NCBI GenBank assembly: GCA_964389465.1
Contig: CAYMDK010000001.1
Location: 86,852 to 150,851 of the forward strand
Reading direction: 5' to 3'
DNA from: an uncultured archaeon
Lineage (GTDB): Archaea > Thermoplasmatota > Poseidoniia > MGIII > CG-Epi1
DNA: 64,000 bases
The notes beneath the pieces were generated by a model. That model was given only the letters and a program-made list of their open reading frames with translations. It was not told the DNA's origin and did no database searches. The translations under genes and the position numbers were made by a program. Shown here piece by piece: positions 1 to 64,000 of this stretch; within the stretch, counting starts at the first letter, position 1, and the number at the start of each line of letters is the position of its first letter.

Positions 1-849
1 CTGGTTGGCGACCCGCCCAACGTCATGATTGCCGCCTCGACCGGCTTCACCTTCAACAGCTTCATCGAGCACCTGACGCCGTTGACGGTGATAGCATGGA
101 TTGCGACGATGGGCTACATGCGCTACTACTACCGGGACTGGATTGAGACCAAACCCGAACACGTGGAGGAGCTACTGGCGGAGGACGAGTGGGCCGTCGT
201 GCGCGACCTGCGAATGATGAACCGCACGCTGGTGGCACTGTCACTCACGATTGTGACGTTCTCAGTGCACGAGATAATTCACCTGGAGCTGGAGATTTCA
301 GCCATCGCGCTCGGTGGTGCCGGTCTGGCGATTGCGCTTTCGCTGCCCGATCTGCCCGAAGTGGTCGAGCGGGTCGAATGGCCGGCACTGCTCTTCTTCG
401 CCGGGCTGTTCATCATGGTTGGCGGGCTGGAAGGGGTTGGCCACCTGACTGCGCTGGCGAGCTGGATTTTCGATACCTTCGCAGATGACCCACTGATGCT
501 GGCGGTCGCAGTCATCTGGGTCTCCGCCATCGCGTCGGCCATCGTTGACAACATCCCCTTCGCCGCCGCCATGATTCCTGTCATCCACAAGCTGGGGGAG
601 CTGAGTGAAGGCGACATCAACACTGCGCCGCTCTTCTGGGCGCTGGCAATGGGCTGCGGCTTCGGCGGCAACGCGACCCCCATCGGGTCGAGCGCAAACG
701 TAATGACCGTCTCCATCGCCGAGCGCGGTGGTCACGCCATCAGCACGGCCGAATGGATTCGGGTGGGACTGCCGGTGATGATGATTACCTGCGTCGTCGC
801 GAGCATCTTCATGATCCTTTTCTACGACTCGCTCTACGTCAATCCCTGA
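1..849 (+). CDS. ArsB/NhaD-superfamily ion transporter permease (C-terminal part; gene starts upstream of window)
   Basis: Frame 1 is open from nt 1 (LVGDPPNVMIAAS...). It encodes a multi-TM protein with the GDPPN motif typical of ArsB/NhaD/CitMHS permeases. The track ORF 25..849 is the same frame. Confidence 0.7.
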   Translation: MVGDPPNVMIAASTGFTFNSFIEHLTPLTVIAWIATMGYMRYYYRDWIETKPEHVEELLAEDEWAVVRDLRMMNRTLVALSLTIVTFSVHEIIHLELEISAIALGGAGLAIALSLPDLPEVVERVEWPALLFFAGLFIMVGGLEGVGHLTALASWIFDTFADDPLMLAVAVIWVSAIASAIVDNIPFAAAMIPVIHKLGELSEGDINTAPLFWALAMGCGFGGNATPIGSSANVMTVSIAERGGHAISTAEWIRVGLPVMMITCVVASIFMILFYDSLYVNP

Positions 850-1706
850 GAGAGGACTGGACGGCAGGTCGCGCAGTCCTCCGTAGCGCTCACGGCAGCT
901 CCGCACTCCGGGCAACGCGCACGCTCGCGGAAGCGTTCCAGCCATGCCGCGCGCAGCTCGGGCTCGTCGGCCGCCATAGCGTGCCGCAATTCCTCCTCGC
1001 CGCCTTCCAGCGCCAGCAAGTGCTCCAGCCCCGGCATCGCCGCGACGCTGCTGGGCTGCGGCCGCAGCAGCGGCGCCATAAATACCCCGGCGACAAAGCC
1101 GGCGGCGTGCGCGGTATGCCCCACACCGTCACTGATGCCGGCCGCTACGTAGGCGGTCTCGCCGCCCATGAAAACCAGCGCCGCCAGCAGCACCGGCACC
1201 CGCGGCAGGAACAGCGGCCCCAGCAGCATCGGGATTTCGTCGCGCGGATAGAGCAGCGCGAAGGCGCCCATCACTGCGAAGACCGCCCCGGAAGCGCCGA
1301 TGTGGATGCCACCGTCGCCCTGCCACAGCGCCAGCAGCCCGCTCACCAGCGAAGCGAGCAGTCCGCCCGCGAAGAAGACTATGAGCAGCCGCCGCGTGCC
1401 GATGCGCTCCTCGAACGGCGCGCCGAGCAGCAGCAGCACCAGCATGTTCATCAGCAGGTGCAGCGGCCCTGCGTGCAGGAACATCGCGGTCACGAGCGTC
1501 GCCCATCCTGCGCCGGGCTGCGCCAGGTAGCTGGGGCGGAACCCCAGCTCGAGCCAGGTGGCCACCGGCGCGCCGGCGAGCCACCACGCGCCGAAGAGCG
1601 CGAAGTTGGCCAGCACCAGCGCCTGTGCCGCGTACATGCGGGCGCGCAGTCCGCCGACCAGCACCGCCACTGCCAGCAGTAGCAGCAGCAGGGAGAGCAC
1701 GCTCAT
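834..1706 (-). CDS. Rhomboid-family intramembrane serine protease with C-terminal Cys-rich (zinc-ribbon-like) tail
   Basis: Multi-TM protein with the GASGAVFAVMG catalytic Ser motif and a downstream His in a TM helix (GHTAHAAGFVAG). The C-terminus carries CPECG...C..C. Confidence 0.8.
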   Translation of the reverse strand: MSVLSLLLLLLAVAVLVGGLRARMYAAQALVLANFALFGAWWLAGAPVATWLELGFRPSYLAQPGAGWATLVTAMFLHAGPLHLLMNMLVLLLLGAPFEERIGTRRLLIVFFAGGLLASLVSGLLALWQGDGGIHIGASGAVFAVMGAFALLYPRDEIPMLLGPLFLPRVPVLLAALVFMGGETAYVAAGISDGVGHTAHAAGFVAGVFMAPLLRPQPSSVAAMPGLEHLLALEGGEEELRHAMAADEPELRAAWLERFRERARCPECGAAVSATEDCATCRPVLSQGLT

Positions 1707-1799
1707 TACCGGTGGCGAGCGCGGCGCCGGTTAAGGCTCACGCTAGGGTGGGGGGTTGGGGCCTCCGGGAGGCCCCCCGTAGCGCTTGGAGCGCCTGTT

Positions 1800-4700
1800 T
1801 TATGCGTCTTCCCGGCGGCGGAGGGCTACACCCAGGCCAGCCAGGAGGGATGCCATGCTGAGGCCGAAGAGGGTCAGCGCGAACGACGGAGTCGTATCGG
1901 AAGCTGCCACAATCGAGACGGTGCCACTGATGACGTTGTCGTCCCGCTGATTCAGGAACTCGTCATGGTGGGTGCGGTCGTTTATGATGTCCTCGGTCTC
2001 GAGCGTCGGGTTAATCTGGGCGTAGACGGTCACGTCCCAGTACTCGCCGCCGTTACCTCTGTCTGCGCCCTTCTCAGGAATGAAGGGGTCGACCCAGGTG
2101 ATTGAAGCGGTGCTGTAGGTCAGGACCTTGTTGTCCACCTGCTTCTGCGCGGTCAGCACGGCCGTGGGCGCCATACGGTCAATCGAGGTATCGCCGATGC
2201 GGGTTACCCGCTTCATGCCATCCGGGAAGGAGACCATCTTGCCGCCCTTGGGGTCGTAGACGTAGAAGACGACCAGCACGTCCTGTGCATAGTTGCCGTC
2301 GTTCTCGGCCGTAACCCGGACAGTGACGCCATTGTCATCGCCCTCGAGGACCGCAAGGCGGTCAACCGAGATTCCGGTCAGCGAGAACTGTGGCGGCCGG
2401 ATGAAGAGCGACGCTGAGAGTGGCTCGTCCATGTCCGCGCTGTTCGCGGTGTCCTTGCCGTTCAGCTTGATGTCGAACTCCCGGTTACCTGCAGGTTCGC
2501 CAGTATCCCAGTCGAAGTCGGGGGCCCAGATAGAGAGGGTGATGGTCACCTGCTGGTCAGCATCCAGCGGGATGCTGGTGGTTCCGTCTATCGAGGAAGT
2601 GGTCACCGGTGCTCCAGAGCTGGAGTCGGTCACCGCCCGGTAGATGGACCAGTCAGAGGTGTCGTATTCACTGCCTCCCGCCACGAGCGCTGGAGAGATT
2701 TCCAGCACGTTGGCAAGGGTTCCGATGTTGCGTGCGGTGTAGACTACATCCACTCCCAGTGAGGGGTAGATTTCGTACACACGCGTGTCGTGGTCGACCT
2801 TGTCCCAGAAGATACCGTGCTCGAGCGTACGGACCACCTTGACGCCGCCAATGGAGGCGCTACCCTGTGGACCCTTCGCCTGGAAGACGAAGGAATACTG
2901 GTTGTCAGGTGCAGGGTCGTAGTCCAGCCCGTTCAGGCCAAGCTTGCTGGTATCAAGGTGGATGTAGTATGGATTCCACTCGCCGTCCGAGTCATCTGTC
3001 AGCGAGTTGCCGACGTCACTGTGGTCGCGGCCATCGACTATCTTGAAGCCGTTGGGCGACCAGAGCACGACGGTATTACTGCTGTCAAAGGAGTGACCCT
3101 TCTGCTGCGCGTAGACCGTGATTTCGTTGCCGGAGCTCATGTCATAATTGGCCCAGAACATGAGGTAGCTGTCGTCAGTCCAGAGCGGGACGTAGTTGGT
3201 CCGCGCCTGCTCGGTCGCGACTGCCGCCGCGACGACTACGATTGTGCCAGCCATCATCGGGTGGACGCTACAGTAGTAGCTGAACGTCCCGACTTCGCTG
3301 AAGGTCAGCGAGCCACTCTCGCCTGCGGCGAGCGTGATTTCAGGCCAGTCTCCGCCAGTGGAGGTCACTGTGTGGGTAATGGTGTCGTCGTTGGTCCAGG
3401 TAACGGTAGTGCCGAGCACGGCCTCAACATAGCCGGGGCTGTAGCCAGTTGACTGCCCGACAATCGAGATGGTCATGTCTTCGGTTACCACATCGGTTTC
3501 GTCCCAGCTTACCGAGAGAGCGCCGTCGCCTACCGCGGCGGGTTCGCCCGCCGCGTCAGCCCAGTTCTCTCCACCGGTCAGTATCGGGGTGCCGAGATCC
3601 TGCTCGGTACCTACCAGCAGCATGTGGCTGGCAACGTTGTTCGACTTGAACAGGTCCTTCAGCGTGTCGCTGGTACCGGATTCGGCCAGCTTGACACCGA
3701 TGGTGTACATGCCGGGCGCAGAGAGGCCCGGGAAGCTGATGCTGAAAGTGCCGGTCTCTTCACCCATCGCCAGGTTGGAGATTGTGTAGGAGCTGTCACT
3801 CCAGACCGTGTTTCCGTCCGCGTCATTCACGTAGGCGTAGACATTCGCGCTGCTGATTGGGCCGCCAACGCCAAGGTCGCCCATACCCACGTTCTTGAAG
3901 CTCGTGGTGATGGTTGCTCCCTCGCCCAGCTCAAGCTTGTAGGGCATGCTGGAGGAGGTCTGCTCGATGTCGAAACCGAGCGCGTAGACGCCGACCTCGT
4001 CAATGTACCAGGTCGGGTCCCAGTCGATGAAGGTGCCGCCCATGTGGAATGCAATCGCGACGTCGTCCATGCCGGTGCCGGTAAAGGCATCCAGCCGCGC
4101 CTGCGACTCGACCCAGCCACCCGAGGCAGCGACGAACCCCTGCTGTCCTGCGAGCGGGTTGCCGTAGTAGGCGTAGTTGTAGACCGTTCCGCCATACAGG
4201 TCGCCCGAGGTCATCCCGATCGTGCCTGTACCCAGTACATCAACGTGGCCCCCATCATAGAAGGTGGAGCTGTAGCTGCTGATGTAGGCGTAGTAGGCAT
4301 ACTGGTGCTGGAACACCATCTTGGCCGAGGTCGCCTGCGACAGGTCTATCGAGGGCGAGATGAGGTTGGTGCTGTCACCGTTGTAGGCGGTGCCATACTC
4401 GTCGTCTCCACCCCACCACGACTTGCTGCCAGCAAAGACCTTGGTCGATTGGGTCTGCCACCGGGCCACCCCACTCGACAGATGGGCGGACCAGCCATCC
4501 TCATAAAGATGGGCCTTGCCGTCATATGTGCAGTCTTTGCATGATATCTCGGCCTCGCCGCCGGTGTAGGCCACGGTGAACATGGTCTCGCGCGATACCT
4601 CGCGCTTGTTGTCACCAGTGAACTCGTCCGCGGCAACGTTGCCGTCGTCATCGAGGTAGCCGTCAATCCAGGTCTCGACCCGTAGCTTGTACTGGCCGGG

Positions 4701-7700
4701 AATGGCGAAGTGGTAGTTCCAGATGATGTCCTTGGACTCGCCGCTGGCGAATGCCCCACCAGTGCCGGCGCCAGAGACGTCGACAGTGTCCTGATAGACA
4801 ATTTCAGCCAGGTCGGTACCGGTGATGTTCAGGTTGTCAACCACCCAGAACTCGCCGTCATACGGCCAGAGGTAGTGGTAGAACCCGAAGTGGAACCGGA
4901 AGCTGATATCACCCTCGCCGACGTAATCGGCGAGGTCGAATTCGCTCTCGACCCAGTCACCGTTCGGGTGCGCCGAGGCGCCACCGCTGGTGCCGACAAA
5001 GGCATCCTGTCCCCAGAGCGGATTGCCCCAGCCCTGATAGTTGTAGATAGTACCGGGGTAGCCACCGCTCGGGACAATCGTGGTCCAGCTCACACCACCG
5101 TCGTCCGAAATTTCGACTATGCCGCCGTTCGGGTTGTAGCTCAGTCCGCCGGTCCAGTGGAAGTTCCAGCGGTGCTGCATGGTCATCTTGGCGTCAGACG
5201 GAGCAGAGCTCAGGTCGTACGACTCGCTGACCAGCATACCTTCGCCGCCACCATAGTACATCTCGAACTCGTTGTTCGAGCCGGGGCCCCAGGCGTCGCT
5301 GCCGCCAAAGCCGGACTGTCCCGAGGGGAAGGTCCAGCCGGGCTGGCTGCCCCATGAGGAGCCTGCCGACGAATGGGATGCGGTCCAGGGGTGGTTGGAG
5401 CTGCTGTAGCTGTCGTGGTCCTCGGCAATCAGGTTGGTAACATCCTCGGTCCCGAGGGTGAGGCGCACCTTGGTCTTGCCAGAGGTCTGGTCGTTGACGC
5501 CCGCGTTGATTACGGTGGAGCCAATGTCAGGACTGCCATCTACCGGAATCGGGTCGACTACATCGATAGGCGAAACAGCGACGTTGTCGTTGAAGACTAT
5601 GCCGGTAATGGCAAGGTCATCCAGCCGGTAGAAGCCGTTGACGTAGCTGCCCCAGGAGGTCGAGGACCAGCCGACGTGCCAGCGGATGCGGATGTCGTCC
5701 TGTCCCACGTAGGGAGTCAGGTCGAAGGTCTTCTTCTCCCACGGCATCGGCGAGGGGCTGTAGCTGAAGCTGCCGCCCGCGCTGCCGTAGTAGGTGAAGC
5801 CACTGTAGCCACGTAGCGGGTTCTGGTAGTACGCGTAATTGTAAATCGCGTAGCTATAGCCACCAACCGGTGCAATCGGGTTCCAGCTGTTACCACTGTC
5901 TTCCGAGATTTCGACCACCGCACCATCGTACGTGTAGTAGAAGTAGTACGAGTGCATGAAGGTCATCTCGGCCTCAACCGGCATGAGAAGGTTGATGTCG
6001 CCCGTGGAGGCCCACGGGTCGCCGGGATAGGTCTGGTCGTACTTGCGCCCGGAGTCGAGCGAGCAAGGCGCGGAATTGACGTCATTGGAGGCTGCGCCCC
6101 AGATGGAGCCGCCCGAGGTGTCACGTCCGAAATTCCAGTCGTCGACATTGCAGTCATCGAAGTTGTCCGCGAAAACGACGTACTTGACTTCGCGGAAGAC
6201 GTTGAAGCGGTTGTTCGAGATGTCCTCGTCGCCATAGTCATTGATGATAGTCATCGAGACGCCGACCTTATCGCCCGACTTCAGGCCGTTCAACGAGGGC
6301 TGGAACGGACTGAACTCAACCGCGACAGTCTCCTTGTAGTCAATCGAGGCAATCGTCTTGGTCTCGTCGACAAAGGTCTGGTCGATATCAATCAGCTCGA
6401 CCTGCACGTCATCGAGACGGAAGAAACTGTTGTAGTACAGCCACGCGTAGCTGTACCAGTACTGGTTGTAACCTACTGTCCAGCGTACCTTGACGTCCGG
6501 GTAGCCTGTGAAATCACTAAGATCTACCTCCGTGGAATCCCACTTGCACGCCTGCCGGCAGGCAGCGTTGAAACCGCCGCCGGTGCCATAGTAGGTCCAC
6601 GCCTGCTTGTCCTTGATATAGTCAGGCGTGTTGTACCACGAATAAATCGAACCATAAGTGCCTGTGACATAGCCACCGCTGGTGAATTTATCTTCCTCGA
6701 TGTAGGTCCAGGTTGTACCGCCATCGGTCGATGCCTCCAGTATAGCGCCTTCGTACCGGTAGTAGAAGTAGTACGAGTGCTTGAACTTGAGGGTCATACC
6801 GACCGCAGTCGAGGTGTCAATCGAGGGGGTCGTAAGGTGGCTCAGCATCGCATCGAGCGGGCCAAACACCTTATCGAGACTGCCGTCCGAAAGGTCGTAG
6901 TAGCCAACCTTGTCGTAAGCGTTGTAGATGTAGTACTCGCGGTACAGATACGCACTGCTGATGTACACGTGGGTATCGGTCATGGCAACCGAGCCAATGT
7001 AGGTGTTCCAGCCACCGCCGTACTGCGTCAGCACGGTGGACCAGGAACAGCCCGTAGTGGATATCTTTTTCAGTCCGCCATAGAAGCTGGAGTAGTAGTA
7101 CCCTGACGTGTAGACAGAGCCCTCATAGACGTCAACGCTGCTCGGATAGTACAGGTACCCACCACCACTGTACTGACAGTGTGTGTAGGAGTTGGCGCCG
7201 TAGCCACCACTAGAGTCGCGAGTATACTTCCGCAACGCTGACTGGGAGTAATGGCGATAAACCATCCAGATGTCACCGGTGTCGTCATCCGCATCCAGGT
7301 CTTCCCAGTAGTAGTAACGTGATTTACCGTTACCATAGGTGAAGGAGCCATCGGTCGAGCCATCATCCGCATCCAGAATAACTACCTTGGTATTCGCGGT
7401 CGTGTAGAATACCTGCAGTGCGAATACCTGACCATCGTAGTAGGTAAGTGCCATCCCGTACTTGATTGCCGTCGATGAACTCGTCCATAGGAGGGTTCCA
7501 CTCGAACTGAACTTCTTGACCCACGTAGTGGTACAGAACAGGTAACCTGTGCCTGAACAGCGGCCTAACACATAGACATTACCACTGGGGTCAGTGGTCA
7601 CGTCCACCGGGTTGGTAAGGCCGGACTTGAAGACCGACCCCTGGTTGTCGCTGTCAAACTTCCATACTTGCCCATTCAGCCTGTCGGCAACATAGAGGTC

Positions 7701-8852
7701 AGAGCCATCGTGGTGAAGGCGGGCATTATCATTGAACATGCCGCCAATTGCACCCTCCTTGCGGCCGGACGACATGGAACGATCGGATGTGTCACCGTCG
7801 TTGAAGTGGTCGTCACCGTAGTTGTAGTTGCTAGTATGTGCACCCTGACTGTCATTAATATCTCCAGTCCAGAGGTTTGCACCCTGAGACGCACTGGAAG
7901 TGAAGTCACCGGCGCCAGAGTCGAAGTCCTCATCAAGGACAGTGTTGACCTTGGTCGAGAATACCTTGGCGTTGACGTCAACGCTGGTCTGGGTGTTGAC
8001 TCCCTTGTTGACCACGTTGGTCGAAATCGCGTTCTGGTCCGCCAGCGAAAGCGGGTCCGGGACGCTCGAACTCTCGAGCCGCAGCTCGTTGTCCGGAGGC
8101 GGTGGCGGGTAAAACAGGATAGCGAGGTTGTTGTAAGACGAACCACCGGTGCTGTAGGCGTAGCTCAGGCCGGGGCCGGAACCCTTCTGCTGGATACCGA
8201 TGGAAATGGTAGTGTAGTAACCGCCCCAGCTGCCGTCCTGATACTGGTAAACGATGTCACCATTCTCGTGCACGATAGCCTGGAAGGTCGAGGTATCAGA
8301 TGACCAGCAGGTGTAGTAGTTGCTCATCTTGTACCAGGTGATGGTGAGCTGCCGGTCGGGCGCGGTGCCCTGCGTCTCGTACTTGATGTACGCATCATTC
8401 TGGCAGTAGCGCCAGTCGTGCCAGTAGGGCGATAGCATCGTCCCGCTGATTGAACTGTACGGCATCTGGTAGGGAGTCCATGCATACGACACGGAGGGCT
8501 GGTCAAATGAGAACCAGCCGTTGTCACCACCAATGTAAAATTCATCGTAATCCACACCGTAGTAGGTCACCGTAAATCCGAGGTCGAAACTACTGGTGAC
8601 GTAGTCGCCGGGATTGGTAATGGACGTCCCGGTACTGGAAATATCATTCCAGCTATACGACACCTTGCCGTCTGTTTCCAGACTGTCGGTGAAGTTGTAA
8701 CCGAAGGAATCTGGTCCTCCGGTCTTCGCCGTGGCGTAGGGTGCCAGCATCACGAACGTGCTGGTGACCATGAACACGGCAACTGCAAAAGCAACGAGCC
8801 TTGCAGTCCAGGCGAGAGAGCTCTCCGTACGGGTTTCTTGCATATTACACAC
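1800..8852 (-). CDS. Giant (2350 aa) secreted/cell-surface protein: N-terminal signal/TM, NHL-like beta-propeller, four repeated ~180-aa beta-sandwich modules, cupredoxin (plastocyanin-like) domain, C-terminal TM anchor
   Basis: Single uninterrupted ORF. N-terminal hydrophobic segment. Module repeats of the form MT..H.YYFYY.Y.GA..E.S.DGG..W..I...YNY....NPL.GQ. NHL-like YVADRLNGQVWKFD. Type-1 copper signature H..(~35)..YYCSVHPMMAG. C-terminal ...TPSFALTLFGLSMASLLAGLGVALRRREDA. Start is GTG at 8852 or ATG at 8843. Confidence 0.75.
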   Translation of the reverse strand: MCNMQETRTESSLAWTARLVAFAVAVFMVTSTFVMLAPYATAKTGGPDSFGYNFTDSLETDGKVSYSWNDISSTGTSITNPGDYVTSSFDLGFTVTYYGVDYDEFYIGGDNGWFSFDQPSVSYAWTPYQMPYSSISGTMLSPYWHDWRYCQNDAYIKYETQGTAPDRQLTITWYKMSNYYTCWSSDTSTFQAIVHENGDIVYQYQDGSWGGYYTTISIGIQQKGSGPGLSYAYSTGGSSYNNLAILFYPPPPPDNELRLESSSVPDPLSLADQNAISTNVVNKGVNTQTSVDVNAKVFSTKVNTVLDEDFDSGAGDFTSSASQGANLWTGDINDSQGAHTSNYNYGDDHFNDGDTSDRSMSSGRKEGAIGGMFNDNARLHHDGSDLYVADRLNGQVWKFDSDNQGSVFKSGLTNPVDVTTDPSGNVYVLGRCSGTGYLFCTTTWVKKFSSSGTLLWTSSSTAIKYGMALTYYDGQVFALQVFYTTANTKVVILDADDGSTDGSFTYGNGKSRYYYWEDLDADDDTGDIWMVYRHYSQSALRKYTRDSSGGYGANSYTHCQYSGGGYLYYPSSVDVYEGSVYTSGYYYSSFYGGLKKISTTGCSWSTVLTQYGGGWNTYIGSVAMTDTHVYISSAYLYREYYIYNAYDKVGYYDLSDGSLDKVFGPLDAMLSHLTTPSIDTSTAVGMTLKFKHSYYFYYRYEGAILEASTDGGTTWTYIEEDKFTSGGYVTGTYGSIYSWYNTPDYIKDKQAWTYYGTGGGFNAACRQACKWDSTEVDLSDFTGYPDVKVRWTVGYNQYWYSYAWLYYNSFFRLDDVQVELIDIDQTFVDETKTIASIDYKETVAVEFSPFQPSLNGLKSGDKVGVSMTIINDYGDEDISNNRFNVFREVKYVVFADNFDDCNVDDWNFGRDTSGGSIWGAASNDVNSAPCSLDSGRKYDQTYPGDPWASTGDINLLMPVEAEMTFMHSYYFYYTYDGAVVEISEDSGNSWNPIAPVGGYSYAIYNYAYYQNPLRGYSGFTYYGSAGGSFSYSPSPMPWEKKTFDLTPYVGQDDIRIRWHVGWSSTSWGSYVNGFYRLDDLAITGIVFNDNVAVSPIDVVDPIPVDGSPDIGSTVINAGVNDQTSGKTKVRLTLGTEDVTNLIAEDHDSYSSSNHPWTASHSSAGSSWGSQPGWTFPSGQSGFGGSDAWGPGSNNEFEMYYGGGEGMLVSESYDLSSAPSDAKMTMQHRWNFHWTGGLSYNPNGGIVEISDDGGVSWTTIVPSGGYPGTIYNYQGWGNPLWGQDAFVGTSGGASAHPNGDWVESEFDLADYVGEGDISFRFHFGFYHYLWPYDGEFWVVDNLNITGTDLAEIVYQDTVDVSGAGTGGAFASGESKDIIWNYHFAIPGQYKLRVETWIDGYLDDDGNVAADEFTGDNKREVSRETMFTVAYTGGEAEISCKDCTYDGKAHLYEDGWSAHLSSGVARWQTQSTKVFAGSKSWWGGDDEYGTAYNGDSTNLISPSIDLSQATSAKMVFQHQYAYYAYISSYSSTFYDGGHVDVLGTGTIGMTSGDLYGGTVYNYAYYGNPLAGQQGFVAASGGWVESQARLDAFTGTGMDDVAIAFHMGGTFIDWDPTWYIDEVGVYALGFDIEQTSSSMPYKLELGEGATITTSFKNVGMGDLGVGGPISSANVYAYVNDADGNTVWSDSSYTISNLAMGEETGTFSISFPGLSAPGMYTIGVKLAESGTSDTLKDLFKSNNVASHMLLVGTEQDLGTPILTGGENWADAAGEPAAVGDGALSVSWDETDVVTEDMTISIVGQSTGYSPGYVEAVLGTTVTWTNDDTITHTVTSTGGDWPEITLAAGESGSLTFSEVGTFSYYCSVHPMMAGTIVVVAAAVATEQARTNYVPLWTDDSYLMFWANYDMSSGNEITVYAQQKGHSFDSSNTVVLWSPNGFKIVDGRDHSDVGNSLTDDSDGEWNPYYIHLDTSKLGLNGLDYDPAPDNQYSFVFQAKGPQGSASIGGVKVVRTLEHGIFWDKVDHDTRVYEIYPSLGVDVVYTARNIGTLANVLEISPALVAGGSEYDTSDWSIYRAVTDSSSGAPVTTSSIDGTTSIPLDADQQVTITLSIWAPDFDWDTGEPAGNREFDIKLNGKDTANSADMDEPLSASLFIRPPQFSLTGISVDRLAVLEGDDNGVTVRVTAENDGNYAQDVLVVFYVYDPKGGKMVSFPDGMKRVTRIGDTSIDRMAPTAVLTAQKQVDNKVLTYSTASITWVDPFIPEKGADRGNGGEYWDVTVYAQINPTLETEDIINDRTHHDEFLNQRDDNVISGTVSIVAASDTTPSFALTLFGLSMASLLAGLGVALRRREDA

Positions 8853-8985
8853 CTTGGTTGAGTCCTTGTCTCAGCGGGCAGGATACCCACTGAAGGGTTA
8901 CTGTCATGCTACACCGTTGATATAAAGCGTTCGCCCGGACCGGAAACAGGCTAAGCGATATAGGCGGGGCAGGGCTGCACCGACG

Positions 8986-9525
8986 ATGAAAGTCGGGGTA
9001 CTAGCTCTGCAGGGAGCGGTCAGCGAGCACTGCCGCGCGCTGGCGGCGTGTGGCGCTCGCGTGGGGGAGGTAAGGACGCCCGCAGAGCTGGCAAAAATGG
9101 ACGGGCTGGTGATGCCGGGAGGAGAGTCCACGACGCTGCGCCACCTGCTGCAAAACGGAGGGCTGTGGGAGCCACTACTGGTGTGGGAAAAGCCCATCCT
9201 GGGAACCTGCGCCGGCGCCATCCTGCTCGGCCACGGAAGCGAAACGCTCGGCCGGATGGCGATGGAACTGGACCGCAACGCCTACGGACGGCAGCAGGAA
9301 TCGTTCGAGGGGGAGGTCGAGCTGGATGCGGGCGAGCCGTTTCCCGGCATTTTCATCAGGGCACCCGCTATCACCTCCACTGACGAGGGCTGCACCCCGA
9401 TAGCATGGCACAACGGAAATATCGTGGGGGCGGTGCAGCCCCCGCACATGGCGCTCACGTTCCACCCCGAACTGACCGGCGACCGGCGGCTGCACCAGCG
9501 CTGGCTGGAGATGGTACCACGGTGA
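8986..9525 (+). CDS. pdxT: Pyridoxal 5'-phosphate synthase glutaminase subunit PdxT
   Basis: LALQGAVSEH...GLVMPGGESTT...HPELT motifs of the PdxT/SNO glutaminase family. TATA-like gatatag 22-28 nt upstream of the ATG. Confidence 0.9.
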   Translation: MKVGVLALQGAVSEHCRALAACGARVGEVRTPAELAKMDGLVMPGGESTTLRHLLQNGGLWEPLLVWEKPILGTCAGAILLGHGSETLGRMAMELDRNAYGRQQESFEGEVELDAGEPFPGIFIRAPAITSTDEGCTPIAWHNGNIVGAVQPPHMALTFHPELTGDRRLHQRWLEMVPR

Positions 9526-9860
9526 CCGACCCGAAAGGCCGCCAGCGGCCGGGCTACGAGCGGCACGTATTCATCTGCGGACACGAGCGGCCGCCCGATG
9601 CCGCGCGCCCCTGCTGCTCCGCTCGCGGCAGCTTGGCAGTGCTGAAACAGATGAAGGCGGCGGCGCGCGAGGCGGGCCTGACGGGGGTGCGGGTGCAGAA
9701 GTCGGGCTGCCTCGATTTCTGCGAGAACGGCATCTCCTGCGTAGTCTACCCGGAAGGCGTGTGGTACCGCATCGCCGACCCGGAGCGCGACGTGCCGGAA
9801 ATCGTCGAGCGGCACCTGCTCCAAGGGGAGGTCGTCGAGCGCTGCCTAATGAAGTTCTGA
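9522..9860 (+). CDS. Thioredoxin-like [2Fe-2S] ferredoxin
   Basis: C-x12-C ... C-x3-C pattern (CGHERPPDAARPCC ... GCLDFCENGISC) of the Trx-like 2Fe-2S ferredoxin family. Likely GTG start at 9522 overlapping the pdxT stop. The upstream part of track ORF 9405..9860 overlaps pdxT and is rejected. Confidence 0.6.
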   Translation: MTDPKGRQRPGYERHVFICGHERPPDAARPCCSARGSLAVLKQMKAAAREAGLTGVRVQKSGCLDFCENGISCVVYPEGVWYRIADPERDVPEIVERHLLQGEVVERCLMKF

Positions 9861-9905
9861 TTTCTCGACGACCAATATTTAAAAGAATCTTTCCCAGCGA
9901 GGCAA

Positions 9906-9970
9906 TGGTGCGCGGGGCAGTATTCGAAACTGCGAACCCCTGAGGGAGGAGGTCTTGAGCCTCCCGCGAT
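9906..9970 (-). other. tRNA-like element / truncated tRNA (T-arm + acceptor 3' strand + encoded CCA, no D-arm)
   Basis: Reverse complement ...GGAGG-CTCAAGA-CCTCC-TCCCTCAGGGGTTC-GCAGT-TTCGAAT-ACTGC-CCCGCGC-A-CCA. It has a canonical T-loop and acceptor/CCA, but the 5' half lacks a D-arm and is only about 63 nt. Confidence 0.25.
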
Positions 9971-10042
9971 TGGCCAGACTATGCGACCCGCGCCCTGCGG
10001 CCGAAGGTCGGGGGTATTTTAGCCGCGCGTCGCTGCCGGGGC

Positions 10043-10651
10043 ATGGGCGTGCCGGAGTGGTGGGGCCGCGCCTGCGACGAACTGCGCGCGGGCGACCCGG
10101 TGCTGGCGGCGATTATCGACCGCTTCCCGGGCGAGCAGCTCGAGCCGCGCGCGGAGCCGTTCTTCACGCTCACGCGCGCGATTGCGGGACAGCAGATTTC
10201 GGTCCGGGCGGCGCAGACCGTCTGGGGCCGGCTCGAGGCGATTTGCGACGGGGCGGTCACCATCGAGGCGGTGCTCGCACGCAGCGTGGAGCAGCTGCGA
10301 CTGGCGGGGCTATCGCAGCGCAAGGCGGAGTACATCCACGGGCTGGCGCGGGACCGGGAGGTGTGGGACATTGACTGGGTCCCACTCGACGACGAGGCGG
10401 CGATTGCGAGGCTCTGCCGGCTGCGCGGGGTGGGGCGCTGGACGGCGGAGATGTTCCTGATTTTCCACCTGCTGCGGCCCGACGTGCTGCCGCTGGACGA
10501 CCTCGGACTGGTGGCAGGGATACGGCGCGCTTACGGCGACGGCCTCGAAATAGAGCAGTTGCGCGAAATCGGTGAGGTGTGGCGGCCATGGCGGTCGGTC
10601 GCGGCGTGGTACCTCTGGCGCTCGCTTGACCCTGAGCCGGTCGAGTACTAG
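10043..10651 (+). CDS. alkA: DNA-3-methyladenine glycosylase II / HhH-GPD base-excision repair glycosylase (AlkA-like)
   Basis: HhH-GPD family motifs (LRLAGLSQRKAEYIHGLAR ... LRGVGRWTAEMFLIF ... PLDDLGL). TATA-like tatttta about 25 nt upstream. Confidence 0.75.
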   Translation: MGVPEWWGRACDELRAGDPVLAAIIDRFPGEQLEPRAEPFFTLTRAIAGQQISVRAAQTVWGRLEAICDGAVTIEAVLARSVEQLRLAGLSQRKAEYIHGLARDREVWDIDWVPLDDEAAIARLCRLRGVGRWTAEMFLIFHLLRPDVLPLDDLGLVAGIRRAYGDGLEIEQLREIGEVWRPWRSVAAWYLWRSLDPEPVEY

Positions 10652-11517
10652 GGCGTAGCGCCGTCGCGCGGCTGTGCCTTCGCGACGGCGCCGATGGTGT
10701 GACGCACCAGTCGTGCCGCAAGCGCAGCGGTGTTGCCGTTGTCGGCGGGCGGGCAGGTCTCGACGCAGTCGAAGCCGACCAGCCTGTCGCTCAGGAAGTT
10801 GAGCACCTGCAACACCTCGTAGGGCGTCATGCCGAACGGCTCCGGCGTCCCGACACCGGGGGCGAAGGCGGGGTCAATCGCGTCCATGTCAAGGCTCAGG
10901 TAGAGCGGCCCGCCGAGCGCCTCGACCACGTCCGAGAGGTGCTCGCGCAGCTCGGTCCAGCCCGTCTCGACGTAGCTGAGGCCATCCGCACGCGCCGCGT
11001 GCAGCTCCTCGCGCGAGAGCGAGCGCACGCCGATGACGCGCACCTTGTCGGGACCGATCACCTCGGAAACGCGTCGCGTGGTTGCGGCGTGCGACCACTT
11101 GGCGCCCTGATAGCCGTCGCGGTAATCGAGGTGCGCGTCGAGAATGACAATGCCCAGCTCCGGGTAGTGGTGCTTCAGCGCGGCGACCGCCGGCGGGGTG
11201 AGCGAATGCTCGCCGCCGAGGCCGACCGGAAACTTGCCGGCGGCGCCGATGCGGCCAACGATTTCCTCGATAGCGCTGTTATTGGCCGCCTGGTCCATGG
11301 CCACCTCAACATCGCCCCAGTCATGCGCTGGAACGTCGCGCAGGTCGAGACCGAGCTCGTTGAGCCACGACTCGAAGTTGTGGCTGTGGAACCTGATCGC
11401 CTCAGGACCGTCGGCGGCACCCTTGCGAAAGCAGGCGGTGCCGTCGAAAGGGTAGCCCCAGATTACGAAACGCGCGTCGTCGAAAGCCGCTTCAGCGTCG
11501 GCAAAAAACTCAGGCAC
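10648..11517 (-). CDS. speB: Agmatinase / ureohydrolase family (SpeB)
   Basis: Arginase-fold motifs (VIWGYPFDGT, GGEHSLT, DAHLD, SLDMDAIDP). The N-terminus MPEFFADAEAAFDDARFVIWGYPFDGT from GTG 11517 matches agmatinase starts and overlaps the aIF-5A stop by 8 nt. The longer track start at 11604 has a low-complexity, implausible N-terminus. Confidence 0.8.
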   Translation of the reverse strand: MPEFFADAEAAFDDARFVIWGYPFDGTACFRKGAADGPEAIRFHSHNFESWLNELGLDLRDVPAHDWGDVEVAMDQAANNSAIEEIVGRIGAAGKFPVGLGGEHSLTPPAVAALKHHYPELGIVILDAHLDYRDGYQGAKWSHAATTRRVSEVIGPDKVRVIGVRSLSREELHAARADGLSYVETGWTELREHLSDVVEALGGPLYLSLDMDAIDPAFAPGVGTPEPFGMTPYEVLQVLNFLSDRLVGFDCVETCPPADNGNTAALAARLVRHTIGAVAKAQPRDGATP

Positions 11518-11905
11518 GCGTGACCAGCCGCCGCCCCATCGCCTGCAGGAAGCGGATTTCGCTGCCGGGCTCGAGGCTGCCCCGGAATTCCTCGGGGATA
11601 TCACTCATCGGGATAGTGAAGGTTTCCCAGGTTTCCAGATCCATGAACTGCACCTCGGCACCCATGTGCGCCAGCACCTGCCCCTTGCGGTTGTCCACCT
11701 GCGGCACGTGCAGCTTGTGCTTCACGGGGTGAACCAGCGACCGCTTGGTGCCGTCGAAAATTCCGACTGCGACGATGCGTGCCTTGGCTTCACCGTGCTT
11801 GCCGGGCTTGGAGGTGGTGTACTCGACAATCCGGCACGGGGCGTCATCGACGAGGATGTAGCGGCCTACCTTGAGCGACCGGATTTCCTGAATAGTGGTG
11901 GTCAT
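11510..11905 (-). CDS. eif5a: Translation initiation factor 5A (aIF-5A)
   Basis: Hypusine-loop motif TSKPGKHGEAKAR and the C-terminal OB fold. 131 aa. Confidence 0.9.
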   Translation of the reverse strand: MTTTIQEIRSLKVGRYILVDDAPCRIVEYTTSKPGKHGEAKARIVAVGIFDGTKRSLVHPVKHKLHVPQVDNRKGQVLAHMGAEVQFMDLETWETFTIPMSDIPEEFRGSLEPGSEIRFLQAMGRRLVTRA

Positions 11906-11929
11906 GGTTGCGTTTCGCTGGCGAGGGAG

Positions 11930-12484
11930 CTAGTCCTCGCGCAGCAGTCCGGCAGTGCGGAGCTCGTGCTTTATGTTGCGGACGGCGTTCTTGATGTCGT
12001 TGACTTCACGGGCGCCGACACAGACCATCTTGCCGCTGCCGAAGAGCAACAGCACGACCTTCGGGTCATCCATGCGGTAGACCAGTCCCGGGAACGCCTC
12101 GGGCTCGTATTCGACGTTCTCGAAGCCGAGCGACATCGCAATCTGGATCAGGTTGAGCGTCGACTCCAGATTAGTGGTGGCGACGATATTCTGGATAACG
12201 ATATCCGGCTCGTCCTTGACCGGCATCTTCAGGACGCGCAGCTCGTCAACCACCTTGTTGATGGCGACGTGCACGTCCGGAATCGAGCGCGCGCCGGTGC
12301 AAACCACCTTTCCGCTACGGAAGATGAGCACCGCCGTCTTCGGCTCGGCGAGCTTGTAGATCAGGCCCGGGAACCGGTCCTGATCATATTCGGCACCTTC
12401 GAGCTGGAAGGCGATGTCCTGCAACATCAGTTCCTTGCCAATCGAGGCGCTGGCCACGACGTTGACTACTGTTATTTCTGCCAT
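11930..12484 (-). CDS. tbp: TATA-box-binding protein (TBP)
   Basis: Two direct repeats of the TBP fold (...FPGLIYKL..AVLIFRSGKVVCTGA... / ...FPGLVYRM..VVLLLFGSGKMVCVGA...). TATA box tttatata about 35 nt upstream. Confidence 0.9.
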   Translation of the reverse strand: MAEITVVNVVASASIGKELMLQDIAFQLEGAEYDQDRFPGLIYKLAEPKTAVLIFRSGKVVCTGARSIPDVHVAINKVVDELRVLKMPVKDEPDIVIQNIVATTNLESTLNLIQIAMSLGFENVEYEPEAFPGLVYRMDDPKVVLLLFGSGKMVCVGAREVNDIKNAVRNIKHELRTAGLLRED

Positions 12485-12603
12485 GGTAAAACCCCTGAGG
12501 ACCGCCTATTTAAGTCATCTATATAAAGCTTAAATACATTTCAGCACGCGCCCAGAATCGGTTCCGCGACCTTTTTAGCGCACCCTGCGTGGCGCCGCCG
12601 GCG

Positions 12604-12681
12604 GGGCCCGTAGGGTAGCTTGGTCAATCCTTCGGCGTTCGGGACGCCGGTACTCCAGTTCAAATCTGGGCGGGCCCACCA
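12604..12681 (+). tRNA. tRNA-Pro (anticodon CGG), CCA encoded
   Basis: Hand-folded cloverleaf: acceptor GGGCCCG/CGGGCCC, anticodon stem CGGCG/CGCCG with loop TTCGGGA, T-arm CCAGT-TCAAATC-TGGG, 3' ACCA. Confidence 0.85.
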
Positions 12682-12700
12682 TTTCGCTGCGGCGAGCCGC

Positions 12701-13447
12701 TCAGAGCGGTTCGCCCGCTTCGAAAAGTGTCTCGAAAATCTGCCCCGAGAGCCGCGCCAGCTCCTCGTGGTGCAGCCAGAGCCCGAGCAGGTGCGTCGTC
12801 GATTCCGGCTTCTCGAGCCCGCCAATAAGCAGCTCGGCCTGGTCGATAATGAACATCCCCGCAGCGGGGGTCGCGGCGCGGCGGATTTCGTACTTGCCGG
12901 GGAGCCGCGCCAGGTCAAGCGGCGCCTCGCCCAGCGGGAAAAGCAGCCGCACACGGACACCAGCACGCGAGCCGCTCGCGAGCGCGCGGCAGAGCGAGTC
13001 GGGGATGGCGGAGGGCAGGAAGGCGGCGATGCCGTCGATGCTCTCGGTCGCGCGCAAGCACATCTCCTCGACCTGCTGGAAGACGCCCATGTCGCGCACC
13101 GTCACCGACTCGGTGTAGCTGCGCTCCTGCGTCTCGTAGAGCGGAATCAGCGTCTCCTCGGCGGCGGCGCACGCCGCTTCGACTTCGCGCAGCCGCAGCT
13201 CGGCCAGCCGACGCGGGTTCTCGGGGGCGTAGGTGCGGGGGTGCTCCAAGACCTGATGCGCTGCGCCACGTGCGGCGAGGTTGTCCAGGATGCCGTAAAT
13301 CCGGGCGCGCGAGAAGGCGCAGCCACGGCTGATGTCCCCGACACTGGCTTCGCCAGCCCGGAGCAACAGCCGGTACACCTCCGCCTCGCCCTCGGAAAGC
13401 CCCAGCGTGTGGAGCACGGCATCCGGACGGTGTGGTGTGGTGTCCAC
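12701..13447 (-). CDS. TrmB-family transcriptional regulator (wHTH + effector domain)
   Basis: N-terminal winged HTH (LSEGEAEVYRLLLRAGEASVGDISRGCAFSRARIYGILDNLAARG) and a C-terminal TrmB-like domain. Divergent from the beta-oxidation operon. Confidence 0.7.
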   Translation of the reverse strand: MDTTPHRPDAVLHTLGLSEGEAEVYRLLLRAGEASVGDISRGCAFSRARIYGILDNLAARGAAHQVLEHPRTYAPENPRRLAELRLREVEAACAAAEETLIPLYETQERSYTESVTVRDMGVFQQVEEMCLRATESIDGIAAFLPSAIPDSLCRALASGSRAGVRVRLLFPLGEAPLDLARLPGKYEIRRAATPAAGMFIIDQAELLIGGLEKPESTTHLLGLWLHHEELARLSGQIFETLFEAGEPL

Positions 13448-13468
13448 GCTCCCGGGAAAGGGTTCTAC

Positions 13469-13503
13469 TATATAAATGTTTTACTTTATTAAACTATTAT
13501 ATA
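13469..13503. promoter_or_regulatory. Divergent promoter between trmB and the beta-oxidation operon: two inverted TATA boxes (tatataaa / attatata) 19 bp apart
   Basis: Each TATA lies 19-29 nt from the respective start codon (GTG 13447 on -, ATG 13523 on +), implying leaderless transcripts. The palindromic arrangement is a candidate TrmB operator. Confidence 0.45.
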
Positions 13504-13522
13504 CAGGGAATACTGGGGGTGA

Positions 13523-14659
13523 ATGAGCGAAGCGGTGATTGCCGGCTACGTCCGTTCCCCCTTCACCCCGGCGCGCAAGGGCGCGCTGGCGAAAGTGCGA
13601 CCCGACGAACTGATGGCGCAGGCGGTGCACGGGCTGCTCGAGCGGAGCGGCGTCGACCCGGGCGGGCTGGAGGACCTGATAATCGGCTGCGCGTTCCCGG
13701 AAGGCGAGCAGGGGCTCAACGTAGCGCGCATCGTCGGCTTCCTCGCCGACTTGCCGCCGTCAGTAGCGGGGACGACGGTGAACCGCTTTTGCGGGTCGTC
13801 GATGCAGGCTATCCACATGGCGGCCGGCGCAATCGCGACCGGCGCGGGCGAGGCGTTCGTCTGCGGCGGGGTCGAGTCGATGTCGCGGGTGCCGATGATG
13901 GGGTTCAACCCGCTGCCGCACCCCGGGCTCTGCGAGCGCGCGCCCGAAGTCTACATCAACATGGGGCTGACCGCCGAGAACCTGGCGCGCAAGTACGATA
14001 TTTCGCGCGAAGCGCAGGAGGCGTTCGCGCTCGAGTCGCAGCAGCGCGCGGTGCGCGCTGCGGGCGACGGCAGTTTTTCCGACGAAATCGTGCCCATCGA
14101 GAACGGGGGCGACCCGGTCGCCGCCGACGGCTGCCCGCGACCCGATTCCAGCCTGAAGGCGCTGGCGGGGCTGAAACCCGCCTTCGACGCCGAAGGCAGC
14201 GTCACGGCGGGCACTTCGTCGCCGCTGACCGACGGCGCAGCGGCGGTGCTGGTGACTTCGGCCGACTACGCCAGACGCCACAAACTGACTGTCATGGCAC
14301 GCATCTGCGCCACCGCCGTCTCGGGCTGCGCGCCCGAAATCATGGGCATCGGCCCCGTCGAGGCGACCCGCAAGGCACTCGACCGTGCCGGGCTGGAGCT
14401 GGGGCAGATGGACCTGGTCGAACTCAACGAGGCGTTCGCGGCGCAGTCGCTTGCGGTGCTGGACGAACTGGGGCTGTCGCACGACCGCGTCAATCTGGAC
14501 GGCGGCGCGATTGCGCTGGGCCACCCACTGGGGGCGAGCGGCGCGCGCATCACCGGCAAGGCGGCCGCGCTGCTCCAGCGCGAAGGCGGAAAGTACGCGC
14601 TGGCGACGATGTGCATCGGCGGCGGGCAGGGCATCGCGACGGTGCTAGAGGCAGCGTGA
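13523..14659 (+). CDS. Acetyl-CoA C-acyltransferase / 3-ketoacyl-CoA thiolase
   Basis: Thiolase signatures (NRFCGSSMQAI ... NEAFAAQSLAVL ... GGAIALGHPLGASGARI ... CIGGGQG). The track ORF 13432..16974 is a readthrough artifact. The real ATG is at 13523. Confidence 0.9.
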   Translation: MSEAVIAGYVRSPFTPARKGALAKVRPDELMAQAVHGLLERSGVDPGGLEDLIIGCAFPEGEQGLNVARIVGFLADLPPSVAGTTVNRFCGSSMQAIHMAAGAIATGAGEAFVCGGVESMSRVPMMGFNPLPHPGLCERAPEVYINMGLTAENLARKYDISREAQEAFALESQQRAVRAAGDGSFSDEIVPIENGGDPVAADGCPRPDSSLKALAGLKPAFDAEGSVTAGTSSPLTDGAAAVLVTSADYARRHKLTVMARICATAVSGCAPEIMGIGPVEATRKALDRAGLELGQMDLVELNEAFAAQSLAVLDELGLSHDRVNLDGGAIALGHPLGASGARITGKAAALLQREGGKYALATMCIGGGQGIATVLEAA

Positions 14660-16974
14660 TGGAGCGCGCGGCGGTCATCGGCTCGGGCGTCATGGGCGCC
14701 GGCATCGCGGCACATCTGGCGAACGCCGGGGTCAGCGTGGAATTGCTCGACATTGTCCCGAAAGGCGCCAAGGACCGCAATGTGCTGGCGCGCGGCGCGA
14801 TTGCGCGGCTGCCCCGGACGAAACCGGCGCCGCTGATGCATGCGGATTTTGCCGAGCGCATCCGGCCCGGCAACCTGGAAGACCATCTCGAACGGGTCGC
14901 GGAAGCGGACTGGATTGTCGAAGTAGTTCTCGAAGATTTGGATATAAAGCAGAATGTGTTCAAGCAGCTCGAAAAAGTCCGCAAGGACGGCAGTATCATT
15001 AGTTCCAACACTTCAACCATTCCGCGCGCGCAACTCGTTGCCGGGATGGGGAATCGCTTCGAGCGCGATTTTCTGGTAACTCACTTCTTCAACCCGCCGC
15101 GCTACCTGCGACTGCTCGAAATCGTGCCGTCACCGACTATGGAGCCGGAGCGGCTTGCCGCCTTCCGGGACTTCACCGACCGGCGGCTCGGCAAGGGGGT
15201 CGTGGTTTGCAACGACACGCCGGGATTCATCGGTAACCGCATCGGCGTCTACTGGATGCAGTGCGCCATCAACGCCGCGGTCGAGATGGGGCTGAGCGTA
15301 GAGGAGGCGGACGCCGTAATGGGTCGCCCGATAGGCGTGCCGAAGACCGCGGTGTTCGGACTGCTCGACCTGGTGGGGCTGGATCTGGTGCCGCACATCG
15401 CCGAAAGCATGCTGGCGACGCTGCCCGCCGAGGACGATTACCGGCGCGTCGTCGCCGAAGCCGAAGCTAACGGCATCGCCGCCACCCTTGAGGAGATGAT
15501 TGCGGCCGGCTATACCGGCCGCAAGGGGAAGGGAGGCTTCTACCGGCTCAACCGCGACGGCGGGAAGAAAGTGAAGGAGGCGCGCAGCCTGAAGACGGGC
15601 GAATACGCGCCCGCCAGCCGCCGTGTTGCGCTCGAGTCGCCCAAGGCGGCGAAGCGGGGGCTGCGGGCGCTGGTTGAATATCCCGACCGCGGCGGCGAAT
15701 ACGCGTGGAAAGTGCTGTCGCAGACGCTCGCCTACACGGCGTCGCTGCTGCCCGAAATTGCCGCCGCGCCGGCCGACGTTGATGCGGCGATGCGGCTCGG
15801 CTACGGCTGGAAGCGCGGGCCGTTCGAAATGCTCGACGCGCTCGGCGTGGATTGGTTCTGTGAGCGGCTCGCCGCGGATGGCCTTGCGGTGCCGCCACTG
15901 CTGGCGCACGGCAAGCCGCTCTACGACGGCGATACGCAACTACTGGCCGACGGCAGCTACATCGCCGTCCCGCGTGACGACGACGTTCTGCGCGTGGCCG
16001 ACCTGCGCCGGGCGGGCGAGCCGCTGGCGCGCAACGCTTCGGCTTCGCTATGGGACGCGGGCGACGGAATCGTACTGCTCGAATTCCATAGTAAGATGAA
16101 CGCGATTGACCCGCTCGGGCTGGAGATGGTCGCCGAGGCGGTCGAAGTCGTGGAGGAGGGCGACTTCGTGGGTCTGGTGGTCGGCAACGATGGTGAACAT
16201 TTCTCGGCCGGCGCCAATATCGGGCTGGCGCTCTTCGTCGCCAACGTCGGCGCGTGGGACGAAATCGGAAAGATGATTAGCGGCGGGCAACTCGCGTTCA
16301 TGACGCTAAAGCACTCCAGCTTCCCGGTCGTCGGCGCGCCGAGCGGGCTCGCCATCGGTGGCGGCTGCGAGGTGCTGCTGGCGTGCGACGCGATTCAGGC
16401 GCACTCCGAGACCTACACCGGGCTGGTCGAGGTCGGCGTAGGGCTGGTCCCTGCGTGGGGCGGTTGCAAGGAGATGCTGCGTCGCTGGGCCGCGGCGGGA
16501 CCGCACGGGCCAATGGCGCCGGTAACGAAGATATTCGAGAACGTCGGCACCGCCAAGGTCGCAACGAGCGCGTTTGAAGCGCGCGACATGCAAATCCTGC
16601 GCGGCGGCGACGAAATCACGATGAACCGCGACCGCGTGCTGGCTGACGCCAAGGCGCGCTGCCTGAAAATGGTCGACGGCTACGAGCCACCCGAAATGGC
16701 AGCGCATCGCCTGCCGGGGGCGTCAGGCCGCGCGGGGCTCGAGATGGCGGTCGCCGACCTGCTCCGGGCGGGCAAGGCGACGCCGCACGACGAGGTCGTC
16801 ACGGGGCAGCTCGCCATCGTGCTGAGCGGCGGCGACACCGACCCCACCGAGGAGCTGGACGATTCAGATATCCTTGATTTGGAGCGCGAAGCGTTCATGA
16901 CGCTGGTGCGCCTGCCGCCAACGCTGGCGCGGATTGAGCACATGCTCACGACGGGGAAACCGCTGAGGAACTGA
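14659..16974 (+). CDS. Bifunctional 3-hydroxyacyl-CoA dehydrogenase (N-terminal, NAD-binding) / enoyl-CoA hydratase (C-terminal crotonase fold)
   Basis: GSGVMGAGIA Rossmann motif and 3HCDH core, then a crotonase-fold C-terminal half (GAPSGLAIGGGCEVLLACD). ATG at 14659 overlaps the thiolase stop (ATGA). Confidence 0.85.
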   Translation: MERAAVIGSGVMGAGIAAHLANAGVSVELLDIVPKGAKDRNVLARGAIARLPRTKPAPLMHADFAERIRPGNLEDHLERVAEADWIVEVVLEDLDIKQNVFKQLEKVRKDGSIISSNTSTIPRAQLVAGMGNRFERDFLVTHFFNPPRYLRLLEIVPSPTMEPERLAAFRDFTDRRLGKGVVVCNDTPGFIGNRIGVYWMQCAINAAVEMGLSVEEADAVMGRPIGVPKTAVFGLLDLVGLDLVPHIAESMLATLPAEDDYRRVVAEAEANGIAATLEEMIAAGYTGRKGKGGFYRLNRDGGKKVKEARSLKTGEYAPASRRVALESPKAAKRGLRALVEYPDRGGEYAWKVLSQTLAYTASLLPEIAAAPADVDAAMRLGYGWKRGPFEMLDALGVDWFCERLAADGLAVPPLLAHGKPLYDGDTQLLADGSYIAVPRDDDVLRVADLRRAGEPLARNASASLWDAGDGIVLLEFHSKMNAIDPLGLEMVAEAVEVVEEGDFVGLVVGNDGEHFSAGANIGLALFVANVGAWDEIGKMISGGQLAFMTLKHSSFPVVGAPSGLAIGGGCEVLLACDAIQAHSETYTGLVEVGVGLVPAWGGCKEMLRRWAAAGPHGPMAPVTKIFENVGTAKVATSAFEARDMQILRGGDEITMNRDRVLADAKARCLKMVDGYEPPEMAAHRLPGASGRAGLEMAVADLLRAGKATPHDEVVTGQLAIVLSGGDTDPTEELDDSDILDLEREAFMTLVRLPPTLARIEHMLTTGKPLRN

Positions 16975-16975
16975 A

Positions 16976-18778
16976 ATGAAATACCGCGTTCCAAAACGGG
17001 ATTTCGAGTTCGTGATGCGGGAGGTGATTCAGGTCGAGCAGCTGACTGAATACGAGGGGTACAAAGAGGCGACCTGGGAAATGGTGCAGATGATTATGGA
17101 CCAGGTGGCTGAAATCGCCGAGGATATCTGGGTCCCGAGCAACAAAATTGGCGACGAGGTCGGCGCCAAGTTCAAGGATGGCGAGGTGACCCTGCCACCC
17201 GAGTTCCACGAGGCAATCAACGCGATTCGCGATACTGGGCTGGTGACGCTCTTCGCGCACCCAGAATACGGCGGAATGGGGTTCCCGACCGCCTTCGAGG
17301 TGCTGGGCGACGAAGTGATGTGCGCAACCAACATGGCGCTGGCGACGATGACCGGGCTTACCAAGGGCGCCTACCGCTGCATCCATGAATATGGCGACGA
17401 AGAAATGAAGTCGCTATACCTGCCGAAGATGGTCAGCGGTGAGTGGTTCGGGACTATGTGCCTTACGGAAGCGCATTGCGGGACCGACCTGGGACTGCTG
17501 CGGACAAAGGCGAACCCCGACGGAGAGGGGAGCTACCGGCTCGACGGCGAGAAAATATTCATCACCGGCGGCGAGCACGACCTGACGCAGAACATCCTGC
17601 ACCTGGTGCTGGCGCGGCTGCCCGGTGCGCCGAAGGGCGTCAAGGGCATTTCGCTCTTCCTGGTGCCCAAATTCATCCCCAACGCCGACGGAACGCTGGG
17701 CGAGCGCAACTCCATCCGGGCGCTCTCGATTGAGGAAAAGATGGGGTGCAAAGGTTCTCCGACGTGCGTTATCGCGCTCGAAGATGCGCGGGGCTGGTTG
17801 ATTGGCGAGGAAAACCGCGGGCTGCGGGCAATGTTCGCGATGATGAACCACGAGCGGCTGGCGGTCGGCATGGAAGGGCTGGGAGTGGCTGAAATCGCCT
17901 ACCAGAACGGGCTGGCGTACGCGCTGGACCGGCTTCAGGGGCGCGACCTAGGAGGGGCCCGGTATCCGGAACAGGAAGCGGACCCGCTGATTGTGCATCC
18001 CGACATCCGGCGGATGCTGCTACGCGCCAAGTCGCTCATCGAGGGAATGCGCTGCCTGGCGGTCTGGACCGGGATGTCAATTGACCGCTCGCTGAAAGAC
18101 CCCGACGAAGCAGTACGCGAGGAGAACGGCGAGCTGGTCGAGCTGTTGACGCCGATTGTCAAGGCACTCTGCACCGACCTGGGGTGCGAAATCGCCAACG
18201 ACATGCTGCAAATTTACGGCGGCCACGGCTACATCCGTGAGCATGGTATGGAGCAGCTGGTGCGCGACCTGCGGATTGCCCCCATCTGGGAAGGCGCCAA
18301 CGGCATCCAGGCGCTCGACCTGGCGGGGCGCAAACTGCCGCGCGATATGGGGCGGCTGCTGCGCCGCTTCTTCCATCCTGCGCTGGAGTTCGTCGAGCAG
18401 CATCGTGACGACCCCGGGCTGAAGGAGTTCGTCGAGCCGTTTGCGAAAGGGCTGCGTGGACTTCAGAAGACCAGCATGTTCCTGGCCCAAAAGGGAATGG
18501 GAAACCCGCGCGAAATCGGCGCCGGCGCGACCGACTACCTGCGGCAGTTCGGGCTGGTGGCGCTGGGCTACATGTGGCTGAAGATGCTGAAGGTCGCCTT
18601 CGGGAAACACGAAAGCGACGAGTTCTACGAATACAAGCTCACGACGGGACGCTACTTCTTCGAGCGTGTCTTTCCGGAAACAATCTCGCGTGCGGTCGCC
18701 ATCGCATCCGGTGCTAAGACCATGATGGCGATGCCGGACGCCGGCTTTGCGGGCGACCACCGTTTCTCGGGCAACTAG
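16976..18778 (+). CDS. Acyl-CoA dehydrogenase (long form, ~600 aa)
   Basis: ACAD N-terminal, middle and C-terminal domain motifs (CLTEAHCGTDL ... IYGGHGY ... RIAPIWEGANGIQALD). Starts 2 nt after the upstream stop. Confidence 0.85.
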   Translation: MKYRVPKRDFEFVMREVIQVEQLTEYEGYKEATWEMVQMIMDQVAEIAEDIWVPSNKIGDEVGAKFKDGEVTLPPEFHEAINAIRDTGLVTLFAHPEYGGMGFPTAFEVLGDEVMCATNMALATMTGLTKGAYRCIHEYGDEEMKSLYLPKMVSGEWFGTMCLTEAHCGTDLGLLRTKANPDGEGSYRLDGEKIFITGGEHDLTQNILHLVLARLPGAPKGVKGISLFLVPKFIPNADGTLGERNSIRALSIEEKMGCKGSPTCVIALEDARGWLIGEENRGLRAMFAMMNHERLAVGMEGLGVAEIAYQNGLAYALDRLQGRDLGGARYPEQEADPLIVHPDIRRMLLRAKSLIEGMRCLAVWTGMSIDRSLKDPDEAVREENGELVELLTPIVKALCTDLGCEIANDMLQIYGGHGYIREHGMEQLVRDLRIAPIWEGANGIQALDLAGRKLPRDMGRLLRRFFHPALEFVEQHRDDPGLKEFVEPFAKGLRGLQKTSMFLAQKGMGNPREIGAGATDYLRQFGLVALGYMWLKMLKVAFGKHESDEFYEYKLTTGRYFFERVFPETISRAVAIASGAKTMMAMPDAGFAGDHRFSGN

Positions 18779-19587
18779 TCGGCGACCAGCTTCCCGAGCG
18801 TATAGAACGGGTTGCCCGCCAGCCACTGCCCCCCGTCGGCGACCAGGCATTCGCCGGTCACGTAATCGCTCGCGGCGAGCCAGAGCACCTGCAATGCCAT
18901 CTCGTCGGCGGTCGCGAGTCGCCCCTTCGGGATGGTGTCGGTAATCATCTGCTCCATCTCGGGCGCCGGGAACAGGTTGGCGCGGGCTCCTTCGGTCGGC
19001 ACGACACCGGGGCAGAGCGCGTTGACGCGAATGCCGTGCGCCGCCCACTCGAGCGCCAGCGACCGCGTCAGGTTCAGCACTCCTGCCTTGGCGGCGCCCG
19101 AGTGCGCGACGAAGGGGGCAGCGCCCCAGGTGTAGTTGGCGACGACATTCACGACGCTGGCGTCGCGTCCCTTGCGCAGCAACGGGTGGCACGCCTGCGA
19201 GACGCGGAAAGTGCCGTCAAGCACGATGTCAACAACCGCACGCCAGGCGTTTTCGCTCATCTCGGCCACCGGCGCGAAGAAGTTCCCGGCGGCGTTGTTG
19301 ACCAGTATGTCGAGCGCACCCCATTCCGATTCGAGCGTGGCGGCGAGCGCCGCCACGCTCTCGCTGTCACGGACGTCGACGACCTGCGTCAGCGCTTCCG
19401 CGCCGGTGGCCTTGGCAATGGCGGTCGCGCCCGCTGCGAGATGCTCGTCATTGCGTGACGCGATTGCGACCTGCGCGCCGTGCGCCGCAAAGGCAGTGGC
19501 GAACGCCAGCCCCATCCCGGTACCGCCGCCCGTCACGAGCACGCGCGCGTCGGCGAACAGGTCGTCGCGGAAGGGGGATTCGCCCAC
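18775..19587 (-). CDS. SDR-family oxidoreductase, 2,4-dienoyl-CoA reductase-like
   Basis: VLVTGGGTGMGLA cofactor motif and the Y-x3-K catalytic pair (YTWGAAPFVAHSGAAKAG). The track start at 19719 would overlap the upstream gene by 112 nt. The GTG at 19587, 20 nt after that gene's stop, gives a canonical N-terminus. Confidence 0.7.
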   Translation of the reverse strand: MGESPFRDDLFADARVLVTGGGTGMGLAFATAFAAHGAQVAIASRNDEHLAAGATAIAKATGAEALTQVVDVRDSESVAALAATLESEWGALDILVNNAAGNFFAPVAEMSENAWRAVVDIVLDGTFRVSQACHPLLRKGRDASVVNVVANYTWGAAPFVAHSGAAKAGVLNLTRSLALEWAAHGIRVNALCPGVVPTEGARANLFPAPEMEQMITDTIPKGRLATADEMALQVLWLAASDYVTGECLVADGGQWLAGNPFYTLGKLVAD

Positions 19588-19607
19588 GCTAGCCCAGTCG
19601 GAGGGAG

Positions 19608-20027
19608 TTAATGAGCGTCCCGCGACAGCGCGCGCTCGACCCGTAGCGCACCGCGTACCGGGCCGGAGTAGGGGCGGCCGTGCAGGTAGTAGCTGAACAG
19701 CCCCAGCTCGAGCCGGCATTCGGCGCTGGCCCCGGCGGAGTCACTGGCGCGCACCCGCAAGGCGAGCGGCGCGTCCTGCACTTCGTGGCGCGGCTCGAGC
19801 CACATCTCTTCGTCATGCGAGTCGCCCGGCAGCAATTGGCTGACGGCGACGCGGTCGAGCCCGTGCGGCCGCAGCTCGCCGTGGTCGTAGAGCAGTCGCA
19901 ATTCGAGCTGCGAGAGTGGCGCCGGGCCAGTGTTGGTGATGCGCTGCTCGACCAGCAGCTTTCCACGGGTATGGGCCACCCGGGCACTAACCAGCAGCGG
20001 ACCTTCAGAACCGGTTTCCCAATCCAT
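19608..20027 (-). CDS. Hypothetical protein (~139 aa)
   Basis: Fills the gap between the SDR gene and the divergent threonine dehydratase promoter. ATG at 20027, TATA-like element 34-41 nt upstream, GC3-rich codon usage. The remainder of track ORF 19608..21038 is antisense to threonine dehydratase and is rejected. Confidence 0.35.
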   Translation of the reverse strand: MDWETGSEGPLLVSARVAHTRGKLLVEQRITNTGPAPLSQLELRLLYDHGELRPHGLDRVAVSQLLPGDSHDEEMWLEPRHEVQDAPLALRVRASDSAGASAECRLELGLFSYYLHGRPYSGPVRGALRVERALSRDAH

Positions 20028-20060
20028 GCCGTCTACTCCAGCCGGGGAAACGGGCGGTCT

Positions 20061-20068
20061 GATATAAT
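20061..20068. promoter_or_regulatory. TATA box (gatataat) serving threonine dehydratase and possibly the divergent hypothetical gene
   Basis: 23-30 nt upstream of ATG 20091. Its reverse complement lies 34-41 nt upstream of ATG 20027 on the minus strand. Confidence 0.4.
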
Positions 20069-20090
20069 CCCTTCGCGGGCTGGGAGCACG

Positions 20091-21029
20091 ATGGTCACGC
20101 TCGCCGACGTCCACGCTGCCGCGGCGCGGCTCGATGGCGTGGCGCTGCGGACGCCGGTCAGGACGTCCCCAGTACTGGACGAACTGGCGGGCCGCCAACT
20201 CGTCTTCAAGTGTGAAAACCTGCAGAAAGTGGGGGCGTTCAAGTTCCGTGGCGCGTGGAACGCGGTCGCGTCGCTCCCCGAAGGCGAAGCGGCGCGCGGG
20301 GTCTGCACCCATAGTAGCGGCAACCACGCGCAGGCACTGGCGCTCGCGGCACGGATGAGGGGCATCGCGGCGCATATCGTGATGCCCGCGAACGTCGCGC
20401 CGCTCAAACTGCGCGCGGTCGAAAGCTATGATGCAAAAATCACGCTCTGCGAGCCGACGCTGGCGGCGCGCGAAAGCGCACTGGCGAAAGTGCAACGCGA
20501 GACCGGCGCGGTGCTGGTTCACCCATACGATGACGCGCGCGTGATTGCCGGGCAGGGGACCGTCGCGCTGGAGCTGCTGGCGCAGGCCGAAGTGGACGCC
20601 ATCATCACACCGATAGGCGGCGGCGGGCTGCTCTCGGGCACCTGCATCGCCGTGCGGGGCACCGCGCCCACGGTCGCGCTCTACGGCACCGAACCGACGG
20701 GCGCCGATGACGCAGCGCGGTCGCTGGCCGCCGGGAAGTTCATCCCGCAGACCGGACCCGACACCATCTGCGACGGCCTCCTGACGAGCCTCGGCGAGCT
20801 GACCTGGCCCATCCTGCGCGACCACCTTGCATCCATCATCACCGTCGACGACGATACGGTGCGGCGGGCGATGCGGCTGCTGCGGGACGAGCTGGGGCTG
20901 CTGGTCGAGCCGAGCGGCGCCATCGGCTTCGCGGCGACGCTCTCGCCCGGCTTCGCGAGCGACGCGCAGCGTGTCGGCGTCATCCTGACCGGCGGCAATG
21001 TCGATGCGGCGGAATTCTTCGGTGAGTGA
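20091..21029 (+). CDS. Threonine dehydratase / serine-threonine ammonia-lyase (PLP-dependent, fold type II)
   Basis: PLP-binding region FKCENLQKVGAFKFRGAWN, HSSGNHAQALA and the Gly-rich loop GGGGLLSG. ATG at 20091 with TATA gatataat 23-30 nt upstream. Confidence 0.8.
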   Translation: MVTLADVHAAAARLDGVALRTPVRTSPVLDELAGRQLVFKCENLQKVGAFKFRGAWNAVASLPEGEAARGVCTHSSGNHAQALALAARMRGIAAHIVMPANVAPLKLRAVESYDAKITLCEPTLAARESALAKVQRETGAVLVHPYDDARVIAGQGTVALELLAQAEVDAIITPIGGGGLLSGTCIAVRGTAPTVALYGTEPTGADDAARSLAAGKFIPQTGPDTICDGLLTSLGELTWPILRDHLASIITVDDDTVRRAMRLLRDELGLLVEPSGAIGFAATLSPGFASDAQRVGVILTGGNVDAAEFFGE

Positions 21030-21037
21030 ACGGGGCA

Positions 21038-21113
21038 TGGCGGGCCCGCGGGGATTCGAACCCCGGGTCTCCGGCTTAGAAGGCCGGCGCCTTTCCAGCT
21101 AGGCTACGGGCCC
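21038..21113 (-). tRNA. tRNA-Arg (anticodon TCT), CCA encoded
   Basis: Reverse complement folds as a cloverleaf: acceptor GGGCCCG/CGGGCCC, anticodon stem CCGGC/GCCGG with loop CTTCTAA, T-arm GGGGTTCGAATCCCC. Confidence 0.85.
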
Positions 21114-21200
21114 CACACGCCGGGAAGTGGGGCGGCTAAAGGGATTTGGCTGTAGCCGCCTGATACCTTCACCGGCGCTGTTTCTTTTAAATATCTATCG

Positions 21201-23228
21201 TCAGTGAATTCTGCTGCCGTTCTCCACCTGCTGGTCAGGCTGGAGAACGCTCACCATCTTGCCGCTCTCGGCGGCCAGCAACATCCCTTCCGACTCGACG
21301 CCGCGGAATTTGGCGCGTTGCAGGTTGACGAGCACCGCAATCTGTCGCCCCTGCAGCTCGTCGGCCTCGTAGATGCCGCGCAGGCCGGTGACGAGCCGGC
21401 GCGTGGGTCCGCCGAAATCGACCTCCAGCAGCCATAGTTTGTCGGCGTCCGGGTGCTTCTCCACTCCGACAACGGTGCCGACGCGGATATCCAGCTTCCT
21501 GAAGTCATCGAAGCTGATTTCTGGCTTTAGCTCTGGTAGCTCGTCTTGGGGCATTTCTTTCTCCAGGACCCGTTTCAGGTCCAGTTTTGCAAACAGCGGT
21601 TCGGGCCGCTGCAGGGTAAAATCATTCTCGCCGTCCAGCGCCGCCTCCCAGCCCGCCGCCTGCGGGGTTTCGGGCTGGCCAAGGTAGCGCCAGGCGGTTT
21701 CCCCCGTCCGGGGCAGGAACGGCGTCATCATGATTGAGAGCGAGCGGCAGACATTCAGGAAGCCGACCAGCTGCGCCTCGCACGCGTCGCGGTCCTCCTT
21801 CAGCAGCTTCCACGGCGCCGCCGCGTTGAGCGCGGCGTTGGTCGCTTGCGACAGCTCGAGCATCGCCGCCAGTCCGCGCTTGAACTTGCACGCCGCGAGC
21901 GCCGCGTCCATCTTCGCGTGCGCGGTTGCGACGCGGTCGCGCAACTCCGGCAGTGCGCACTCGTCGGCGTGTAGCCCGTCGGGGAAATTCTTCTGCGCGA
22001 AGGATACGACGCGGTGCAGCAGGTTGCCCAGATTGCCGATGAGCTCGGTGTTGACGCGCGTGACGTAATCCTCCCAGGAAAAACTGGCGTCCTTCTGTTC
22101 GGGCATGACTGCCGCCAGGTAGTAGCGCAGCGCCTCGGGGTCGTAGCGCTCCATGTAGTCCGGAATCCAGACCGCGTGGCGGCGCGACTTGGAGAACTGC
22201 GCCGAGTCGAGCAGCAGGTATTCGTTGGCCGGGACGTCGTGCGGCAATTTCAGCCCGCAGCCGAGCAGCATCGCTGGCCAGATGATGGTGTGGAACGGGA
22301 TGTTGTCCTTGGCCATGAAGTAGCGGTGCTCCGCCTCGGGGTCGTCCCACCACTTGCGCCACGCCTCGTCGTCGCCCTGTAGCTGCGCCCAGTGGCGCGA
22401 CGCCGAGTAGTAGCCCATCACCGCCTCGAACCAGACGTAGATGCGCTTGCTTTCGTAGCCATCGCGCGGGACCGGGATGCCCCACTCCAGGTCGCGCGTC
22501 ACGGCGCGGTCCACAAGACCTTCCTCGAGCCAGTTGCGGGTGAATTTGAGCACGTTCGACTTCCAGTGCTCCTTGCCGTCGGAAAGCCACTCAAGCAGCT
22601 GCTCGCGGAACGCCGAGAGCCGGAAGAAGAGATGCTCGGTCTCGCGGAATTCGAGCGGCACGTCGGGGTTCAGCTTCGGGTGCGGGTCGATTAGTTCATC
22701 GGCGTCGAGCGTCTTGCCGCATTCATCGCACTGGTCACCGCGCGCGCCGGTCGACTTGCAGTGGGGGCAGGTACCCTCGACGTAGCGGTCGGGCAGGAAC
22801 TGCCCCGCCTTCGGGTCATACGGTGCGGTGGTGGTGCGCGGCTCGATGAAGCCCGCTTCATCGAGCCGCCCGATGATTTCGTGCACCACCGCCTCGTGCT
22901 CCGGGGTATGCGTGTGGGTGAACAGGTCGAAGGAAATCCCCATCTGCTCGATGGAGTGGGAGTTGATTTCGTGGTAGCGCAGCGCGACCTCCTCCGGCGT
23001 GGCACCTTCCTGCTGCGCGGTGACCATGATGGGGGTGCCGTGCATGTCGCTGCCGCTGACCATCAGCACCCGGTTGCCCTTCAGCCGGTGGTAGCGCGCG
23101 AAGATGTCGGCCGGCAGGTAGCAGCCCGCCATGTGGCCCAGATGCAGCGGCCCGTTGGCATACGGCCACGCGACCGCGACGAGGATGTGCTTCACGGTGG
23201 CGCATCCCTCCCGATATAAATCAGCCAC
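21201..23228 (-). CDS. metG: Methionine--tRNA ligase with C-terminal tRNA-binding (EMAP/Trbp111-like) domain
   Basis: HIGH-like motif PYANGPLHLGH, KMSKS region and zinc knuckles (CPHC...CDEC). The C-terminal OB tRNA-binding domain is followed by a stop. GTG start. Confidence 0.9.
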   Translation of the reverse strand: MADLYREGCATVKHILVAVAWPYANGPLHLGHMAGCYLPADIFARYHRLKGNRVLMVSGSDMHGTPIMVTAQQEGATPEEVALRYHEINSHSIEQMGISFDLFTHTHTPEHEAVVHEIIGRLDEAGFIEPRTTTAPYDPKAGQFLPDRYVEGTCPHCKSTGARGDQCDECGKTLDADELIDPHPKLNPDVPLEFRETEHLFFRLSAFREQLLEWLSDGKEHWKSNVLKFTRNWLEEGLVDRAVTRDLEWGIPVPRDGYESKRIYVWFEAVMGYYSASRHWAQLQGDDEAWRKWWDDPEAEHRYFMAKDNIPFHTIIWPAMLLGCGLKLPHDVPANEYLLLDSAQFSKSRRHAVWIPDYMERYDPEALRYYLAAVMPEQKDASFSWEDYVTRVNTELIGNLGNLLHRVVSFAQKNFPDGLHADECALPELRDRVATAHAKMDAALAACKFKRGLAAMLELSQATNAALNAAAPWKLLKEDRDACEAQLVGFLNVCRSLSIMMTPFLPRTGETAWRYLGQPETPQAAGWEAALDGENDFTLQRPEPLFAKLDLKRVLEKEMPQDELPELKPEISFDDFRKLDIRVGTVVGVEKHPDADKLWLLEVDFGGPTRRLVTGLRGIYEADELQGRQIAVLVNLQRAKFRGVESEGMLLAAESGKMVSVLQPDQQVENGSRIH
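23213..23220 (+). promoter_or_regulatory. TATA box (gatataaa) for queD; lies within the metG start region (divergent pair)
   Basis: 20-27 nt upstream of queD ATG 23240. Confidence 0.4.
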
Positions 23229-23239
23229 GGGCGCCGGCG

Positions 23240-23644
23240 ATGGGGGCGACAGCGCTCTTATCCCCGCGCGGCTGCCCGACCGTGTTCCGCATCGAGCGCG
23301 ACTATACCGTCGAGGCGGCGCGACGGCTGCCGCTGCTGCCCGCCGAGCACCCCTGCCACCGACTGCACGGCCACCGCTTCACGGTCACGCTCGCTATCGA
23401 GGGCGACGCCGCTAACGAGCAGCAGTGGGTCGCCGACTACTACGACGTCGATACCGCCTACGAAGCAGGAGTCGGCAGCCTGATTGACCATAATTACCTC
23501 AACGACGTCGCGGGGCTGGAAAACCCGACCACCGAAGTGCTGGCGCGCTGGGTCTTCGAGCGGCTGGAACCGGCGCTGCCGGGGCTGGTCGAAGTCATCG
23601 TCGCCGAGGAAAACGACACGCGCTGCGTCTACCGGCCCGGCTAG
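23240..23644 (+). CDS. queD: 6-carboxy-5,6,7,8-tetrahydropterin synthase (QueD / PTPS family)
   Basis: C-x3-HGH motif (CHRLHGH). 134 aa, typical PTPS size. TATA gatataaa 20-27 nt upstream of the ATG. Confidence 0.75.
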   Translation: MGATALLSPRGCPTVFRIERDYTVEAARRLPLLPAEHPCHRLHGHRFTVTLAIEGDAANEQQWVADYYDVDTAYEAGVGSLIDHNYLNDVAGLENPTTEVLARWVFERLEPALPGLVEVIVAEENDTRCVYRPG

Positions 23645-24201
23645 CCGCTGTCGCCGAGATACACGGCCAGCGCCGCCAGCGCCCGTCCGCGATGGCTGAC
23701 CGCGTTCTTCTCCGCCAGCGGCAGCTCGGCGAAAGTCCGCTCGTCGCCTGCGGGGACGAAGACCGGGTCGTAGCCGAACCCGCCGTCGCCGCGCGGCGCG
23801 TGGGTGATGCGGCCGCGGCAACTGCCGCGGAACAGCCGGCGGGCGCCGTCGGGCAGCAGCAGACCGAGCACGCAGCGGAACTCGGCGCTGCGCTCCGCCC
23901 CGTCGCCGAGCAGTGCCAGCACGCCGGCCGGGCCGATGGTGTCGTAAGCGTAGCGGCTGTAGACTCCCGGAAAGCCGCCCAGCGCGTCGACGAAGAGCCC
24001 CGCGTCGTCGATGAGCAGCGCCTCGCCCGCGTGGCGCTGCGCCAGCCACTCCAGCCCGAATTCGACCACCGCCGCGAGCGTCGCCGCCTGCACCTCGGGA
24101 TACTCCAGCGCGCGCTGCGCGACCGTGTGGCCCGCCGGCTCCAGCGCCGCCGCCAGCTCGCGCAGCTTGCCCGCGTTGGAGGTCACCAGTCCCAGCTCCA
24201 T
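23641..24201 (-). CDS. Non-canonical purine NTP pyrophosphatase (RdgB/Ham1, ITPase)
   Basis: Ham1 family motifs (TSNAGKL ... FGYDPVF ... AEKNAVSHRGRA). Start taken at MELGLVTSNAGK (24201). The longer track start is Arg-rich junk. Confidence 0.8.
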   Translation of the reverse strand: MELGLVTSNAGKLRELAAALEPAGHTVAQRALEYPEVQAATLAAVVEFGLEWLAQRHAGEALLIDDAGLFVDALGGFPGVYSRYAYDTIGPAGVLALLGDGAERSAEFRCVLGLLLPDGARRLFRGSCRGRITHAPRGDGGFGYDPVFVPAGDERTFAELPLAEKNAVSHRGRALAALAVYLGDSG

Positions 24202-24312
24202 ACCCCCGCAGCAGCGGCCGGTTTTAGCCGCTGCCCGTCGCCGCGCCGCCCGCCCGCGCCAGCCGAAACGCCGCCGCAGGCTCTTTAACGGGGGCAGCGT
24301 CGCGAACGTCGC

Positions 24313-24399
24313 GCGAGGATCGCATAGCCTGGCCATTGCGTCGGATTGCTAATCCGATGGGCTTGTCCCACGGGGGTTCAAATCCCCCTCCTCGCGCCA
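24313..24399 (+). tRNA. tRNA-Ser (anticodon GCT), class II with long variable arm, CCA encoded
   Basis: Acceptor GCGAGGA/TCCTCGC, anticodon stem TCGGA/TCCGA with loop TTGCTAA, long variable arm TGGGCTTGTCCCAC, T-arm GGGGGTTCAAATCCCCC. Followed by a T6 run. Confidence 0.85.
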
Positions 24400-24408
24400 C
24401 TTTTTTCC
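24397..24408 (+). terminator. Oligo-T tract (cacttttttcc) immediately after tRNA-Ser(GCT)
   Basis: T6 run directly downstream of the tRNA 3' end. Archaeal terminators are oligo-T tracts. Confidence 0.3.
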
Positions 24409-24409
24409 A

Positions 24410-25156
24410 TCAGAACTGCATCACCAGCAGCAGCCCGCCATACCCGGCTGCCATCAGGAACGGCGTATCCCAGGTGTGCGGCGAGAACGCCTCGGCGAGC
24501 GTCATCGCCAGCGGGACGATGGCGAGCGCGAGCGCGAACTGCAGCCCACTGAATTGCGACGCGTGCAGCACAATGATCACAAGCCCGGTTGCAAGGATGA
24601 AGCCGCTGCCTTCGAGCGTCCGCACGTAGGTGCGGTCGGTGCCGAGCGCACGTGTGCGGTATTCGTGCCGGCCCCAGCGCACGCCAATCGGCTCCGCGAG
24701 GCCGTCGCCGACGGCGTTGATGAGCAGCGGAATCATGATTAGCTGCTCGAGTCCGATTTCGCCGAAATACCAGATTGCCGGCAGCATGACCGCGAAGCCG
24801 GCGACGAACTGGCTGAAAATCCAGACCAGCGTGTATGGCCGGTCTTCCGGCCGGTCGAACGCTTCGAACATCAGCTGGTAGGGCGGGATGCGGCTGCGAA
24901 TCGGCTCCCAGAAAACCAGCAGCGAGAGCGTCACGATGGCGGAGCTGGCGAGCAGGTATTCGATGTCGGCAAAGGTCGCGACGTCGAGCTGCCGGTCAAT
25001 CGCCACCGGCAGGAAGAATATCGCGACGTGGTTCAGCTTGCGCGTGTAGTTGACCCGCACGCCGCGCCGCGCCAGCCAGCCCGAGGCGAGCATGATGGTG
25101 AGTAGCGCGCCCGCCTTCAGCAGCGTCGATTCAACCTGGGATGACGAGAATTCCAT
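24410..25156 (-). CDS. Integral membrane protein, CTP-dependent polyprenol (dolichol/phytol) kinase-like
   Basis: Multi-TM protein. C-terminal motif AVGDGLAEPIGVRWGRHEY...RTLEGSGF resembles the dolichol kinase / CTP-transferase family motif. Start taken at MEFSSSQ (25156), immediately downstream of tRNA-Ala. Confidence 0.5.
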   Translation of the reverse strand: MEFSSSQVESTLLKAGALLTIMLASGWLARRGVRVNYTRKLNHVAIFFLPVAIDRQLDVATFADIEYLLASSAIVTLSLLVFWEPIRSRIPPYQLMFEAFDRPEDRPYTLVWIFSQFVAGFAVMLPAIWYFGEIGLEQLIMIPLLINAVGDGLAEPIGVRWGRHEYRTRALGTDRTYVRTLEGSGFILATGLVIIVLHASQFSGLQFALALAIVPLAMTLAEAFSPHTWDTPFLMAAGYGGLLLVMQF

Positions 25157-25169
25157 GCGATACCGGGGC

Positions 25170-25246
25170 TGGTGGACCGGGCGAGATTTGAACTCGCGCC
25201 CTCCTCCATGCCAAGGAGGCGATCTTCCAGACTGATCTACCGGCCC
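25170..25246 (-). tRNA. tRNA-Ala (anticodon GGC) with G3:U70 identity pair, CCA encoded
   Basis: Reverse complement: acceptor GGGCCGG/CCGGTCC (G3-U70 wobble), D-arm GATCAGTCTGGAAGATC, anticodon stem CCTCC/GGAGG with loop TTGGCAT, T-arm GCGAGTTCAAATCTCGC. Confidence 0.85.
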
Positions 25247-25296
25247 ACGCGGGCGGTCCACGAAGGGAGCGCTTTAAGGATTACCGCTTGCGCGCT

Positions 25297-26400
25297 TCAG
25301 TTTTGGGGGGAGAGCGGCCGGATAGTCCAGCCCACCAGCGCCACGCCGGCAAGCATGACCGCCAGCAGTTCCAGCCCCAACAGGCTCCCGAGCAGCAGCC
25401 CCAGCAGCGCCAGCAATGCGAGCAGCTGCTCGCGCTTCAGCGCCAGCGTGCGGGCAGTGGTCGCGATCCCCGCGAGGGCAGCCAGCGCGGGGAAGCTGGC
25501 CGCCCCCGCCAGCGCGCCGCCGGTTGCGAAGACCGGCGCCTGCGCCGTGACCGTTTCCTGCTGGAGTTCGTAGTAGCCGCTGACGTTGAACTGCTCGCTG
25601 TCGACCATCGTCACCTGCCAGCGATACTGGAACGTGCCGAACTCCGGCTCCGCCACCATGTGCCAGTCGCAGCCGACGCCGTCGGCTGCGACCGGTCCCG
25701 GCGACGGCTCCGCGGGCCATTCGGCGTCGTGGTCGTCGACGGGGCCGTTCAGCAGCAGCGTCGCCGCTAATACATCGTCGCACGCCCACGGAGTCGTAAG
25801 TGTTAGCCCGAGGCCGTCGTCAACCAGCCCTGAAACGGCGGCCGGCATCCAGTTCTCGAGCGCCATGTGCGCATCGGCGTCGCTGCGGCCCCAGACGAAC
25901 TCGGCCACGCCGACGCCCGTAACCGTCGCGAATACTTCGAGCTCCAGCGTCGAGCCGGCGCTGGCGTTGAGCGCAAAGCGGTCCGACTGGAAGGGGATGT
26001 TGGTGACGAACGGCTCGTAGAGCTGTACCGGGTTGCCCTCACCGCCGGCAACCGTCGCGCCGTCAACCATGAAATTGACGCGTATCGAGACTTCACCGGC
26101 GCTGGTGGGGCCGGTGTACATTACGACCGTCAGCATCGTGTCGTTGATGGCAAGGTCGCTCGCCAGCGGAGGCGTCAGCCAGCTGCCGATGCGCTGCTCG
26201 CCACCACCAGCAATCAGCTCGCTGCCGTCCTGCGCCGCGGCGACGCCCTCGCGCAGCAGCCGTCCCGGGTCCTGGTCGTCGGAGAGCCACAGCATCAGCC
26301 CCGAAGTTTCGGGCGGCGGGTCGTGCGCCTGCGTCGCGGGGGTGAGCAGAAGCGAAAGCAGCAGCGCCGCCAGCAGCAGGCTCGGGAGCGTCCGGTTCAC
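25297..26400 (-). CDS. Secreted/membrane-anchored hypothetical protein (signal peptide, C-terminal hydrophobic anchor)
   Basis: N-terminal signal peptide MNRTLPSLLLAALLLSLLLTPATQA followed by HDPPPE. C-terminal Leu/Ala-rich TM region. Confidence 0.5.
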   Translation of the reverse strand: MNRTLPSLLLAALLLSLLLTPATQAHDPPPETSGLMLWLSDDQDPGRLLREGVAAAQDGSELIAGGGEQRIGSWLTPPLASDLAINDTMLTVVMYTGPTSAGEVSIRVNFMVDGATVAGGEGNPVQLYEPFVTNIPFQSDRFALNASAGSTLELEVFATVTGVGVAEFVWGRSDADAHMALENWMPAAVSGLVDDGLGLTLTTPWACDDVLAATLLLNGPVDDHDAEWPAEPSPGPVAADGVGCDWHMVAEPEFGTFQYRWQVTMVDSEQFNVSGYYELQQETVTAQAPVFATGGALAGAASFPALAALAGIATTARTLALKREQLLALLALLGLLLGSLLGLELLAVMLAGVALVGWTIRPLSPQN

Positions 26401-26449
26401 GGCCGGGCAGGAAATTGCAAACTATTAATCCCTTACTGCTGCCGGTTCT

Positions 26450-27004
26450 GTGCTTCACCACCTCACCCGCTGCGCTTCAATAATTCCGCTGCTGCTGCTC
26501 CTGCTGCTATCCCTCGTAAGCACCGGAGTATCCGCACACGGCGAGGCGGACGAGGAGGCCAGCGCGCTGGAAGAATTCCTCGCCTCGAGCAAGACACGCA
26601 CCGCGACCGCCTTCCTGCACTCGGTCGGCGCCATCCTGCTCACGACCGGGCTGGTGGTGCTGCTGGTGATGCTGCGGCAGCCGTCGCTCGAGCTGGAGCC
26701 GAACACGCTGGTGGCGAACCGGCTGGTGCTGGCGGGCATCGCCATGAACCTGACTGGGGGGCTGATGCGGCTGTTCGAGCCGGGCCACCCCAGCCTGCTC
26801 GAGTTCATGGAAAATCGCTGGGTGACGATGCTGGCGACCAAGCACCTGCTGCTGCTGGTGACCTACGCCGCCTCGATTGTCGCCACCCGCAGCACGGTCG
26901 ACCGCGAGCGCCGCCGGCTGGCGGTGCTGGTCGCCATTGGCGGGGTCATCGTCGTCTCGATTCTCGGCGCCGCGGCTGACGTCCTGACGCCGGGCGAAGA
27001 TTGA
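26450..27004 (+). CDS. Small multi-TM membrane protein (hypothetical)
   Basis: Signal/TM then 3-4 further TM helices. No recognisable family. Confidence 0.4.
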   Translation: MLHHLTRCASIIPLLLLLLLSLVSTGVSAHGEADEEASALEEFLASSKTRTATAFLHSVGAILLTTGLVVLLVMLRQPSLELEPNTLVANRLVLAGIAMNLTGGLMRLFEPGHPSLLEFMENRWVTMLATKHLLLLVTYAASIVATRSTVDRERRRLAVLVAIGGVIVVSILGAAADVLTPGED

Positions 27005-27038
27005 GCAAGGTATAATCCCCCGGCAGCGCTGCCACACC

Positions 27039-28733
27039 GTGTTCGAAATCCGGCAGCGCGACGGGCTGGCGCGCATCGGCCGCCTGACGACTCCGCACGG
27101 CGAGCTCACGACGCCGACGCTGCTGCCGGTGGTCAACCCGCGCAAGCTGACGCTGGCGCCAGCCGAGATTCGCGACTGCGGGGCGACCGGGCTGATTACC
27201 AACTCGTACATAATTTCGCGCCACGACGAGCTGCGCGAGCCGGCGCTGGCTGACGGCGTCCACGCGCTGCTGGGGTGGGACGGTCCGCTGATGACCGACA
27301 GCGGCACCTTCCAGTCGCACGTCTACGGCGACATCGAGGTCGAGCCGCAGGTCATTGTCGAGTTCCAGCGCGATATCGGCAGCGACATTGGCACCGTGCT
27401 CGACGTCTTCACCGAGCCCGAAAGCGACATCGAACGCGCCGGGGCGGAGCTGGCGGAAACGCAGGCGCGCATCGCGGCGGCCGTCCCGCTCAAGGGTGAG
27501 ATGCTGCTCGCCGCTACGGTGCAGGGCGGCAGCCACCCCGAATTGCGCGAGCGCGCTGCGGCGCAAGTCTCCACCGTCGAGGCGGACGTGCATCCCATCG
27601 GCGGTGTCGTGCCGCTGATGGAGCAATACCGCTACGCCGAGCTGGCGACGCTGGTGCTCGCCGCGAAGCGCGCGCTGGTGCCGTCACGGCCGGTGCACCT
27701 GTTCGGCTGCGGACATCCGTCGCTCTTCGCACTCGCGGCGCTGCTCGGCTGCGACCTGTTTGACAGCGCCAGCTACGCCAAGTTCGCCGCTGATGGGCGC
27801 ATGATGTTCAGTTGGGGTACACGACGACTGGTAGAGATGCAGGAACTGCCATGCGCCTGCGCAGTCTGCTCCGCAACTACCGCCAATGAGCTGCAGGCGC
27901 TCCCCGACACCGAGCGCGAGCGTCAGCTCGCACGCCACAACCTGCTCGTCAGTTTTGCTGAGCTGCGGCGGGTGAGACAGGCGATTCGCGACGGCCTGCT
28001 GTGGGAGCTGGTCGTATCACGCGCTGCCGACCGCCCCGAAGTGGCCGACGCGCTCGTGGCGCTCGAGCCGCACGGCGACTGGCTCGAGCAGTGGGAGCCT
28101 GCCTTCCGGCCGCGGCAGCCGACCGCGAAGCGGGAGTCGCTCCTGCGGCTCGCGCGCAGCAGGCTCACCCGCACGGCCAGCGGCGGCCCTGCCTTCGAGC
28201 ATCCGCTCTTCGGCGGCGTCCCCGAAACGCTGGTGGACACGGCGCCGCTGCGGCCGCTCGGCAACGTGCGCCAGCGCGACTGGACCGCCGCACGGGTGCA
28301 TGCCATCGCCAGCTACCAGTTCGGTAGCGCTGCAGCCGACGCACTAATGGATGGTGATGTAGAGCTGGTTACCAGCCGTAATACCGGACGATTACGCAAC
28401 GTACTGGTTGACGGTGAGCATCGTTTGTCGCTGAGTGCACGTCACGGGCTTTTCACACTCCGGGCAGCTGGTGCATGTGTAATCCACGCCACCTGCGCAG
28501 CACCGCAGCACCGGGTGGTGGTCCACGCGGACTCTGCTGAGTTCAACCGGCAGGGGCGAAACGCCTTCTGCAAGTTTGTCCTTGAATGTGACCCGGAACT
28601 GCACTGCCAGGACGAGTGCCTGATTGTTACTGAAAGTGATGAGCTGGTCGCAGTAGGGAAACTAAAAACGGCGCCTGTCGAGATTGCATTGGGTCAGCAG
28701 GGACTGGCGGTCAAGGTGCGCGAAGCCGTTTAA
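27039..28733 (+). CDS. tgtA: Archaeosine tRNA-guanine transglycosylase (ArcTGT) with C-terminal PUA domain
   Basis: TGT TIM-barrel motifs (LTTPHGELTTPTLLPVVNP, DSGTFQ), zinc site CACAVCS...H, and C-terminal C2/PUA-like domains. 564 aa is typical of ArcTGT. Confidence 0.85.
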   Translation: MFEIRQRDGLARIGRLTTPHGELTTPTLLPVVNPRKLTLAPAEIRDCGATGLITNSYIISRHDELREPALADGVHALLGWDGPLMTDSGTFQSHVYGDIEVEPQVIVEFQRDIGSDIGTVLDVFTEPESDIERAGAELAETQARIAAAVPLKGEMLLAATVQGGSHPELRERAAAQVSTVEADVHPIGGVVPLMEQYRYAELATLVLAAKRALVPSRPVHLFGCGHPSLFALAALLGCDLFDSASYAKFAADGRMMFSWGTRRLVEMQELPCACAVCSATTANELQALPDTERERQLARHNLLVSFAELRRVRQAIRDGLLWELVVSRAADRPEVADALVALEPHGDWLEQWEPAFRPRQPTAKRESLLRLARSRLTRTASGGPAFEHPLFGGVPETLVDTAPLRPLGNVRQRDWTAARVHAIASYQFGSAAADALMDGDVELVTSRNTGRLRNVLVDGEHRLSLSARHGLFTLRAAGACVIHATCAAPQHRVVVHADSAEFNRQGRNAFCKFVLECDPELHCQDECLIVTESDELVAVGKLKTAPVEIALGQQGLAVKVREAV

Positions 28734-28765
28734 AGCAGGAAAGATAAGTCAGAACAGGAGCTGAC

Positions 28766-30334
28766 ATGCAGAAAATTAACAGGCGCCAGACATTCGTTGT
28801 ATTCACTGTAGTTCTTGTTCTTTCGATGACCGTTTACAGTAACGGTCATTTCCGGGACCTTTTCTCATATTATGAGCATGCTGGAGATAAAGCGTATGAC
28901 CTGAATGATGACGGATGGACTGTGGATTTAGATGCCTCTTTCGAGATGGTTGATAAATTCGATTTGATGCTGGAAAATATAGATGAGTATGAATACCCGG
29001 CGAATAGTGTAATTGTTGTCAACCAGGGGACCATCGTTCGGGAGAGATACTACAATGATTTCAGTTACAGTACGCAATTCAACACTTATTCGGTCACCAA
29101 GAGTTTCACTTCAGTATTGGTGGGAATCGCGATAGACCAGGGAATCATTGGCAGCGTTGACGATCCCGTTGTTAGTTATTTTCCGAACACGACCTTTGAT
29201 GAGAATTCTCCTGAAAAACAGAGCGTTACGATTAAACACATTTTGACCATGACGTCTGGATTTGACTATGGTGTAGACCCTACGTTTGCACCTCCAGTAG
29301 ATGGGTCAATGGCTATGCACGTCCTCAATAGCCCTGTAAATCGTGAACCAGGTACATCATGGGTCTACGACTCGCAAGCACCGTCTATACTCACCAGAAT
29401 TATTGAGATTCAATCAAATATGTCATTGATAGATTTTGCCAATGAATCCCTATTCGGCCCCCTGGGGATTCAGGAAGTATCATGGGGTACGGATGACTCG
29501 GGGCTGGCATACGGCGGCTTTGGGTTGTATCTAACCTCCAGGGAGATGGCGAAGTTTGGCCAATTATTCCTACAGGAAGGGATGTGGAATGGCAAACAGA
29601 TTATATCGAAGGAATGGGTTCAGGAATCAACATTGGACCAGATGCCGGCCAATGTCCAATTTGTTTATTCAGTAAGACCTTCAGGAGGGTATGGCTATCT
29701 GTGGTGGACCTATGACGGGTTTTACACTGCATCAGGCTTGCACGGGCAACGGATAATAGTCAATCCCGGTAACGAATACGTTGTGGTCTTCACTTCGCTT
29801 GACGTGACGCAAGAGGGGGCCGATAACCTTCATAAGTCCTTGCTTGAGGAGGATTTTGTAGGTTGGGAAAAGCCGATGACGGATTTTTACAAGAGGTCTG
29901 CGCCTTACCTGATTTTGCTTCTTCTGTTTTTCGCAACAATCAATTTAGCTCTTCTAAAGTACGGAATCAACCAAAGGATATCCTCTAAGGGCAAAGACCA
30001 GGACATTGTCCTGACCTCTTTGGGATTGTCGGCCTACCCTGTCTTTGTGGGTTTTCTGGCAACCCTTTCAATCGTATTCGTAGCGCTAGACCTCTTTTTT
30101 GCCGGTTCGAGAGGAATCTTGTTCCCAAAGTTCCAATGGCTAACGTGGATAATGCTGATTATGCTCACGGGTTCAATAGTTGTCTTGGACGGTGCGTGGT
30201 TGAAATATAGACATAGTGCAGATCTTGCAGGATTGTCAAAAATTATTGTTCCCAAGTCAATTTTCTTTGTAATATTGACCGTGGTTCTGTTCTTCAGTGT
30301 ATATCTGAGGATGGTTGCTGATTTTTCGGCTTAG
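28766..30334 (+). CDS. Serine hydrolase, beta-lactamase class C / S12 peptidase (D-aminopeptidase-like) family, with C-terminal multi-TM membrane domain
   Basis: S-x-x-K active-site motif SVTKSF with flanking beta-lactamase fold. The C-terminal ~170 aa contains four hydrophobic helices. AT-rich codon usage. Confidence 0.7.
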   Translation: MQKINRRQTFVVFTVVLVLSMTVYSNGHFRDLFSYYEHAGDKAYDLNDDGWTVDLDASFEMVDKFDLMLENIDEYEYPANSVIVVNQGTIVRERYYNDFSYSTQFNTYSVTKSFTSVLVGIAIDQGIIGSVDDPVVSYFPNTTFDENSPEKQSVTIKHILTMTSGFDYGVDPTFAPPVDGSMAMHVLNSPVNREPGTSWVYDSQAPSILTRIIEIQSNMSLIDFANESLFGPLGIQEVSWGTDDSGLAYGGFGLYLTSREMAKFGQLFLQEGMWNGKQIISKEWVQESTLDQMPANVQFVYSVRPSGGYGYLWWTYDGFYTASGLHGQRIIVNPGNEYVVVFTSLDVTQEGADNLHKSLLEEDFVGWEKPMTDFYKRSAPYLILLLLFFATINLALLKYGINQRISSKGKDQDIVLTSLGLSAYPVFVGFLATLSIVFVALDLFFAGSRGILFPKFQWLTWIMLIMLTGSIVVLDGAWLKYRHSADLAGLSKIIVPKSIFFVILTVVLFFSVYLRMVADFSA

Positions 30335-30412
30335 TAAACCCCCTTTTCGTTCCAGACAATACTTACTATTGTTTTTGTAAAACTTAAAAACAACTGTGGC
30401 CTGCGTTGGATA

Positions 30413-31114
30413 ATGACTCTGGAAGGTCTGATAGGCTCCTTGGAGGATTTGAGCGAATTCAATCTAGAAGGTGTCTATGAAGCTGTTTCAAGAACCGCCG
30501 TGGGATTCAAGGACCTTGAGAAATGGATAGATTACGACTATCCCGTCTCTGACTCATATGGTCGGAAAATGGTGCATGATGGTGGTTTTTTCGAAGTGAT
30601 GGTTATGTGCTGGAAACCCGGAGATTATAGTGCTATACACGATCATGGGGAAGCTGAGTTTGGTGTGGTCAAGGTTTTTGGAGATACCGAACACGCCGCA
30701 TTCAAAATAGTGAATCAGAAACTTATCACTCTCGGGCGTACTATCATTGAAGCAGGAACAACGCTGGAAGTGGCTCCAGCATTGATTCATCAAATGGGAA
30801 ATCCGGGAGATAGGAATTTCTTCAGTTTGCACATCTATGTGAATCAGGCCACTGAAGGTGGAATTACGAGAGATTCCAGAATTTATGATTATAGCCGAAA
30901 CGCGATATTACGTGTTGATGGAGGGGCTTTCTATCTCCTGCCAGAAAGCGAGATTAAAGCCAGAGAGCCTCTCCCAGAAGCTGATTCCAGCACCAGGCAA
31001 CGGGACCTGAAGGAAGCCGGAAAGCGCGCGAAAGCTATGAAATGCGGGCCGGAGTACAAACGAATCCTGAATGAGGCGCCTCCAACTCTGGTCGAACCTC
31101 CATTAATCCAGTAA
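30413..31114 (+). CDS. Cupin-fold cysteine dioxygenase type I-like protein
   Basis: Cupin core with HDH metal-binding motif (YSAIHDHGEAEFGVV) and a downstream His (LHIYV). AT-rich codon usage. Confidence 0.6.
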   Translation: MTLEGLIGSLEDLSEFNLEGVYEAVSRTAVGFKDLEKWIDYDYPVSDSYGRKMVHDGGFFEVMVMCWKPGDYSAIHDHGEAEFGVVKVFGDTEHAAFKIVNQKLITLGRTIIEAGTTLEVAPALIHQMGNPGDRNFFSLHIYVNQATEGGITRDSRIYDYSRNAILRVDGGAFYLLPESEIKAREPLPEADSSTRQRDLKEAGKRAKAMKCGPEYKRILNEAPPTLVEPPLIQ

Positions 31115-31116
31115 AG

Positions 31117-31140
31117 TGGCGCCAGGAGAGTGTTCCGAAC
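31117..31140 (+). repeat. Direct repeat of the tRNA-Ser(CGA) 3' end (putative att-site remnant)
   Basis: tggcgccaggagag at 31117-31130 is identical to 31218-31231 (the tRNA 3' end including CCA). Extended similarity covers about 22/27 nt. A hairpin gaacctttt/aaaaggttc follows at 31141-31161. Confidence 0.6.
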
Positions 31141-31217
31141 GAACCTTTTGAGAAAAGGTTCATCAAAATCGTGAGTTCGGAATCACTATCGGAGCGCCAT
31201 GCGCCGTCCACGACGCA

Positions 31218-31303
31218 TGGCGCCAGGAGAGGGATTCGAACCCCCGTGGGGAGACCCCAGTGGTTTTCGAGACCACCGCCCTACCGGACTAGGCGATCCT
31301 GGC
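31218..31303 (-). tRNA. tRNA-Ser (anticodon CGA), class II with long variable arm, CCA encoded
   Basis: Reverse complement: acceptor GCCAGGA/TCCTGGC, 3-bp D stem, anticodon stem GTGGT/ACCAC with loop CTCGAAA, variable arm TGGGGTCTCCCCAC, T-arm GGGGGTTCGAATCCCTC. Confidence 0.8.
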
Positions 31304-31405
31304 GCGCAGGCGCCATTGTGGCGGGATGATAAGCATTAAGCCAGAGGCGGCGGCGGCAATTGACTGCCGCCGCCAACCGTTAATCCCGTCCACCGCTGGC
31401 TGCGC

Positions 31406-31612
31406 GTGATGCGACGCGTGACCGTCGGCGGCGAGGAGCGCGAGGTCGAGCTACCAGAGGGGGCGACCGCAGGCGAGCTGGTCGCGGCGCTGGGGCTGCA
31501 CCCGGACGGCGTGCTGGTGCTCGCCGAGGGGGAGCCGCTGCGGCCGGTGGCGCTCAATTCATCGCTGCCGGAAGGGGACATACGGGTCGTGCTGGTCGCC
31601 TCGGGCGGCTGA
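31406..31612 (+). CDS. ThiS/MoaD-family ubiquitin-like small protein ending in Gly-Gly (SAMP-like sulfur carrier/modifier candidate)
   Basis: 68 aa with a beta-grasp-like sequence and a C-terminal ...VLVASGG directly before the stop. GTG at 31406 or ATG at 31409. Confidence 0.55.
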   Translation: MMRRVTVGGEEREVELPEGATAGELVAALGLHPDGVLVLAEGEPLRPVALNSSLPEGDIRVVLVASGG

Positions 31613-31638
31613 AGGCAAGGATTAAACGCTCGGAAGGG

Positions 31639-33885
31639 GTGCGGGGGCGAATGTCCAGCGAGGAGCAGCTGCCGGAAACCGAATCGCCCGCCCCGGTCGA
31701 CCCCGAGGCGCAGGCGCCGCTGCCGGGGCATGAGCTGGGTGAGCGCCCGATTGCGTGGCGCTCGCGGCAGGAGGAAGTGCTGGTCAAGGTCAGCCGGCGC
31801 GAGAAGGATGAAATTGACTTCGTCATCGACGCATTCTGGATATTCGTCGCGCGTGTCCGCTCCGCCTCGCGGCCGCTGCTGGCGCTGGGGCTGCTGTTAA
31901 TCCTGCTCGGCGTCAGCCTCGCGGGCTGGCCGCAGGCTGCCCTCGGGCAGGACCGCAGCGGCTACTGGTATGTCACCGCAGTCGACCATGGCAGTCTGGC
32001 GCGCTACACCACCGACGGCGACTATCCCGACTTCGCACCCGGCGACACTTTCCTGCTGCAGGGCAACATCGAGTCCATCGAGTATTACGCCCCGCTCGAG
32101 GAGGCGAGCTGGCCGCAGCTGGTCCCGGCTCCGCAGGCGGCCGACGGGACACTGCTGGCGAACGGGTCGCTCGAATCACTCTTCGGCCAGTCCTCGAGTG
32201 CAGCGGCCAACTACTCGAGCGCACGGCTGGTGCGGCAGCAGTATTTCAGCAACCTTTCGGTCAGCGGATTCCTGTTCAACGAGGTCGATTTCGAGGATAT
32301 TGTCTTCGAGAACGTCGTCTTCGAGTCCGGCTTCTTTATCAACTGCGACTTCGAGCGCGTCGCGTTCCATAACGTCACGATTCGCGGTTCAGTGCTCTCA
32401 CACGTCGTGCTCTCTGAAGTCTTGTTACAGAACTCGGTCCTCGAAGAGGCGCGACTGGAGCATACCGCCGTGGACCAGATGGTGGTTCGCAGCACGGTCT
32501 GGGAAAACACCGTCAGTCTCCAGAGCAGCCTGCGCGGAATCAAGTTCGACCACGCGCAGCTGAATAACGGCAGCTTCCAGAAATCGCAGCTGGATGTAGT
32601 GCTGTTCCAGCAGACCCACGTCACCAATTTCACGCTGCTCAACACGCCGGTCACCAACGTCGTCGACGGCGATGACCTCGACTACACCTACATTGTCCTC
32701 CGCGGCACCACGGTCCGCGCGACGGGGAATCTGGAGCAACGGCTGCCGGTTGGCGCCTCAATCTACATGGACGTCACGGTCGTCGCTGAAGGTGGCGGGG
32801 CCGGGTCGGTAGCCAACTCGAGCTGGGTTGCCGGCAACGTGACAGGGGATGGCTTCACGACGCCTTTCGGCGAGCAGCCGGTCAACCTCAGCCGCGAGCT
32901 GCTGGTGGTTGCGCCCGAAGTGGTGCGGCCCACCTTCTGGTGGTCGGTTGGCTTCAACTCGTTCGTGCTGGCGGGCGCGATGCTGCTGGTCTACGCTGTT
33001 GGTGGCCATGCGGTAATCCTGGCGGTTACACGCTTCAGCTCGCCACTGCTCGCCACCATGGGAGGATTCCTGCTGCTTTTCCTTGCTATCCCCACCCGCG
33101 ACTTCCTGCTGGTTTCGCAGCTGATGCTGCTCTATTTCGTCCCACCGCTCGGCAAGGGGACCGTCATCCCGCTCGGGATTGCGGCCGGAATCAATCCGTG
33201 GGTGCTGGCGCTGGCGACCGCCTTCGTTGACATCATGGTCGGAGTTTTCCTGGCGTGGAACTTCGACCTTGCGCGCAAAATTCCCTTCGTCGGCGGCGGT
33301 ATCCGGCGAGTGCAGGCGAAGGGTAGCGAAATCATGGCGGCACAGCCGTGGATTGAGCGGCTGGCGTTCGCCGGCATTCTGCTCTTCGTGATGTTCCCGT
33401 TCCAGGGCTCCGGCTCGGTTGGCGGCACCCTGCTCGGCCGCTCGATGTCGATGACCCCTTACCGCATCCTCTCGGCCGTGGCGATTGGCGGCATCCTCGG
33501 GTCTTTCATAATCTCCGCCTCAATTGTCTTCGGCCTCGGCCTCGTCGGACAGATGGGGGCCTACGGTTTACTGATTGCACTGGTGGTGGCGCTGATTATC
33601 GTCACCCTCTGGTACACCTTCCGCCACTGGGACGAGCTGAGTCTCGACGAGTTCCAGGAAGTACTGGGGCTCCACCGCGAAGGCCTCATCGGCGCCCCGG
33701 TCGGCGCCGCGGCCGACCTGGCGGGCGCGGCGACCCTCGGTGTCTTTCGCGCCGTCGAGGGGACGGGGCAGGCAATCTCGAAGACCACCGCAACTGTGCT
33801 CGATACATTCCTGCCCGAGAGCGAGCGGAAGCAGCCGCCCGCCGACAAAACTAAGGGCGACGACGATGCGGAGGACGAGGAGTGA
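31639..33885 (+). CDS. Membrane protein with extracytoplasmic pentapeptide-repeat region and C-terminal polytopic domain, acidic tail
   Basis: About 25 consecutive pentapeptide-like repeats (FLFNEVDFEDIVFENVVFESGFFINCDFERVAFHNV...), then at least 8 predicted TM helices. C-terminal KTKGDDDAEDEE. Confidence 0.55.
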   Translation: MRGRMSSEEQLPETESPAPVDPEAQAPLPGHELGERPIAWRSRQEEVLVKVSRREKDEIDFVIDAFWIFVARVRSASRPLLALGLLLILLGVSLAGWPQAALGQDRSGYWYVTAVDHGSLARYTTDGDYPDFAPGDTFLLQGNIESIEYYAPLEEASWPQLVPAPQAADGTLLANGSLESLFGQSSSAAANYSSARLVRQQYFSNLSVSGFLFNEVDFEDIVFENVVFESGFFINCDFERVAFHNVTIRGSVLSHVVLSEVLLQNSVLEEARLEHTAVDQMVVRSTVWENTVSLQSSLRGIKFDHAQLNNGSFQKSQLDVVLFQQTHVTNFTLLNTPVTNVVDGDDLDYTYIVLRGTTVRATGNLEQRLPVGASIYMDVTVVAEGGGAGSVANSSWVAGNVTGDGFTTPFGEQPVNLSRELLVVAPEVVRPTFWWSVGFNSFVLAGAMLLVYAVGGHAVILAVTRFSSPLLATMGGFLLLFLAIPTRDFLLVSQLMLLYFVPPLGKGTVIPLGIAAGINPWVLALATAFVDIMVGVFLAWNFDLARKIPFVGGGIRRVQAKGSEIMAAQPWIERLAFAGILLFVMFPFQGSGSVGGTLLGRSMSMTPYRILSAVAIGGILGSFIISASIVFGLGLVGQMGAYGLLIALVVALIIVTLWYTFRHWDELSLDEFQEVLGLHREGLIGAPVGAAADLAGAATLGVFRAVEGTGQAISKTTATVLDTFLPESERKQPPADKTKGDDDAEDEE

Positions 33886-34832
33886 CGCACGCGCTGGTCA
33901 CCGGCGGCGCCGGCTTCATCGGCTCGCACCTGGTCGACGCACTGGTCGCGCGGGGCGACCGCGTCAGCGTGCTCGACAACCTTTCGTCGGGGAGCCTCGA
34001 CTTCCTCACCGGCGTGCGCGACTCCATCGAGTTCCACGAGCTGGACCTGCTTGACGAGGATTTCGACGCGCTGCTCGACGGAGTGGACATCGTCTGGCAC
34101 CTCTCGGCCAACCCCGAAGTGCGCACCGGCATCGACGCGCCGGAAGTCATGTTCCGGCAGAACGTCGACGCGACGCGTTGCGTGCTGGCGGCGATGGCGC
34201 GCTGTAGCGTGCGCGACATCGTTTTCACCTCGACCTCGACCGTCTATGGCGAGGCGAGCGTTGTGCCGACCCCCGAGGATTACGCGCCACTGGCACCCAT
34301 CTCGGCCTACGGCCAGAGTAAGCTCGAGGCGGAGCGGCTCATCGAGCGCTTCTGCGAGGAGGAGAGCGGGCGCGCCGTCTCGTTCCGCTTCGCCAACTGC
34401 GTCGGCCCGCGCAGCAACCACGGCGTCACCTTCGATTTCTTCCACAAGCTGCGTGCCGATTCCGCGGCGCTGGAAATCCTCGGCGACGGCCAGCAGTTCA
34501 AGTCCTACTTCCACGTCGCCGACTGCATTTCGGGAATGCTCGCCGTCGCGCCCGCCGAAGCGTGCCCCGACGGCGGCTTCGCCGCGCTCAACGTCGGCTC
34601 GTTGGACGGCATCGACGTCGTCATGGTCGCCGACGCGGTCTGCGAGGCGCTCGGCCTCGACAGGGTCGAGTACAGCTTCACCGGCGGCGTCGACGGCGGG
34701 CGCGGCTGGGAGGGCGACGTGAAGCGGATGCTGCTGGCGGTCGAGCGGCTGCGCGAATTCGGCTGGGCGCCGCAGTTCGGCAGCCGCGCTGCCATCCTCG
34801 ACACGGCGCGCTGGCTCGACGAAAACTATTAA
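33882..34832 (+). CDS. NAD-dependent epimerase/dehydratase (extended SDR, UDP-sugar 4-epimerase-like)
   Basis: VTGGAGFIGSHLV Rossmann motif and the extended-SDR Y-x3-K (YGQSKLEAE). GTG start overlaps the upstream stop. Confidence 0.8.
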   Translation: MTHALVTGGAGFIGSHLVDALVARGDRVSVLDNLSSGSLDFLTGVRDSIEFHELDLLDEDFDALLDGVDIVWHLSANPEVRTGIDAPEVMFRQNVDATRCVLAAMARCSVRDIVFTSTSTVYGEASVVPTPEDYAPLAPISAYGQSKLEAERLIERFCEEESGRAVSFRFANCVGPRSNHGVTFDFFHKLRADSAALEILGDGQQFKSYFHVADCISGMLAVAPAEACPDGGFAALNVGSLDGIDVVMVADAVCEALGLDRVEYSFTGGVDGGRGWEGDVKRMLLAVERLREFGWAPQFGSRAAILDTARWLDENY

Positions 34833-34857
34833 GGTGAAAGCCCGCAGCCGGGCCGGC

Positions 34858-34935
34858 GCTCCCGTGGTGTAGTCCGGCCCATCATCTCGGCCTCTCGAGC
34901 CGAACACCCGGGTTCGAATCCCGGCGGGAGCACCA
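34858..34935 (+). tRNA. tRNA-Glu (anticodon CTC), CCA encoded
   Basis: Acceptor GCTCCCG/CGGGAGC, anticodon stem TCGGC/GCCGA with loop CTCTCGA, T-arm CCGGGTTCGAATCCCGG, discriminator A plus CCA. Confidence 0.8.
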
Positions 34936-34946
34936 TTTGGCTCGGG

Positions 34947-35684
34947 CTAGTCCGTTCTTGAAAGCCTATCAGAAATAAAGTCAATTACCTTTTGCAGATT
35001 TTTTTCGTTATCAAAATCCTCGACCTCAGCCCCGACACGGACAGACTCAGTCAGTAGTGGCAGACACCGTGTCAGTTCGTCAACTATTGTGACATGGGCA
35101 GTTTGAGCTGTTCTTGAAAGAGGGTTTAGATCAATAGTAATCACCTGCTTTCCCATATCCACCAGAGCTCGACAACGGTCTCCATCCTCAAGTGGAACAA
35201 GAACGACATCAGCCGAACCTATTCCGTCTGAACAGCATTTTGCCCTTTCAGACGTTAATCCAGGGATATTAGCATCATCGTTCTCCCCAAGTGCCTTTAC
35301 CCCGGCATCACCCATCATCCTAGTCAAGGCTGCAACCCGTTCCGGAGTTCGGTGGAACAGGTTTATTTCGACTTTGGCGCCACTTACCTCGGAAAGATGT
35401 GCAATTTCTCTGGCTGCCAGCGCGACAACATTCCCGTTAACCGAAATAACTGGATTGGTGGCACCAACCATCATGGATGCGGCGGCCCTGATTGCATCCA
35501 TCGCGGGCGGACAGGTTTGTTCACCTAACAGGTAATCGAACGCCTCGCCTCTCCCATGGGCAATCAACCCCTGCCTGGCGACGGCATCAGCAGCTTCTAC
35601 CAACTTCTCACGGGCCATGAGGGATTTGTATCTCGGGTGGTCTTCCGGGGGCAGGGTCACGTGACTAGTCCCACTCAAACTCAT
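34947..35684 (-). CDS. 4-phosphopantoate--beta-alanine ligase (archaeal phosphopantothenate synthetase, COG1701)
   Basis: Archaeal PPS signature region [41 protein letters not shown]. Start taken at MSLSGTSHV (35684), 17 nt after the upstream gene's stop. Track start TTG at 35741. Confidence 0.65.
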
Positions 35685-38613
35685 CCTCGTCGTCGCCGCC
35701 ACTTCCTCGCATTCTCCTGAGCAAGACAGCGATTCCTCCAACCGCAGCTATTGCAGGTATTGAATAGAACCATGGATTCAAGCCCTCCTCCACTTTTACT
35801 TCAGGAGCTGAGGATACAGAAACCATAACGCCTTGTGACGTTTCACCAGCAGAGACGGTGATGGTATGGTCGCCGCTTGTCGCTATCCAGTCGAATTGCG
35901 AGAAGCCGTCAGCACCTGCAACCAAATCAACCAAGGCCGTTGAGGCTACCTCGCCATCCACACTCCATGTCAGTTCTGCAATTCCATCAAGGCCCCCTGC
36001 GTTACTTACTATCACGAAGAAAGGCACGTTGTCACCCTCACTCAGATCTGGGGGAATAACTTGAATCGAGGCCAGTATCACTGAGAATTCTGGATGCACG
36101 ATAGACACGCTTACATTTCTCCATGTAGTGGCCCGCCCATCACTGGCGCTTATGGCGAGGTAGTAATCACCTTCATCCAATGCACTGGTGTCCCAGAACA
36201 AGCTACCGGATGGTGCCAAACCTGAAGAAATCGTGGTAAAACCCGTGTTCGAGGAATGCCTGAAAAGAATGTCTATTTCGAGGAGATCGCCGTCCGCATC
36301 CGCCACTGACCATTGCACATCCACGCCATCGTCAATAAGGCCGAAGGGAGCTGGTGAATAGATGAAAATTTCAGGGGCGTTGTTCGGTTGTGTATGATTG
36401 ATTTCAAGAGTATAATCACTACAGTCTTCACTCCCCAAATTACCGTCACTGACCGTTCCGCATACAAACCATTCACCGTCACCAATCTGGGAAGTGTCCC
36501 ATTGGTATTCTCCGTTGTTTGCAAGGCCCGTTTCTATGGTAACAGCGTCATCCAGATTCTCCGTCATGGAGTAGTAGAGAAGGCCAATCACCAATTCGTC
36601 ACTATCTGGGTCGGTGGCCTGCCATCGAATTACGTAGCTATCATCGGCGATGTCGCCCTGTGAACTAGGTGTATTGATGGTGATTTCTGGTGAATCGTTG
36701 TGCTCTATCCGGAGGGTCTCAGAAGTATAGTCAATTTTCTCTTGTGAGGTGGAGTCGGTGGCCACGCCCATCAAGTAGTAATCGCCTTCCGCTATTCCAG
36801 AGGTATCCCATTCATATTCTCCCGAATTTTCGAGATTAGCCGCAATCAGTTGCTTCTCATTGGGTTGTGTGTCTGTGTCATAATACAGGTCGATTGCGAC
36901 TTGATCGCCGTCAGGGTCAGAGGCCACCCACGTGATGGAATAGCTTCCATCAGCGATGGCATCCCCCGGCTCTCCCACTTCCATATCTGGTGGATAATTA
37001 GATGGTGAAATAATCGCAAAACTATTGTCACTGATATCGTCAACTGAAGTGCCTAGCTCATCAGTCAACGTTACTTTCAGAAAACTATCAGCAGAATTCT
37101 CGAAAGGCACTTCCCATTGGAAGGTACCTGTATCAGGCAAACCTTCAGCGATGGTTGTCCAATCTCCATCCGGGCCGTCCGTTGAATATTCCAGTTTTAC
37201 GCTACGGGACCCTGTGGTCGACGGAATTTCCGAGAGCCAGTGGATGAACCTGATAGACCCGCCACGGAAGGTTTCCATGCCGTCAGGATAGTCCATGTCC
37301 ACGCCTAGTGACGACACGGCCGTGCTTTCACGCCAGACTTTCACACTACCTGGGTAGCCTGCCTGGTCCGTTCCAAAACCAGCAATGATATCACGGTGTC
37401 CGTTGTGATCGAAATCCCCTACCTCCATGCGGTGCCCCTGTGCATTTCCCTGCAACGTGTTCTGGGACTTTACCCATCCACCGGTTTCGGTTGCAAGATA
37501 GGTTTCAACGATACCACTAGGAGTGAGGCCCACAATATCATCGTACTTATCCTGATTCATATCAGCTAATTTTATTGTCCGATAGGCTTGGTTCGGCAAT
37601 CCTGCAGAATTATCAGTCCAGCCACCCTCTCCGTCCCCAGAGAAGGCGTAGACATGACTATCATCGTAATCGACCGTGCATAGTGCTAGATCCACGAATC
37701 CGTCATTGTTGAAATCTCCCCAGTCGAGCGAGAACGGACTTTCATCTGAACCTGATTCAACTGGCAGGCCTGCGCTGGAGTCTGTCCAGCCTCCGTTTCC
37801 GTCACCAAGGTAGACCCAGACACCGTCACGAAGATTAGCTATAAGATCCAGGAACCCGTCTCGGTTGATATCAACGAAATAGCCCTGCAAAGTGCTGGCT
37901 CTGCCCATGATTATCCCGTCGTCCTGTTGAGTCCAATTACCGTCACCCGAGTTTGCAAAAGGAGTAAGGACCATATCCATCTGACCCCCTATCAAAACAT
38001 CCAGACGCCCGTCAGCATTATAGTCTCCAACATCAATAGACCAGGCGTCCTGACTGTTACAGCCCTCACACTCTTTCTCTACCACGTTCTCGTCCCAATT
38101 TCCTCCAGAGCCTCGATAGAAGGCACTGACGTTATATTTGCCATGGCTACCAGCCACCACATCCATGTTACCGTCATTGTCAACGTCGCCAAAATCAAAT
38201 CCGCCGTAAGAGTGATGGTTAATCACTTCAGTTCCAAACGTGGATGAAACATTCGACCACGTATTACCATCCCATTGCATTACGTGGAGAGAACGGTCCC
38301 CCTGTCCCTTGCGCGGGCCCAAAAAGAAAGCCTCATCAGTCCCATCTTCGTCAATATCATGAAGCCGGACCTTGGAAACCCAGAGACCTTGTGTGGGTAG
38401 ACCATTGCTAACATCATTGTACTCCGGGGTACCTTGTGCTTCAGCATTATGGGGCAGGTAGTAAAGCCCGGAAAATATCATCGATAAAATCAGGAGAAGG
38501 CTGAGAGTGGGAGAGTGATTCTGTGACCATAGAATTCTACCATGGGTGTTTGAAATATTTAAGCCCCGTTGGAAATATCTAGTCCTGTGCACGCGAGTGG
38601 ACGCGGCAAACAC
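35665..38613 (-). CDS. Cell-surface protein: FG-GAP/VCBS beta-propeller repeats + three Ig-like repeat domains + C-terminal TM anchor and acidic tail
   Basis: FG-GAP repeats ([68 protein letters not shown]). Three ~100-aa repeats of the form ([22 protein letters not shown]...GEYEWDTS...GDYYL). C-terminus [37 protein letters not shown]. The exact start is uncertain (38613 or the internal ATG at MIFSG). Confidence 0.7.
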
Positions 38614-38639
38614 CTATTTAGCCGCGACCTTCGCGCTGC

Positions 38640-39056
38640 ATGGGCGAAGAGACGCGATTACGACACGTCGCCGTGGCGGTCAAATCCATCGACACGGCGC
38701 TGCCGCTGTGGGAGGCGCTCGGCCTGCGGCTGCGCCATACCGAGGGCGTGCCCAGCGAAGGGGTGCGCACCGCGCACCTGGCGGCCGGTGGTGCCGAGGT
38801 GGAACTGCTCGAGCCGCTCGCGGACGATTCGCCGGTCGGCCGCTTCCTGGCGAAGCAGGGGCCGGGGCTGCACCACGTCGCGCTCGAGGTCCCTGACTTG
38901 TCGGCGGCGCTGGACCGTTGCAGCGCCGCCGGGCTGGAGCCGCTGGGCGGCGGTGCGCGCGACGGCACCGAGGGGACGCGCGTCGCGTTCTTCCACCCGC
39001 GCGACACCGGTGGGGTGCTGCTCGAACTGGTCGAGCCCGCCCCCAAACCGGTTTAA
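38640..39056 (+). CDS. mce: Methylmalonyl-CoA epimerase (VOC/glyoxalase family)
   Basis: Two VOC half-sites (LRHVAVAVKSID ... GLHHVALEVPDL). 138 aa, typical MCEE size. Fits the propionyl-CoA/beta-oxidation context. Confidence 0.75.
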   Translation: MGEETRLRHVAVAVKSIDTALPLWEALGLRLRHTEGVPSEGVRTAHLAAGGAEVELLEPLADDSPVGRFLAKQGPGLHHVALEVPDLSAALDRCSAAGLEPLGGGARDGTEGTRVAFFHPRDTGGVLLELVEPAPKPV

Positions 39057-39068
39057 CCGCTCCACCGC

Positions 39069-41207
39069 GTGCGGGGCCGTTCCCGCATGGCAAAAGTAAG
39101 GACGTCACCGTATCGGCAGCCGCCAACCCCCGAAGGGCTCCGGGCGATTGAGGAGGGCACGCTCGAATACTTCGACCCCGAGATGTACTCCAACTTCAAC
39201 ACCGAGGTGCTGGAGGAGTATCTCGAGGAAAAAACGCGCACCGAGGGGTTCGGCTCGACAACCTGGAAGTGGGACCAGGTGCTGCTGGGGCTGGTCATCG
39301 GCATCCTGTTCGCGGTCATCAATCAGTACGTCGGCCTCAAGGTGGGGCTGATTGTCACCGGCTCCTGGTACGTCGCCTACCTGGCGGCGATGGCGCTGCG
39401 CTGGACGCCGGGCGAGGTGAACATCTCCGCCTCCGCCTCGACCGGCGCCTCAATGGTCTGCACCGGCTTCGTCTTCACCTATCCCGCCATCTACCTGCTC
39501 GCCTACTCCTCAAAATATCGCATGGCTGATGGCAGCCACCTCGTCGACAGTTCGTTGCTGCTGCCCGAATCGTGGGTGCTGGCGGGGGTGGCGCTGGTCG
39601 CCTCGATTCTGGCCGGGTTCCTTGGCGTGCTCTACTTCATCATCTTCCGGCGGGTCTGGCTGGTCGAGGACCCGCTGCCGCTGCCGGGTTTCGAGGCCAA
39701 CGTCAAGCTGATGGACATCGCGCAGGAGACCTCGACCGGATCGGTCGAGAGCGCGCGCCACTCAATCTGGCTAGTCGGAATCTCTACGCTTCTGGTAGGT
39801 CTCTTCACCTTCCTGCGTGACTTCCCCGTTTTCAACACGGGGAGTGTCGACGCGGCAGGCGAACCGGTGCGCATCTCTGTCCTCGCCAAGGGAGCTCATG
39901 AACTGGGAATTGAGCGCTATTACGAAGGAGGTTCGACCCTGATGGTGCCTCTTGACTCGGGGATTACCAACTACACCTGGCTCGGCTTCGAGTTCACCCC
40001 GCTGATGGGGGCCATTGGCTGGTTCATGAAATTCCGGGTCGCAATGCTGGTGAGCCTCGGGACGTTTTTCACATGGTTTGTCGTGACGCCGATGGCGTTC
40101 GCCCTTGATTATCCCTTTTATTACCCGGTCGACGGACTCTACCACGCCGTCTCCGCCTACCCCGCGGCTTCGCTGAAGTCGTATGCCTACGTCGCGCGCC
40201 CGATGGCGATTGGCGCCATTCTGGGCGGTGGCATCACCGCGCTGCTGAAGATGGCACCGGTCTTCCGCACCACCGCAGCGGATGTTATCGACATCTTCAC
40301 CGGAGGCGACGCCGAGGCGAGCCGCCGCGACTACGTCAAGGGCAAGGGGTGGTATGAGTGGCCGGTGACGCATATCCCGGTCATGCTGGTGGTGACGCTG
40401 GTCGGGATTACGCTCGTATTCGCGACCGAGTTTGGCGTCCTGCCGTCGTTCATCTTCGCGCTGGTGCTCTGCCTGACCACCTTCGCGCTGGGCGCGATTG
40501 CAGTCAAGGTAATGGGTGAGACCAGCATCGAGCCCGTATCGGGAACGAGCTTCATCGTGCTGCTGATGCTGGTGCTGATTTTCAAGAACCTGCTCGGGCT
40601 GGCCCCCAGCGATGCGGCGCTGCTGGCGCTGGTCGGCACGACCGTCTTCGGCGGCGCCATCTCGATGTCGGGGACCGTGATTACGGACTACAAGGCAGCG
40701 CTGTATGTCGGCAACCGGCCAATGCACATCATGAAGACCGAACTGGTCGGCATCATCCCCGGCACGATTGTCTCAGCACTCTTTGCCGGCATCCTCTCGC
40801 TGGCGCTCGCGCGCGGCGAACTGGTGCTCTACGCACCGCAGGCGAACGCGTTTGCCGCTTTCGCGCAAATCATGCTCGGTGGCGAGACGCCGTGGCAGTT
40901 GCTGACGCTCGGATTCGGCATCGGCATCTTCATGGAACTGCTGACCGGCATGGGGACCGCCTTTGGGCTGGGAATGTACCTGCCGATGGTGGTGACGCTG
41001 CCGATGGTCGTCGGCGGGGCGCTGCGCGACCTGTGGGAGCTGAAGGTGCTGGAGCCGGCGGTCGAGCGCGACGGTCTCGGCGAGAAGGGACGCACGCTGA
41101 AGCTGCTCAACACCTACATGATTGCGACCGGGCTGATTGTGGGCGAGGCGCTGATGGGGACCGTGCTCGCCATCTACTACGTACTGCCACTGCTGGGCGG
41201 AGGCTAA
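39069..41207 (+). CDS. OPT-family (oligopeptide transporter-like) polytopic membrane protein
   Basis: About 700 aa with at least 14 predicted TM helices. The TDYKAALYVGNRP and Gly-rich helix patterns resemble the OPT superfamily. Confidence 0.55.
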   Translation: MRGRSRMAKVRTSPYRQPPTPEGLRAIEEGTLEYFDPEMYSNFNTEVLEEYLEEKTRTEGFGSTTWKWDQVLLGLVIGILFAVINQYVGLKVGLIVTGSWYVAYLAAMALRWTPGEVNISASASTGASMVCTGFVFTYPAIYLLAYSSKYRMADGSHLVDSSLLLPESWVLAGVALVASILAGFLGVLYFIIFRRVWLVEDPLPLPGFEANVKLMDIAQETSTGSVESARHSIWLVGISTLLVGLFTFLRDFPVFNTGSVDAAGEPVRISVLAKGAHELGIERYYEGGSTLMVPLDSGITNYTWLGFEFTPLMGAIGWFMKFRVAMLVSLGTFFTWFVVTPMAFALDYPFYYPVDGLYHAVSAYPAASLKSYAYVARPMAIGAILGGGITALLKMAPVFRTTAADVIDIFTGGDAEASRRDYVKGKGWYEWPVTHIPVMLVVTLVGITLVFATEFGVLPSFIFALVLCLTTFALGAIAVKVMGETSIEPVSGTSFIVLLMLVLIFKNLLGLAPSDAALLALVGTTVFGGAISMSGTVITDYKAALYVGNRPMHIMKTELVGIIPGTIVSALFAGILSLALARGELVLYAPQANAFAAFAQIMLGGETPWQLLTLGFGIGIFMELLTGMGTAFGLGMYLPMVVTLPMVVGGALRDLWELKVLEPAVERDGLGEKGRTLKLLNTYMIATGLIVGEALMGTVLAIYYVLPLLGGG

Positions 41208-41250
41208 TCCTCATATATAGCGCGGTCTTCGACGGGCTCCGGGACGAAGC

Positions 41251-41676
41251 ATGGCCAAGGAAGAATACGAGACGCCGCTGATTGATGCGTACAACCGCAC
41301 GCATCTGGATGTGCTGCACGAGGATGGCAGCTGGTACCACCCTTTCCTGCCCGAAGGAGTCTTCATGGAGGACCTGGGGCCGGTCATCGAGGAGCAACTG
41401 GTTAAGACCTACAACGAGTGCGAGCGGGAAGCCGAGAAGTACTTCGAGGAGCGCGTACGCGAGCGCTTCGCCTCGGTCTTCGCTGACGCCAACCCGGTTG
41501 ACCTTCGCGGGCTGCTGCCGAAGAAACCCCCGGTCGAATGGGCTGATCTGCCGGTAGAGGTGCAGCGAGAACTGCAGAATGTCCACGACACGGCCCAAGA
41601 AGAGGGAATTACCGAGAGAACGTTGAAAAAGCGGGTCCGCCAGTACCTTATCGACCAGTACATTATCGAGGATTAA
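41251..41676 (+). CDS. Acidic hypothetical protein (141 aa), first gene of the KaiC-like operon
   Basis: ORF ends 2 nt before the KaiC-like gene. TATA tcatatatag 31-40 nt upstream. No recognisable domain. Confidence 0.5.
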   Translation: MAKEEYETPLIDAYNRTHLDVLHEDGSWYHPFLPEGVFMEDLGPVIEEQLVKTYNECEREAEKYFEERVRERFASVFADANPVDLRGLLPKKPPVEWADLPVEVQRELQNVHDTAQEEGITERTLKKRVRQYLIDQYIIED

Positions 41677-41678
41677 CC

Positions 41679-42494
41679 ATGGCGGACGAAAAAATGAAAC
41701 CGAAGAGGGTAATGCTTGACCCTCGTGGCGGCCGTCCCCGCGAAAAATCCAAGACCCATATTGAGGGACTGGACCGCATCCTCAATGGCGGTATCCCCAT
41801 CGGGAACACCACCCTGCTGGCGGGCACTGTTGGCTCTGGAAAGACGACGCTGGCGATGGAATACCTGATTAACGGTGCCAAGCGCGGCGAAAACACGTGC
41901 TACATCTCGGTCACCGAACCTTCCTCCAAAATGCTCGAGAACCTGCGCACCTACGGCTTTTTCGAGGATTCGCTAGTTACTGAAGGAAAACTGAACGTCT
42001 TCGACCTGGGTATTATCAACGACCGGCTCGGTGTCGAGCGGCTCGACGGTTCCTATACTTCCAAGGACATGGAGGCACTACTGGGAGCGTTCGAGGATAT
42101 CGTCGACGAACTTCAGGTTACGCGACTGGTGATTGACTCGATTACCGCCATCTGCTACCAGCTCCCCGACCGCGGCGCCATCCGCAACTTCATTTTCCGG
42201 CTGGGGCAATTCCTGGCCACTTTCGGCTGCACCACCATGCTCATTTCGGAGACGGTCGTCGATGCACGCACGCAGACCTACTCCATCTTCGGCGTTGAGG
42301 AAGCTGTCGCCGACGGTGTGGTCCTGATGGGGAATGTCCAGCGGCAGGGGGACCTGCTGCGCACGCTGCAAGTGGTCAAGATGCGGGGTGCCAAACACTC
42401 GCGCTCGCGGCAGCTGGTGGAGCTGACGCCAATCGGGCTCAGCATCGTGCCGTTGCTCAAGTGGGGACAGGACACGGGGCAGGTGTTCACTTGA
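41679..42494 (+). CDS. KaiC/RecA-superfamily ATPase (canonical Walker A/B)
   Basis: GLDRILNGGIPIGNTTLLAGTVGSGKTTLAMEY (Walker A) and VIDSITAI (Walker B). Single KaiC-like domain of 271 aa. Confidence 0.75.
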   Translation: MADEKMKPKRVMLDPRGGRPREKSKTHIEGLDRILNGGIPIGNTTLLAGTVGSGKTTLAMEYLINGAKRGENTCYISVTEPSSKMLENLRTYGFFEDSLVTEGKLNVFDLGIINDRLGVERLDGSYTSKDMEALLGAFEDIVDELQVTRLVIDSITAICYQLPDRGAIRNFIFRLGQFLATFGCTTMLISETVVDARTQTYSIFGVEEAVADGVVLMGNVQRQGDLLRTLQVVKMRGAKHSRSRQLVELTPIGLSIVPLLKWGQDTGQVFT

Positions 42495-43048
42495 ACGTCC
42501 TCAAGCAAGTCGTCGCAAGCATCAAGGAGGGCGACGCCCTGACGGCGGTTTCACTCAACTCTGACAAATATCGCCCCACGTCAACTGAAATCGTAAAGCA
42601 CCTGCTGAGCAAAAAGCTGGGCGGAATCTACATCACCACGACCCGACCCTCGGGTAGCATCATTGCCGACCTCGAAAAAATCAAGGCTGACCTGGGCGAC
42701 CTCTATTTCGTGGATATGATTTCGTTGACCGTCGGTGGCGAAACTGAGGACCCGCGTACCATGTTCATCGAGTCACCTACAATGCTCGAGTCGGTGCTGC
42801 TCAATATCGGGTTGCTCGAGCGGCGCATCAAGGCCAAGCGACACTTCGTGATGTTCGACTCCGTTAACGGCCTCAGCATCTATTCCGAAAACCGGGTCCT
42901 GAAGGAATTCATCAACGTCCTCGCCAACACCATGCGACTCCGCAAGACGTATACCATGATGCTTACTGTGGAAGAGCAGACCAGCGATGACCTTACCTCG
43001 ATGCTGAAAACGCTGACTGACCGCTACATCGAAAATACAGATGGCTGA
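42461..43048 (+). CDS. Degenerate KaiC/RecA-like domain protein (no Walker A)
   Basis: Same-strand ORF overlapping its neighbours by 4-34 nt (possible TTG start at 42491). RecA-like secondary-structure pattern but no P-loop. Confidence 0.5.
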   Translation: MGTGHGAGVHLNVLKQVVASIKEGDALTAVSLNSDKYRPTSTEIVKHLLSKKLGGIYITTTRPSGSIIADLEKIKADLGDLYFVDMISLTVGGETEDPRTMFIESPTMLESVLLNIGLLERRIKAKRHFVMFDSVNGLSIYSENRVLKEFINVLANTMRLRKTYTMMLTVEEQTSDDLTSMLKTLTDRYIENTDG

Positions 43049-43802
43049 AATCGTAACCTCCGGCATTCCCCGCCTCGATGCGGCGCTGCTCGAAGGCAAA
43101 GGGTTCAAGATGGGGAGCTCAATCCTGATTGAGGGTACTTCCGGGGCGGGCAAGGAACTGCTCGCCAAGCAGTATGCGGCAGCGGGCGTCGGCGCCGAGA
43201 ATGTCGTCTATTTCTCGACCGACGAAACCTCCGAGGAGCTGGTCGAGACTTTCGAGCACTACAACTGGCCCACTGACATGCGGATTGTCAACATTGGCAC
43301 CCAGTATTTCGAGAAGGTTCTGGCGCGCGACCTGCAGGCCTCCCGCTTCAAGCAGGAAGGACTCTCCGTAAGCGAGCTGCGCAACGTCGGCGCCTACGGT
43401 GCGACCGCTGACCAGATTAACTTCGTCTCAGACATGGCGTACGAAATCTCGAAGCTGCGCTCGCCCTTCCGGGTCGTCGTCGATTCGCTCGATTTCTTCC
43501 TGCAATATTACTCGCTGGCTGAGGTACTCTCGTCGATGCGGACCATCAAGGAATACGCGCAGGCGAACGGCGGCCTCGTGCTCTACACCGTCTCGCAGGA
43601 CGCGCACGATTCGAGGACGCAGAGCCAGATTGAGGCTGTCGCCGACGTCATTATCGAGCTCGAGGTTGGCCGCATGGCGGCCGAGTTCGAGAATCGCATG
43701 ATTATCAAGAAGATTCGCAACCACCCGGAGAAGGCGTCGGTGCTGATCTACGCCGTCACCGAGCACGGCATAACGCCCGAGATGATTACCCGCGTCGCCT
43801 GA
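43041..43802 (+). CDS. KaiC/RecA-like ATPase paralog with variant Walker A (GTSGAGKE)
   Basis: GIPRLDAALLEGKGFKMGSSILIEGTSGAGKELLA, Walker B VVVDSLD. ATG overlaps the upstream stop. Confidence 0.65.
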   Translation: MAEIVTSGIPRLDAALLEGKGFKMGSSILIEGTSGAGKELLAKQYAAAGVGAENVVYFSTDETSEELVETFEHYNWPTDMRIVNIGTQYFEKVLARDLQASRFKQEGLSVSELRNVGAYGATADQINFVSDMAYEISKLRSPFRVVVDSLDFFLQYYSLAEVLSSMRTIKEYAQANGGLVLYTVSQDAHDSRTQSQIEAVADVIIELEVGRMAAEFENRMIIKKIRNHPEKASVLIYAVTEHGITPEMITRVA

Positions 43803-43847
43803 AGGCGGACGGGAAGGGTTTATCATCGCGCGCCCGGGTTCCCCGGC

Positions 43848-44861
43848 ATGCGCAGCATCCCGCTGCTGCTCACGCTAATCCTGCTCGCCCCGTCGCTCTC
43901 CGGCTGTCTGGGCGGCGAGCCCGACGAGCAGGAGCCGTGCGACGAGCAGCAATACTGGCGCCATATTTCGGAGGCTGCGCCCTACCCCGGGCTGGGCTGC
44001 GATGGCGGCCCCACCAAGACACTCGCAATCACGTTCTTCGTCTACCGGGACAACGCCAACGCCAGCTACGTCTCCAACGAGAGCTCCCTCCAGGCAGGGC
44101 TCGAGCTGGTTAACAGCGTCTTCAACTCGCATGGAATCAATTTCGCGCTGGGGGAAATCATCTATGTGGATGTCGCCTTCCCCGACGTCGAGGACGAGCA
44201 GGAGGGGGAGACCGGGACCGTCGGGAACGGCAGCGACGAGGCGGGGGGCGACTATGGCGATGGCGTCCCGGTTTCCGCCCTCGGCACGGAGTTCGAACAG
44301 CACTACAACACCAGCAACGTAAACATCGTCCTGATAACCGACGGCTGGGGCGCCTACAGCATGTATCCCTGGCACGACCGCACCTATTACGTTACCTTCG
44401 TGCGGGCGTCCACCTTCGAGACCAGCTACATCCCGTCGCACGAGCTGGGCCACTTCACCGGGCTCTACCACACCCACCAGTACCACGAATACCCGAATTC
44501 GGATTCGGCCCTCGACCGGTCGGTCGCCTGGACTGCCGACTGGGTGGTCCCGGAGGAGCAGTGCTACCGCACCGGCGACTTCGTCTGCGGCACACCCTAC
44601 GACTGCTACCAGTGGTGTGAAGAGGATATCGGCTGCGACGCCAGCGACCTCTATCAGGGCGAGAAGCCGGGGCAGGCGGAGAGCGAGTACCCCGACTGCA
44701 CCCCCGAGCAGCACTCGCCGTCGCTCGAGAACCTGATGAGCCGCTACGGCGACCGCAGCGTCCTGACCGGGGATCAGGGTGCCCGGGCTAGGTACTTCGT
44801 GCAATACATGCTCGATACCGAGCGCATGGGCAACCAGCTGGTCGCGGTCGACGACGCGTAG
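43848..44861 (+). CDS. Secreted lipoprotein zinc metalloprotease (metzincin, HExxHxxGxxH)
   Basis: Signal peptide plus lipobox-like LSGC. Zinc-binding consensus HELGHFTGLYHTH. Multiple Cys pairs. Confidence 0.7.
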   Translation: MRSIPLLLTLILLAPSLSGCLGGEPDEQEPCDEQQYWRHISEAAPYPGLGCDGGPTKTLAITFFVYRDNANASYVSNESSLQAGLELVNSVFNSHGINFALGEIIYVDVAFPDVEDEQEGETGTVGNGSDEAGGDYGDGVPVSALGTEFEQHYNTSNVNIVLITDGWGAYSMYPWHDRTYYVTFVRASTFETSYIPSHELGHFTGLYHTHQYHEYPNSDSALDRSVAWTADWVVPEEQCYRTGDFVCGTPYDCYQWCEEDIGCDASDLYQGEKPGQAESEYPDCTPEQHSPSLENLMSRYGDRSVLTGDQGARARYFVQYMLDTERMGNQLVAVDDA

Positions 44862-44870
44862 CCGGCCACC

Positions 44871-45740
44871 CTACGGCAACTGCCCCTCTCCGGGCTTCGC
44901 CCCCGGCGCGCTGCTGACCAGCAACGCGCCGCTGCCGACAATCAGCGCTGCGCCGATGGCGTCGCCCCAGACCAGCGACTGCTGGAAAAACAGCCAGCCG
45001 TAAATCCCGCCAACCAGCACCGTCGCGTAGGAAAAGGCGCCGATGTAGGCGGCGCGCGCCGCCTGGTAGGCGCGCGTCATCCCGGTCTGGCCGACGCCGG
45101 CGCAGATGCCGACGCCGATGATGGCGAGCGCTTCCGGCAGCGCCAGCTGCGGCAGCTCGCTGGCGGCGAACGGCAGGGTGACCAGCGTGCAGAAGAGCGC
45201 GAACCAGAAGACGACCCCGTCAGGCGATGCACTGGTGCGCAGCCCGCGCACGGCGAGGTAGGCGAACGCCGAGAGCACGCCCGAGATGAGCGCGACCAGC
45301 GCGTCGATTTCGACCGTGCGCAGCGACGGCGAAACTATCAGCACCGTGCCGACGAACGAGAGCGCGATGCAGCCGTAGACCAGCGGCGAGACGCGTTCGC
45401 GCAGCATCACCCCGGAGAAGAGCGCGACGAAGAGCGGCGCGGTGTACTGTAGCGTCACCGCGTTCGAGAGCGGAATCTGCTGCACCGCGTAGAAATAGCA
45501 CACCATCGCCGAGAGCCCGGCGGTGCAGCGCCAGAGCAGCAGCCGGCGGTCGCCGGCGTGGAGCGATGCGCCGCGCAGTCGCGACCAGCCCAGCAGCGCC
45601 AGCGTGATGACCAGGCTGCGGCCGAAAATCACCGTCGCGACCCCCGCCTGGTCAGCGGTCCACTTCACCAGCGCGCTGCCGGTGCCGAACGCCAGGCTGG
45701 CGAGCAGCATCCAGGCGACCGCACGCTGGGCTGCGTCCAT
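44871..45740 (-). CDS. EamA/DMT-superfamily transporter
   Basis: Ten TM helices organised as two EamA repeats. Confidence 0.75.
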   Translation of the reverse strand: MDAAQRAVAWMLLASLAFGTGSALVKWTADQAGVATVIFGRSLVITLALLGWSRLRGASLHAGDRRLLLWRCTAGLSAMVCYFYAVQQIPLSNAVTLQYTAPLFVALFSGVMLRERVSPLVYGCIALSFVGTVLIVSPSLRTVEIDALVALISGVLSAFAYLAVRGLRTSASPDGVVFWFALFCTLVTLPFAASELPQLALPEALAIIGVGICAGVGQTGMTRAYQAARAAYIGAFSYATVLVGGIYGWLFFQQSLVWGDAIGAALIVGSGALLVSSAPGAKPGEGQLP

Positions 45741-46121
45741 CTACTGCAGCACGGCAATGGCGTCTATCTCGACCAGCGCGTCGAGCGGCAGCCGCGCTAC
45801 CTCTACAGTAGAGCGCGCCGGCGCCATTTCCTCGCCGAACATCTCTATATAAACTGTGTTCATCGCGCCAAAATCATCCATGTCGGCCAGGAAGACGGTG
45901 GTTTTCACCACGTCCGCCAGCGTGAGCCCGCGCTCCGCCAGCACCGCCTGCAGGTTGCGGATGGCCTGACGGGTCTGCTCTGCGACGCCAGCTTCGAGTG
46001 TGGCGACGTCATGCTGGCGGCCGACCTGCCCGCTCATGAACAGCAGCCCGGCGTCAGCGACCGCCTGCGAGTAGGGGCCGATGGGGGGTGGCGCTTTGGG
46101 TGATTCGACGATTTCCTTCAT
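45741..46121 (-). CDS. ridA: RidA/YjgF-family reactive-intermediate (enamine/imine) deaminase
   Basis: MKEIVESPKAPPPIGPYSQAV...TTVFL.DM.DF..MN.VY, a canonical RidA sequence of 126 aa. The longer track ORF upstream is junk. Confidence 0.85.
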   Translation of the reverse strand: MKEIVESPKAPPPIGPYSQAVADAGLLFMSGQVGRQHDVATLEAGVAEQTRQAIRNLQAVLAERGLTLADVVKTTVFLADMDDFGAMNTVYIEMFGEEMAPARSTVEVARLPLDALVEIDAIAVLQ

Positions 46122-46164
46122 GCCCCCCGACAGACGGCCTGAATAGTCTTTTTGCCCCGCCGGC

Positions 46165-48000
46165 GTGGGGCGCCCCTTGTTCCCGTTCCCGGAGCTCCGC
46201 AAGGGGCAGGATGCGATGCTGGATGACTGCCGCACGGCGTTCGCTGGCGGCGAGCACCTGCTGGCGCACGCCCCCACCGGGCTCGGGAAGACCGCCGCGG
46301 CGCTGACCGCCGCGGTCGAGGTGGCGCGCGAGCGGGGGCTGCTGGTGGTGGCGCTGACGTCGCGGCAGACACAGCACGCGATTTTCGTCGAGACGCTGAA
46401 GCGCATCCATGCGCAGCAGCCGCTGAAAATCGTGGACGTGATTTCCAAGCAGGACATGTGTCCACGCGACGACCTTGACGAGAGTCGCTACGGCGTCTTC
46501 CAGGCGGTCTGCACCGCTCTGGTGCGCAACAACGACTGTCGCTACCACGCCGGCTACCGTCCCGAATTCCTGCCTCAGGTTTTCGATTCGCCGCTCTCGG
46601 CCGCCGACCTGAAGGCGCTCTGCCGCGAGGAGGTGCAATGCCCGCACCGCGTCGCGATGGAGGCGGCGCAGGAATGCGATGTGCTGGTGTGCGACTACAA
46701 TTACCTCTTCACCCCGTGGTCCGAAGTGATGTGGGAGCGCATCCAGCGGCCGCTGGAGGAGGTGCTGCTCATCGTGGACGAGGCGCACAACCTGCCCGAC
46801 CGCATCCGGCTCTCCGCATCGCCGACGCTCTCGCTACAGCGGCTTCGCGAGGCGCAGCGCGAGGCGGGCCGCGCGCTGCGCCCGCAGCTCTCAATCCTGG
46901 AGCGGCTGGTCGCGAGCCTGACCGGCCACGAGGGCGAGAAGGAGATTGACGGCGGCAGCGTGACGCGCATGCTCGACGCGGCGCTCAAGCAAAAGCTGAC
47001 CGACCTGGAGGGCTTCGTCAAGTTGCTCGAGCGGTCGGCCCAGCGGCGGCTGCAGCGCGGCAAGGTGGCACGCATGGGTGACGTGGCGGATTTCCTGCAC
47101 CACTGGCGCTTCCTGAAGGAGGGCAGCGACCTGCGACTGGCACACGGCGGCGACAAGCCGTGGCAGCGCAAGCTTTCGCTGCGGCTGCTCGACCCCGCCT
47201 CAATCAGCGCACCGGTCTTCCGCGCCGTGCGCGGCTCGGTGCTGATGTCGGGCACGCTGAAGCCGCGCGGATTCTACCGCGACCTGCTCGGGCTCGACGA
47301 GGAACGCTCCCGCAAGGCGACCTACAGCTCACCCTTCCCCCCCGAGAACCGACTGCTGCTCTGCGTCGACGACGTCTCGACACTCTATCGCAACCGCGGC
47401 GACCCACTCTACCGCAAGCTGGCGGCGTCGCTGACCGCCGTAGCACAGGCGACGCCGGGCAACGTCGCAGCATTCTTCCCGAGCTACGCGCTGCGCGACG
47501 ACGTCGCCAGCCGGCTCGGCGACCATGGCAAAACGCTGCTGCTCGAGGAGCGCGGTGCATCCCCGGCAAAGCGGACGGCGCTGCTCGGCCGACTACAGCA
47601 GCGCAACGCGCTGCTGCTGGCGGTGATGGGGGGCATTTTCGGCGAGGGGGTCGACTACCCCGATAACCTGCTCGCCGCGGTCGCTGTCATCGGGATACCG
47701 GTGCCGCCGCCGTCGCTCGAGCAGAAGAAGCTGGAAGAGTATTTCGAGCGAAAATTCGGCGACGGAAAGGGGCGTCTCTACGCACAGACCTACCCGGCGG
47801 TCAACCGCGTGCTGCAGGCGGCCGGCCGTTGCATCCGCAGCGAAACCGACCGCGGCGTGGTGCTGCTTTACGACAACCGGCTGGGGCACCGCCCCTACCG
47901 CCGCTTCCTCCCGAAAGAAGTGCGGCACTGCACCAGCAGCGCGGTGCCGGCGCTGGTGCGCGGGTTCAACGCCCCCAGAACGGGGAATCCGCCTTCTTGA
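46165..48000 (+). CDS. xpd: ATP-dependent 5'-3' DNA helicase, XPD/Rad3 (DinG) family with FeS-cluster domain
   Basis: Walker A AHAPTGLGKT, DEAH box LIVDEAHNL, four Cys between them (C..C..C..C FeS domain), and C-terminal helicase motifs (GIFGEGVDY). Confidence 0.8.
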   Translation: MGRPLFPFPELRKGQDAMLDDCRTAFAGGEHLLAHAPTGLGKTAAALTAAVEVARERGLLVVALTSRQTQHAIFVETLKRIHAQQPLKIVDVISKQDMCPRDDLDESRYGVFQAVCTALVRNNDCRYHAGYRPEFLPQVFDSPLSAADLKALCREEVQCPHRVAMEAAQECDVLVCDYNYLFTPWSEVMWERIQRPLEEVLLIVDEAHNLPDRIRLSASPTLSLQRLREAQREAGRALRPQLSILERLVASLTGHEGEKEIDGGSVTRMLDAALKQKLTDLEGFVKLLERSAQRRLQRGKVARMGDVADFLHHWRFLKEGSDLRLAHGGDKPWQRKLSLRLLDPASISAPVFRAVRGSVLMSGTLKPRGFYRDLLGLDEERSRKATYSSPFPPENRLLLCVDDVSTLYRNRGDPLYRKLAASLTAVAQATPGNVAAFFPSYALRDDVASRLGDHGKTLLLEERGASPAKRTALLGRLQQRNALLLAVMGGIFGEGVDYPDNLLAAVAVIGIPVPPPSLEQKKLEEYFERKFGDGKGRLYAQTYPAVNRVLQAAGRCIRSETDRGVVLLYDNRLGHRPYRRFLPKEVRHCTSSAVPALVRGFNAPRTGNPPS

Positions 48001-49798
48001 TGCGTTGCAGCTCGGTTATTACATCTTCCTCATCGGGCGTCAGCTTCACGTTTTCGTCGCGCAGGCGCACCACGTCGCGCTCATCCATCTCTATATAAAG
48101 AATATCGCCCTCGTTTACCTGCCGGCCGACGGTCGCCTCGGTTACCGCCACGGCGACTTCATCACCCTGTGTCGCCTCCTTCAACCCTTGCTCCCCGGAG
48201 CGCATCGAGCGGATGCGGCCGATAACGCGGTTGTCGGCGCGCAGCACTTTCTGGCCCACCATGATGCGCCCCGCCAGAACGCGCACGCCGAATACTGCGG
48301 GGTCGCGCGTGCGGAAGGTGTGCCCTTCCAGAAACTCAATTTTACCAGGGTGCGGGAATTCCTCGCGTAACGCCCGTGCCTGCTCGCGCTTCAGCTCCGC
48401 CAGCCACTCGCCGTATTCCTCGACCAGCTGGTAAACCACGTCCGCCTCGAAGAGCTTCGCTTCGCTCTCAACCAGCGCTTCGCGCGCGTCGGGCAGCACG
48501 TTGACGCCGAACGCCAGCACCGCGCGCTGTTCGGCCGGCGCGGTCTCAGCCAGCCGCACGTCGCGGCGCGAGACGTCGCCAACCGCGGCGCGCATGATTG
48601 GCGCGCCCGCTTCCTGCAATTCGTAAGCGAGCGCCTCGAGCGAGCCGATAGCGTCGGCGCGCACGACCAGCCCGCGGTCCTCGAGCGCGACGTTGCTCTC
48701 CATCTCGCCCGAAAGCCGCTCCAGCACCGGCGCGACATCGTCGCCTTGCGGGACTCCGTAGAAGGGCGCGCCGGCGATGACGCCTTCAAGGTCGGGCGCG
48801 ACCACTTTCAGGCCGGCGGCAGCGGATACCTCCGTGACCGTGCTGAATTGCTGGCGCGGGTCGCGAATCTCGTCCAACGGCCGCGGCTGCAGCAGACTGC
48901 GCACACGCGTTACCAGCGGCTCGGGCGTCGCGCCGATGACCAGCGTGTCGCTCGCGCGCAGGACGCCGTTGTAGATGATGACGCCCAGCGTCTTGCCGAG
49001 CCCGCGCTCCTCCTTGACTTCGAGCACGGTCCCTTCGGCAAGGCCAGCCTTCAGCGCCAGCCGCCCCTCGAGATAGCGCTGCGCCAGCCCCATCAGCAGC
49101 ATGAACAGCTCGGGGACCCCCTCGCCGCTGTCGCGGACCGACGTGGGCACCAGTGCAATCGTCTTCTGGAAATCCTCGACTTCGGAGTAGAGCGCCGAAT
49201 CGAAGTTGTGTCCGCCCAGCTCGCGCACTATTTCCCAGATGCGCTCCTGCAAGCCATTCTGCGCCAGCTGTGACTGCTCCTGCCGGTTTGCGGCGAAAGT
49301 GCCCTTGCGGGTGCGCCAGCCGGGGAGCCGGTCTATCTTGTTCAGCACCAGGATAAAGGGCGTCTGCGCCCGCCGCAGCACCTGTAGCGACTCGATGGTC
49401 TGCGGCTTGAACCCCTCCATGATGTCGACGACCAGCACCGCCAGGTCCGCCAGCTGTCCCCCGCGTGCGCGCAGGGTACTGAAGGAGTGGTGGCCGGGGG
49501 TGTCGATGAAGAGCAAGCCGGGGAGCCGGATGTTCTCCTCCGGCAGCAGCGCGCCGCAAATTTCCTGAATGGTCTCGAACGGCACCTCGGTCGCGCCGAT
49601 GTGCTGCGTAATCGCGCCCGCCTCACGGCTTACGACCGCGGTGCCGCGTACCCAGTCAAGCAGCGACGTCTTGCCGTGGTCGACGTGCCCCAGCACCGCT
49701 ACGATCGGCTGCCGCAGCGGTCCCGCCGGAGGCTGTTCCTCGTCCGGGGAGTCGGCGTTCGCCACCTCGTCGTCGCTGGCCATCAGGACCGGCCGCAC
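47966..49798 (-). CDS. infB: Translation initiation factor aIF-5B / IF-2 (InfB)
   Basis: GTPase G1-G4 motifs (GHVDHGKTSLLD, DTPGH, NKID) and a C-terminal beta-barrel domain. 610 aa. Confidence 0.9.
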   Translation of the reverse strand: MRPVLMASDDEVANADSPDEEQPPAGPLRQPIVAVLGHVDHGKTSLLDWVRGTAVVSREAGAITQHIGATEVPFETIQEICGALLPEENIRLPGLLFIDTPGHHSFSTLRARGGQLADLAVLVVDIMEGFKPQTIESLQVLRRAQTPFILVLNKIDRLPGWRTRKGTFAANRQEQSQLAQNGLQERIWEIVRELGGHNFDSALYSEVEDFQKTIALVPTSVRDSGEGVPELFMLLMGLAQRYLEGRLALKAGLAEGTVLEVKEERGLGKTLGVIIYNGVLRASDTLVIGATPEPLVTRVRSLLQPRPLDEIRDPRQQFSTVTEVSAAAGLKVVAPDLEGVIAGAPFYGVPQGDDVAPVLERLSGEMESNVALEDRGLVVRADAIGSLEALAYELQEAGAPIMRAAVGDVSRRDVRLAETAPAEQRAVLAFGVNVLPDAREALVESEAKLFEADVVYQLVEEYGEWLAELKREQARALREEFPHPGKIEFLEGHTFRTRDPAVFGVRVLAGRIMVGQKVLRADNRVIGRIRSMRSGEQGLKEATQGDEVAVAVTEATVGRQVNEGDILYIEMDERDVVRLRDENVKLTPDEEDVITELQRIKKADSPFWGR

Positions 49799-49816
49799 GG
49801 CGGACGCTAAAAAAGC

Positions 49817-50059
49817 TCACCGCATTACGGAAAAGCGGCTCATAATCCTGAGCAGCCGCTCGCTCATGTCGGGGGTGATGATGCCTTCCCCGGTTTTCTC
49901 TTCCAGCAGGTCGGCCGCGGCGCCCAGCGTTTCGCGCGTCGCCAGCGCTACCAGCGTGGCGATGAACGGCTCAACCTCTTTCTCGCCAAGGTCCGATTCC
50001 TGTAGCACCTCGTCCAGGAAGTAAATCGTCTCGGTCCGGCGTGCGGGATTGAGCATGCG
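49817..50059 (-). CDS. Small hypothetical protein (~80 aa) between the SSB-zinc-knuckle gene and infB
   Basis: In-frame ATG (MLNPARRTETIYFLDEV...) within track ORF 49817..50470. The upstream part of that ORF is an out-of-frame read of the zinc-knuckle repeats. Confidence 0.35.
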   Translation of the reverse strand, partial: RMLNPARRTETIYFLDEVLQESDLGEKEVEPFIATLVALATRETLGAAADLLEEKTGEGIITPDMSERLLRIMSRFSVMR

Positions 50060-50156
50060 CTGTCGAATCTGCCGCTTCTGCGGCTTCTTCTCCTTGCGTC
50101 GCGGAGGCTGCGCTTTCTTGGGGCCGCGTCTGCGGTGCCGCCCGCGTCGCGCCAGC

Positions 50157-50759
50157 TCAGTTCCCCCGGTCGGGGCAGTTGCGGGAGATGTGGCCCGGCT
50201 TGCCACAATTGAAACACTTGCCGCCGCCCGGCTTCCCGCCGCCACCTTCAGGGCAGTCGCGCGAAATGTGGCCCGGCTTGCCACAGTTGAAACATTTGCC
50301 GCCGCCCGGCTTCCCACCGCCGCCTTCAGGGCAGTCGCGCGAAATGTGGCCCGGCTTGCCACAGTTGAAACATTTACCGCCACCACCGCCGCCCCGACCA
50401 CCGCCGCGTCCGCGGTCCGGCCGCGGCATCGCGTACGCGAGGTCGGAGAGGTTGAGGTCATCACGGACACTCCCCACTTCCCGGCCGGGCTTGCCCAGCG
50501 AGCCGAACTTGCCGAGGCTTAGGCGGAGCGAACCGCGCACCAGCGTGGCGCGCGCATCCTTGAGCCAGATGGTCGCATCGACCGCCACCTGGTCACATTC
50601 CTCGTTCCAGAAACTCATCACAATCGTGCCGGTTTCGTCGCCTACCAGTCCCTCGCAAACACGCCCGCCGCTCTCGATATCGCGGGGCTCGTCCATCGAC
50701 AGCACCTTGACTGCCATACTGATGCGACTGCTGCGCGGGGTCAACTCGTCTACCCTCAT
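50157..50759 (-). CDS. SSB-like single OB-fold protein fused to Gly-rich linker, RGG box and three CCHC zinc knuckles
   Basis: The OB fold is similar to crenarchaeal SSB / RPA OB (..VGDETGTIVMSFW...GSLRLSL). Linker GRGGGRGGGGGG. Three copies of CFNCGKPGHISRDC (C-x2-C-x4-H-x4-C). The ATG at 50759 has TATA ttatatgg 22-29 nt upstream; the track GTG at 50810 would cover that promoter. Confidence 0.65.
   Translation of the reverse strand: MRVDELTPRSSRISMAVKVLSMDEPRDIESGGRVCEGLVGDETGTIVMSFWNEECDQVAVDATIWLKDARATLVRGSLRLSLGKFGSLGKPGREVGSVRDDLNLSDLAYAMPRPDRGRGGGRGGGGGGKCFNCGKPGHISRDCPEGGGGKPGGGKCFNCGKPGHISRDCPEGGGGKPGGGKCFNCGKPGHISRNCPDRGN
50174..50407. repeat. Tandem direct repeat, 3 x 78 bp, near-identical (codes the zinc-knuckle units)
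   Basis: Units begin at 50174, 50252 and 50330 (ggcagt[tc]gcg[cg]ga[ag]atgtggcccggcttgccaca[ag]ttgaaaca[ct]tt[gt]ccgcc...). Units 2 and 3 differ by only a few nt. Confidence 0.8.
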
Positions 50760-50778
50760 CGGCTGCGCCGAGACTGGC

Positions 50779-50791
50779 CTCCATATAACGG
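50779..50791 (-). promoter_or_regulatory. TATA box for the SSB-zinc-knuckle gene (leaderless)
   Basis: Reverse complement ccgTTATATGGag, 22-29 nt upstream of ATG 50759. Confidence 0.35.
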
Positions 50792-50931
50792 TTGAGATGC
50801 ACCCATTCACCCATAAAGTATAATAACCAAAAAGGGTAAATCACATAATCACCATTAAGTTTATAACCCCTAGTGGGGTGTGTAGTCTGTCCCGGGGTGG
50901 AGTCCTGGGGTGAAACAAAAGGAGAAACTCC

Positions 50932-52266
50932 ATGCAAGCAAACGAAACCGACTTTGGGCCGCATGTCAAGGACATTGCAGAGGCCCTGGAAAACAAACTG
51001 GACGAAGCCACGATTGTCGAAGAACTGAGGCAATACGTGGAGAACTACGGCATCGACCTGGCAACCGCCAAGGAGGCGATTGTCCGGAAGCACTACGGCG
51101 ACCCCCGCACGTTGCAAGCCAGCGCATTCATGCCGCTGGCTGACATCAAAGCGGACGAGTCATCGGTCAGCTTCCGCGCGAAAATCGTGTCTGTGTTCTC
51201 GAAGGAAATCAACCTGAAAGATGGCTCGCAGAAGACCATTTTCGAGGGGCAAATCGCCGACGGGAGCGCTACCCTGCGCTTCACAGTCTGGCGTGACGAG
51301 TTCACGGCCGAGCCGGGGACTATCCTCGAGGTCATTAACGCCTATTCCAAAGGCTGGAAAGATCGCGTCGACCTGAACCTGGGCGACCGCTGCCGGGTGC
51401 GGGAGGTCGAGGACGAGACGCTGGCGGCGCTGGATGTGCCGACGGCCGACAGCCCGACCGCCGGCTCCGCGAGCGACGTTGCTGGACTACGGAACGGCAT
51501 GGGCTCAGTCGCGCTGACCGTGCGCATCCTGGATGTGCAGGAGCGCGAGGTGACCGTGCGCGGCGAGCCAAAGACGCTCTGGAGCGGGACGCTGGCAGAC
51601 GCCAGCGGTAGCTGCCGTTTCACTGCCTGGCACGACCACAAACTACAGGCAGATACCATCTACGAAATCGGTAACGCCTACGTGCGCGAGTGGCAGGGCA
51701 TCCCCGAGCTGCAAATCAACGAAAACACCGCAGTGGGCACGGTTGACGCCGAACTCCCGTCGCTGGAAGAACTGGCGGTGGGGACCAGCTACACTATCGG
51801 CCTGCTCGACGAGCGCGGCGGCGCTAGCGACGCGCTCCTGGAGGGACACGTGCTAGCAGTGCGCGAGGGCAGCGGACTGATTTTCCGCTGCCCCGAGTGC
51901 AACCGCGTGCTCCGCAGCCGGCAGTGCATGGTGCACGGCGAGCAGGAGGGACAGCCCGACCTGCGGACCAAGCTGCTCTTCGACGACGGCACCGGTTCGC
52001 TACAGCTATTCCTGAACCGCGAGCTGACCGAGAAGGTGCTGGGGCGCGACCTCGATTCGTGCCTCGAGCTGGTGCGCGAGAACTACTCGGCCGAGGCGCT
52101 GACCGAAGAGCTGGAGCAGGCACTCCTGCTCAAGCCACTGATAGTGGAGGGGTACACCCGCTCCGACGACTACGGCCTGATGTTCTTCGCGCGCAAGTGC
52201 CAGCCGGCACACAACCTTGACGTGCCCTCTGTCGCCAGGCAATTCCTGGCGGCACTGGAGGCCTGA
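50932..52266 (+). CDS. rpa: Replication protein A large subunit (RPA41-like: two OB folds + C-terminal zinc finger)
   Basis: Two OB-fold ssDNA-binding domains and C4 zinc finger (CPECNRVLRSRQCMVHGE). SD-like aaggag 8 nt upstream of the ATG. TATA about 65 nt upstream. Confidence 0.8.
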   Translation: MQANETDFGPHVKDIAEALENKLDEATIVEELRQYVENYGIDLATAKEAIVRKHYGDPRTLQASAFMPLADIKADESSVSFRAKIVSVFSKEINLKDGSQKTIFEGQIADGSATLRFTVWRDEFTAEPGTILEVINAYSKGWKDRVDLNLGDRCRVREVEDETLAALDVPTADSPTAGSASDVAGLRNGMGSVALTVRILDVQEREVTVRGEPKTLWSGTLADASGSCRFTAWHDHKLQADTIYEIGNAYVREWQGIPELQINENTAVGTVDAELPSLEELAVGTSYTIGLLDERGGASDALLEGHVLAVREGSGLIFRCPECNRVLRSRQCMVHGEQEGQPDLRTKLLFDDGTGSLQLFLNRELTEKVLGRDLDSCLELVRENYSAEALTEELEQALLLKPLIVEGYTRSDDYGLMFFARKCQPAHNLDVPSVARQFLAALEA

Positions 52267-53223
52267 ATGGCGCGTCGCAGGGAACCGGCCCTTCCGGTAC
52301 TGGCGCAGGAGCTTTCGCGCGCCCACGAGACGCATGTCGAGGACCGCGAATATTCGCCCACCTATCTTATTTCGGAGATGGGGTCCAAACTCTCGCGCGT
52401 GCTCATCGGCGGCATCCTGACCGACGTCGAAAACCGTGGCAGCGAGGCGGACCCGTTCTACATGGCGCGCATGGTTGACCCTCACGGCGACACCTACTAC
52501 CTGCGCGCCGGGCAGTACAATCCCGAAGGCGCCGCGGCACTCTCGAAAATCGAGACGCCCACACACGTAATCTCCGTCGGGAGGGTGCGTGCCTACTCAC
52601 CCGACGACAGCGACTCAGTCTACGTCAGCGTCCAGCCCGAGAACGTGCGCGCGGTCAGCGAGCAGGAGGTTTCGGTCTGGGCGGTCAAGGCGTGCGAATC
52701 GTTGATGCGCCGCCTGAAGGGCGACGATGCCGAGCTGAGCAACCGCGAAAAGGAAGGGCTCGGCCTGGCGCAGGAAAAATACGAGACTGTCTCGACTGAA
52801 TCCTACGCCGGGCTGCTCTACGACTGCCTGCGGAACCTCAGCGGCGATACGACTGCGCCGAGCACGGCGCAGTTCACCGGCGAGTTCGAGACTGCCAGCG
52901 ACGTGGAAGTGGCCGCGACGGAGCTGGAAGCGGCTCCGTCGGCAGCGGAACCGCCCGCACCCGAAGCGCCGCAGGACGCCCCCGCAGGCGACGAAACGCC
53001 TGACGGGGAGCCGGAAGACGATGCGGACGCCGAGGCGGCCGTGCTCGAACTCATAAGCTCGCTCGACAAGGAAGGCGACGGAGAAGGCGTAATCTACGAA
53101 ACGCTGCGCGATTCCGCAGCGGCGGCCGGCATCGACGGCTCGCGCCTCGACGAGGTCATCGACTCGCTCAACGACCAGGGGCTGACCTACCAGCCGGCGT
53201 TCAACAAGTTCCGGGTGGCATGA
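52267..53223 (+). CDS. RPA32-like / RPA-associated protein: OB fold + acidic linker + C-terminal winged-helix domain
   Basis: Starts 1 nt after the rpa stop. Central OB-like region, Ala/Glu/Pro-rich linker, and a C-terminal helix-rich ~60 aa (VLELISSLDKEGDGEGVIYETLRDSAAAAGIDGSRLDEVIDSLNDQGLTYQ) resembling the RPA32 C-terminal wH domain. Confidence 0.55.
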   Translation: MARRREPALPVLAQELSRAHETHVEDREYSPTYLISEMGSKLSRVLIGGILTDVENRGSEADPFYMARMVDPHGDTYYLRAGQYNPEGAAALSKIETPTHVISVGRVRAYSPDDSDSVYVSVQPENVRAVSEQEVSVWAVKACESLMRRLKGDDAELSNREKEGLGLAQEKYETVSTESYAGLLYDCLRNLSGDTTAPSTAQFTGEFETASDVEVAATELEAAPSAAEPPAPEAPQDAPAGDETPDGEPEDDADAEAAVLELISSLDKEGDGEGVIYETLRDSAAAAGIDGSRLDEVIDSLNDQGLTYQPAFNKFRVA

Positions 53224-53345
53224 TGCCGAGCAAGTCTGTACGCGAGTTCCTCGAGGCTATCGCTCCTCGCTGGGAAGACCCACATGAATTTGACTGGCTG
53301 CGGGAAGTCGAGCTACCGCTGGTAACCATTCCCCGGAGGCGCTGA
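53220..53345 (+). CDS. 41-aa micro-ORF translationally coupled between RPA32-like gene and radA
   Basis: ATGATG overlaps the upstream TGA (ATGA). The ORF's own TGA overlaps the radA ATG (TGATG). Protein [41 protein letters not shown]. Not in the ORF track (<60 aa). Confidence 0.3.
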
Positions 53346-54292
53346 TGGGCAAGAAGGAAGAATCCATCGAGGACCTGCCCGGCGTCGGCCCCGCCATCGC
53401 CGAGAAACTGCGCGAGGGGGGCTACCGCACGCTTGAGTCAATCGCGACCGAGTCGCCTTCGCGGCTCTCGGATGCGGCCGGTATCGGCGACTCGAGCTGC
53501 GCCAGCATCATCGCCGCGGCGCGCAAGCTGGCCGACATCGGCGGCTTCCTGACCGGCGCAGAGCTGCTCGAGAGGCGCAGCACCGTCGGCAAGGTTACCA
53601 CCTGCTCGAGCGAGCTGGATTCGCTGATGGGCGGCGGCATCGAGACGCAAGCAATTTCCGAGTTCTACGGCCAGTATGGCTCGGGCAAAACCCAGATTGT
53701 CCACCAACTGGCGGTGACTGTGCAACTGCCAGAGGAACAGGGCGGCCTTGACGCGGAGGCGGTAATTATCGACACCGAGAATACCTTCCGCCCCGAGCGC
53801 ATAGTCTCAATGGCGAAAGCGCTCAACCTGGACCCCGACGAGGCGCTGGCGCGCATCCACGTCGGCCGCGCCTACAACTCGCACCAGCAGATGCTGATGG
53901 TCGAGAAAGCGCAGCAACTGGCCGAGGAACGTCCCATCCGGATGCTGGTCGTCGATTCGCTGACCGGAGCGTTCCGGTCGGAGTATATTGGCCGGGGCGT
54001 GCTCGCCGAACGGCAGGGAAAAATCAACAGTCACATGGAGTCGCTGGGGCGCTTTGCAGACTTGCACAACGCCGTAGTGGCTGTTACCAACCAGGTGCAT
54101 TCCAAACCAGATGCCTTCTTCGGCGACCCGACCAAGCCGATTGGCGGCCACATTGTTGGCCACACCTCGAAATTCCGGGTCTACATCCGGCGTGGCAAGG
54201 CGGGCAAGCGTATCTTCCGGCTCGTTGACTCGCCACACCTGCCCGACGGGGAAGCTGTAGTGCAGATCCTGGAAGAGGGTATCCGCGACTAG
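53345..54292 (+). CDS. radA: DNA repair and recombination protein RadA
   Basis: N-terminal HhH domain ([17 protein letters not shown]) and RecA core with Walker [10 protein letters not shown] and Walker B LVVDSL. 315 aa. Confidence 0.9.
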
Positions 54293-54663
54293 CGGCCCAG
54301 ACCGCGTAGCACTTTCAGCCCGAACCAGTTGCGCTTCGCCAACTCCCAGATTCCGGCGCGGTCGCGGTCGAGTGTCGCCTGCTCCAGCGAACCATCGCCC
54401 GCCATGAAGCATTCGATTGAGCAATAGCCCCGGCTGGCGCCGTTGTCGACCGCGTGCGCGACACCGTCCGGGACCAAATCGGTCATCGCGTTGCCGACCT
54501 TGAAAGCCCAGTTGAAGCGCTCGCCGCAGCCGCGACAGGTGCGCTCCTCCACGTTGCCCACCGTTGATTCACTGTAGCGCGAGCCTTCGCCGACCGCTTC
54601 CTTGTCATAGATATAGTGCGTCTCGTCTGCGGGCGGGTAGTGCAGGTCAGAACTCGTCGTCAT
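54289..54663 (-). CDS. Hypothetical zinc-ribbon protein (~125 aa)
   Basis: CRGCGERF...CSIEC Cys pairs. Start taken at MMTTSS, overlapping the upstream gene's stop by about 17 nt. The longer track start lies inside the upstream gene. Confidence 0.4.
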
Positions 54664-56143
54664 CATCCCACTCCATGTCGTCGCCCCGTGAGGAGCGGCG
54701 CAGCGCCACCACCACGCCAAGGATGACCAGCACGGCAACACCACCGATACCGAGGGTTGTCGTGTCGAGGTCCTGCAAGCCTTCGAACCAAGTGCCCGAG
54801 ACGAGTCCGCTATCCTCGTCCGCGACGGTCAGTGAATACTCTACCATGTTATTATCCTCGTCGGTTTCGAGGGCGTGGTTGTCCTCATCAAGTATGATGT
54901 GGAGGGTGTAACTGCCCGGACTGTCGAACGCCAGTGCGAAACTGACTACACTGCTCTCCCCGGGTGTGACAAAGGTGAAAGTGTCGTGCGCCAGCACGAG
55001 CGGGCCGTTGTTGTGGCTGTAGTAAACCACGACCGGTACCGGGTTGTATCCTATCGCAGGGTCGCCCGCAGCACGGATGGTGATGGCGACTGCGAACTGC
55101 TTGCCAGTAACGACTGTGGTCGAATTTGTCGCGCCATTGATTGAGACATCCTCCCAGCCAACATAGTTGTCAATATCACTCTGATGGACGACCAGGTAGA
55201 GCCGCTCATCGCCACTACTCTCCCACTCGTTATCCTGAATGTCGCCGCAACTCACCGTCAGATAGTAGGTATCGCTGGGCGCCTCGTCCTCATTGTAGGC
55301 CCACTCCCACTTCACCAGCAGCGACTCGTCATTCGAGTCCTCGAGCGTACCCTCCGGCACAGTGACGTGCGTACCCGAACTGGTGCCGCGCACCTCGAGT
55401 CCCCACGCTTCGAGCTGCAAATCCTCGCTACCGAAGGCAGAGAGCAGTCGTGCTTCGACCTCGACTACCTCGCGCGCGTGGTCCACCTCGATGCGCGGGA
55501 ATTCGGCGCGGAAATGGTCCAGCTCGAGCGCGATGCCGGCCGAGTGGTTCTGGCTCGAGGTCAGTATGACTATCTGGTCGCTCGAGCCCCCAATTGGTTG
55601 CCAGTCGTCACCACCCGAATACTCGAGGTCGACCCGGATGGTCTGGTCGCGGTCAATCTGGTACTCAGCATCGAGCGAGAAGCTGGTCGAGAAGTGCGAG
55701 GCGTTGTCGTTGACGGTGCGGGTCTCGGTTTCGCTCTGCAGGAATCCAGCGCCCGGTACTACTAACGTCGCACGGAACTGGACGTCCTTGACCGAGCCGG
55801 AAGTCGCCATGGCCCATATTTCGAAGGGGACCGTGCCGCGCGCGGTGGCGTTGGTGTTGAAGGCGGGGCTAAACCAGCTGCCGACATTCTCCCAGTTGCG
55901 GTTGCCAGTCACACCGAGTCGGTTTCCGCCCTGCGGGCAGTCACTCTCTGTGTCGCTGTCGCTCGTCGGCGCAGTGGTGTTGAAGTTGCCGCTGCCGCCG
56001 TCAAGGTCGCCATAGAAATAGAGGCCCAGTTCGTGGAACTGGCCGCTGCCGTAGTCCGGCTCGGCGGTGCCCACGCCGCCGTAAGGCGAGAAGAGCGACA
56101 GCAGGAACAGCAGGGCGACTGCGCAGGCCACATGCGCACGCAT
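54647..56143 (-). CDS. Secreted cell-surface protein with C-terminal TM anchor and acidic tail
   Basis: N-terminal signal peptide, beta-rich Ser/Thr/Asp-rich ectodomain. C-terminus ...[49 protein letters not shown]. Confidence 0.55.
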   Translation of the reverse strand: MRAHVACAVALLFLLSLFSPYGGVGTAEPDYGSGQFHELGLYFYGDLDGGSGNFNTTAPTSDSDTESDCPQGGNRLGVTGNRNWENVGSWFSPAFNTNATARGTVPFEIWAMATSGSVKDVQFRATLVVPGAGFLQSETETRTVNDNASHFSTSFSLDAEYQIDRDQTIRVDLEYSGGDDWQPIGGSSDQIVILTSSQNHSAGIALELDHFRAEFPRIEVDHAREVVEVEARLLSAFGSEDLQLEAWGLEVRGTSSGTHVTVPEGTLEDSNDESLLVKWEWAYNEDEAPSDTYYLTVSCGDIQDNEWESSGDERLYLVVHQSDIDNYVGWEDVSINGATNSTTVVTGKQFAVAITIRAAGDPAIGYNPVPVVVYYSHNNGPLVLAHDTFTFVTPGESSVVSFALAFDSPGSYTLHIILDEDNHALETDEDNNMVEYSLTVADEDSGLVSGTWFEGLQDLDTTTLGIGGVAVLVILGVVVALRRSSRGDDMEWDDDDEF

Positions 56144-56181
56144 AGGCGTCGCGACCCCTGACTCTCCTTTAAAGGTTCCCT

Positions 56182-56565
56182 TCAGCCGAGTGCTTTCAGC
56201 GCCGCCTTGAGGTTGGAAACCCGCGCCACCAGAATCGACTTGCGGCCCGCGGCGGAGCCATAGATGTAGTCGATATTGATGCCGGCGGCGGCCAGCTTGG
56301 TGGACGCCTCCGCCAGCGCGCCCTTCTTGTGCGGGAGCTCGATAGCAAGCACCTCGGTCACGAGGGTGTCATGGCCCATCTCCTCGAGCGCCGTGCGGGT
56401 CGCCGCCCAGTCGCTGGTCACCAGCCGCATCACGGCGTGGTCACTGGCGTCAACGACCGAGAGCGCCTGGATGTTGACGCCGGCCTCGGCCAGCGCGTCG
56501 CCTACCGCAGCCATCTGGCCGGGGCTGTTCTTCAGCATTACTGATATCTGTCGTTCCATACCCAT
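56182..56565 (-). CDS. ACT-domain protein (tandem ACT repeats)
   Basis: Two ACT-like beta-alpha-beta-beta-alpha-beta units (ISVMLKNSPGQMAAVGDALAEAGVNI ... VTEVLAIELPHKKGALAEASTKLAAAGINI). Confidence 0.7.
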   Translation of the reverse strand: MGMERQISVMLKNSPGQMAAVGDALAEAGVNIQALSVVDASDHAVMRLVTSDWAATRTALEEMGHDTLVTEVLAIELPHKKGALAEASTKLAAAGINIDYIYGSAAGRKSILVARVSNLKAALKALG

Positions 56566-56639
56566 GGTTTCACTTCCCGTTGTGGTCGGGTTGTGAGAAG
56601 TCGGTGATTTGCTTATATGGTTTTCGGCAGCGGCCGAAT

Positions 56640-57860
<1,221 letters not shown>

Positions 57861-57974
57861 CTACCAAGGGGGCTTATTTGGGCGCTGCGGCGCAGGAGTT
57901 TAAGGCCCCCTGCGGACTCGGTACGACCGAAGGGGTGGAGTGAAAACAGCAAGCATGGCTGGCTCGAGCGCGAG

Positions 57975-58175
57975 GTGGAATTCAGGGACTTCGCGGCGGC
58001 GCTGGAATTCGTCAACCGGGTCGCTGAAATTGCCGAGGAACTGAACCATCACCCCGACATCCTGCTCCACGGCTGGAACAGAGTGCGCATCACCAGCTGG
58101 AGCCACGATGTCGGAGACATTACTGACCGCGACCATGCGCTGGCTGGTCGGATTAACACCCTCATCAACGGCTGA
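57975..58175 (+). CDS. Pterin-4a-carbinolamine dehydratase (PCD/DCoH) homolog, possibly N-terminally truncated or frameshifted
   Basis: E.F..F.DF..A..FVNRVAEIAEELNHHPD...W..V.I.....D...IT..D..LA..I matches the PCD fold. The in-frame upstream sequence (GWSENSKHGWLEREVEF) continues the family alignment but has no start codon; GTG at 57975 is the first one. Confidence 0.6.
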   Translation: MEFRDFAAALEFVNRVAEIAEELNHHPDILLHGWNRVRITSWSHDVGDITDRDHALAGRINTLING

Positions 58176-58232
58176 AACCGGTTTTATCGTCGGGGGCATT
58201 GATATTTATACCATTGTGGTGCGTGCCCCTGT

Positions 58233-58376
58233 ATGACAGAAGCCTACTGTGTCAAGTGCAAGTCCAAGCGAACCATGTCCAACGCCGCCCAGGTCACCAT
58301 GAAGAACGGCCGCAAGGCGATGAAGGGCACCTGCCCTACCTGCAGCACCGGCATGTACCGCATCCTGGGAAACTAG
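58233..58376 (+). CDS. 47-aa zinc-ribbon protein (C-x2-C ... C-x2-C), not in ORF track
   Basis: MTEAYCVKCKSKRTMSNAAQVTMKNGRKAMKGTCPTCSTGMYRILGN. TATA atatttatac 22-31 nt upstream. High-GC codon bias. Confidence 0.5.
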   Translation: MTEAYCVKCKSKRTMSNAAQVTMKNGRKAMKGTCPTCSTGMYRILGN

Positions 58377-58380
58377 GACT

Positions 58381-59463
58381 TCAGATACCAGCTTCAGCCA
58401 ACTTCTCCGGCAAGTATGTGTCGGTCACGAAGTCAAGGCCATACTTGGCCAGCGCCTGCTGCTCAGCCTTGAGTCCCAGTTCCAGTTGGAGTTCTATCTC
58501 CGAGCTCCAGTAGTCATTGAGAAAACGGGGGTCGCTACGCATTGACTTCAGGGCCTGCCGGTCGCGCTCGGTGAGCTCGTCGTGCGGGAGCTCGTAATTC
58601 GAGATATCTGACGGCGTCACCCCCAAGTAGCGCGCTGTGGGGGTCGCGAGCAAGTGTGAAATGTGGGCTGTCTTGATGGCACCATATGCAATCGAGCCGT
58701 AAATGCGGTACGACCAGGGGTCGGCATCGGTAAAGATCAGGAGCGGCAAGCTTGTCTCATCACTGAGCCGTTGCAGGAATCTGCGTGTCGAGCGAGCTGG
58801 CTGTCCCTTGATGTGGACCAGGATTGCACCGTGGCTTTCGTCGAAGCCGTTCTCAACCAGCCGGTCGAACATTCCTCCCGTCTCGATGGCGATTATGCAG
58901 CGCGCGTTACCCACGTTGTTGAAAGTAATCTTCTCTGGTTCAACATTGTAGGGAATCGCGTAGCCGGTATCCCCGACATCGTCGCGGCAGTTTATGCGCA
59001 TCGGCTTGCCCTTGCGGTTAATCTCAGTCAATGTCAGGTCGCCCAGTACCTTGGCTCCATCCTCCTCGGGCCGGATCTTGAAATCCTCCCGCTGGAAATG
59101 GGTCACGATTTCGAGGTCCTCAATGAGTTTATTGGATTCGTCCTGGGTATGGAACTTGCCCAGGTCCCAGCCCTCGGAAATGTAGTAGAGCTCCCTCAGT
59201 GTCGATGATTTTTGCTGGCCAACCATGTCGCGAATGAAGTCGAGTAAATAGGTCGTGCGCAGGAGCATGTACGCCCCATCTAATTTCTTGGCCGTGCGGG
59301 TCGTCCTCGATTTCCCGTACTTCCAGACCTGCTGCTGCTGGTCGAAGATTATGTTATTCTTGCTGCGGGTGGGAAGGGTCATCTCCGGGATGTTTCCCTG
59401 GTTAAGCTGCTTGTGAATCTGGCCGGCAATCTGTTCCAGTTGCCCGATCGCGGATTGTGGCAT
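58381..59463 (-). CDS. top6A: DNA topoisomerase VI subunit A (Top6A, Spo11 homolog)
   Basis: Spo11/TopoVI-A CAP domain with catalytic Tyr region (LRELYYISEG) and toprim domain (DxD: IFTDADPWSYRI). 360 aa. Confidence 0.9.
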   Translation of the reverse strand: MPQSAIGQLEQIAGQIHKQLNQGNIPEMTLPTRSKNNIIFDQQQQVWKYGKSRTTRTAKKLDGAYMLLRTTYLLDFIRDMVGQQKSSTLRELYYISEGWDLGKFHTQDESNKLIEDLEIVTHFQREDFKIRPEEDGAKVLGDLTLTEINRKGKPMRINCRDDVGDTGYAIPYNVEPEKITFNNVGNARCIIAIETGGMFDRLVENGFDESHGAILVHIKGQPARSTRRFLQRLSDETSLPLLIFTDADPWSYRIYGSIAYGAIKTAHISHLLATPTARYLGVTPSDISNYELPHDELTERDRQALKSMRSDPRFLNDYWSSEIELQLELGLKAEQQALAKYGLDFVTDTYLPEKLAEAGI

Positions 59464-59884
59464 ATTGCCCTATTGTGTAGGTGTTTTTGAGATATTGGGG
59501 TGTTGGTGGTGGCGGGGAAGTTGACATATCACCCACTGCCGCAGATAGTAGCTGCCGTATTAGAGAGAAAAGAAGGTGGGGGGAGAGGACGTATCCCAAA
59601 TACCAAAAGGGGCGATTCTACTGTTGGAAGGGGGACGGGCGGTGTACCATTCGACAATGGAAACAATCTCAAAGAAACTATGGACATCATAAAAAGCACC
59701 GCGGGGAACTCGGGCGAGACCCCTTGATTTCGTCTGGAAAATTTTTTATCTACTTTATATATTTATCGAGAAATGTATATTATAACAAACCGTCGAATTA
59801 GAAAATCAAATTTCCAGAGGAAACAAAGGGGTTGCACAGTATACACCATGTGCATTTCTCGTTTAGACGGGTGCCTCTATTTTT

Positions 59885-61471
59885 CTACCGCACCCTGATA
59901 TCTTCAATGGGTTTCCTTTCCTGTTTGGTCGAATCGCGCTCGCGTATGGTGACGCTTCCGTCTTCCAGTGTCCGGTGGTCAATCGTTATTGCCAGCGGCA
60001 CACCGATTTCATCTGCGCGTGCGTAGCGGCGGCCAATAGAGCCAGCCGTATCGAGATAAACATCCATGCCGTTCCGGTGCAGTTCCCTATGTATTTCCTC
60101 GGCTCGAGCACCTAGGCCATCTTTAATCATCAATGGCGCGACGAGTGCAGAGTATGGGCCGACAGCTTCCGGCAGCGCTAACCAGCACCGCCCCCCCTCG
60201 GAACGCCACGTGGTTTCGAGCACAGTATAGAGCAACCGATCCAGCCCGAATGAAGGCTCGACCACCAGCGGGAATGCCAGATCTACTTCCTTGCTTGTTT
60301 CTATAATGAAATATTCCTCACCCAGTTCAACTTGCTTGCCGGCGACCTCAACCACAGTACCAGGTCCTGCACCCCCCTCCAGCAGCTCCAATACTTCACC
60401 AGCTCCGGATTTGAATTTCTTGCCGATAGATCTTTTATTCGGGGCCCAGCGCTCGACCTGTCTCGACGCGCTACCAATAGGGACACGCATTTCGCGGCCA
60501 CTGGCGACTGCGTGTGACTTGAGATCATAGTCGCCGCGATGCGCAATTCCGACCACTTCAACCCATCCAACTGATGTTTCCACCTCCCCATCCCAACAAT
60601 CAGATGAGTAGTGCGCCATTTCATGCTGGCCGTGCTGCCGGAATCTGAGCTTTGCAGGGGGCACTCCACAACTCTGGATGAATTTGCAGCTACGCGCCAG
60701 CCATGTAGCCACCTGGTGCGAAGCGATAATTCCCTTTGTGAGCATCTCGCTGACAGGGGCTTCAACGACCCCTCCACCAGCGGGCAGTAGCGAAACCACA
60801 ATCTCATTGACATCACTGAGTAAAGCCGGTTCTGCATCCGACAGGAAGAATGATTCCACCTCCATCTGGGTGAACTCCCGCAATCGCAATGGTCCCTGCC
60901 GCGGGGCAATTTCATTACGAAATGCGCGACCAACCTGCGCTGCGATTAGCGGCAGCTTCCCCCGGTTCTGGCGCAGGAGCCACGGGAAAGCTTGGAAGAT
61001 GCCCTGCGCAGTTTCCGGTCGCAAGTATCCAGCAGCACCACGTCCAGCACCAATCGAGGTGTCAAACATCAGGTTGAAGGGGCGCGGTGCGCCCAATGCA
61101 CCGCCGCACCCACATGCAATTTTTGCAATTTCTGCGACGAGCGCTTCCTTCTCGAGCCCGCTGCCCCCTTCGATGAGGTGGTCGGCACGGTGCAGTTTCT
61201 TGCACTCATTACATTCTACTAACAGGTCATCAAATTCTGAAAGGTGGCCAGATGCCTGGAAAAGCGCTTCCGGACCAATAACAGACCCCTCCAGCTCAAG
61301 CGCCCCCGTTTCGATTACGAACTGCTGGCGCCAGAGCTCGATAATTTTGCGGCGCATCCGCACCCCGATTGGACCGTAATCGAGCAGCCCAGCAACGCCA
61401 CCATATGGTTCGTAGGCGGGCTGGAAAATTCCTCGCCGCTTGGCGAGCGCCATTACTTCCTTGAAATTCAT
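59885..61471 (-). CDS. glyS: Glycine--tRNA ligase (archaeal/eukaryotic-type class II)
   Basis: Class II motifs and GlyRS-specific regions (RRGIFQPAYEPYGG, FRNEIAPRQG) with a C-terminal anticodon-binding domain. 528 aa. Confidence 0.9.
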   Translation of the reverse strand: MNFKEVMALAKRRGIFQPAYEPYGGVAGLLDYGPIGVRMRRKIIELWRQQFVIETGALELEGSVIGPEALFQASGHLSEFDDLLVECNECKKLHRADHLIEGGSGLEKEALVAEIAKIACGCGGALGAPRPFNLMFDTSIGAGRGAAGYLRPETAQGIFQAFPWLLRQNRGKLPLIAAQVGRAFRNEIAPRQGPLRLREFTQMEVESFFLSDAEPALLSDVNEIVVSLLPAGGGVVEAPVSEMLTKGIIASHQVATWLARSCKFIQSCGVPPAKLRFRQHGQHEMAHYSSDCWDGEVETSVGWVEVVGIAHRGDYDLKSHAVASGREMRVPIGSASRQVERWAPNKRSIGKKFKSGAGEVLELLEGGAGPGTVVEVAGKQVELGEEYFIIETSKEVDLAFPLVVEPSFGLDRLLYTVLETTWRSEGGRCWLALPEAVGPYSALVAPLMIKDGLGARAEEIHRELHRNGMDVYLDTAGSIGRRYARADEIGVPLAITIDHRTLEDGSVTIRERDSTKQERKPIEDIRVR

Positions 61472-62310
61472 GCCGTCAGGAGCACCTTTAGTAGGTCCTG
61501 ACAGTAAATCATTCCAGTCAACTTCCCCTCGGCATCAACCAACGGCACCTGTCCATAGTCCCCATCGAGCATTATCTGGGCAACTCCACTGGCAGGGCTG
61601 CGATAGAATGCGGTCATTACATCCTCAATCATGATTTCTTCCACTGGGACGTCTGGCAGGAAGAGTCGCCTCTCAGAATGGTAGACGCGCATGATATCGC
61701 GCAATCCATCCCATGACCATGGGTCTTCATCAGCAGCAACCCCCATTTCGGAAACCGAGACTCTTTCACTAACATCGGTTGCGTCAAACAGGTCGCGGTC
61801 GGTGACAATTCCACACAACAGCCCGCGTTTGCCAAGTACTGGCATAGCGCGCGCGCCCGAGAGCCGCATGATGCGTAGCGCAGCGCCGAGAGGGGTCAAC
61901 CGGTGGAGTGGGACGCACCCCCCCTCGAGGCAGTCCTGGACAGTCACATCTCCATTCGCTGCGACTAGTGGAAGCAGGTTGGTAGGTGTAACAATACCCA
62001 CAACCACTCCCCCTTCGATGACTGGAAGGTGATTGAAGCCAAGCTCCAGAAATTTGCGCGCGGCCGAGACAACGGTAGAATTTGGCGTCACACTCACAAC
62101 ATCTGATGTCATAATCATCGCGACCTGTTCCTCACCAGTGTTGTTGAAAATATCATTTCGGGAGACAAACCCAGCCAGTTCCATAGTCTCTTCTCTAACG
62201 ACCGGGACGCCCGAGATGTGATGCTTGATCATCAAGTGGAGCACGTCAGTGCGGTTCCCCGGCACTTCGGCGCAGATAACCGGGCTCGTCATTAACTGTT
62301 TTATCCGCAT
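61468..62310 (-). CDS. CBS-domain protein (four CBS motifs)
   Basis: Four CBS repeats (e.g. MTSPVICAEVPGNRTDVLHLMIKHHISGVPVV ...). Start taken at MRIKQLM (62310), right after the upstream stop. The end overlaps the glyS start (ATGA). Confidence 0.7.
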   Translation of the reverse strand: MRIKQLMTSPVICAEVPGNRTDVLHLMIKHHISGVPVVREETMELAGFVSRNDIFNNTGEEQVAMIMTSDVVSVTPNSTVVSAARKFLELGFNHLPVIEGGVVVGIVTPTNLLPLVAANGDVTVQDCLEGGCVPLHRLTPLGAALRIMRLSGARAMPVLGKRGLLCGIVTDRDLFDATDVSERVSVSEMGVAADEDPWSWDGLRDIMRVYHSERRLFLPDVPVEEIMIEDVMTAFYRSPASGVAQIMLDGDYGQVPLVDAEGKLTGMIYCQDLLKVLLTA

Positions 62311-63317
62311 ATAAACCTCATTTCCAGCACCCTCGCCTGCGGGTCGAATACTGCCTTTAGCGGGTTGGTCCTGTGCTGCGAAATCAGTATCCTCCCTGCT
62401 GGCAGGGGACTGCTCCGGTCGCACTTTGCTGCCTTCTTAAGGGTTTCATCCAGCCCCCGGCAGGTGAGCCGCAGCAGCGTTTCCGGCGCCACGTCAGGAA
62501 ACGCTTCGCGACAGAAGCGCAGTTCCTCCAGCATGTCGAGCGTGCAGGACATCCCATTATCGGTCCCCAGCCCGACGTCAGCCCCCAGTTCCAGAAGCTC
62601 CTCCAGCGGCGGTCGCAGCCCGAAGCGCGCGTTGCTGCGCGGGCACACCACGACGCCAATGCCGTTTCCGGCGATGGCGCGCAAATCCTCCGCGCTGGCG
62701 TGGCAGAGGTGCACCAGGATGTCCGGCCCCAGTTCGAGCATGTGCTCGACCGATTCATGCTCGCCTTCCGAGAAGTGGAGCGCCACTAGTCCACCAGCCG
62801 TGCGCGCCTCAATGACCATACGGTGTCCCTCTCCGGGCGGCAGGTCCGCGAGCCCGGGCAGCCCCGCATGGCGACCCGGCAGCGGCCGCCCCCCGATGGC
62901 GCGGCCGAAGGGGACCACCTGCGGCGCCCCCTCGTCGACGCCCCAGCCGGCGTCAGCGGCGCCCTGCCCCAGCTGCGCCAACCCCGGTTCGCCGCCCTCG
63001 CGGAAGTCGAGCAGCAGCGCAGTGCCGCTGGAGGCCGCCTCGCGCAGCCCGGCGGTAATCGAGGCGGGCACATCTGCCTCCGCCAGCCAGCGGTGCTTGA
63101 AGCCGCCCGGGCCGACCAGCTCCGCCAGCGACATGTCGGGTACCCCGTCTCGCGCCAGGGTGTCGCCGAGGTGGGTGTGGCAGTTGCGGAACGGCGGCAG
63201 AATGATGCCTTCCAGCACGTCGTCGTGCGGGGTCCCTTCCCCTTCTTCGCCGCTTTCCGGGTCGAACCAGCCGTCGACGAAACCGCCCCGCCTCAGGAGC
63301 GGGCCGGCCCAGCGCAT
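62301..63317 (-). CDS. Amidohydrolase-superfamily metal-dependent deaminase (MTA/SAH or 5'-deoxyadenosine deaminase-like)
   Basis: HxH (CHTHLGD) and downstream His/Asp metal ligands (HLCHASAE ... GLGTDNG) of the TIM-barrel amidohydrolases. Start overlaps the prs stop (TGATG). Confidence 0.7.
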   Translation of the reverse strand: MRWAGPLLRRGGFVDGWFDPESGEEGEGTPHDDVLEGIILPPFRNCHTHLGDTLARDGVPDMSLAELVGPGGFKHRWLAEADVPASITAGLREAASSGTALLLDFREGGEPGLAQLGQGAADAGWGVDEGAPQVVPFGRAIGGRPLPGRHAGLPGLADLPPGEGHRMVIEARTAGGLVALHFSEGEHESVEHMLELGPDILVHLCHASAEDLRAIAGNGIGVVVCPRSNARFGLRPPLEELLELGADVGLGTDNGMSCTLDMLEELRFCREAFPDVAPETLLRLTCRGLDETLKKAAKCDRSSPLPAGRILISQHRTNPLKAVFDPQARVLEMRFICG

Positions 63318-64000
63318 CAGAGCACGGCGGCGATGGCGGGCGCGACCGAGTAGCGGGTGTAGACGCCCTCAAGGGTGTCGGAGCTGAGGATGTCGTCGCA
63401 GACCCGCAGTCGGTTGGCGGCGTCCTCAATGAAGAGTCCATGGGTGCATGCCGCGAGCACCTGGCTGGCACCCCAGTCCTTGAGGAGCAGCGCCGCCGAT
63501 GCAATCGTCCCGCCGGTGGCGATGATATCGTCGAGTATTACGACGGTCTCCCCCTTGACTGAAATTTTGCCCGAGTCGGTCTCGACCGTGCGGTCGTCCA
63601 GCCGTTTCTTGCTCATGACGTGCAGCGGTGCCTTCAGTTCGCGGGCGGCGATGCCGCACCGCTCGCGCGCCCCCTCGTCGGGAGCGACGACCAGCCCTGG
63701 CGAGAATCCTTTCAGGTAGTGCACTACTTCACGCAGCCCATCGATGTCTTCGGCGGGACAACCAAAGAAGTCGAGCACTTCCGGTGTGTGGACCGAGACT
63801 GTTAGGACCCGGTCACTACGCATCCCGATTGGCCGTGCCACGGCATGGGCGGAAATCGCCTCGCCCTCCTGGAAGATGCGCTCCTGCCGCGCGTAGCCCA
63901 TATAGGGGATGACGGTCGTCACCGACGCGGCCCCAGCTTCATGGATGGCCTCGAGCAGCAGCAGCAGCTCGACAATTTTTTCGTCGGGGAAAGTGTTCTG
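63317..64000 (-). CDS. prs: Ribose-phosphate pyrophosphokinase (PRPP synthetase), C-terminal part; N-terminus beyond window end
   Basis: PRPP-binding loop VILDDIIATGGTIASAA and the Prs core. The frame is open to the window edge. Confidence 0.85.
   Translation of the reverse strand, partial: QNTFPDEKIVELLLLLEAIHEAGAASVTTVIPYMGYARQERIFQEGEAISAHAVARPIGMRSDRVLTVSVHTPEVLDFFGCPAEDIDGLREVVHYLKGFSPGLVVAPDEGARERCGIAARELKAPLHVMSKKRLDDRTVETDSGKISVKGETVVILDDIIATGGTIASAALLLKDWGASQVLAACTHGLFIEDAANRLRVCDDILSSDTLEGVYTRYSVAPAIAAVL

What the first reader, a model, noticed from the sequence alone, without database searches (positions are those of the whole stretch)
3230..3500. Type-1 copper (cupredoxin) domain embedded in a 2350-aa cell-surface adhesin-like protein
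The segment TVTWTNDDTITHTVT...(35 aa)...FSYYCSVHPMMAGTIVV carries the complete His/Cys/His/Met ligand set and spacing of plastocyanin/halocyanin. It lies between repeated beta-sandwich modules of a protein with signal peptide, NHL-type propeller and C-terminal membrane anchor. A redox-competent blue-copper domain displayed on a giant surface protein is unusual. It could mediate extracellular electron transfer, or be a repurposed structural fold.
Basis: partly seen in the sequence, partly recalled or inferred. Interest (0 to 1): 0.55.

Follow-up and report, generated by a model that had tools for sequence, protein, structure and literature searches.

The report
Blue-copper domain in giant archaeal surface protein
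A 2,350-residue cell-surface protein of uncultured marine archaea (Poseidoniia, mostly labelled Marine Group III) carries one small "blue copper" electron-transfer domain in its membrane-near stalk. The domain is real and strongly conserved, but its redox partner is unknown and similar fusions turn out to be common in sequence databases.

Summary
Residues 1790-1875 of the minus-strand ORF 1800-8852 (window 3228-3485) form a cupredoxin domain. It passes the Pfam PF00127 cutoff and models confidently (pLDDT 84-96). It is about 50% identical to free-standing cupredoxins and to the "dangling" type-1 copper domain of Nitrosopumilus Nmar_1354, which has been shown to hold copper.

The ligands His1827, Cys1861, His1864 and Met1867 have amicyanin spacing (C-x2-H-x2-M), not plastocyanin spacing. 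They are intact in the window protein and its 6 database orthologues, in all 20 genome loci and in all 38 metagenome loci recovered.

The host is a core, syntenic envelope protein. It has a signal peptide, a NIDO domain, an NHL propeller, four adhesin/CBM-like jelly-rolls, Ig-like spacers, the cupredoxin, a three-domain stalk and a C-terminal membrane anchor.

My best reading is a copper-loaded, tethered one-electron module. Copper binding is likely; a physiological electron-transfer role is only inferred.

Long-range extracellular electron transfer is unlikely, because there is a single redox centre and no haem motif. Three more distant lineages have lost ligands but keep the domain, so the scaffold does not need copper.

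Databases already call the orthologues "plastocyanin". Proteins with 3-12 tandem cupredoxin domains fill most of the top 150 hits. This is a new variant of a known kind, of moderate interest.

The parts
1800..8843 (-). Giant envelope protein gene. It encodes 2347 aa from the ATG at 8843. The ORF listing starts it at the GTG at 8852, giving 2350 aa, and all residue numbers in this report use the GTG numbering.
   Evidence: ORF. Six full-length orthologues at 88-43% identity. Twenty GTDB species loci and 38 metagenome loci. Mature protein pI 4.2, 252 kDa.
8727..8843 (-). Signal peptide or N-terminal hydrophobic segment (aa 4-42, ...LAPYATA|KT).
   Evidence: Hydrophobic window above 1.6 on the Kyte-Doolittle scale at aa 11-35. 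Conserved in the orthologues.
8103..8720 (-). NIDO-like N-terminal domain (aa 45-250).
   Evidence: PF06119 at 27.9 bits against a cutoff of 25 when scanned alone. About 33% identity to the NIDO regions of bacterial giant S8 peptidases P0007-P0011.
6924..7745 (-). NHL-type beta-propeller (aa 370-643). It is inserted between the N-terminal strands (aa 306-368) and the body of jelly-roll repeat 1.
   Evidence: PF01436 NHL at 20.5 bits against a cutoff of 20. SBBP and ScyD/ScyE-like hits below their cutoffs. The insertion is inferred from the repeat mapping.
6390..6923 (-). Jelly-roll repeat R1 (aa 644-821).
   Evidence: HMM built from R2 hits it at E 9e-27.
5595..6176 (-). Jelly-roll repeat R2 (aa 893-1086), with an adhesin/CBM/MAM-like fold.
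   Evidence: AF2 pLDDT 85.5, pTM 0.86. Foldseek matches gingipain cleaved-adhesin domains K1 and K3 (E 6.5e-6, TMt 0.66-0.68), CBM61/22/4/27, reelin and MAM. The profile hits reelin 3a7q at E 1.5e-7.
4812..5414 (-). Jelly-roll repeat R3 (aa 1147-1347).
   Evidence: R2 HMM E 6.8e-24.
3990..4538 (-). Jelly-roll repeat R4 (aa 1439-1621).
   Evidence: R2 HMM E 2.7e-12.
3486..3974 (-). Ig/CARDB-like domain (aa 1627-1748) plus a conserved linker (aa 1749-1789) that precedes the cupredoxin.
   Evidence: Beta strands in the AF2 model at low confidence. Mean pairwise identity 0.63-0.66, among the highest in the protein. The linker is retained in the short form P0052/P0012.
3228..3485 (-). Type-1 copper cupredoxin domain (aa 1790-1875). 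Ligand codons: His1827 at 3372-3374, Cys1861 at 3270-3272, His1864 at 3261-3263, Met1867 at 3252-3254.
1923..3215 (-). Three beta-sandwich stalk domains D1-D3 (aa 1880-2310) between the cupredoxin and the anchor.
   Evidence: Strand-rich AF2 model for D1. Conserved at 0.58-0.68 identity. The cupredoxin plus this stalk recurs as one module in P0051-P0064.
1803..1922 (-). C-terminal anchor: invariant TPSFA motif, a TM helix and RRREDA.
   Evidence: No PGF-CTERM or other archaeosortase signal model matched. The only marginal hit is to the generic LPXTG anchor model (16.3 bits against 15.9).
834..1706 (-). Rhomboid intramembrane protease gene, 93 bp downstream and on the same strand. Its link to the giant protein is only suggested by conserved adjacency.
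   Evidence: PF01694 at 101 bits. The order SNO - giant - rhomboid - CitMHS is kept in L001-L004 at 43-45% protein identity.

Best explanation
Window 3228-3485 (minus strand) encodes a genuine type-1 ("blue") copper cupredoxin domain of the small amicyanin-like / Cupredoxin_1 class. Its ligands are His1827, Cys1861, His1864 and Met1867.

The domain is a fixed, conserved module in the membrane-near third of a roughly 250 kDa secreted, C-terminally anchored envelope protein of Poseidoniia archaea. The outer two thirds of that protein consist of binding-type modules: a NIDO domain, an NHL propeller and four adhesin/CBM-like jelly-rolls.

The most likely working is as follows. The domain binds one copper outside the cytoplasmic membrane and acts as a tethered one-electron carrier. 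It would exchange electrons by collision with a separate partner in the space between the membrane and the cell surface. This resembles membrane-tethered archaeal cupredoxins (halocyanin, sulfocyanin) and the dangling T1 domain of Nmar_1354. The tether stops the carrier diffusing away from a cell that has no outer membrane.

Shown: the fold, the ligand set, its conservation, the domain order and the extracellular topology signals. Inferred: copper occupancy (about 0.85 likely) and a physiological electron-transfer role (about 0.45). The partner is unknown.
For: 1. Family membership. PF00127 scores above its cutoff. Thirty-nine free-standing cupredoxins match at 38-54% identity. The best PDB match is the C-terminal cupredoxin of 9cck (E 3.4e-15), with all four ligands aligned and the same C-x2-H-x2-M loop. 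That domain was shown by EPR and a crystal structure to be metalated, with His2Cys coordination plus an axial Met (PMC11761707).

2. Fold. AF2 gives pLDDT 84-96 across the domain. Foldseek TMt is 0.7-0.78 to the purple cupredoxin 5fc9, plastocyanin and amicyanin.

3. Purifying selection on the site. The ligands are intact in the 7 aligned sequences, in 20 of 20 GTDB species loci and in 38 of 38 metagenome loci. Among 20 non-redundant orthologues, 20 of 86 domain columns are invariant, against 8.3% protein-wide. All four ligands are among those invariant columns.

4. The domain is obligatory in the module. In an exhaustive search with aa 1750-2350, every full-module relative also contains the cupredoxin.

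5. Topology. A signal peptide, a C-terminal TM segment and an RRRE tail place the domain outside the membrane.

6. The gene is core and syntenic. It sits among housekeeping genes in orthologues only 43-45% identical.
Against: - No partner was found. No oxidase, bc-type complex, copper chaperone or other redox gene lies in the 64 kb window or next to the orthologues.
- Three more distant lineages keep the domain and the whole architecture but break the site. P0053 has Cys to Asp and His to Tyr. P0058 and the 2,358-aa P0064 have the second His replaced by Tyr in a longer loop. The scaffold's main job therefore does not require T1 copper.
- The domain is no more conserved overall than its neighbours: 0.62 mean identity against 0.49-0.68.
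- About 450 residues of stalk separate it from the membrane, which is awkward for docking onto a membrane complex.
- The conserved linkers on both sides suggest a rigidly built-in domain rather than a swinging one.
- Ligand geometry could not be measured, because the tools return no coordinates.
Confidence: 0.5

Rival explanations
1. The domain is mainly a structural spacer or a protein-binding module of the stalk. On this view copper, if bound, only stabilises the fold, and no electron transfer matters physiologically. The parallels are ephrins and the plant early-nodulin-like phytocyanins.
For: - Ligand-deficient lineages keep the domain in the same place in an otherwise identical architecture.
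- The flanking linkers are highly conserved and the domain's overall conservation matches that of neighbouring beta-sandwich domains.
- No redox partner lies nearby.
- The rest of the protein consists of binding modules.
- There is precedent: phytocyanin families mix copper-binding members with members that lost the ligands, all at the cell surface (PMC8955391).
Against: - All four ligands are strictly invariant in 65 sequences spanning roughly 45-90% identity.
- The domain has three times the protein-wide share of invariant columns.
- A purely structural role would not hold Cys, both His and Met fixed this tightly.
- The nearest relatives are working electron carriers.
Confidence: 0.25
2. The domain supplies or removes electrons for an unrecognised catalytic site elsewhere in the same protein, for example in the NHL propeller or the NIDO domain. 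This would mirror the fused cupredoxins of NirK and of the two-domain multicopper oxidases.
For: - The best structural and sequence matches include cupredoxin domains fused to enzymes, 9cck and 6hbe.
- NHL propellers are catalytic in some enzymes (my own knowledge: peptidyl-alpha-hydroxyglycine lyase).
- The propeller weakly resembles ScyD/ScyE proteins.
Against: - No second metal or cofactor motif was found. There are only 14 Cys in total and no CxxCH.
- No enzyme family matched any segment.
- More than 1,100 residues and at least seven domains separate the propeller from the cupredoxin.
- The short form P0052/P0012 has the cupredoxin module without any of the N-terminal domains.
Confidence: 0.08
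3. The protein is a conduit for long-range extracellular electron transfer to particles or partner cells.
For: - The location is surface-exposed.
- Surface or membrane cupredoxins have been proposed for electron uptake in other archaea, such as rusticyanin, sulfocyanin and Methanosarcina barkeri cupredoxin-domain proteins (PMC6315138).
Against: - There is one redox centre per 2,350 residues, no chain of centres within tunnelling distance and no haem sites.
- The organism's context is that of an aerobic heterotroph, with fatty-acid oxidation genes and peptide transporters in the window and no EET genes.
- The cupredoxin sits in the membrane-near stalk, not at the outer tip.
Confidence: 0.05
4. 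The domain captures, buffers or senses copper at the cell surface.
For: - It is a high-affinity copper site displayed outside the cell on what is probably an abundant core envelope protein.
- From my own knowledge, these archaea rely on copper proteins and oceanic copper is scarce and complexed.
Against: - From established knowledge, type-1 sites are buried, exchange metal slowly and are tuned for electron transfer rather than metal hand-off.
- No copper transporter or chaperone gene is adjacent.
- The stoichiometry is one copper per 250 kDa.
Confidence: 0.07

Closest known systems
The "dangling" C-terminal T1 cupredoxin domain of Nitrosopumilus maritimus Nmar_1354 (MCO4; PDB 9cck)
   Same: It is the best solved match (E 3.4e-15, about 50% identity over 77 residues). 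It shares the HTVT motif and the C-x2-H-x2-M loop. It comes from a marine archaeon and is a small cupredoxin fused to a larger extracytoplasmic protein. It has been shown to be metalated as a standard T1 site.
   Different: In Nmar_1354 the partner is obvious, because the domain is fused to a multicopper oxidase through a 15-residue linker at the C-terminus. Here the domain is internal, has conserved structured flanks, and the host protein has no recognisable catalytic or second copper site.
Amicyanin (TIGR02657) and plastocyanin (TIGR02656)
   Same: The cupredoxin fold, the His/Cys/His/Met ligands, and ligand-loop spacing identical to amicyanin His53/Cys92/His95/Met98.
   Different: The scores are far below the equivalog cutoffs: 34.6 against 110.2 for amicyanin and 20.9 against 87.85 for plastocyanin. 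No methylamine dehydrogenase or photosynthetic context is present. The domain is not a free 10-kDa protein.
Membrane-tethered archaeal cupredoxins (halocyanin, sulfocyanin, rusticyanin-like)
   Same: Each has a single T1 copper domain held at the outer face of an archaeal membrane. They are thought to replace soluble cytochrome c as the carrier (PMC5155288; PMC6315138).
   Different: Those are small proteins tethered by a lipid or a single helix close to the membrane. This one is embedded in a 2,350-aa adhesin-like protein, and three stalk domains separate it from its anchor.
Plant phytocyanins (stellacyanin, uclacyanin, early nodulin-like proteins) and ephrins
   Same: They are cell-surface-anchored cupredoxin domains with no known redox partner. 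These families mix members that bind copper with members that lost the ligands (PMC8955391; ephrins PMC6485061, listed). The family here shows the same pattern.
   Different: They are eukaryotic, small, GPI-anchored or single-pass proteins. The relationship is by fold only.
Prokaryotic multi-cupredoxin surface proteins (for example P0054 with about 8 domains, P0149, and the 3,670-aa P0154 with 12 cupredoxin plus PKD domains)
   Same: They are large secreted proteins built from cupredoxin domains of the same Pfam families mixed with Ig/PKD-type modules. They are likewise auto-annotated as plastocyanin or halocyanin-like.
   Different: Those carry tandem arrays that could relay electrons from one domain to the next. 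This protein has exactly one cupredoxin among about 18 non-redox domains.
Gingipain/HagA "cleaved adhesin" domains, CBMs, and MAM and reelin subrepeats (for the four repeats, not for the cupredoxin)
   Same: The beta-jelly-roll fold (TMt 0.6-0.68, E about 1e-5) and the Asp-box-like SxDxGxxW motif.
   Different: Sequence identity is 8-17%. No ligand is known. No Pfam family reaches its cutoff.

Membership tests
Type-1 blue copper protein / cupredoxin (Pfam PF00127, clan CL0026) | The sequence matches the family model above the curated cutoff. | tested here: met
   PF00127 scores 23.2 bits against 21.2. The margin is small in the window protein, but relatives P0052 and P0064 score 32.5-33 bits. 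PF13473 scores 25.5 against 27, just below.
Type-1 blue copper protein / cupredoxin (Pfam PF00127, clan CL0026) | Greek-key beta-sandwich cupredoxin fold. | tested here: met
   AF2 pLDDT 84-96 over aa 1790-1875. Foldseek TMt 0.70-0.78 and rmsd 2.6-2.7 A to 5fc9 and 1bxu.
Type-1 blue copper protein / cupredoxin (Pfam PF00127, clan CL0026) | Ligand set of one upstream His plus Cys-Xn-His-Xm-Met in the C-terminal loop. | tested here: met
   H1827, C1861, H1864 and M1867 align to the ligands of 9cck and amicyanin. They are invariant in 65 sequences.
Type-1 blue copper protein / cupredoxin (Pfam PF00127, clan CL0026) | The four ligand side chains converge on one site in three dimensions. | not testable with these tools
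   The prediction tool returns confidence values and secondary structure but no coordinates. Convergence is inferred only from homology to 9cck.
Type-1 blue copper protein / cupredoxin (Pfam PF00127, clan CL0026) | Copper is bound, with the 600 nm charge-transfer band and small parallel hyperfine EPR splitting. | not testable with these tools
   This needs expressed protein.
Amicyanin (NCBIfam TIGR02657 equivalog) | Score above the equivalog cutoff, and partnership with methylamine dehydrogenase. | tested here: not met
   34.6 bits against a cutoff of 110.2. No MADH genes lie in the window. It is amicyanin-like in loop length only.
Plastocyanin (NCBIfam TIGR02656 equivalog) | Score above the cutoff, and a C-x2-H-x4-M loop. 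| tested here: not met
   20.9 bits against 87.85. The loop is C-x2-H-x2-M. The database name "plastocyanin" for the orthologues is a family-level label only.
Extracellular electron-transfer conduit | A chain of several redox centres close enough for electron hopping across the envelope. | tested here: not met
   An HMM search of all six frames of the window finds one cupredoxin only. The protein has 14 Cys and no CxxCH.
Archaeosortase-sorted surface protein (PGF-CTERM, PEF-CTERM or PEFG-CTERM) | A C-terminal tripartite signal matching one of the curated models. | tested here: not met
   The C-terminal 56 aa hit no archaeosortase signal model. The only marginal hit is to the generic LPXTG anchor (16.3 against 15.9). 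The TPSFA + TM + RRRE shape is sorting-signal-like but unclassified.
Adhesin / carbohydrate-binding jelly-roll modules (cleaved-adhesin, CBM, MAM, reelin subrepeat B) | Jelly-roll fold similarity, and a family model above cutoff. | tested here: inconclusive
   The fold criterion is met and the profile hits reelin at E 1.5e-7. However, PF21471 scores 14.8-15.2 bits against a cutoff of 27. The repeats are adhesin-like by fold, and family membership is not established.
Archaeal S-layer (glyco)protein | Abundant lattice-forming envelope protein, usually rich in N-glycosylation sites. | tested here: inconclusive
   In favour: it is core, syntenic, acidic, secreted and C-terminally anchored. Against: only 3 N-x-S/T sequons where about 20 are expected. 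Lattice formation and abundance cannot be tested here.

The most novel reading that the evidence does not exclude
The giant protein may be the principal envelope (S-layer-like) protein of Marine Group III / Poseidoniia cells. If so, these abundant and uncultured planktonic archaea would coat themselves with a regular array of type-1 copper centres, forming a redox-active cell surface. Such a surface could pass electrons between the respiratory chain and external substrates, particles or partner cells. It could also hold much of the cell's copper quota. The ligand-deficient lineages would be those that abandoned this function.
Probability: 0.1. Interest if true: 0.75.

Novelty: new variant of a known kind. 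Interest (0 to 1): 0.4.

Why it matters
Poseidoniia (MGII and MGIII) are among the most abundant archaea in the ocean, and none has been cultured. Their envelope and their respiratory electron carriers are known only from automatic annotation.

This work shows that a gene called "plastocyanin" in these genomes is in fact a 250-kDa adhesin-like surface protein with a single embedded blue-copper domain. A published metatranscriptome study listed a different 7.9-kb MGII gene as "plastocyanin (petE)" and counted it as an electron-transport gene (PMC9723583). Metabolic reconstructions that treat such genes as soluble carriers are therefore probably misreading them.

If the domain is redox-active, it points to a lineage habit of tethering carriers to envelope proteins. 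If it is not, it is a prokaryotic parallel to the phytocyanin and ephrin story, in which a cupredoxin fold was recruited for surface functions.

Either way the domain is small and easy to express. A copper-binding and redox-potential test is straightforward.

Tried and rejected
1. Looked for a second cupredoxin or haem site that could make a wire. An HMM search of all six frames found only one domain, and there is no CxxCH.

2. Looked for functional neighbours. The window and the orthologous loci hold housekeeping genes only: PdxT/SNO, agmatinase-type arginase, aIF5A, TBP, thiolase, acyl-CoA dehydrogenase, MetRS and others. None is an oxidase or a copper-handling gene.

3. Tried to identify the four repeats and the other segments by Pfam, NCBIfam and a database profile search. 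Only NIDO and a marginal NHL repeat passed. The profile search returned only fragments of the same family. Fold search was needed to classify the repeats.

4. Tried to find genomic context for the short form, which is a signal peptide followed directly by the cupredoxin module (P0052, P0012). The metagenome scan returned only giants or truncated giants.

It was repeated with A3.

7. A ligand-geometry check on the model was not possible because coordinates are not exposed.

8. Taxon names for the ligand-deficient lineages could not be obtained. P0062 is labelled Anaerolineae, probably because a 3.7-kb contig was mis-binned.

9. Considered a PGF-CTERM/archaeosortase signal and rejected it.

10. 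The literature searches found no paper describing this architecture. The MGIII genome paper I recall is not in the library.
Full report

Yes. The longest ORF at the left end of the window runs on the minus strand from 8852 (GTG) to 1800 and encodes 2,350 aa. The orthologues begin at MQET, so the ATG at 8843 is the likely start.

- Pfam places a plastocyanin/azurin-family domain at aa 1804-1873. PF00127 scores 23.2 bits against a cutoff of 21.2. PF13473 covers aa 1790-1873 at 25.5 bits against a cutoff of 27.
- NCBIfam's best hits are amicyanin and plastocyanin, both far below their equivalog cutoffs.
- A phmmer search of PDB gives E 3.4e-15 to the C-terminal cupredoxin of 9cck, 1e-11 to the purple cupredoxin 5fc9 and about 1e-9 to amicyanins. 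His, Cys, His and Met are aligned residue for residue.
- The domain alone retrieves 39 free-standing cupredoxins of 108-159 aa at 38-54% identity.
- An AlphaFold2 model of aa 1630-2010 has pLDDT 84-96 across the domain, although the flanks are poor. Foldseek matches cupredoxins with target-normalised TM 0.70-0.78.

The ligand loop is C-S-V-H-P-M-M, that is C-x2-H-x2-M. This is amicyanin spacing, not plastocyanin spacing.

**2. What is the host protein?**

The topology signals are an N-terminal hydrophobic signal ending ...ATA|KT and a C-terminal TM helix followed by RRREDA. The mature protein is acidic (pI 4.2) and weighs 252 kDa.

From N to C the domains are:
- A NIDO-like domain (27.9 bits against a cutoff of 25). 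It also matches the NIDO regions of bacterial giant S8 peptidases.
- A PPPPP linker and a small Ig/CARDB-like domain.
- An NHL-type propeller (20.5 bits against 20, marginal). It appears to be inserted into the first of four internal repeats.
- The four repeats R1-R4 (aa 644-821, 893-1086, 1147-1347, 1439-1621), found with an HMM built from R2 (E 1e-12 to 1e-27) and separated by Ig-like spacers.
- A further Ig-like domain and a conserved linker.
- The cupredoxin.
- Three beta-sandwich domains.
- The anchor.

An alignment of the repeats hits reelin subrepeats in PDB at E 1.5e-7. The R2 model (pLDDT 85.5, pTM 0.86) matches the cleaved-adhesin domains of Lys-gingipain, several carbohydrate-binding modules, reelin, InhA2 and MAM domains. 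"Adhesin-like" is therefore a fair description by fold, although no adhesin family model reaches its cutoff.

There is only one cupredoxin in the whole window and no haem-binding motif in the protein.

**3. Who has it, and is the copper site conserved?**

- Six full-length orthologues at 88-43% identity were found. NCBI names one [quoted passage not shown] and JGI names one "plastocyanin".
- Twenty species-representative genomes carry the gene, which encodes 2,375-2,619 aa in the loci where the ORF is complete. They are mostly labelled Marine Group III, Poseidoniia or Thalassarchaeaceae, and the closest (90%) is a Poseidoniia MAG.
- A metagenome scan added 38 more loci.
- Every one of these sequences has H...C-x2-H-x2-M intact. 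That includes a locus with masked bases and one that my first regular expression missed.
- Among 20 non-redundant orthologues, 20 of 86 cupredoxin columns are invariant, against 8.3% across the whole protein. All four ligands are among them.
- Mean pairwise identity of the domain (0.62) is similar to its neighbours. The C-terminal module as a whole is the best-conserved part.
- The gene order PdxT(SNO) - giant - rhomboid - CitMHS, with TBP, aIF5A and an arginase-family gene upstream, is kept at 43-45% protein identity. This is a core chromosomal gene, not an island adhesin.

**4. The wider family**

An exhaustive HMM search with aa 1750-2350 found 35,171 proteins at E<=1e-3. Almost all match through the cupredoxin alone. 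Most of the top 150 are multi-cupredoxin proteins with 3-12 tandem domains. One is a 3,670-aa protein with 12 cupredoxin and several PKD domains.

Relatives that match the whole module always include the cupredoxin. They reveal two further things.

First, a short form exists. In P0052 (825 aa) and the fragment P0012, a signal peptide is followed directly by the conserved linker, the cupredoxin and the stalk. Cupredoxin on a stalk is therefore a cassette that can exist without the adhesin-like head.

Second, more distant lineages have broken sites in an otherwise unchanged architecture:
- P0053 has Cys to Asp and the second His to Tyr.
- P0058 (a five-member cluster) and the 2,358-aa giant P0064 have C-S-Y-Y-R-x-S-G-M, which lacks the second His.
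- P0062 has a plastocyanin-length C-x2-H-x4-M loop.

It is met in distant relatives.

**5. How does it most likely work?**

Shown:
- The fold and the ligand set.
- The strict conservation of that set.
- The extracellular topology signals.
- The position about 450 residues (three domains) before the membrane anchor.
- The obligatory presence of the domain in the module.

Inferred, first step: the site binds copper as a T1 centre. This rests on about 50% identity and an identical ligand pattern to the Nmar_1354 dangling domain. That domain was shown by EPR stoichiometry and a 1.8 A structure to be metalated with His2Cys plus a weak axial Met (PMC11761707). I put this at about 0.85.

Inferred, second step: it serves as a tethered one-electron carrier in the space outside the membrane, meeting a separate partner by collision. 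This would parallel the membrane-tethered cupredoxins that stand in for cytochrome c in other archaea. I put this at about 0.45. No partner is visible, the site is dispensable in related lineages, and the conserved flanks suggest a rigid rather than a mobile domain.

Rivals:
- The main rival (0.25) is a structural or binding role, like ephrins and early-nodulin-like phytocyanins.
- Long-range extracellular electron transfer is unlikely (0.05), because one centre in 250 kDa cannot form a relay.
- An intramolecular donor to a hidden catalytic site (0.08) lacks support.
- Copper capture or sensing (0.07) also lacks support.

**6. Comparison with what is known, and novelty**

The domain is a new member of the small-cupredoxin family, closest to the Nitrosopumilus dangler and to amicyanin-length loops. 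It is neither an amicyanin nor a plastocyanin orthologue.

The databases already flag the domain, so its presence is not new. I did not find any description of the following combination in the literature searches:
- a single T1 cupredoxin fixed in the stalk of a core, syntenic, 250-kDa adhesin-like envelope protein;
- spread across a whole archaeal lineage;
- with natural ligand-loss variants.

A metatranscriptome paper lists a 7.9-kb MGII gene as "plastocyanin (petE)" and a 2.3-kb fasciclin-type gene as "halocyanin", and counts them as electron-transport genes (PMC9723583). This shows that the architecture is being overlooked.

Because multi-cupredoxin giant proteins are common, I rate this a new variant of a known kind with interest 0.4.

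**7. Limits**

- No coordinates were available, so ligand geometry is unverified.
- The flanking domains modelled poorly with only seven sequences.
- Taxon labels come from record titles.
- The genomes could not be scanned for other cupredoxins or oxidases.
- The ligand-deficient lineages have no taxonomic assignment.

Noticed in passing
window 1803-8843 (-), whole giant protein: N-glycosylation sequons are strongly depleted. There are only 3 N-x-S/T sites where about 20 are expected (minimum of 200 shuffles = 10). All 23 orthologues show the same, with 0-4 observed against 7-22 expected. The other 34 ORFs of the window together show no depletion (46 observed against 41.6 expected). This is odd for a giant secreted archaeal protein and argues against a classical S-layer glycoprotein.
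   Followed up: partly
window 834-1706 (-): A rhomboid intramembrane protease gene lies 93 bp downstream on the same strand, and the adjacency is conserved at 43-45% identity. Its best NCBIfam hit is rhombosortase (45.7 bits against a cutoff of 84). Together with the invariant TPSFA + TM + RRRE C-terminus, this raises the possibility of a rhomboid-processed anchor. However, the whole region is syntenic, so adjacency alone proves little.
   Followed up: partly
P0053, P0058 (5-member cluster), P0064 (2358 aa), P0062; no window coordinates: More distant family members keep the cupredoxin domain but change its ligands. The changes are Cys to Asp plus His to Tyr; second His to Tyr in a longer loop; and a plastocyanin-length loop.
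   Followed up: partly
P0052 (825 aa) and P0012 (157-aa fragment): A short form of the family starts with its own signal peptide, directly followed by the linker, the cupredoxin and the stalk. P0052 also carries an extra Cys-rich (pacifastin/VWF-like) C-terminal region. That region is also present in the 2,619-aa variant L019/L025.
   Followed up: partly
window ~1765-1790 (-): A G+C-rich perfect hairpin, GGGGCCTCC-(N)-GGAGGCCCC, lies immediately after the giant gene's stop codon. It is followed by a C-run rather than a T-run.
   Followed up: no
window ~8915-8930 (-): A TATA-box-like TTTATAT lies about 75 nt upstream of the ATG at 8843. It is a candidate archaeal promoter for the giant gene.
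   Followed up: no
window 35665-38613 (-) and 54647-56143 (-): Two further secreted, C-terminally anchored surface proteins. One is a 982-aa FG-GAP repeat protein with a Kre9/KNH-like Ig domain, in a low-GC stretch (GC about 0.50). The other is a 498-aa CARDB protein. Both end in a TM helix, RR and an acidic tail but lack the PSFA motif.
   Followed up: partly
window 31639-33885 (+): A 748-aa pentapeptide-repeat protein with a Sm_multidrug_ex domain is enriched in N-x-S/T sequons (9 observed against 2.8 expected). This is the opposite of the giant protein.
   Followed up: no
window 28000-32000, 36000-38000, 58000-62000: Three stretches have markedly lower G+C (0.50-0.56 against about 0.65 elsewhere). 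They hold a beta-lactamase-family gene, a cysteine-dioxygenase-like gene and the FG-GAP surface protein, among others.
   Followed up: no
PMC9723583 supplementary tables (SIMO Bin 19-2 genes 515 and 1221): In a published MGII metatranscriptome, "Plastocyanin (petE)" is a 7.9-kb gene with a bacterial Ig-like domain. "Halocyanin (hcy)" is a 2.3-kb fasciclin-type gene. Both are discussed as electron-transport genes. Giant cupredoxin-bearing surface proteins therefore seem to be a wider Poseidoniia habit that automatic names hide.
   Followed up: partly
P0055 (361 aa): A family fragment in which the cupredoxin's last strand (PMMxGTIVVV...) is missing after C-G-I-H. A similar 'MRGTVVVVSGASAG' segment sits upstream of the domain. 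This may be a rearrangement, a circular-permutation-like variant or an assembly artefact.
   Followed up: no
window 9906-9993, 12604-12681, 21038-21113, 24313-24399, 25170-25246, 31218-31303, 34858-34935: ARAGORN calls seven tRNA genes. Rfam's tRNA model reaches its gathering score for only five of them. tRNA-Leu(CAA) and tRNA-Pro(CGG) are not confirmed.
   Followed up: no

What the first reader, a model, noticed from the sequence alone, without database searches (positions are those of the whole stretch)
28340..31217. Low-GC island carrying a membrane-anchored beta-lactamase-fold serine hydrolase and a cysteine-dioxygenase-like cupin
GC falls from about 67% to about 42-48% at the 3' end of arcTGT and returns to high GC only after tRNA-Ser(CGA). 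Both genes use AT-rich codons unlike the rest of the window. This fits horizontal acquisition from a low-GC donor. The hydrolase has the S-x-x-K motif of class C beta-lactamases / D-aminopeptidases and is fused to a 4-TM C-terminal domain. The cupin has the HDH metal triad of cysteine dioxygenases, which could mean a thiol-oxidising function.
Basis: seen in the sequence. Interest (0 to 1): 0.65.

Follow-up and report, generated by a model that had tools for sequence, protein, structure and literature searches.

The report
Swappable low-GC gene cassette in archaeon
A real but fairly ordinary two-gene low-GC islet in a high-GC marine group II archaeon: a membrane serine hydrolase and a cysteine-dioxygenase-like enzyme, borrowed from low-GC relatives, sit in a slot between two conserved genes that can be full, altered or empty in otherwise closely matching genome fragments.

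Summary
Window 28340-31217 is the lowest-GC stretch of its size in the window (GC 0.47 against 0.62; gene GC3 0.45-0.50 against 0.8-0.9 in neighbours). It holds a PF00144 serine hydrolase (N-terminal anchor plus 4 C-terminal helices) and an Arg-type cysteine-dioxygenase-like cupin.

The host is a high-GC Thalassarchaeaceae (marine group II) archaeon. The hyd-cupin pair exists as a unit in 43% GC Poseidoniia, downstream of a pirin gene. The 32 nt between the arcTGT stop and the hydrolase ATG are a remnant of that pirin gene, which shows the origin directly.

The cassette is neither strain-specific nor simply ancient. The arcTGT to tRNA-Ser slot is full in several species-level lineages (two allele groups), holds a hydrolase stub plus a HEAT-repeat gene in others, holds only a stub in others, and is empty in L077, whose 3.6-kb right flank is 97.6% identical to that of an island-bearing contig. 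Island alleles are younger (dS about 0.35) than the host lineages (0.6-1.0). This window is a recombinant that took its islet and the last ~430 nt of arcTGT from a more distant lineage (breakpoints about 28301 and the tRNA).

There is no integrase and no viral link. Exchange is by homologous recombination in the flanks. The islet shows no drift toward host GC. It is a new member of a known kind (a flexible genomic islet).

The parts
27761..27959 (+). Short recombinant patch inside arcTGT that follows the distant (L017/L018, 'B') lineage
   Evidence: Lineage-informative sites switch from A to B to A across this stretch. GC3 dips locally to 0.65.
28301..28733 (+). arcTGT 3' end (C2/PUA domains) in the islet-linked, lowered-GC3 haplotype. 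This is the left homologous-recombination arm; the B-type tract begins at about 28301.
   Evidence: Informative sites switch to B from 28301. dS to L017 is 0.25 here against 0.86 in the arcTGT 5' part. GC3 is 0.45-0.72 in all islet-bearing lineages but 0.82-0.95 in the empty-site L077. Islet haplotypes are 65-74% nt identical to the empty haplotypes over the last 345 nt.
28734..28765 (+). 32-nt remnant of the 3' end of a pirin gene. It marks the left edge of the transferred DNA and carries an SD-like GGAG upstream of the hydrolase start.
   Evidence: It aligns with the pirin 3' end directly upstream of hyd in L065, L152, L064 and L151. The upstream ORF of L064 matches Pirin_C at 1.4e-26.
28766..30334 (+). 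Membrane-anchored PF00144 (beta-lactamase-fold, S12-type) serine hydrolase, 522 aa
   Evidence: PF00144 at 1.7e-35. S109, K112 and Y201 are invariant. Best solved relatives are Lsa45, PIB-1, NylB and family VIII esterases. TM segments lie at 9-27 and in four helices over 370-521. dN/dS is about 0.15.
30335..30412 (+). 78-nt hyd-cupin spacer with a conserved TATA-like box CTTAAAAAC (30383-30391), about 26 nt upstream of the cupin ATG
   Evidence: The spacer is near-identical to that of L017 and the low-GC L151. The box is conserved in all islet alleles and in L151/L152, although the A and B spacers otherwise differ. Promoter function is inferred.
30413..31114 (+). Cysteine-dioxygenase-family cupin (Arg-type thiol dioxygenase), 233 aa, with a C-terminal extension of about 80 aa that includes two helices
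   Evidence: PF05995 at 6.7e-9. R51, H76, H78, H126, H140 and Y142 are invariant. The model has pLDDT 90.9. Best fold match is B. subtilis CDO at TM 0.81-0.83, rmsd 2.1-2.4.
31117..31217 (.). 101-bp structured insertion next to the tRNA. It begins with a 21/24 copy of the tRNA-Ser 3' end. It is not part of the cassette proper.
   Evidence: Direct repeat D4. Absent in L011, L016, L017, L020 and L077 but present in the empty-site L114. The fold gives z = -6.3.
31218..31303 (-). tRNA-Ser(CGA). This is the right homologous-recombination arm and the right boundary of the slot.
   Evidence: ARAGORN and Rfam both call it. It is 98.8-100% identical in all lineages. Identity to L017 collapses to the right of it.

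Best explanation
The interval is a small flexible genomic islet: a two-gene cassette occupying a polymorphic slot between arcTGT and tRNA-Ser(CGA) in a high-GC Thalassarchaeaceae (marine group II) archaeon.

Origin (shown). The hyd-cupin pair was assembled in low-GC (about 43%) Poseidoniia downstream of a pirin gene. A fragment consisting of the pirin 3' tail, hyd and cupin was inserted just downstream of the arcTGT stop codon.

Spread (shown for the pattern, inferred for the process). The cassette has since moved between lineages by homologous recombination, with crossovers in the arcTGT 3' end and in or near the tRNA gene. No integrase or virus is involved. This produced two allele groups, stub and replacement variants, and empty sites within closely matching genome fragments. 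This particular genome took its copy, together with the last ~430 nt of arcTGT, from a more distant L017/L018-type lineage.

State of the genes (shown). Both genes are under purifying selection. Their composition is at a steady state and is not drifting toward host GC.

Function (inferred from family, residues and fold). The hydrolase is an outward-facing acyl-serine hydrolase held in the membrane by an N-terminal anchor and a C-terminal helical bundle. It most likely acts on peptides, amides or esters outside the cell. The cupin is a cytoplasmic Fe(II) thiol dioxygenase that converts cysteine, or a cysteine-like thiol carrying a carboxylate, to the sulfinate. Whether the two enzymes work together is not established.
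For: Composition outlier.

Same cassette at the same site in other lineages. It is found in L011-13, L017, L020, L073, L082, L083 and L085.

Other slot states.
- L016, L074 and L075 hold a 69-codon hyd stub plus a HEAT_PBS/SHOCT gene.
- L018 and L078-80 hold a 127-codon hyd stub only.
- L077 is empty: the arcTGT stop lies 24 nt from the tRNA and GC3 stays at 0.82-0.95 to the end. Its right flank is 97.6% nt identical to L011 and 96.8% to L016.
- L114 is also empty.

Low-GC origin.
- L151 (GC 0.427) carries pirin-hyd(82%)-cupin(88%) with the same 78-nt spacer.
- The 32-nt pirin remnant is present in the window.
- Native copies match their hosts' GC.
- In an NJ tree the islet alleles nest within low-GC hydrolases.

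Recombination.
- Window versus L017 is 0.92-0.97 nt identical from about 28300 to the tRNA, against 0.55-0.83 in the flanks.
- Informative sites switch at 28301.
- dS between A and B is 0.34-0.47 for the islet, against 0.62-1.03 for the flanks.
- Window versus L017 dS is 0.18-0.25 for the islet plus arcTGT 3' end, against 0.64-0.86 for the flanks.

No mobile-element signs. There are only two ORFs of 60 aa or more in a plausible frame, and no viral hits.

Selection and composition.
- dN/dS is 0.14-0.22.
- Polarised synonymous singletons are 38 AT->GC against 36 GC->AT.

Function.
Against: - The donor of the low-GC3 arcTGT 3' haplotype was not found. The nearest outgroup arcTGT (P0247, 62%) has a different downstream gene and no hydrolase. 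The idea that a lower-GC relative first held the arcTGT-linked cassette therefore remains an inference.
- The direction of individual transfers is not always clear. L152 and L065 (43% GC) carry a 26-30-nt piece of the arcTGT tail plus spacer, so some traffic went from the arcTGT slot back into low-GC genomes.
- The hydrolase tree is a simple NJ tree and shows signs of intragenic recombination.
- 'Same species' for L077, L011 and L016 rests on a 3.6-kb right flank only.
- All sequences are metagenome consensus sequences.
- Enzyme substrates, topology and promoter use are untested.
Confidence: 0.8

Rival explanations
1. It is a classical tRNA-targeting integrative element: a site-specific integrase inserted the DNA into the 3' end of tRNA-Ser, and the islet is what remains.
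For: The islet abuts the 3' end of tRNA-Ser(CGA). A 21/24 copy of the tRNA 3' end lies at 31117-31140.
Against: No integrase or other mobility gene is present. The tRNA-end repeat bounds only a 101-bp insert, not the islet. That insert is absent from other islet-bearing lineages and present at an empty site. There is no matching repeat at the left edge. The left edge is a pirin remnant abutting the arcTGT stop. The breakpoints are those of homologous recombination within arcTGT. No viral contig carries either gene or the insert.
Confidence: 0.06
2. It is a recent acquisition in this strain only, taken directly from a low-GC organism. This is the simplest reading of the first-stage note.
For: The compositional contrast is strong and there is no amelioration. 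Several assemblies break at the arcTGT/hyd junction.
Against: The same cassette sits at the same site, with the same GC, in at least five species-level lineages. The window's allele is closest (93% aa, dS about 0.2) to that of L017, a 55-60% GC Thalassarchaeaceae, and the co-transferred arcTGT 3' end is also L017-like.
Confidence: 0.05
3. The genes are ancient and vertically inherited in this clade. Their low GC is a local property, for example selection for AT-rich codons or escape from a GC-raising force, rather than a sign of transfer.
For: The cassette is present at the same site in most relatives. Composition is at a steady state: both islet and flanks imply the same short-term equilibrium GC3 of about 0.49.
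Against: - The pirin remnant at the junction shows an origin in another genomic context.
- Islet A-B dS (0.34-0.47) is well below flank A-B dS (0.62-1.03).
- The window's islet is more similar to L017's than its flanks are.
- An empty site with a fully high-GC arcTGT exists in a contig whose right flank is near-identical to an islet-bearing one.
- A native low-GC copy is only dS 0.25 from the A allele.
Confidence: 0.05
4. The mosaic is an artefact of metagenome assembly or binning, in which a low-GC contig was wrongly joined to a high-GC one.
For: Several short contigs start or end at the arcTGT/hyd junction.
Against: Independent assemblies from different runs and projects span both junctions with identical proteins (L002, L003 and L011-13; L017 and L020; L073, L082, L083 and L085). 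The junction sequence itself is conserved and interpretable.
Confidence: 0.01

Closest known systems
Flexible genomic islands of marine prokaryote populations: replacement or additive islands next to tRNA genes, exchanged by homologous recombination in conserved flanks (concept recalled from my own knowledge of work on Alteromonas, Pelagibacter and Haloquadratum; not checked in the paper library)
   Same: The slot lies between a core gene and a tRNA. Presence, absence and content vary among closely matching contigs. Recombination tracts extend into the flanking core gene. Alleles cross species boundaries.
   Different: It is very small (two genes, 2.5 kb). The alleles come from relatives whose genomic GC is about 20 points lower, and they retain that composition. 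A junction remnant (the pirin tail) documents the source locus.
tRNA-linked integrative genomic islands and integrative elements
   Same: It lies next to the 3' end of a tRNA gene and has foreign composition.
   Different: There is no integrase, no bounding att repeats and no mobility genes. The boundaries are homologous-recombination breakpoints.
PF00144 / MEROPS S12-type serine hydrolases: Lsa45 (8dc1), PIB-1 (8rlj), NylB, family VIII esterases (EstG, EH7), and ClbP
   Same: The fold matches (TM 0.78 to Lsa45, normalised to the target). The S-x-x-K nucleophile/base and the second-motif Tyr are present. Like ClbP, the catalytic domain is followed by a C-terminal helical membrane domain.
   Different: Identity to any solved protein is only 17-27%. 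There are four predicted C-terminal helices plus an N-terminal anchor. The third motif reads L-H-G rather than K-T/S-G. There is no NRPS/PKS neighbourhood, unlike ClbP. The substrate is unknown.
Bacterial Arg-type cysteine dioxygenase (B. subtilis YubC/CDO, 3eqe and 4qm9)
   Same: It is a cupin fold (TM 0.81-0.83, rmsd 2.1-2.4 A). The 3-His site, the Arg that binds the substrate carboxylate, and the Ser-His-Tyr triad are all conserved. As in bacterial CDOs, there is no Cys for the Cys-Tyr crosslink.
   Different: Identity is about 20-22%. There is a conserved extra C-terminal extension of about 80 residues, which includes two helices. In low-GC relatives the orthologue sits in a PIG-L / GT4 / ATP-grasp cluster, which hints at a substrate other than free cysteine.

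Membership tests
Horizontally acquired genomic islet | Composition deviates from the host genome | tested here: met
   GC is 0.469 against 0.621 (z = -3.1, lowest of 612 windows). GC3 is 0.45-0.50 against 0.79-0.91.
Horizontally acquired genomic islet | Absent from the same site in some close relatives | tested here: met
   L077 has the arcTGT stop 24 nt from tRNA-Ser, and its right flank is 97.6% identical to the islet-bearing L011. L114 is also empty.
Horizontally acquired genomic islet | Closest homologues lie in another lineage, in a different genomic context | tested here: met
   L151, L152, L064 and L065 (43-46% GC) have a pirin-hyd context. The pirin remnant is present in the window.
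Integrase-mediated tRNA-targeting integrative element | An integrase or recombinase gene within the element | tested here: not met
   The interval holds only the hydrolase and the cupin. Their Pfam hits are PF00144 and PF05995.
Integrase-mediated tRNA-targeting integrative element | Direct att repeats (a copy of the tRNA 3' end) bounding the element | tested here: not met
   The only copy (31117-31140) lies 101 bp from the tRNA and bounds a small insert that also occurs at an empty site. There is none at the left edge.
Flexible (replacement/additive) genomic island exchanged by homologous recombination | Recombination breakpoints within conserved flanking genes, and alleles incongruent with the flanks | tested here: met
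   Breakpoints lie at about 28301 and at the tRNA. Islet identity to L017 is 0.92-0.97 against 0.55-0.83 for the flanks. Islet dS is below flank dS.
Flexible (replacement/additive) genomic island exchanged by homologous recombination | Different gene content at the same slot within a population | tested here: met
   Four states were seen: hyd+cupin, stub plus HEAT/SHOCT gene, stub only, and empty.
PF00144 beta-lactamase-fold serine hydrolase (class C / S12 type) | S-x-x-K motif (nucleophile Ser and general-base Lys) | tested here: met
   S109-V-T-K112. S and K are invariant in 32 of 32 homologues.
PF00144 beta-lactamase-fold serine hydrolase (class C / S12 type) | Second-motif Tyr (Y-x-N / Y-x-x) | tested here: met
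   Y201 is invariant. The motif reads Y-D-S here.
PF00144 beta-lactamase-fold serine hydrolase (class C / S12 type) | Third motif K/H-T/S-G on the beta-3 strand | tested here: inconclusive
   The sequence is G324-L-H326-G327-Q328. G324 and Q328 are invariant, H326 is present in 22 of 32 and G327 in 29 of 32. The register relative to the K-G-S of Lsa45 is shifted by one.
PF00144 beta-lactamase-fold serine hydrolase (class C / S12 type) | The fold | tested here: met
   The catalytic domain of the model has pLDDT above 90. Foldseek gives E = 3e-21 and TM 0.78 to Lsa45.
True beta-lactamase or D-aminopeptidase activity | Hydrolysis of beta-lactams or D-aminoacyl amides | not testable with these tools
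   This needs enzyme assays. The nearest solved relatives have varied activities (esterase, imipenemase, nylon-oligomer hydrolase), so the family does not predict a substrate.
ClbP-type prodrug-activating membrane peptidase | An S12 domain plus a C-terminal TM bundle, encoded within an NRPS/PKS cluster | tested here: not met
   The architecture is loosely similar, but the match is weak (E = 2e-7 by sequence; TM 0.54 and rmsd 11.7 over the full length). No NRPS/PKS genes occur in any context examined.
Cysteine dioxygenase (PF05995), Arg-type | 3-His metal site | tested here: met
   H76, H78 and H126 are invariant and align with the ligands of B. subtilis and rat CDO.
Cysteine dioxygenase (PF05995), Arg-type | Arg that binds the substrate carboxylate (rat R60), as opposed to the Gln of mercaptopropionate dioxygenases | tested here: met
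   R51 in S-Y-G-R is invariant and aligns with Y-G-R (B. subtilis) and Y-T-R (rat).
Cysteine dioxygenase (PF05995), Arg-type | Ser-His-Tyr outer-sphere triad (rat S153/H155/Y157) | tested here: met
   S138-L-H140-I-Y142. H140 and Y142 are invariant.
Cysteine dioxygenase (PF05995), Arg-type | Cys-Tyr crosslink (rat C93), a feature of eukaryotic CDO only | tested here: not met
   The aligned position is F83, and F or W across the family. This is as in bacterial CDOs, which also lack the Cys.
Cysteine dioxygenase (PF05995), Arg-type | Conversion of cysteine to cysteine sulfinate | not testable with these tools
   This needs an enzyme assay.

The most novel reading that the evidence does not exclude
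The islet may act as a natural neutral probe of how GC content is maintained in these archaea.

Polarised recent synonymous changes imply the same equilibrium GC3 of about 0.49 for the flanks (currently 0.92) and for the islet (currently 0.48). The islet would then sit at the mutational equilibrium of its host. The host's very high GC3 would have to be held up by selection or biased gene conversion that does not act on the cassette.

Together with the other GC3 ~0.5 segments in the window, which include housekeeping genes, and with the two-way cassette traffic, this would mean that Poseidoniia lineages differing by 20 or more GC points still share a gene pool through homologous recombination.
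Probability: 0.3. Interest if true: 0.55.

Novelty: new member of a known kind. Interest (0 to 1): 0.35.

Why it matters
As an islet it is ordinary: a small horizontally acquired cassette next to a tRNA gene.

Its value is as an unusually well-documented case in uncultured marine group II archaea. The source context is preserved as a 32-nt gene remnant. All the intermediate states are sampled (full, replaced, decayed and empty). The recombination breakpoints can be read directly.

It shows that lineages with very different GC content exchange alleles by homologous recombination, without mobile-element machinery. It also shows that acquired low-GC genes can persist under purifying selection without drifting toward host composition. 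That bears on why some marine archaea have high GC.

The two enzymes add to the surface-hydrolase and sulfur-amino-acid repertoire of a globally abundant heterotroph. Their substrates are unknown.

Tried and rejected
- **Integrase or att model.** The repeat search found only a 24-nt tRNA-end copy, which bounds a 101-bp insert and not the islet. Rejected.
- **Viral vector.** Neither the two proteins nor the 101-bp insert was found in viral contigs.
- **arcTGT 3' end co-transferred from the same low-GC donor as hyd.** DNA similarity between L065 and L011 starts only after the arcTGT stop. A-B dS in the arcTGT 3' end equals the species-level dS. Rejected.
- **Source of the low-GC3 arcTGT 3' haplotype.** The last homologue search showed a gap from 85% down to 62% identity. 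The 62% outgroup has different synteny. The donor was not found.
- **Window glyoxalase (38640-39056) as the orthologue of the glyoxalase next to native hyd**, which would have suggested a rearranged ancestral locus. There was no tblastn match. Rejected.
- **ClbP-like prodrug peptidase.** The match is weak and there is no NRPS context. Rejected.
- **Literature.** Searches found nothing specific on this locus or on these genes in MGII.
- **Rfam.** It found only tRNAs in 24-36 kb.

Full report
**1. The observation**

GC falls from 0.63-0.70 to 0.40-0.49 between about 28.4 and 31.2 kb and recovers to 0.70 just past tRNA-Ser(CGA) at 31218-31303 on the minus strand. The stated interval has GC 0.469. 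It is the lowest of 612 windows of that size (mean 0.621, z = -3.1), and the minimum starts at 28301.

GC3 is 0.495 for the hydrolase (28766-30334) and 0.449 for the cupin (30413-31114). The six neighbouring genes have GC3 0.79-0.91. Within arcTGT, GC3 drops from about 0.9 to 0.45-0.72 over the last ~400 nt.

The arrangement is not an assembly artefact. Independent assemblies from different runs span both junctions with identical proteins.

One qualification applies. The window has other lowered-GC3 segments, so these two genes are not unique in it (see section 8).

**2. The host and the relatives**

Exact and near matches come from marine metagenomes and from MAGs labelled Poseidoniia or Thalassarchaeaceae.

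Contigs with arcTGT at 84-91% aa identity fall into two groups by their flanks:
- Group A: L011-13, L016, L020, L077, and this window.
- Group B: L017 and L018, which have lower GC (0.55-0.60). Synonymous divergence from A in flanking genes is 0.62-1.03.

**3. The slot is polymorphic**

Across genome and metagenome contigs, the interval from arcTGT to tRNA-Ser takes four states.

| State | Contigs |
|---|---|
| hyd + cupin, with the cupin stop 2 nt from the tRNA | A alleles: L011-13, L020/L073, L083, L085. B alleles: window, L017, L082 |
| 69-codon hyd stub followed by a 309-aa HEAT_PBS/SHOCT protein | L016, L074, L075 |
| 127-codon hyd stub only | L018, L078-80 |
| Empty | L077, L114 |

In L077 the full-length arcTGT ends 24 nt from the tRNA, and its GC3 stays at 0.82-0.95 to the stop codon. 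Its 3.6-kb right flank is 97.6% nt identical to the islet-bearing L011 and 96.8% to the HEAT-bearing L016. Content therefore varies among genomes whose flanking sequence suggests one species. That inference rests on this one flank.

**4. Where the genes came from**

- **Native hydrolase contexts.** In low-GC Poseidoniia the hydrolase matches host composition and sits in conserved neighbourhoods. L014 (GC 0.43) and L015 (GC 0.36) have PFK-aldolase-PPK2-hyd-glyoxalase-Zip. L064, L065 and L151 have pirin-hyd.
- **The pair as a unit.** L151 (GC 0.427) carries pirin-hyd-cupin. Its hydrolase is 82% and its cupin 88% identical to the window's, and its 78-nt intergenic spacer is nearly the same.
- **The junction remnant.** The 32 nt between the arcTGT stop and the hyd ATG in the window (AGCAGGAAAGATAAGTCAGAACAGGAGCTGAC) align with the last codons of that pirin gene in L065, L152, L064 and L151. 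The L064 upstream ORF matches Pirin_C at 1.4e-26. This remnant shows that the cassette was cut out of a pirin-hyd-cupin context and placed after arcTGT.
- **Junction variants.** L020 and L016 keep 13 nt of the native arcTGT-downstream spacer, as seen at the empty sites, plus 14 nt of pirin tail.
- **Traffic in the other direction.** L152 (GC 0.429) has an exact 30-nt match (E = 4e-12) to the arcTGT tail plus that spacer, followed by a longer pirin remnant, hyd and cupin. L065 has 25 of 26 nt. So an arcTGT-linked version also moved back into low-GC genomes. This fits the NJ tree, in which the L065 group nests among the islet alleles, and the dS of 0.25 between L065 and the A allele.
- **Replacement among low-GC relatives.** L014 and L065 have dS of about 0.25 in five neighbouring genes but 1.03 in hyd and 0.93 in the glyoxalase.
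- **The cupin's wider home.** More distant orthologues (61-68% identity, 225 aa) sit in a different conserved locus: PIG-L deacetylase, GT4 glycosyltransferase, ATP-grasp ligase, then the cupin, near the SecY/ribosomal operon in contigs of GC about 0.46.

**5. How it moves**

No integrase, transposase or viral signal is present.

The window shows clean homologous-recombination signatures. Against L017 and L018, nt identity is 0.76-0.83 in the arcTGT 5' part. It rises to 0.92-0.97 from about 28.3 kb through the islet, and falls to 0.55-0.8 beyond the tRNA. Lineage-informative sites switch from A-type to B-type at 28301, with an extra B-type patch at 27761-27959.

| Comparison | dS, islet | dS, flanks |
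|---|---|---|
| Window vs L017 | 0.18-0.25 (islet plus arcTGT 3' end) | 0.64-0.86 |
| A vs B alleles | 0.34-0.47 | 0.62-1.03 |

 The islet alleles are therefore younger than the host lineages. This genome took a B-type islet together with the last ~430 nt of arcTGT.

The lowered GC3 of the arcTGT 3' end occurs in every islet-bearing lineage but in neither empty site. Islet-linked and empty haplotypes differ by 26-35% at the nt level over the last 345 nt.

This haplotype was not co-transferred from the pirin-hyd donors. DNA similarity to L065 begins only after the arcTGT stop. I infer that it comes from a lower-GC relative that once held the arcTGT-linked cassette, but that lineage was not found. 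The nearest outgroup arcTGT (62%) is followed by YdjM.

**6. State of the genes**

dN/dS is 0.14-0.22, so both genes are under purifying selection.

Polarised synonymous singletons in the islet are balanced: 38 AT->GC against 36 GC->AT. A process holding GC3 at 0.87 would predict about 7:1 (binomial p about 1e-14). The flanks show 6 against 69.

The per-site rates imply an equilibrium GC3 of 0.49 for both the islet and the flanks. The islet is therefore not ameliorating. Two explanations fit: repeated re-import of low-GC alleles, or a GC-raising force that does not act on the cassette. The flank AT->GC count is small, and the sequences are metagenome consensus sequences, so I treat the second explanation as a hypothesis.

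**7. Function**

*Hydrolase.*
- It matches PF00144 at 1.7e-35.
- S109-x-x-K112 and Y201 are invariant. The third motif is atypical (L-H-G).
- The catalytic domain is modelled at pLDDT above 90. The best fold matches are Lsa45 (TM 0.78), PIB-1, EstG and other family VIII esterases, and NylB.
- There is an N-terminal hydrophobic anchor after a basic N-terminus, and four long C-terminal helices. This suggests an outward-facing enzyme fixed in the membrane.
- ClbP shares the idea of a C-terminal membrane domain, but the match is weak and no NRPS context exists.
- The substrate cannot be inferred from the family.

*Cupin.*
- It matches PF05995. The model has pLDDT 90.9.
- The best fold match is B. 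subtilis CDO at TM 0.81-0.83, rmsd 2.1-2.4 A.
- It keeps the 3-His site (H76, H78, H126), the carboxylate-binding Arg (R51) and the Ser-His-Tyr triad (S138, H140, Y142).
- It is therefore an Arg-type thiol dioxygenase by every sequence criterion I could test. It carries an extra conserved C-terminal extension that includes two helices.
- A conserved CTTAAAAAC box about 26 nt upstream of its ATG may be its own promoter (inferred).

Whether the two enzymes cooperate is unknown. They are linked only in the islets and in L151 and L152.

**8. Context in the window**

Two further segments have lowered GC3.
- A segment with GC3 of about 0.5 starts right after tRNA-Glu(CTC). It holds phosphopantothenate synthetase (34947-35741) and a 982-aa FG-GAP/Kre9 protein (35665-38613). 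Its content also varies among relatives.
- A class II aminoacyl-tRNA synthetase and a CBS protein (59885-62424) have GC3 of about 0.58.

The genome is thus a compositional mosaic. This fits frequent allele import from lower-GC relatives.

**9. Verdict**

This is a small flexible genomic islet of low-GC Poseidoniia origin. It circulates by homologous recombination, is polymorphic among closely matching contigs, and carries two plausibly functional enzymes. It is a new member of a known kind. The modest extra interest lies in the clear junction remnant, the two-way traffic across a large GC gap, and the lack of amelioration.

Noticed in passing
window 31117-31217: A 101-bp insertion lies between the cupin stop and tRNA-Ser. 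It begins with a 21/24 copy of the tRNA 3' end, has imperfect inverted ends and folds strongly (z = -6.3). It is absent from L011, L016, L017, L020 and L077. It is present at 95.6% identity next to the tRNA at the empty-site contig L114. No copy occurs elsewhere in the window or in viral contigs. It may be the scar of an old integration or a miniature element.
   Followed up: partly
window 34947-38613 (after tRNA-Glu 34858-34935): A second tRNA-flanked segment has GC3 of about 0.49-0.50. It holds phosphopantothenate synthetase (PPS_PS) and a 982-aa FG-GAP/Kre9 surface-type protein. Relatives differ in content here: PPS_PS is present in L016 and L020 and absent in L011-13, FG-GAP is truncated in L012, and a cyclase gene present in L011-13 is missing from the window.
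   Followed up: partly
window 59885-62424: Two housekeeping-type genes have lowered GC3: a class II aminoacyl-tRNA synthetase (0.575) and a CBS-domain protein (0.58). Their neighbours are at about 0.8-0.9. This suggests allele import from lower-GC relatives outside accessory islets as well.
   Followed up: no
L066-L072 (for example L066 5073-8678): In low-GC Poseidoniia the cupin's orthologue (225 aa) is the last gene of a conserved cluster: PIG-L deacetylase, GT4 glycosyltransferase, ATP-grasp ligase, then the cupin, next to the SecY/ribosomal region. This gene set resembles bacillithiol/mycothiol-type low-molecular-weight thiol pathways (resemblance from my own knowledge; not tested).
   Followed up: no
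L016 9699-10909; also L074, L075: An alternative cassette occupies the same slot: a truncated hydrolase (69 matching codons) followed by a 309-aa protein with three PBS-lyase HEAT repeats and a C-terminal SHOCT domain, at GC about 0.545.
   Followed up: partly
L152 576-735; L065 78-234: Two contigs of 43% GC carry a piece of the high-GC clade's arcTGT tail plus its native spacer (30 nt exact in L152; 25 of 26 nt in L065). It lies upstream of a longer pirin remnant and the hydrolase. This implies back-transfer of the arcTGT-linked cassette into low-GC genomes. The upstream ORF there ends in the borrowed codons ...REAV*.
   Followed up: partly
L014 10001-12035 versus L065 235-2269: Between two closely related low-GC genomes, five neighbouring genes have dS of about 0.25, but the hydrolase and the adjacent glyoxalase have dS of about 1.0. 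The hydrolase region is a recombination hot spot in its native locus too.
   Followed up: partly
window 27761-27959: A 200-bp patch inside arcTGT follows the distant B lineage and has GC3 0.65. It is a separate short gene-conversion tract upstream of the main breakpoint.
   Followed up: yes
L114 1-1004: This empty-site contig joins the x367-gene region directly to arcTGT at about residue 332, with an internal deletion in the C2 domain. It is either a large deletion that made arcTGT a pseudogene or an assembly join.
   Followed up: no
window 1800-8852 (minus strand): A giant 2350-aa ORF has only a weak cupredoxin-like domain hit. Its 5' third (about 7000-8852) has lower GC3 (0.66-0.74) than the rest (about 0.8).
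   Followed up: no
L004, L005, L007, L008, L010: Several short-read contigs start or end within about 30-130 nt of the arcTGT/hydrolase junction. This fits co-existing haplotypes, or the GC step, breaking assemblies at that point.
   Followed up: no

Follow-up and report, generated by a model that had tools for sequence, protein, structure and literature searches.

The window analysed here is a 64-kb stretch of DNA that, judging from its relatives, probably belongs to a high-GC (about 65%) deep-water archaeon in the MGIII-like branch of the Poseidoniia. Within it, a tRNA-Glu gene and a methylmalonyl-CoA-epimerase-like gene (mcee) enclose a low-GC segment coding for a phosphopantothenate synthetase (PPS) and an FG-GAP/Ig-like surface protein. 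The features of the locus are as follows.

33882..34832, plus strand: NAD-dependent epimerase/dehydratase gene, conserved left flank (Pfam Epimerase, E = 3.8e-44; GC3 0.89)
34858..34935, plus strand: tRNA-Glu (anticodon CUC), intact, left boundary of the island (ARAGORN)
34936..34946, no strand: 11-nt spacer TTTGGCTCGGG from the tRNA CCA end to the PPS stop codon (alignments)
34947..35660, minus strand: PPS (4-phosphopantoate--beta-alanine ligase), 237 aa, start GTG 35660 (PF02006 PPS_PS, E = 1.5e-64)
35665..38613, minus strand: FG-GAP/Ig-like surface protein gene, longest ORF 982 aa from GTG 38613 (ORF; Pfam FG-GAP_3, FG-GAP, Kre9_KNH)
35716..35775, minus strand: predicted C-terminal transmembrane anchor, then a short RR and acidic tail (DDEDEFEWD) (hydropathy; helix 914-923 in the model)
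35812..37281, minus strand: predicted stalk of about five Ig-like (Kre9_KNH / CARDB-like) beta-sandwich domains (Kre9_KNH match; secondary structure of the model; Foldseek)
37282..38424, minus strand: predicted seven-bladed FG-GAP beta-propeller, residues about 20-400 in 938-aa numbering (motifs, Pfam, strand pattern of the model)
37810..38420, minus strand: mosaic 5' segment of the FG-GAP gene (sliding-window identity 95-98% to mid-GC L094/L098)
38553..38563, minus strand: TATA-like box CTTAAATATTT, carried with the cassette (alignment; putative promoter from position and sequence)
38564..38605, no strand: linker of about 40 nt that holds an alternative in-frame GTG (38592) (alignments)
38606..39056, plus strand: right boundary, comprising the mcee promoter region (GCAAACACCTATTTAGCC...) and the glyoxalase-family methylmalonyl-CoA-epimerase-like gene (Glyoxalase_4, E = 6e-24)

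Matches to PF02006, FG-GAP_3 and Kre9_KNH bear out the original prediction that the segment carries PPS and an FG-GAP/Ig protein. PPS matched PF02006 over its full length at 217 bits (cutoff 26.4) and matched the solved structures of the Thermococcus kodakarensis enzyme (4mb0 and 3wdk; E about 1e-65, residues 13-243). By its full-length Pfam match and its homology to the characterised T. kodakarensis enzyme, it resembles known members of the TK1686 family, and it is, by sequence, the archaeal TK1686-type enzyme (PF02006) predicted to condense 4-phosphopantoate and beta-alanine en route to CoA. The start is kept in relatives as V or M followed by an N-terminal motif, and all MGIII-like relatives share both this motif and the domain. 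No second PPS match was detected in the 64-kb window, and pantoate kinase was not detected among the subset of window ORFs that were scanned against Pfam. PPS was originally proposed to serve a nearby beta-oxidation operon; genes for a thiolase and an acyl-CoA dehydrogenase do lie 16-21 kb away, but several close relatives have no PPS in the slot.

The stop codon of the FG-GAP gene (35665-35667) lies 4 nt from the PPS start, and the two genes are co-oriented. The length of 982 aa originally given for the surface protein holds for the longest ORF; alternative starts at GTG 38592 and ATG 38481 (938 aa) widen the plausible range to 938-982 aa. A good signal peptide requires one of the upstream GTG codons (38592 or 38613), with ATG 38481 leaving a leader of only 15 aa. 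Two 19-mers alone exceeded a Kyte-Doolittle value of 1.6, namely the core of the putative signal peptide (aa 35-54 in long-ORF numbering) and the stretch aa 947-966. The protein is acidic (D+E 16.6%, K+R 4.2%), its AlphaFold model is all-beta (mean pLDDT 82.9), and its Pfam matches comprise FG-GAP_3 in six stretches (E = 2e-35), a single FG-GAP and a Kre9_KNH Ig-like domain (E = 2.2e-17). The predicted propeller features seven DxDxDG-type Ca-binding-like motifs spaced about 52 aa apart, with D/G columns that are invariant among 36 homologues (42-47, 99-107, 153-161, 204-212, 256-264, 307-315, and 356-364). In having seven FG-GAP repeats with such motifs, a stalk of Ig-like domains, one transmembrane anchor at the C-terminus, and a short tail on the cytoplasmic side, the protein resembles the integrin-alpha-like FG-GAP/VCBS surface proteins known from bacteria and archaea. 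However, no specific sequence or fold match to integrin alpha was obtained; a Foldseek search of the PDB with the whole chain as query placed generic Ig-array proteins (multi-Ig/MG-domain proteins) on top, with TM-scores of <= 0.2. The modelled architecture is most likely that of a type-I membrane-anchored surface protein, either an adhesin or a ligand-binding protein.

The GC content of the DNA decreased from 0.690 in the 500 nt up to the 3' end of tRNA-Glu to 0.484 in the following 500 nt, and increased from 0.484 in the final 500 nt of the segment to 0.714 in the 500 nt beyond (mcee). The composition drop therefore begins at the first base after tRNA-Glu and ends at the mcee promoter, exactly as had been claimed. 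The segment so delimited (34936-38605, about 3.7 kb) has an overall GC of 0.502. When compared to the 36 other genes of the window (mean GC3 0.821, sd 0.048, minimum 0.727), both PPS (GC3 = 0.448, z = -7.7) and the FG-GAP gene (GC3 = 0.499, z = -6.6) are outliers, and the mcee gene proper (38640-39056) has a GC3 of about 0.75. A second low-GC island adjoins tRNA-Ser, 3.6 kb away.

To place the locus among relatives, the epimerase/dehydratase gene on the left flank, which exhibits 84-92% amino acid identity in L102-L117, was used as the anchor for a census. The same tRNA-Glu was found at the same place in L014, L015, L099-L101, L103-L108, and L112-L117. In a sister lineage (L112-L114; OPT 91% identical to that of the window at the amino acid level) the slot is empty, with tRNA-Glu followed by 23 nt and then by the same mcee promoter. 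The segment is thus atypical in composition, and a relative lacks it at the corresponding site. At the right boundary, the alignment with the empty site picks up again at GCAAAC; at the left, the 11-nt spacer TTTGGCTCGGG may be what is left of the original spacer between tRNA and mcee, which reads TGCACTTTTGCCGGTTAG... in the empty site. The linker of about 40 nt was identified only in cassette-bearing high-GC genomes; neither the empty site nor the native context described below has it.

Other relatives carry PPS with an in-frame FG-GAP stub in the slot (L014/L103, L015/L109, and L108), the FG-GAP gene alone (L104, L107, L116, and L099-L101), an FG-GAP stub alone (L105 and L117), serA-serB-serC with a high, host-like GC (L115), or SHOCT-like and cupredoxin-like surface proteins (L025, a contig from a low-GC SAG). 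Collectively, seven slot states were detected across about 25 loci, which marks the slot as a hot spot that accommodates many different contents. The pair is not a syntenic low-GC unit of the clade as a whole, the distribution that had been named as evidence against an insertion; it is syntenic and low in GC only within the close high-GC clade, where its presence is itself variable. A literature search yielded no description of this locus.

Flexible islands of marine prokaryote pangenomes, which may be additive or of the replacement type, often sit beside tRNA genes and often encode cell-surface structures. The locus shares with them a fixed slot between core genes (one of them a tRNA), variable or no cargo, an exposed surface protein, a cargo that is closer between lineages than its flanks, and atypical composition. 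Unlike typical flexible islands, the cargo here is a single operon copied from the chromosomal locus of a lower-GC relative, with a cofactor-biosynthesis passenger, an uncultured MGIII-like archaeal host, and no mobility gene.

Such a location invites comparison with tRNA-targeting integrative elements (tyrosine-recombinase islands, proviruses, and integrated plasmids), and the segment might be the remnant of a provirus, integrated plasmid, or similar element that has lost its integrase, att sites, and most of its genes. The segment begins directly 3' of a tRNA gene, is foreign in composition, and is variably present among relatives, as these elements are; in addition, the other low-GC island also adjoins a tRNA gene, and several unrelated cargoes share the slot. 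We nevertheless consider this origin unlikely. None of the genes from TGT (26988) to IF-2 (49816), each assigned by Pfam or synteny, is a recombinase or integrase, and no integrase, transposase, or other mobile-element gene was identified in about 25 related loci that carry the slot. A repeat search of 34700-38800 (seed 8) recovered only short repeats, either at chance level or intragenic, and no tRNA-derived or terminal direct repeat (attL/attR); the boundary alignments likewise revealed no direct repeat of the tRNA 3' end. The absence of flanking repeats and of an integrase, reported originally, is upheld by these searches. Moreover, behind the complete tRNA lies what appears to be its original spacer, the serABC cargo of L115 has the GC of its host, and the edges of the segment are a promoter and a stop codon that exactly bound a gene pair found in the chromosomes of relatives.

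That gene pair was identified in lower-GC contigs. In L094 and L098 (GC 0.46) the gene order is OPT-p141-KaiC1-3-LysE-SBF-FGGAP-PPS-Far17a, and in L097 (GC 0.42) it is FGGAP-PPS-EamA. The GC3 of the pair in these contigs (0.30-0.45) is near that of its neighbours (0.39-0.54), and no tRNA-Glu is nearby on the contigs seen. Homology between the segment and the intergenic region that separates SBF from FG-GAP in all three begins at the TATA-like box (38553..38563). These observations show that mid- and low-GC MGIII-like lineages are the native home of the FG-GAP to PPS pair, which lies downstream of KaiC-LysE-SBF there. The two genes are one operon-like pair that moved together. The adjacency of PPS and adhesin noted originally is therefore correct, but the description of a housekeeping gene that is merely adjacent is not.

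The 5' portion of the FG-GAP gene (about 600 nt) is 95-98% identical to L094/L098, lineages whose core genes are only about 67-68% identical to those of the window at the nucleotide level. The 3' half of the cassette and PPS exhibit only 62-80% identity to any sampled lineage, and the actual donor was not found. Because no near-identical donor was recovered, the case for this older part of the cassette rests on composition, dS, and distance ratios. The nearest PPS homologues offered no donor either, in that the best matches, apart from contigs with the same cassette (97% amino acid identity; L007, L014, and L015), were 73-81% identical. Distance ratios were used for the donor question since raw PPS identity is no closer than that of core proteins. 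Window-type and mid-GC PPS share 78% identity, and mid-GC and low-GC PPS share 76%, whereas for OPT, KaiC1, KaiC3, and p141 the mid-GC and low-GC lineages are 84-94% identical and the window is 74-83% identical to either. PPS distances are thus at odds with core-protein distances, with ratios about half of those predicted from core genes. Collectively, these findings support a donor that was a lower-GC member of the same archaeal group rather than a distant organism. No native high-GC PPS was detected among 120 homologues with the GARP/FYMINK amino-acid proxy, which is a weak one; a candidate (P0071/L182) proved to be of the L094 type.

Substitution data (dS by NG86) provide an estimate of relative age. 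Within the high-GC clade, species share 93-97% identity over the pair and 80-92% over its flanks, with abrupt steps in identity at both boundaries. Between the window and L014 and L015, dS was 0.10 and 0.14 for PPS and 0.15 for the FG-GAP fragment, as compared to 0.19-0.63 for 14-16 flanking genes; between the window and L099 it was 0.195 for FG-GAP, 0.62 for the epimerase, and 1.2 for a pentapeptide protein. In island 1 the low-GC genes have dS values of 0.33-0.44, similar to those of the flanks, which indicates that low GC3 does not in itself lower dS. By the measure of synonymous divergence, the segment is shown to be younger than its flanks in every within-clade comparison. The stem leading to window-type PPS carries 30 fixed AT>GC and 4 GC>AT substitutions, an excess that would fit either partial amelioration or a donor of intermediate GC. 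Ongoing amelioration is unsupported, as the AT>GC excess on the stem is not seen in singletons within window-type PPS (25 GC>AT versus 15 AT>GC).

An origin by descent within the genome would require that a native, vertically inherited pair with locally low GC was moved by intrachromosomal rearrangement, for example through two nested inversions with breakpoints at the tRNA. Identities of PPS (73-80%) and FG-GAP (69-78%) to the lower-GC lineages are core-like (OPT 77-79%, KaiC 75-83%), PPS lies a few kb past the same OPT-KaiC cluster in those lineages such that a local rearrangement could shift it, and the ancestral KaiC3-EamA position in the window is without PPS. This scenario would, however, leave unexplained a GC3 of 0.45-0.50 in a genome at 0.82±0.05 and a between-species dS that is 3-4 times below that of the flanks. 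It is further countered by the sister lineage, in which the slot is empty and the KaiC3-EamA site is also without PPS, by an FG-GAP 5' end that is 95-98% identical to that of a lineage whose core genes reach only 67%, and by PPS distance ratios at about half of the core-gene prediction. We therefore regard it as more doubtful still than a degraded integrative element.

The junctions are real and not an artefact of assembly, given that they recur in five independent assemblies at 99.98-100% identity. An NCBI MAG (L008, GCA_001875445.1) is 99.985% identical to the window and reproduces both junctions, Logan contigs from two separate runs (L009 and L010) span both at 100%, and two further contigs (L012, SRR15461853; L013, ERR12944161) span the right junction at 100%. 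The joining of a lower-GC fragment into a high-GC contig at a conserved tRNA is accordingly very improbable, even though chimeras classically form at tRNA genes, lower-GC relatives with the homologous pair co-occur in at least one metagenome (Ga0208879, the source of both L094 and L117), and the related contigs L096, L099, and L100 look like possible chimeras, since in addition to the junctions recovered from four other runs and the MAG, the same architecture with species-level divergence was identified in L014/L103, L015, L107, and L108 (other oceans and samples) and the right junction is not at a conserved repeat.

L096, which combines a 99% L094-type cassette with a high-GC flank, was considered as proof of recent transfer and was downgraded; the contig ends inside PPS. 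L099/L100 have an L094-type left flank and could be assembly chimeras. Misassembly at the conserved 5' segment of FG-GAP would be expected to yield just such a reciprocal pair as L096 and L099/L100, and none of these contigs was relied on. This conserved 600-nt segment of the adhesin gene is likely to give rise to chimeric contigs when metagenomes containing these archaea are assembled.

The explanation that we favour, with a probability of about 0.72, is that segment 34936-38605 is a two-gene operon that was horizontally acquired from a lower-GC relative and forms a flexible island, free of any integrase, at a tRNA-adjacent hot spot. The empty site in L112-L114, an age below that of the flanks, and the native locus in lower-GC relatives all agree with the original reading of a foreign island at the 3' end of tRNA-Glu. 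A fragment extending from the FG-GAP promoter to the last PPS codons would have been inserted through illegitimate recombination no more than about 15 nt from the 3' end of the tRNA, a step that would have involved neither an integrase nor an att site. Recombination that used the conserved tRNA on one side and the mcee-promoter edge on the other may then have carried the cassette from species to species within the high-GC clade. The dS of mcee is 0.45-0.54 and the flanks exhibit no gradient of reduced divergence beside the cassette; long-arm homologous recombination therefore finds no support as the means of spread, and the arms would have to be very short or the mechanism a different one. PPS would have been carried as a passenger owing to its presumed dependence on the FG-GAP promoter.

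The cassette now appears to be eroding. In-frame deletion derivatives of the FG-GAP gene were observed, and FG-GAP would be lost by in-frame deletions between the repeats that code for DxDxDG, with the promoter and PPS kept. Both genes terminate in a GG(A/G)A(C/A)TAG repeat, and deletion between these two copies may account for the loss of PPS.

In most archaea PoK and PPS stand in for PS and PanK, and the Thermoplasmatales are without PoK/PPS (PMC6650551). Unlike the norm for the TK1686 family, PPS here resides within a laterally exchanged cassette that is present or absent among close relatives, several of which are without PPS at the tRNA-Glu/mcee locus. Such variable presence is uncommon for an enzyme that is described as catalysing a core step in CoA synthesis by archaea. 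KaiC3 adjoins EamA in L113, L114, and L108. We tentatively raise the possibility, which we hold with less than even confidence, that PPS is a laterally traded accessory gene in this high-GC deep-water clade, where the LysE-SBF-PPS block might have been lost from the ancestral locus in the ancestor shared with the sister lineage and PPS regained by some members only as a passenger of the adhesin operon. Genomes with an empty slot or with FG-GAP alone might then use another route to 4'-phosphopantothenate, or rely on the salvage of precursors.

If true, this would amount to a population-level polymorphism for autonomy in CoA precursors. The presence or absence of PPS may be a strain-level trait, which bears on metabolic reconstructions from MAGs. 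More generally, this locus, for which the landing site is defined and the empty state, the native source context, and a series of decay intermediates are all represented, points to gene flow between uncultured planktonic archaeal lineages that are about 20 percentage points apart in GC. It also suggests that a gene of cofactor biosynthesis can ride with a surface-protein gene through operon linkage.

The window has a GC content of 0.62 overall, and its typical genes have a GC3 of 0.82 ± 0.05 (n = 36). GC content falls from 0.690 over the 500 nt up to the 3' end of tRNA-Glu to 0.484 over the next 500 nt, and rises from 0.484 over the final 500 nt before position 38605 to 0.714 over the 500 nt after it. 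The original prediction of a low-GC island extending from the first nucleotide past tRNA-Glu to the promoter of mcee (a methylmalonyl-CoA-epimerase-like gene) is therefore borne out. This segment, hereafter the cassette, is filled by two minus-strand genes, and domain searches recover the predicted content, an archaeal phosphopantothenate synthetase (PPS) and an FG-GAP/Ig-like protein:

34858-34935, tRNA-Glu(CUC)
34947-35660, minus strand, PPS (PF02006, E = 1.5e-64; PDB 4mb0/3wdk, E about 1e-65)
35665-38481..38613, minus strand, FG-GAP/Ig-like protein (FG-GAP_3, E = 2e-35; Kre9_KNH, E = 2e-17)

GC3 values of 0.45 (PPS) and 0.50 (FG-GAP) place both genes 6.6-7.7 sd below the 36 window genes. 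As also predicted, no integrase was found among the genes assigned around the segment, and a repeat search found no terminal repeat. GCA_001875445.1 matches the window at 99.985% identity, and contigs of four further sequencing runs match it at 100%; two of these contigs cross both junctions. The reproduction of the junctions in independent assemblies indicates that the structure is not a one-off misassembly.

For the flanking proteins and their arrangement, the nearest non-identical relatives carry the record title Marine Group III euryarchaeote or Poseidoniia; among these proteins are OPT, a 141-aa protein (p141), three KaiC-like ATPases (KaiC1-3), EamA, and RidA. PPS of ordinary MGII archaea reaches only about 50% identity. 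Relatives fall into three tiers. The B clade (L014/L103, L015/L109, L104, L105, L107, L108, and L117) consists of relatives at the species level, with high GC and flanks about 89% identical in nucleotide sequence. Lineage E, a sister lineage (GC about 0.57, GC3 0.65-0.71, OPT 91% identical to the window in amino acids) comprises L112-L114 and L116, and L099-L101 have E-like flanks. The third tier comprises mid-GC (L094, L098, and L016; GC 0.46) and low-GC lineages (L001-L006, L017-L035, and L097; GC 0.36-0.42), whose core proteins are 74-83% identical to those of the window.

A census of the tRNA-Glu/mcee interval, anchored on the neighboring epimerase in JGI metagenomes and combined with earlier loci, revealed at least seven states. 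The slot is empty in L112, L113, and L114, where the tRNA CCA is followed by TGCACTTTTGCCGGTTAGCTGCA and then by the mcee promoter, GCAAAC...TAT(G/T)TAGCC. PPS with full-length FG-GAP occurs only in the window species, while PPS accompanies an FG-GAP stub in L014/L103 (84-aa ORF), L015/L109 (309 aa), and L108 (reduced to the last six codons). Full FG-GAP without PPS occupies the slot in L104, L107, L116, and L099-L101, and a stub without PPS in L105 and L117 (335 aa). In L115 (4866-8307), a serA-serB-serC operon, high in GC like its host, stands in place of the low-GC cassette, and the low-GC SAG contig L025 carries two unrelated secreted or membrane proteins. An empty slot in some relatives and other cargo elsewhere argue for an insertion over a conserved low-GC segment. 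Judged against the empty site, the insert in the window spans 34936 to about 38605. The part homologous to the native context extends from a TATA-like box upstream of FG-GAP (38553-38563) to the last PPS codons, so the moved piece is essentially a promoter with two genes.

Beside this slot, a high-GC gene for a 207-aa PF04199 cyclase lies between epimerase and tRNA-Glu in every other B-clade contig (L014 10832-11455 and equivalents in L102-L111 and L117; window site 34833-34857), with a ~25-nt repeat of the 3' end of the epimerase gene on either side. The cyclase gene is missing from the window, L115, and lineage E; the window species could have deleted it, or the others could have gained it by an insertion with duplication.

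Further atypical patches were observed in the window. A first low-GC island (28748-31114), encoding a beta-lactamase-family protein (528 aa, GC3 0.49) and a CDO_I-like protein (258 aa, GC3 0.44), adjoins tRNA-Ser(CGA) at 31218-31303. L015, L105, L107, L108, and L117 carry it in full, L014/L103 and L114 keep a stub of 75-133 aa, and L104 and L115 lack it. The beta-lactamase-like protein shares 94-95% amino-acid identity with that of lineage-E L113 and L116 but only 84-85% with those of closer relatives, so this island also appears to have been laterally exchanged. The housekeeping genes of a third patch (59885-62436; GC3 0.57-0.58, z about -5) encode a class-II aminoacyl-tRNA synthetase (HGTP_anticodon, tRNA-synt_2b) and a protein with four CBS domains. 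This patch adjoins the TopoVI-A gene (58381-59469), which in low-GC relatives comes before the LysE-SBF-PPS block. A giant 2356-aa ORF (1800-8870, minus strand; GC 0.58, GC3 0.76), with only a weak cupredoxin-like match near residue 1800, probably encodes a further large surface protein.

The cassette is younger than the sequence on either side of it. In the comparison of the window with L014/L015, Nei-Gojobori dS was 0.19-0.63 in 14-16 flanking genes, whereas PPS gave 0.10 and 0.14 and the FG-GAP fragment 0.15. In the comparison with L099, dS was 0.195 for FG-GAP, 0.62 for the adjacent epimerase, and 1.2 for a pentapeptide protein. Low GC3 alone does not depress dS, since the low-GC genes of the first island, an internal control, have flank-like dS (0.33-0.44 relative to L015). 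In 200-nt windows across B-clade genomes, the cassette is 93-97% identical and the flanks 80-92%, with identity steps exactly at tRNA-Glu and the mcee promoter.

Identity to L094 varies along the mosaic FG-GAP gene: it is 95-98% over the first ~600 nt (~37810-38420), 85-91% in the middle, and 62-76% at the 3' end, while core genes of the two lineages share about 67% nucleotide identity. Because the 5' segment lies within window sequence verified by five assemblies, recent exchange with a mid-GC lineage is directly visible. This segment (also in L094 and L097-L101) is 95-100% identical across lineages otherwise 67% identical, and L096 and L099/L100 change genome type exactly there; either recombination is concentrated in it, or it systematically gives rise to chimeric metagenome contigs. 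L096 and L099/L100, and likewise L101 (2.5x coverage), may be assembly chimeras joined at this segment, which bears only on the count of PPS-less E-like contigs, a state that L116 supports independently.

Window-type PPS is 77.5-78.4% identical to the mid-GC type, and mid-GC to low-GC PPS 75-77%, whereas four core proteins are 84-94% identical between mid- and low-GC lineages and 74-83% between the window and either. The window-to-mid PPS distance is thus about half of that predicted from core genes under vertical descent. Substitutions fixed on the window-type PPS stem (30 AT>GC versus 4 GC>AT) fit partial amelioration or an intermediate-GC donor. The exact donor of the older part is not among the sampled lineages.

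In L094 and L098, the gene order is mcee, methyltransferase, GT, OPT, p141, KaiC1-3, LysE, SBF, FG-GAP(+), PPS(+), Far-17a, and in L097 it is FG-GAP, PPS, EamA(-). The pair there has roughly host composition (GC3 0.30-0.45 versus 0.39-0.54 for neighbors). FG-GAP-PPS is therefore a chromosomal gene pair of lower-GC relatives, with no tRNA-Glu nearby on the contigs seen; other low-GC genomes carry SBF-PPS without FG-GAP. In lower-GC relatives, PPS is regularly preceded by LysE and a transporter gene of the SBF (bile-acid/Na+ symporter) family (L094 8366-13607, L001, and L025). In Salmonella, pantothenate precursors are taken up by PanS, a BASS-family transporter, and by analogy the SBF-PPS adjacency might reflect precursor uptake. 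The KaiC3/EamA junction, the PPS position in several lower-GC relatives, holds a 337-aa secreted-looking protein with a weak Reprolysin_5 match in the window (43848-44861), L014, and L015 that is absent in L108, L117, L113, and L114, so this junction is another variable slot.

In the window, tcac separates the FG-GAP stop codon, TAG (35667-35665), from the GTG at 35660 that is the conserved start of PPS; the spacer in L094 and L098 is 43 nt with a T7 run, and that of L097 is similar. In L014, L015, and L117, the stubs are products of in-frame deletion: DxDxDG-coding repeats are fused to each other, or a repeat is fused to the acidic tail, with the 5' region and reading frame left intact. In L108 nearly the whole FG-GAP gene is gone, with the upstream region kept directly before PPS. 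These variants fit dependence of PPS on the FG-GAP promoter: if PPS is transcribed from it, only promoter-preserving deletions would survive where PPS is kept. The PPS-loss junction is identical in L099, L100, L101, L104, L107, and L116, between GG(A/G)A(C/A)TAG sequences ending both genes. The cassette may have entered by illegitimate recombination and spread through short conserved edges.

The predicted FG-GAP protein model is all-beta (mean pLDDT 82.9), and a whole-chain fold search with it returned no informative match. Seven DxDxDG-like clusters about 52 aa apart indicate a seven-bladed propeller; about five Ig-like domains, one C-terminal transmembrane helix, and an acidic tail are also predicted. 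The protein is very acidic and is best read as a putative exposed, Ca-dependent binding protein. In archaea, 4'-phosphopantothenate is produced by PPS. PoK/PPS are typical of archaea, but Thermoplasmatales lack them and may rely on a route of bacterial type (PMC6650551). Beta-oxidation genes to which PPS may be functionally linked, as originally suggested, lie nearby:

13523-14659, thiolase
16967-18778, acyl-CoA dehydrogenase

The 64-kb window encodes one PPS, and a scan of species-representative genomes found a single PPS locus each in L014 and L015. No high-GC MGIII-type PPS was found among the 80 best loci or 120 best proteins. Neither the B clade nor lineage E has PPS at the ancestral position (KaiC3 then EamA, directly so in L113, L114, and L108), and the tRNA-Glu/mcee slot lacks PPS in many close relatives. 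Either there is a divergent second PPS at another site, or the clade can do without PPS or carries it as an accessory gene.

Collectively, foreign GC3, a variable slot, and dS below that of the flanks support and sharpen the reading of a foreign island at tRNA-Glu. The defining features of integrase-mediated tRNA islands were tested for and not found here, and in this the locus is unlike them. Flexible genomic islands and hot spots are known from marine prokaryote pangenomes, and by analogy the locus behaves as one of these; as serABC in L115 shows, the hot spot also takes housekeeping genes of native composition.
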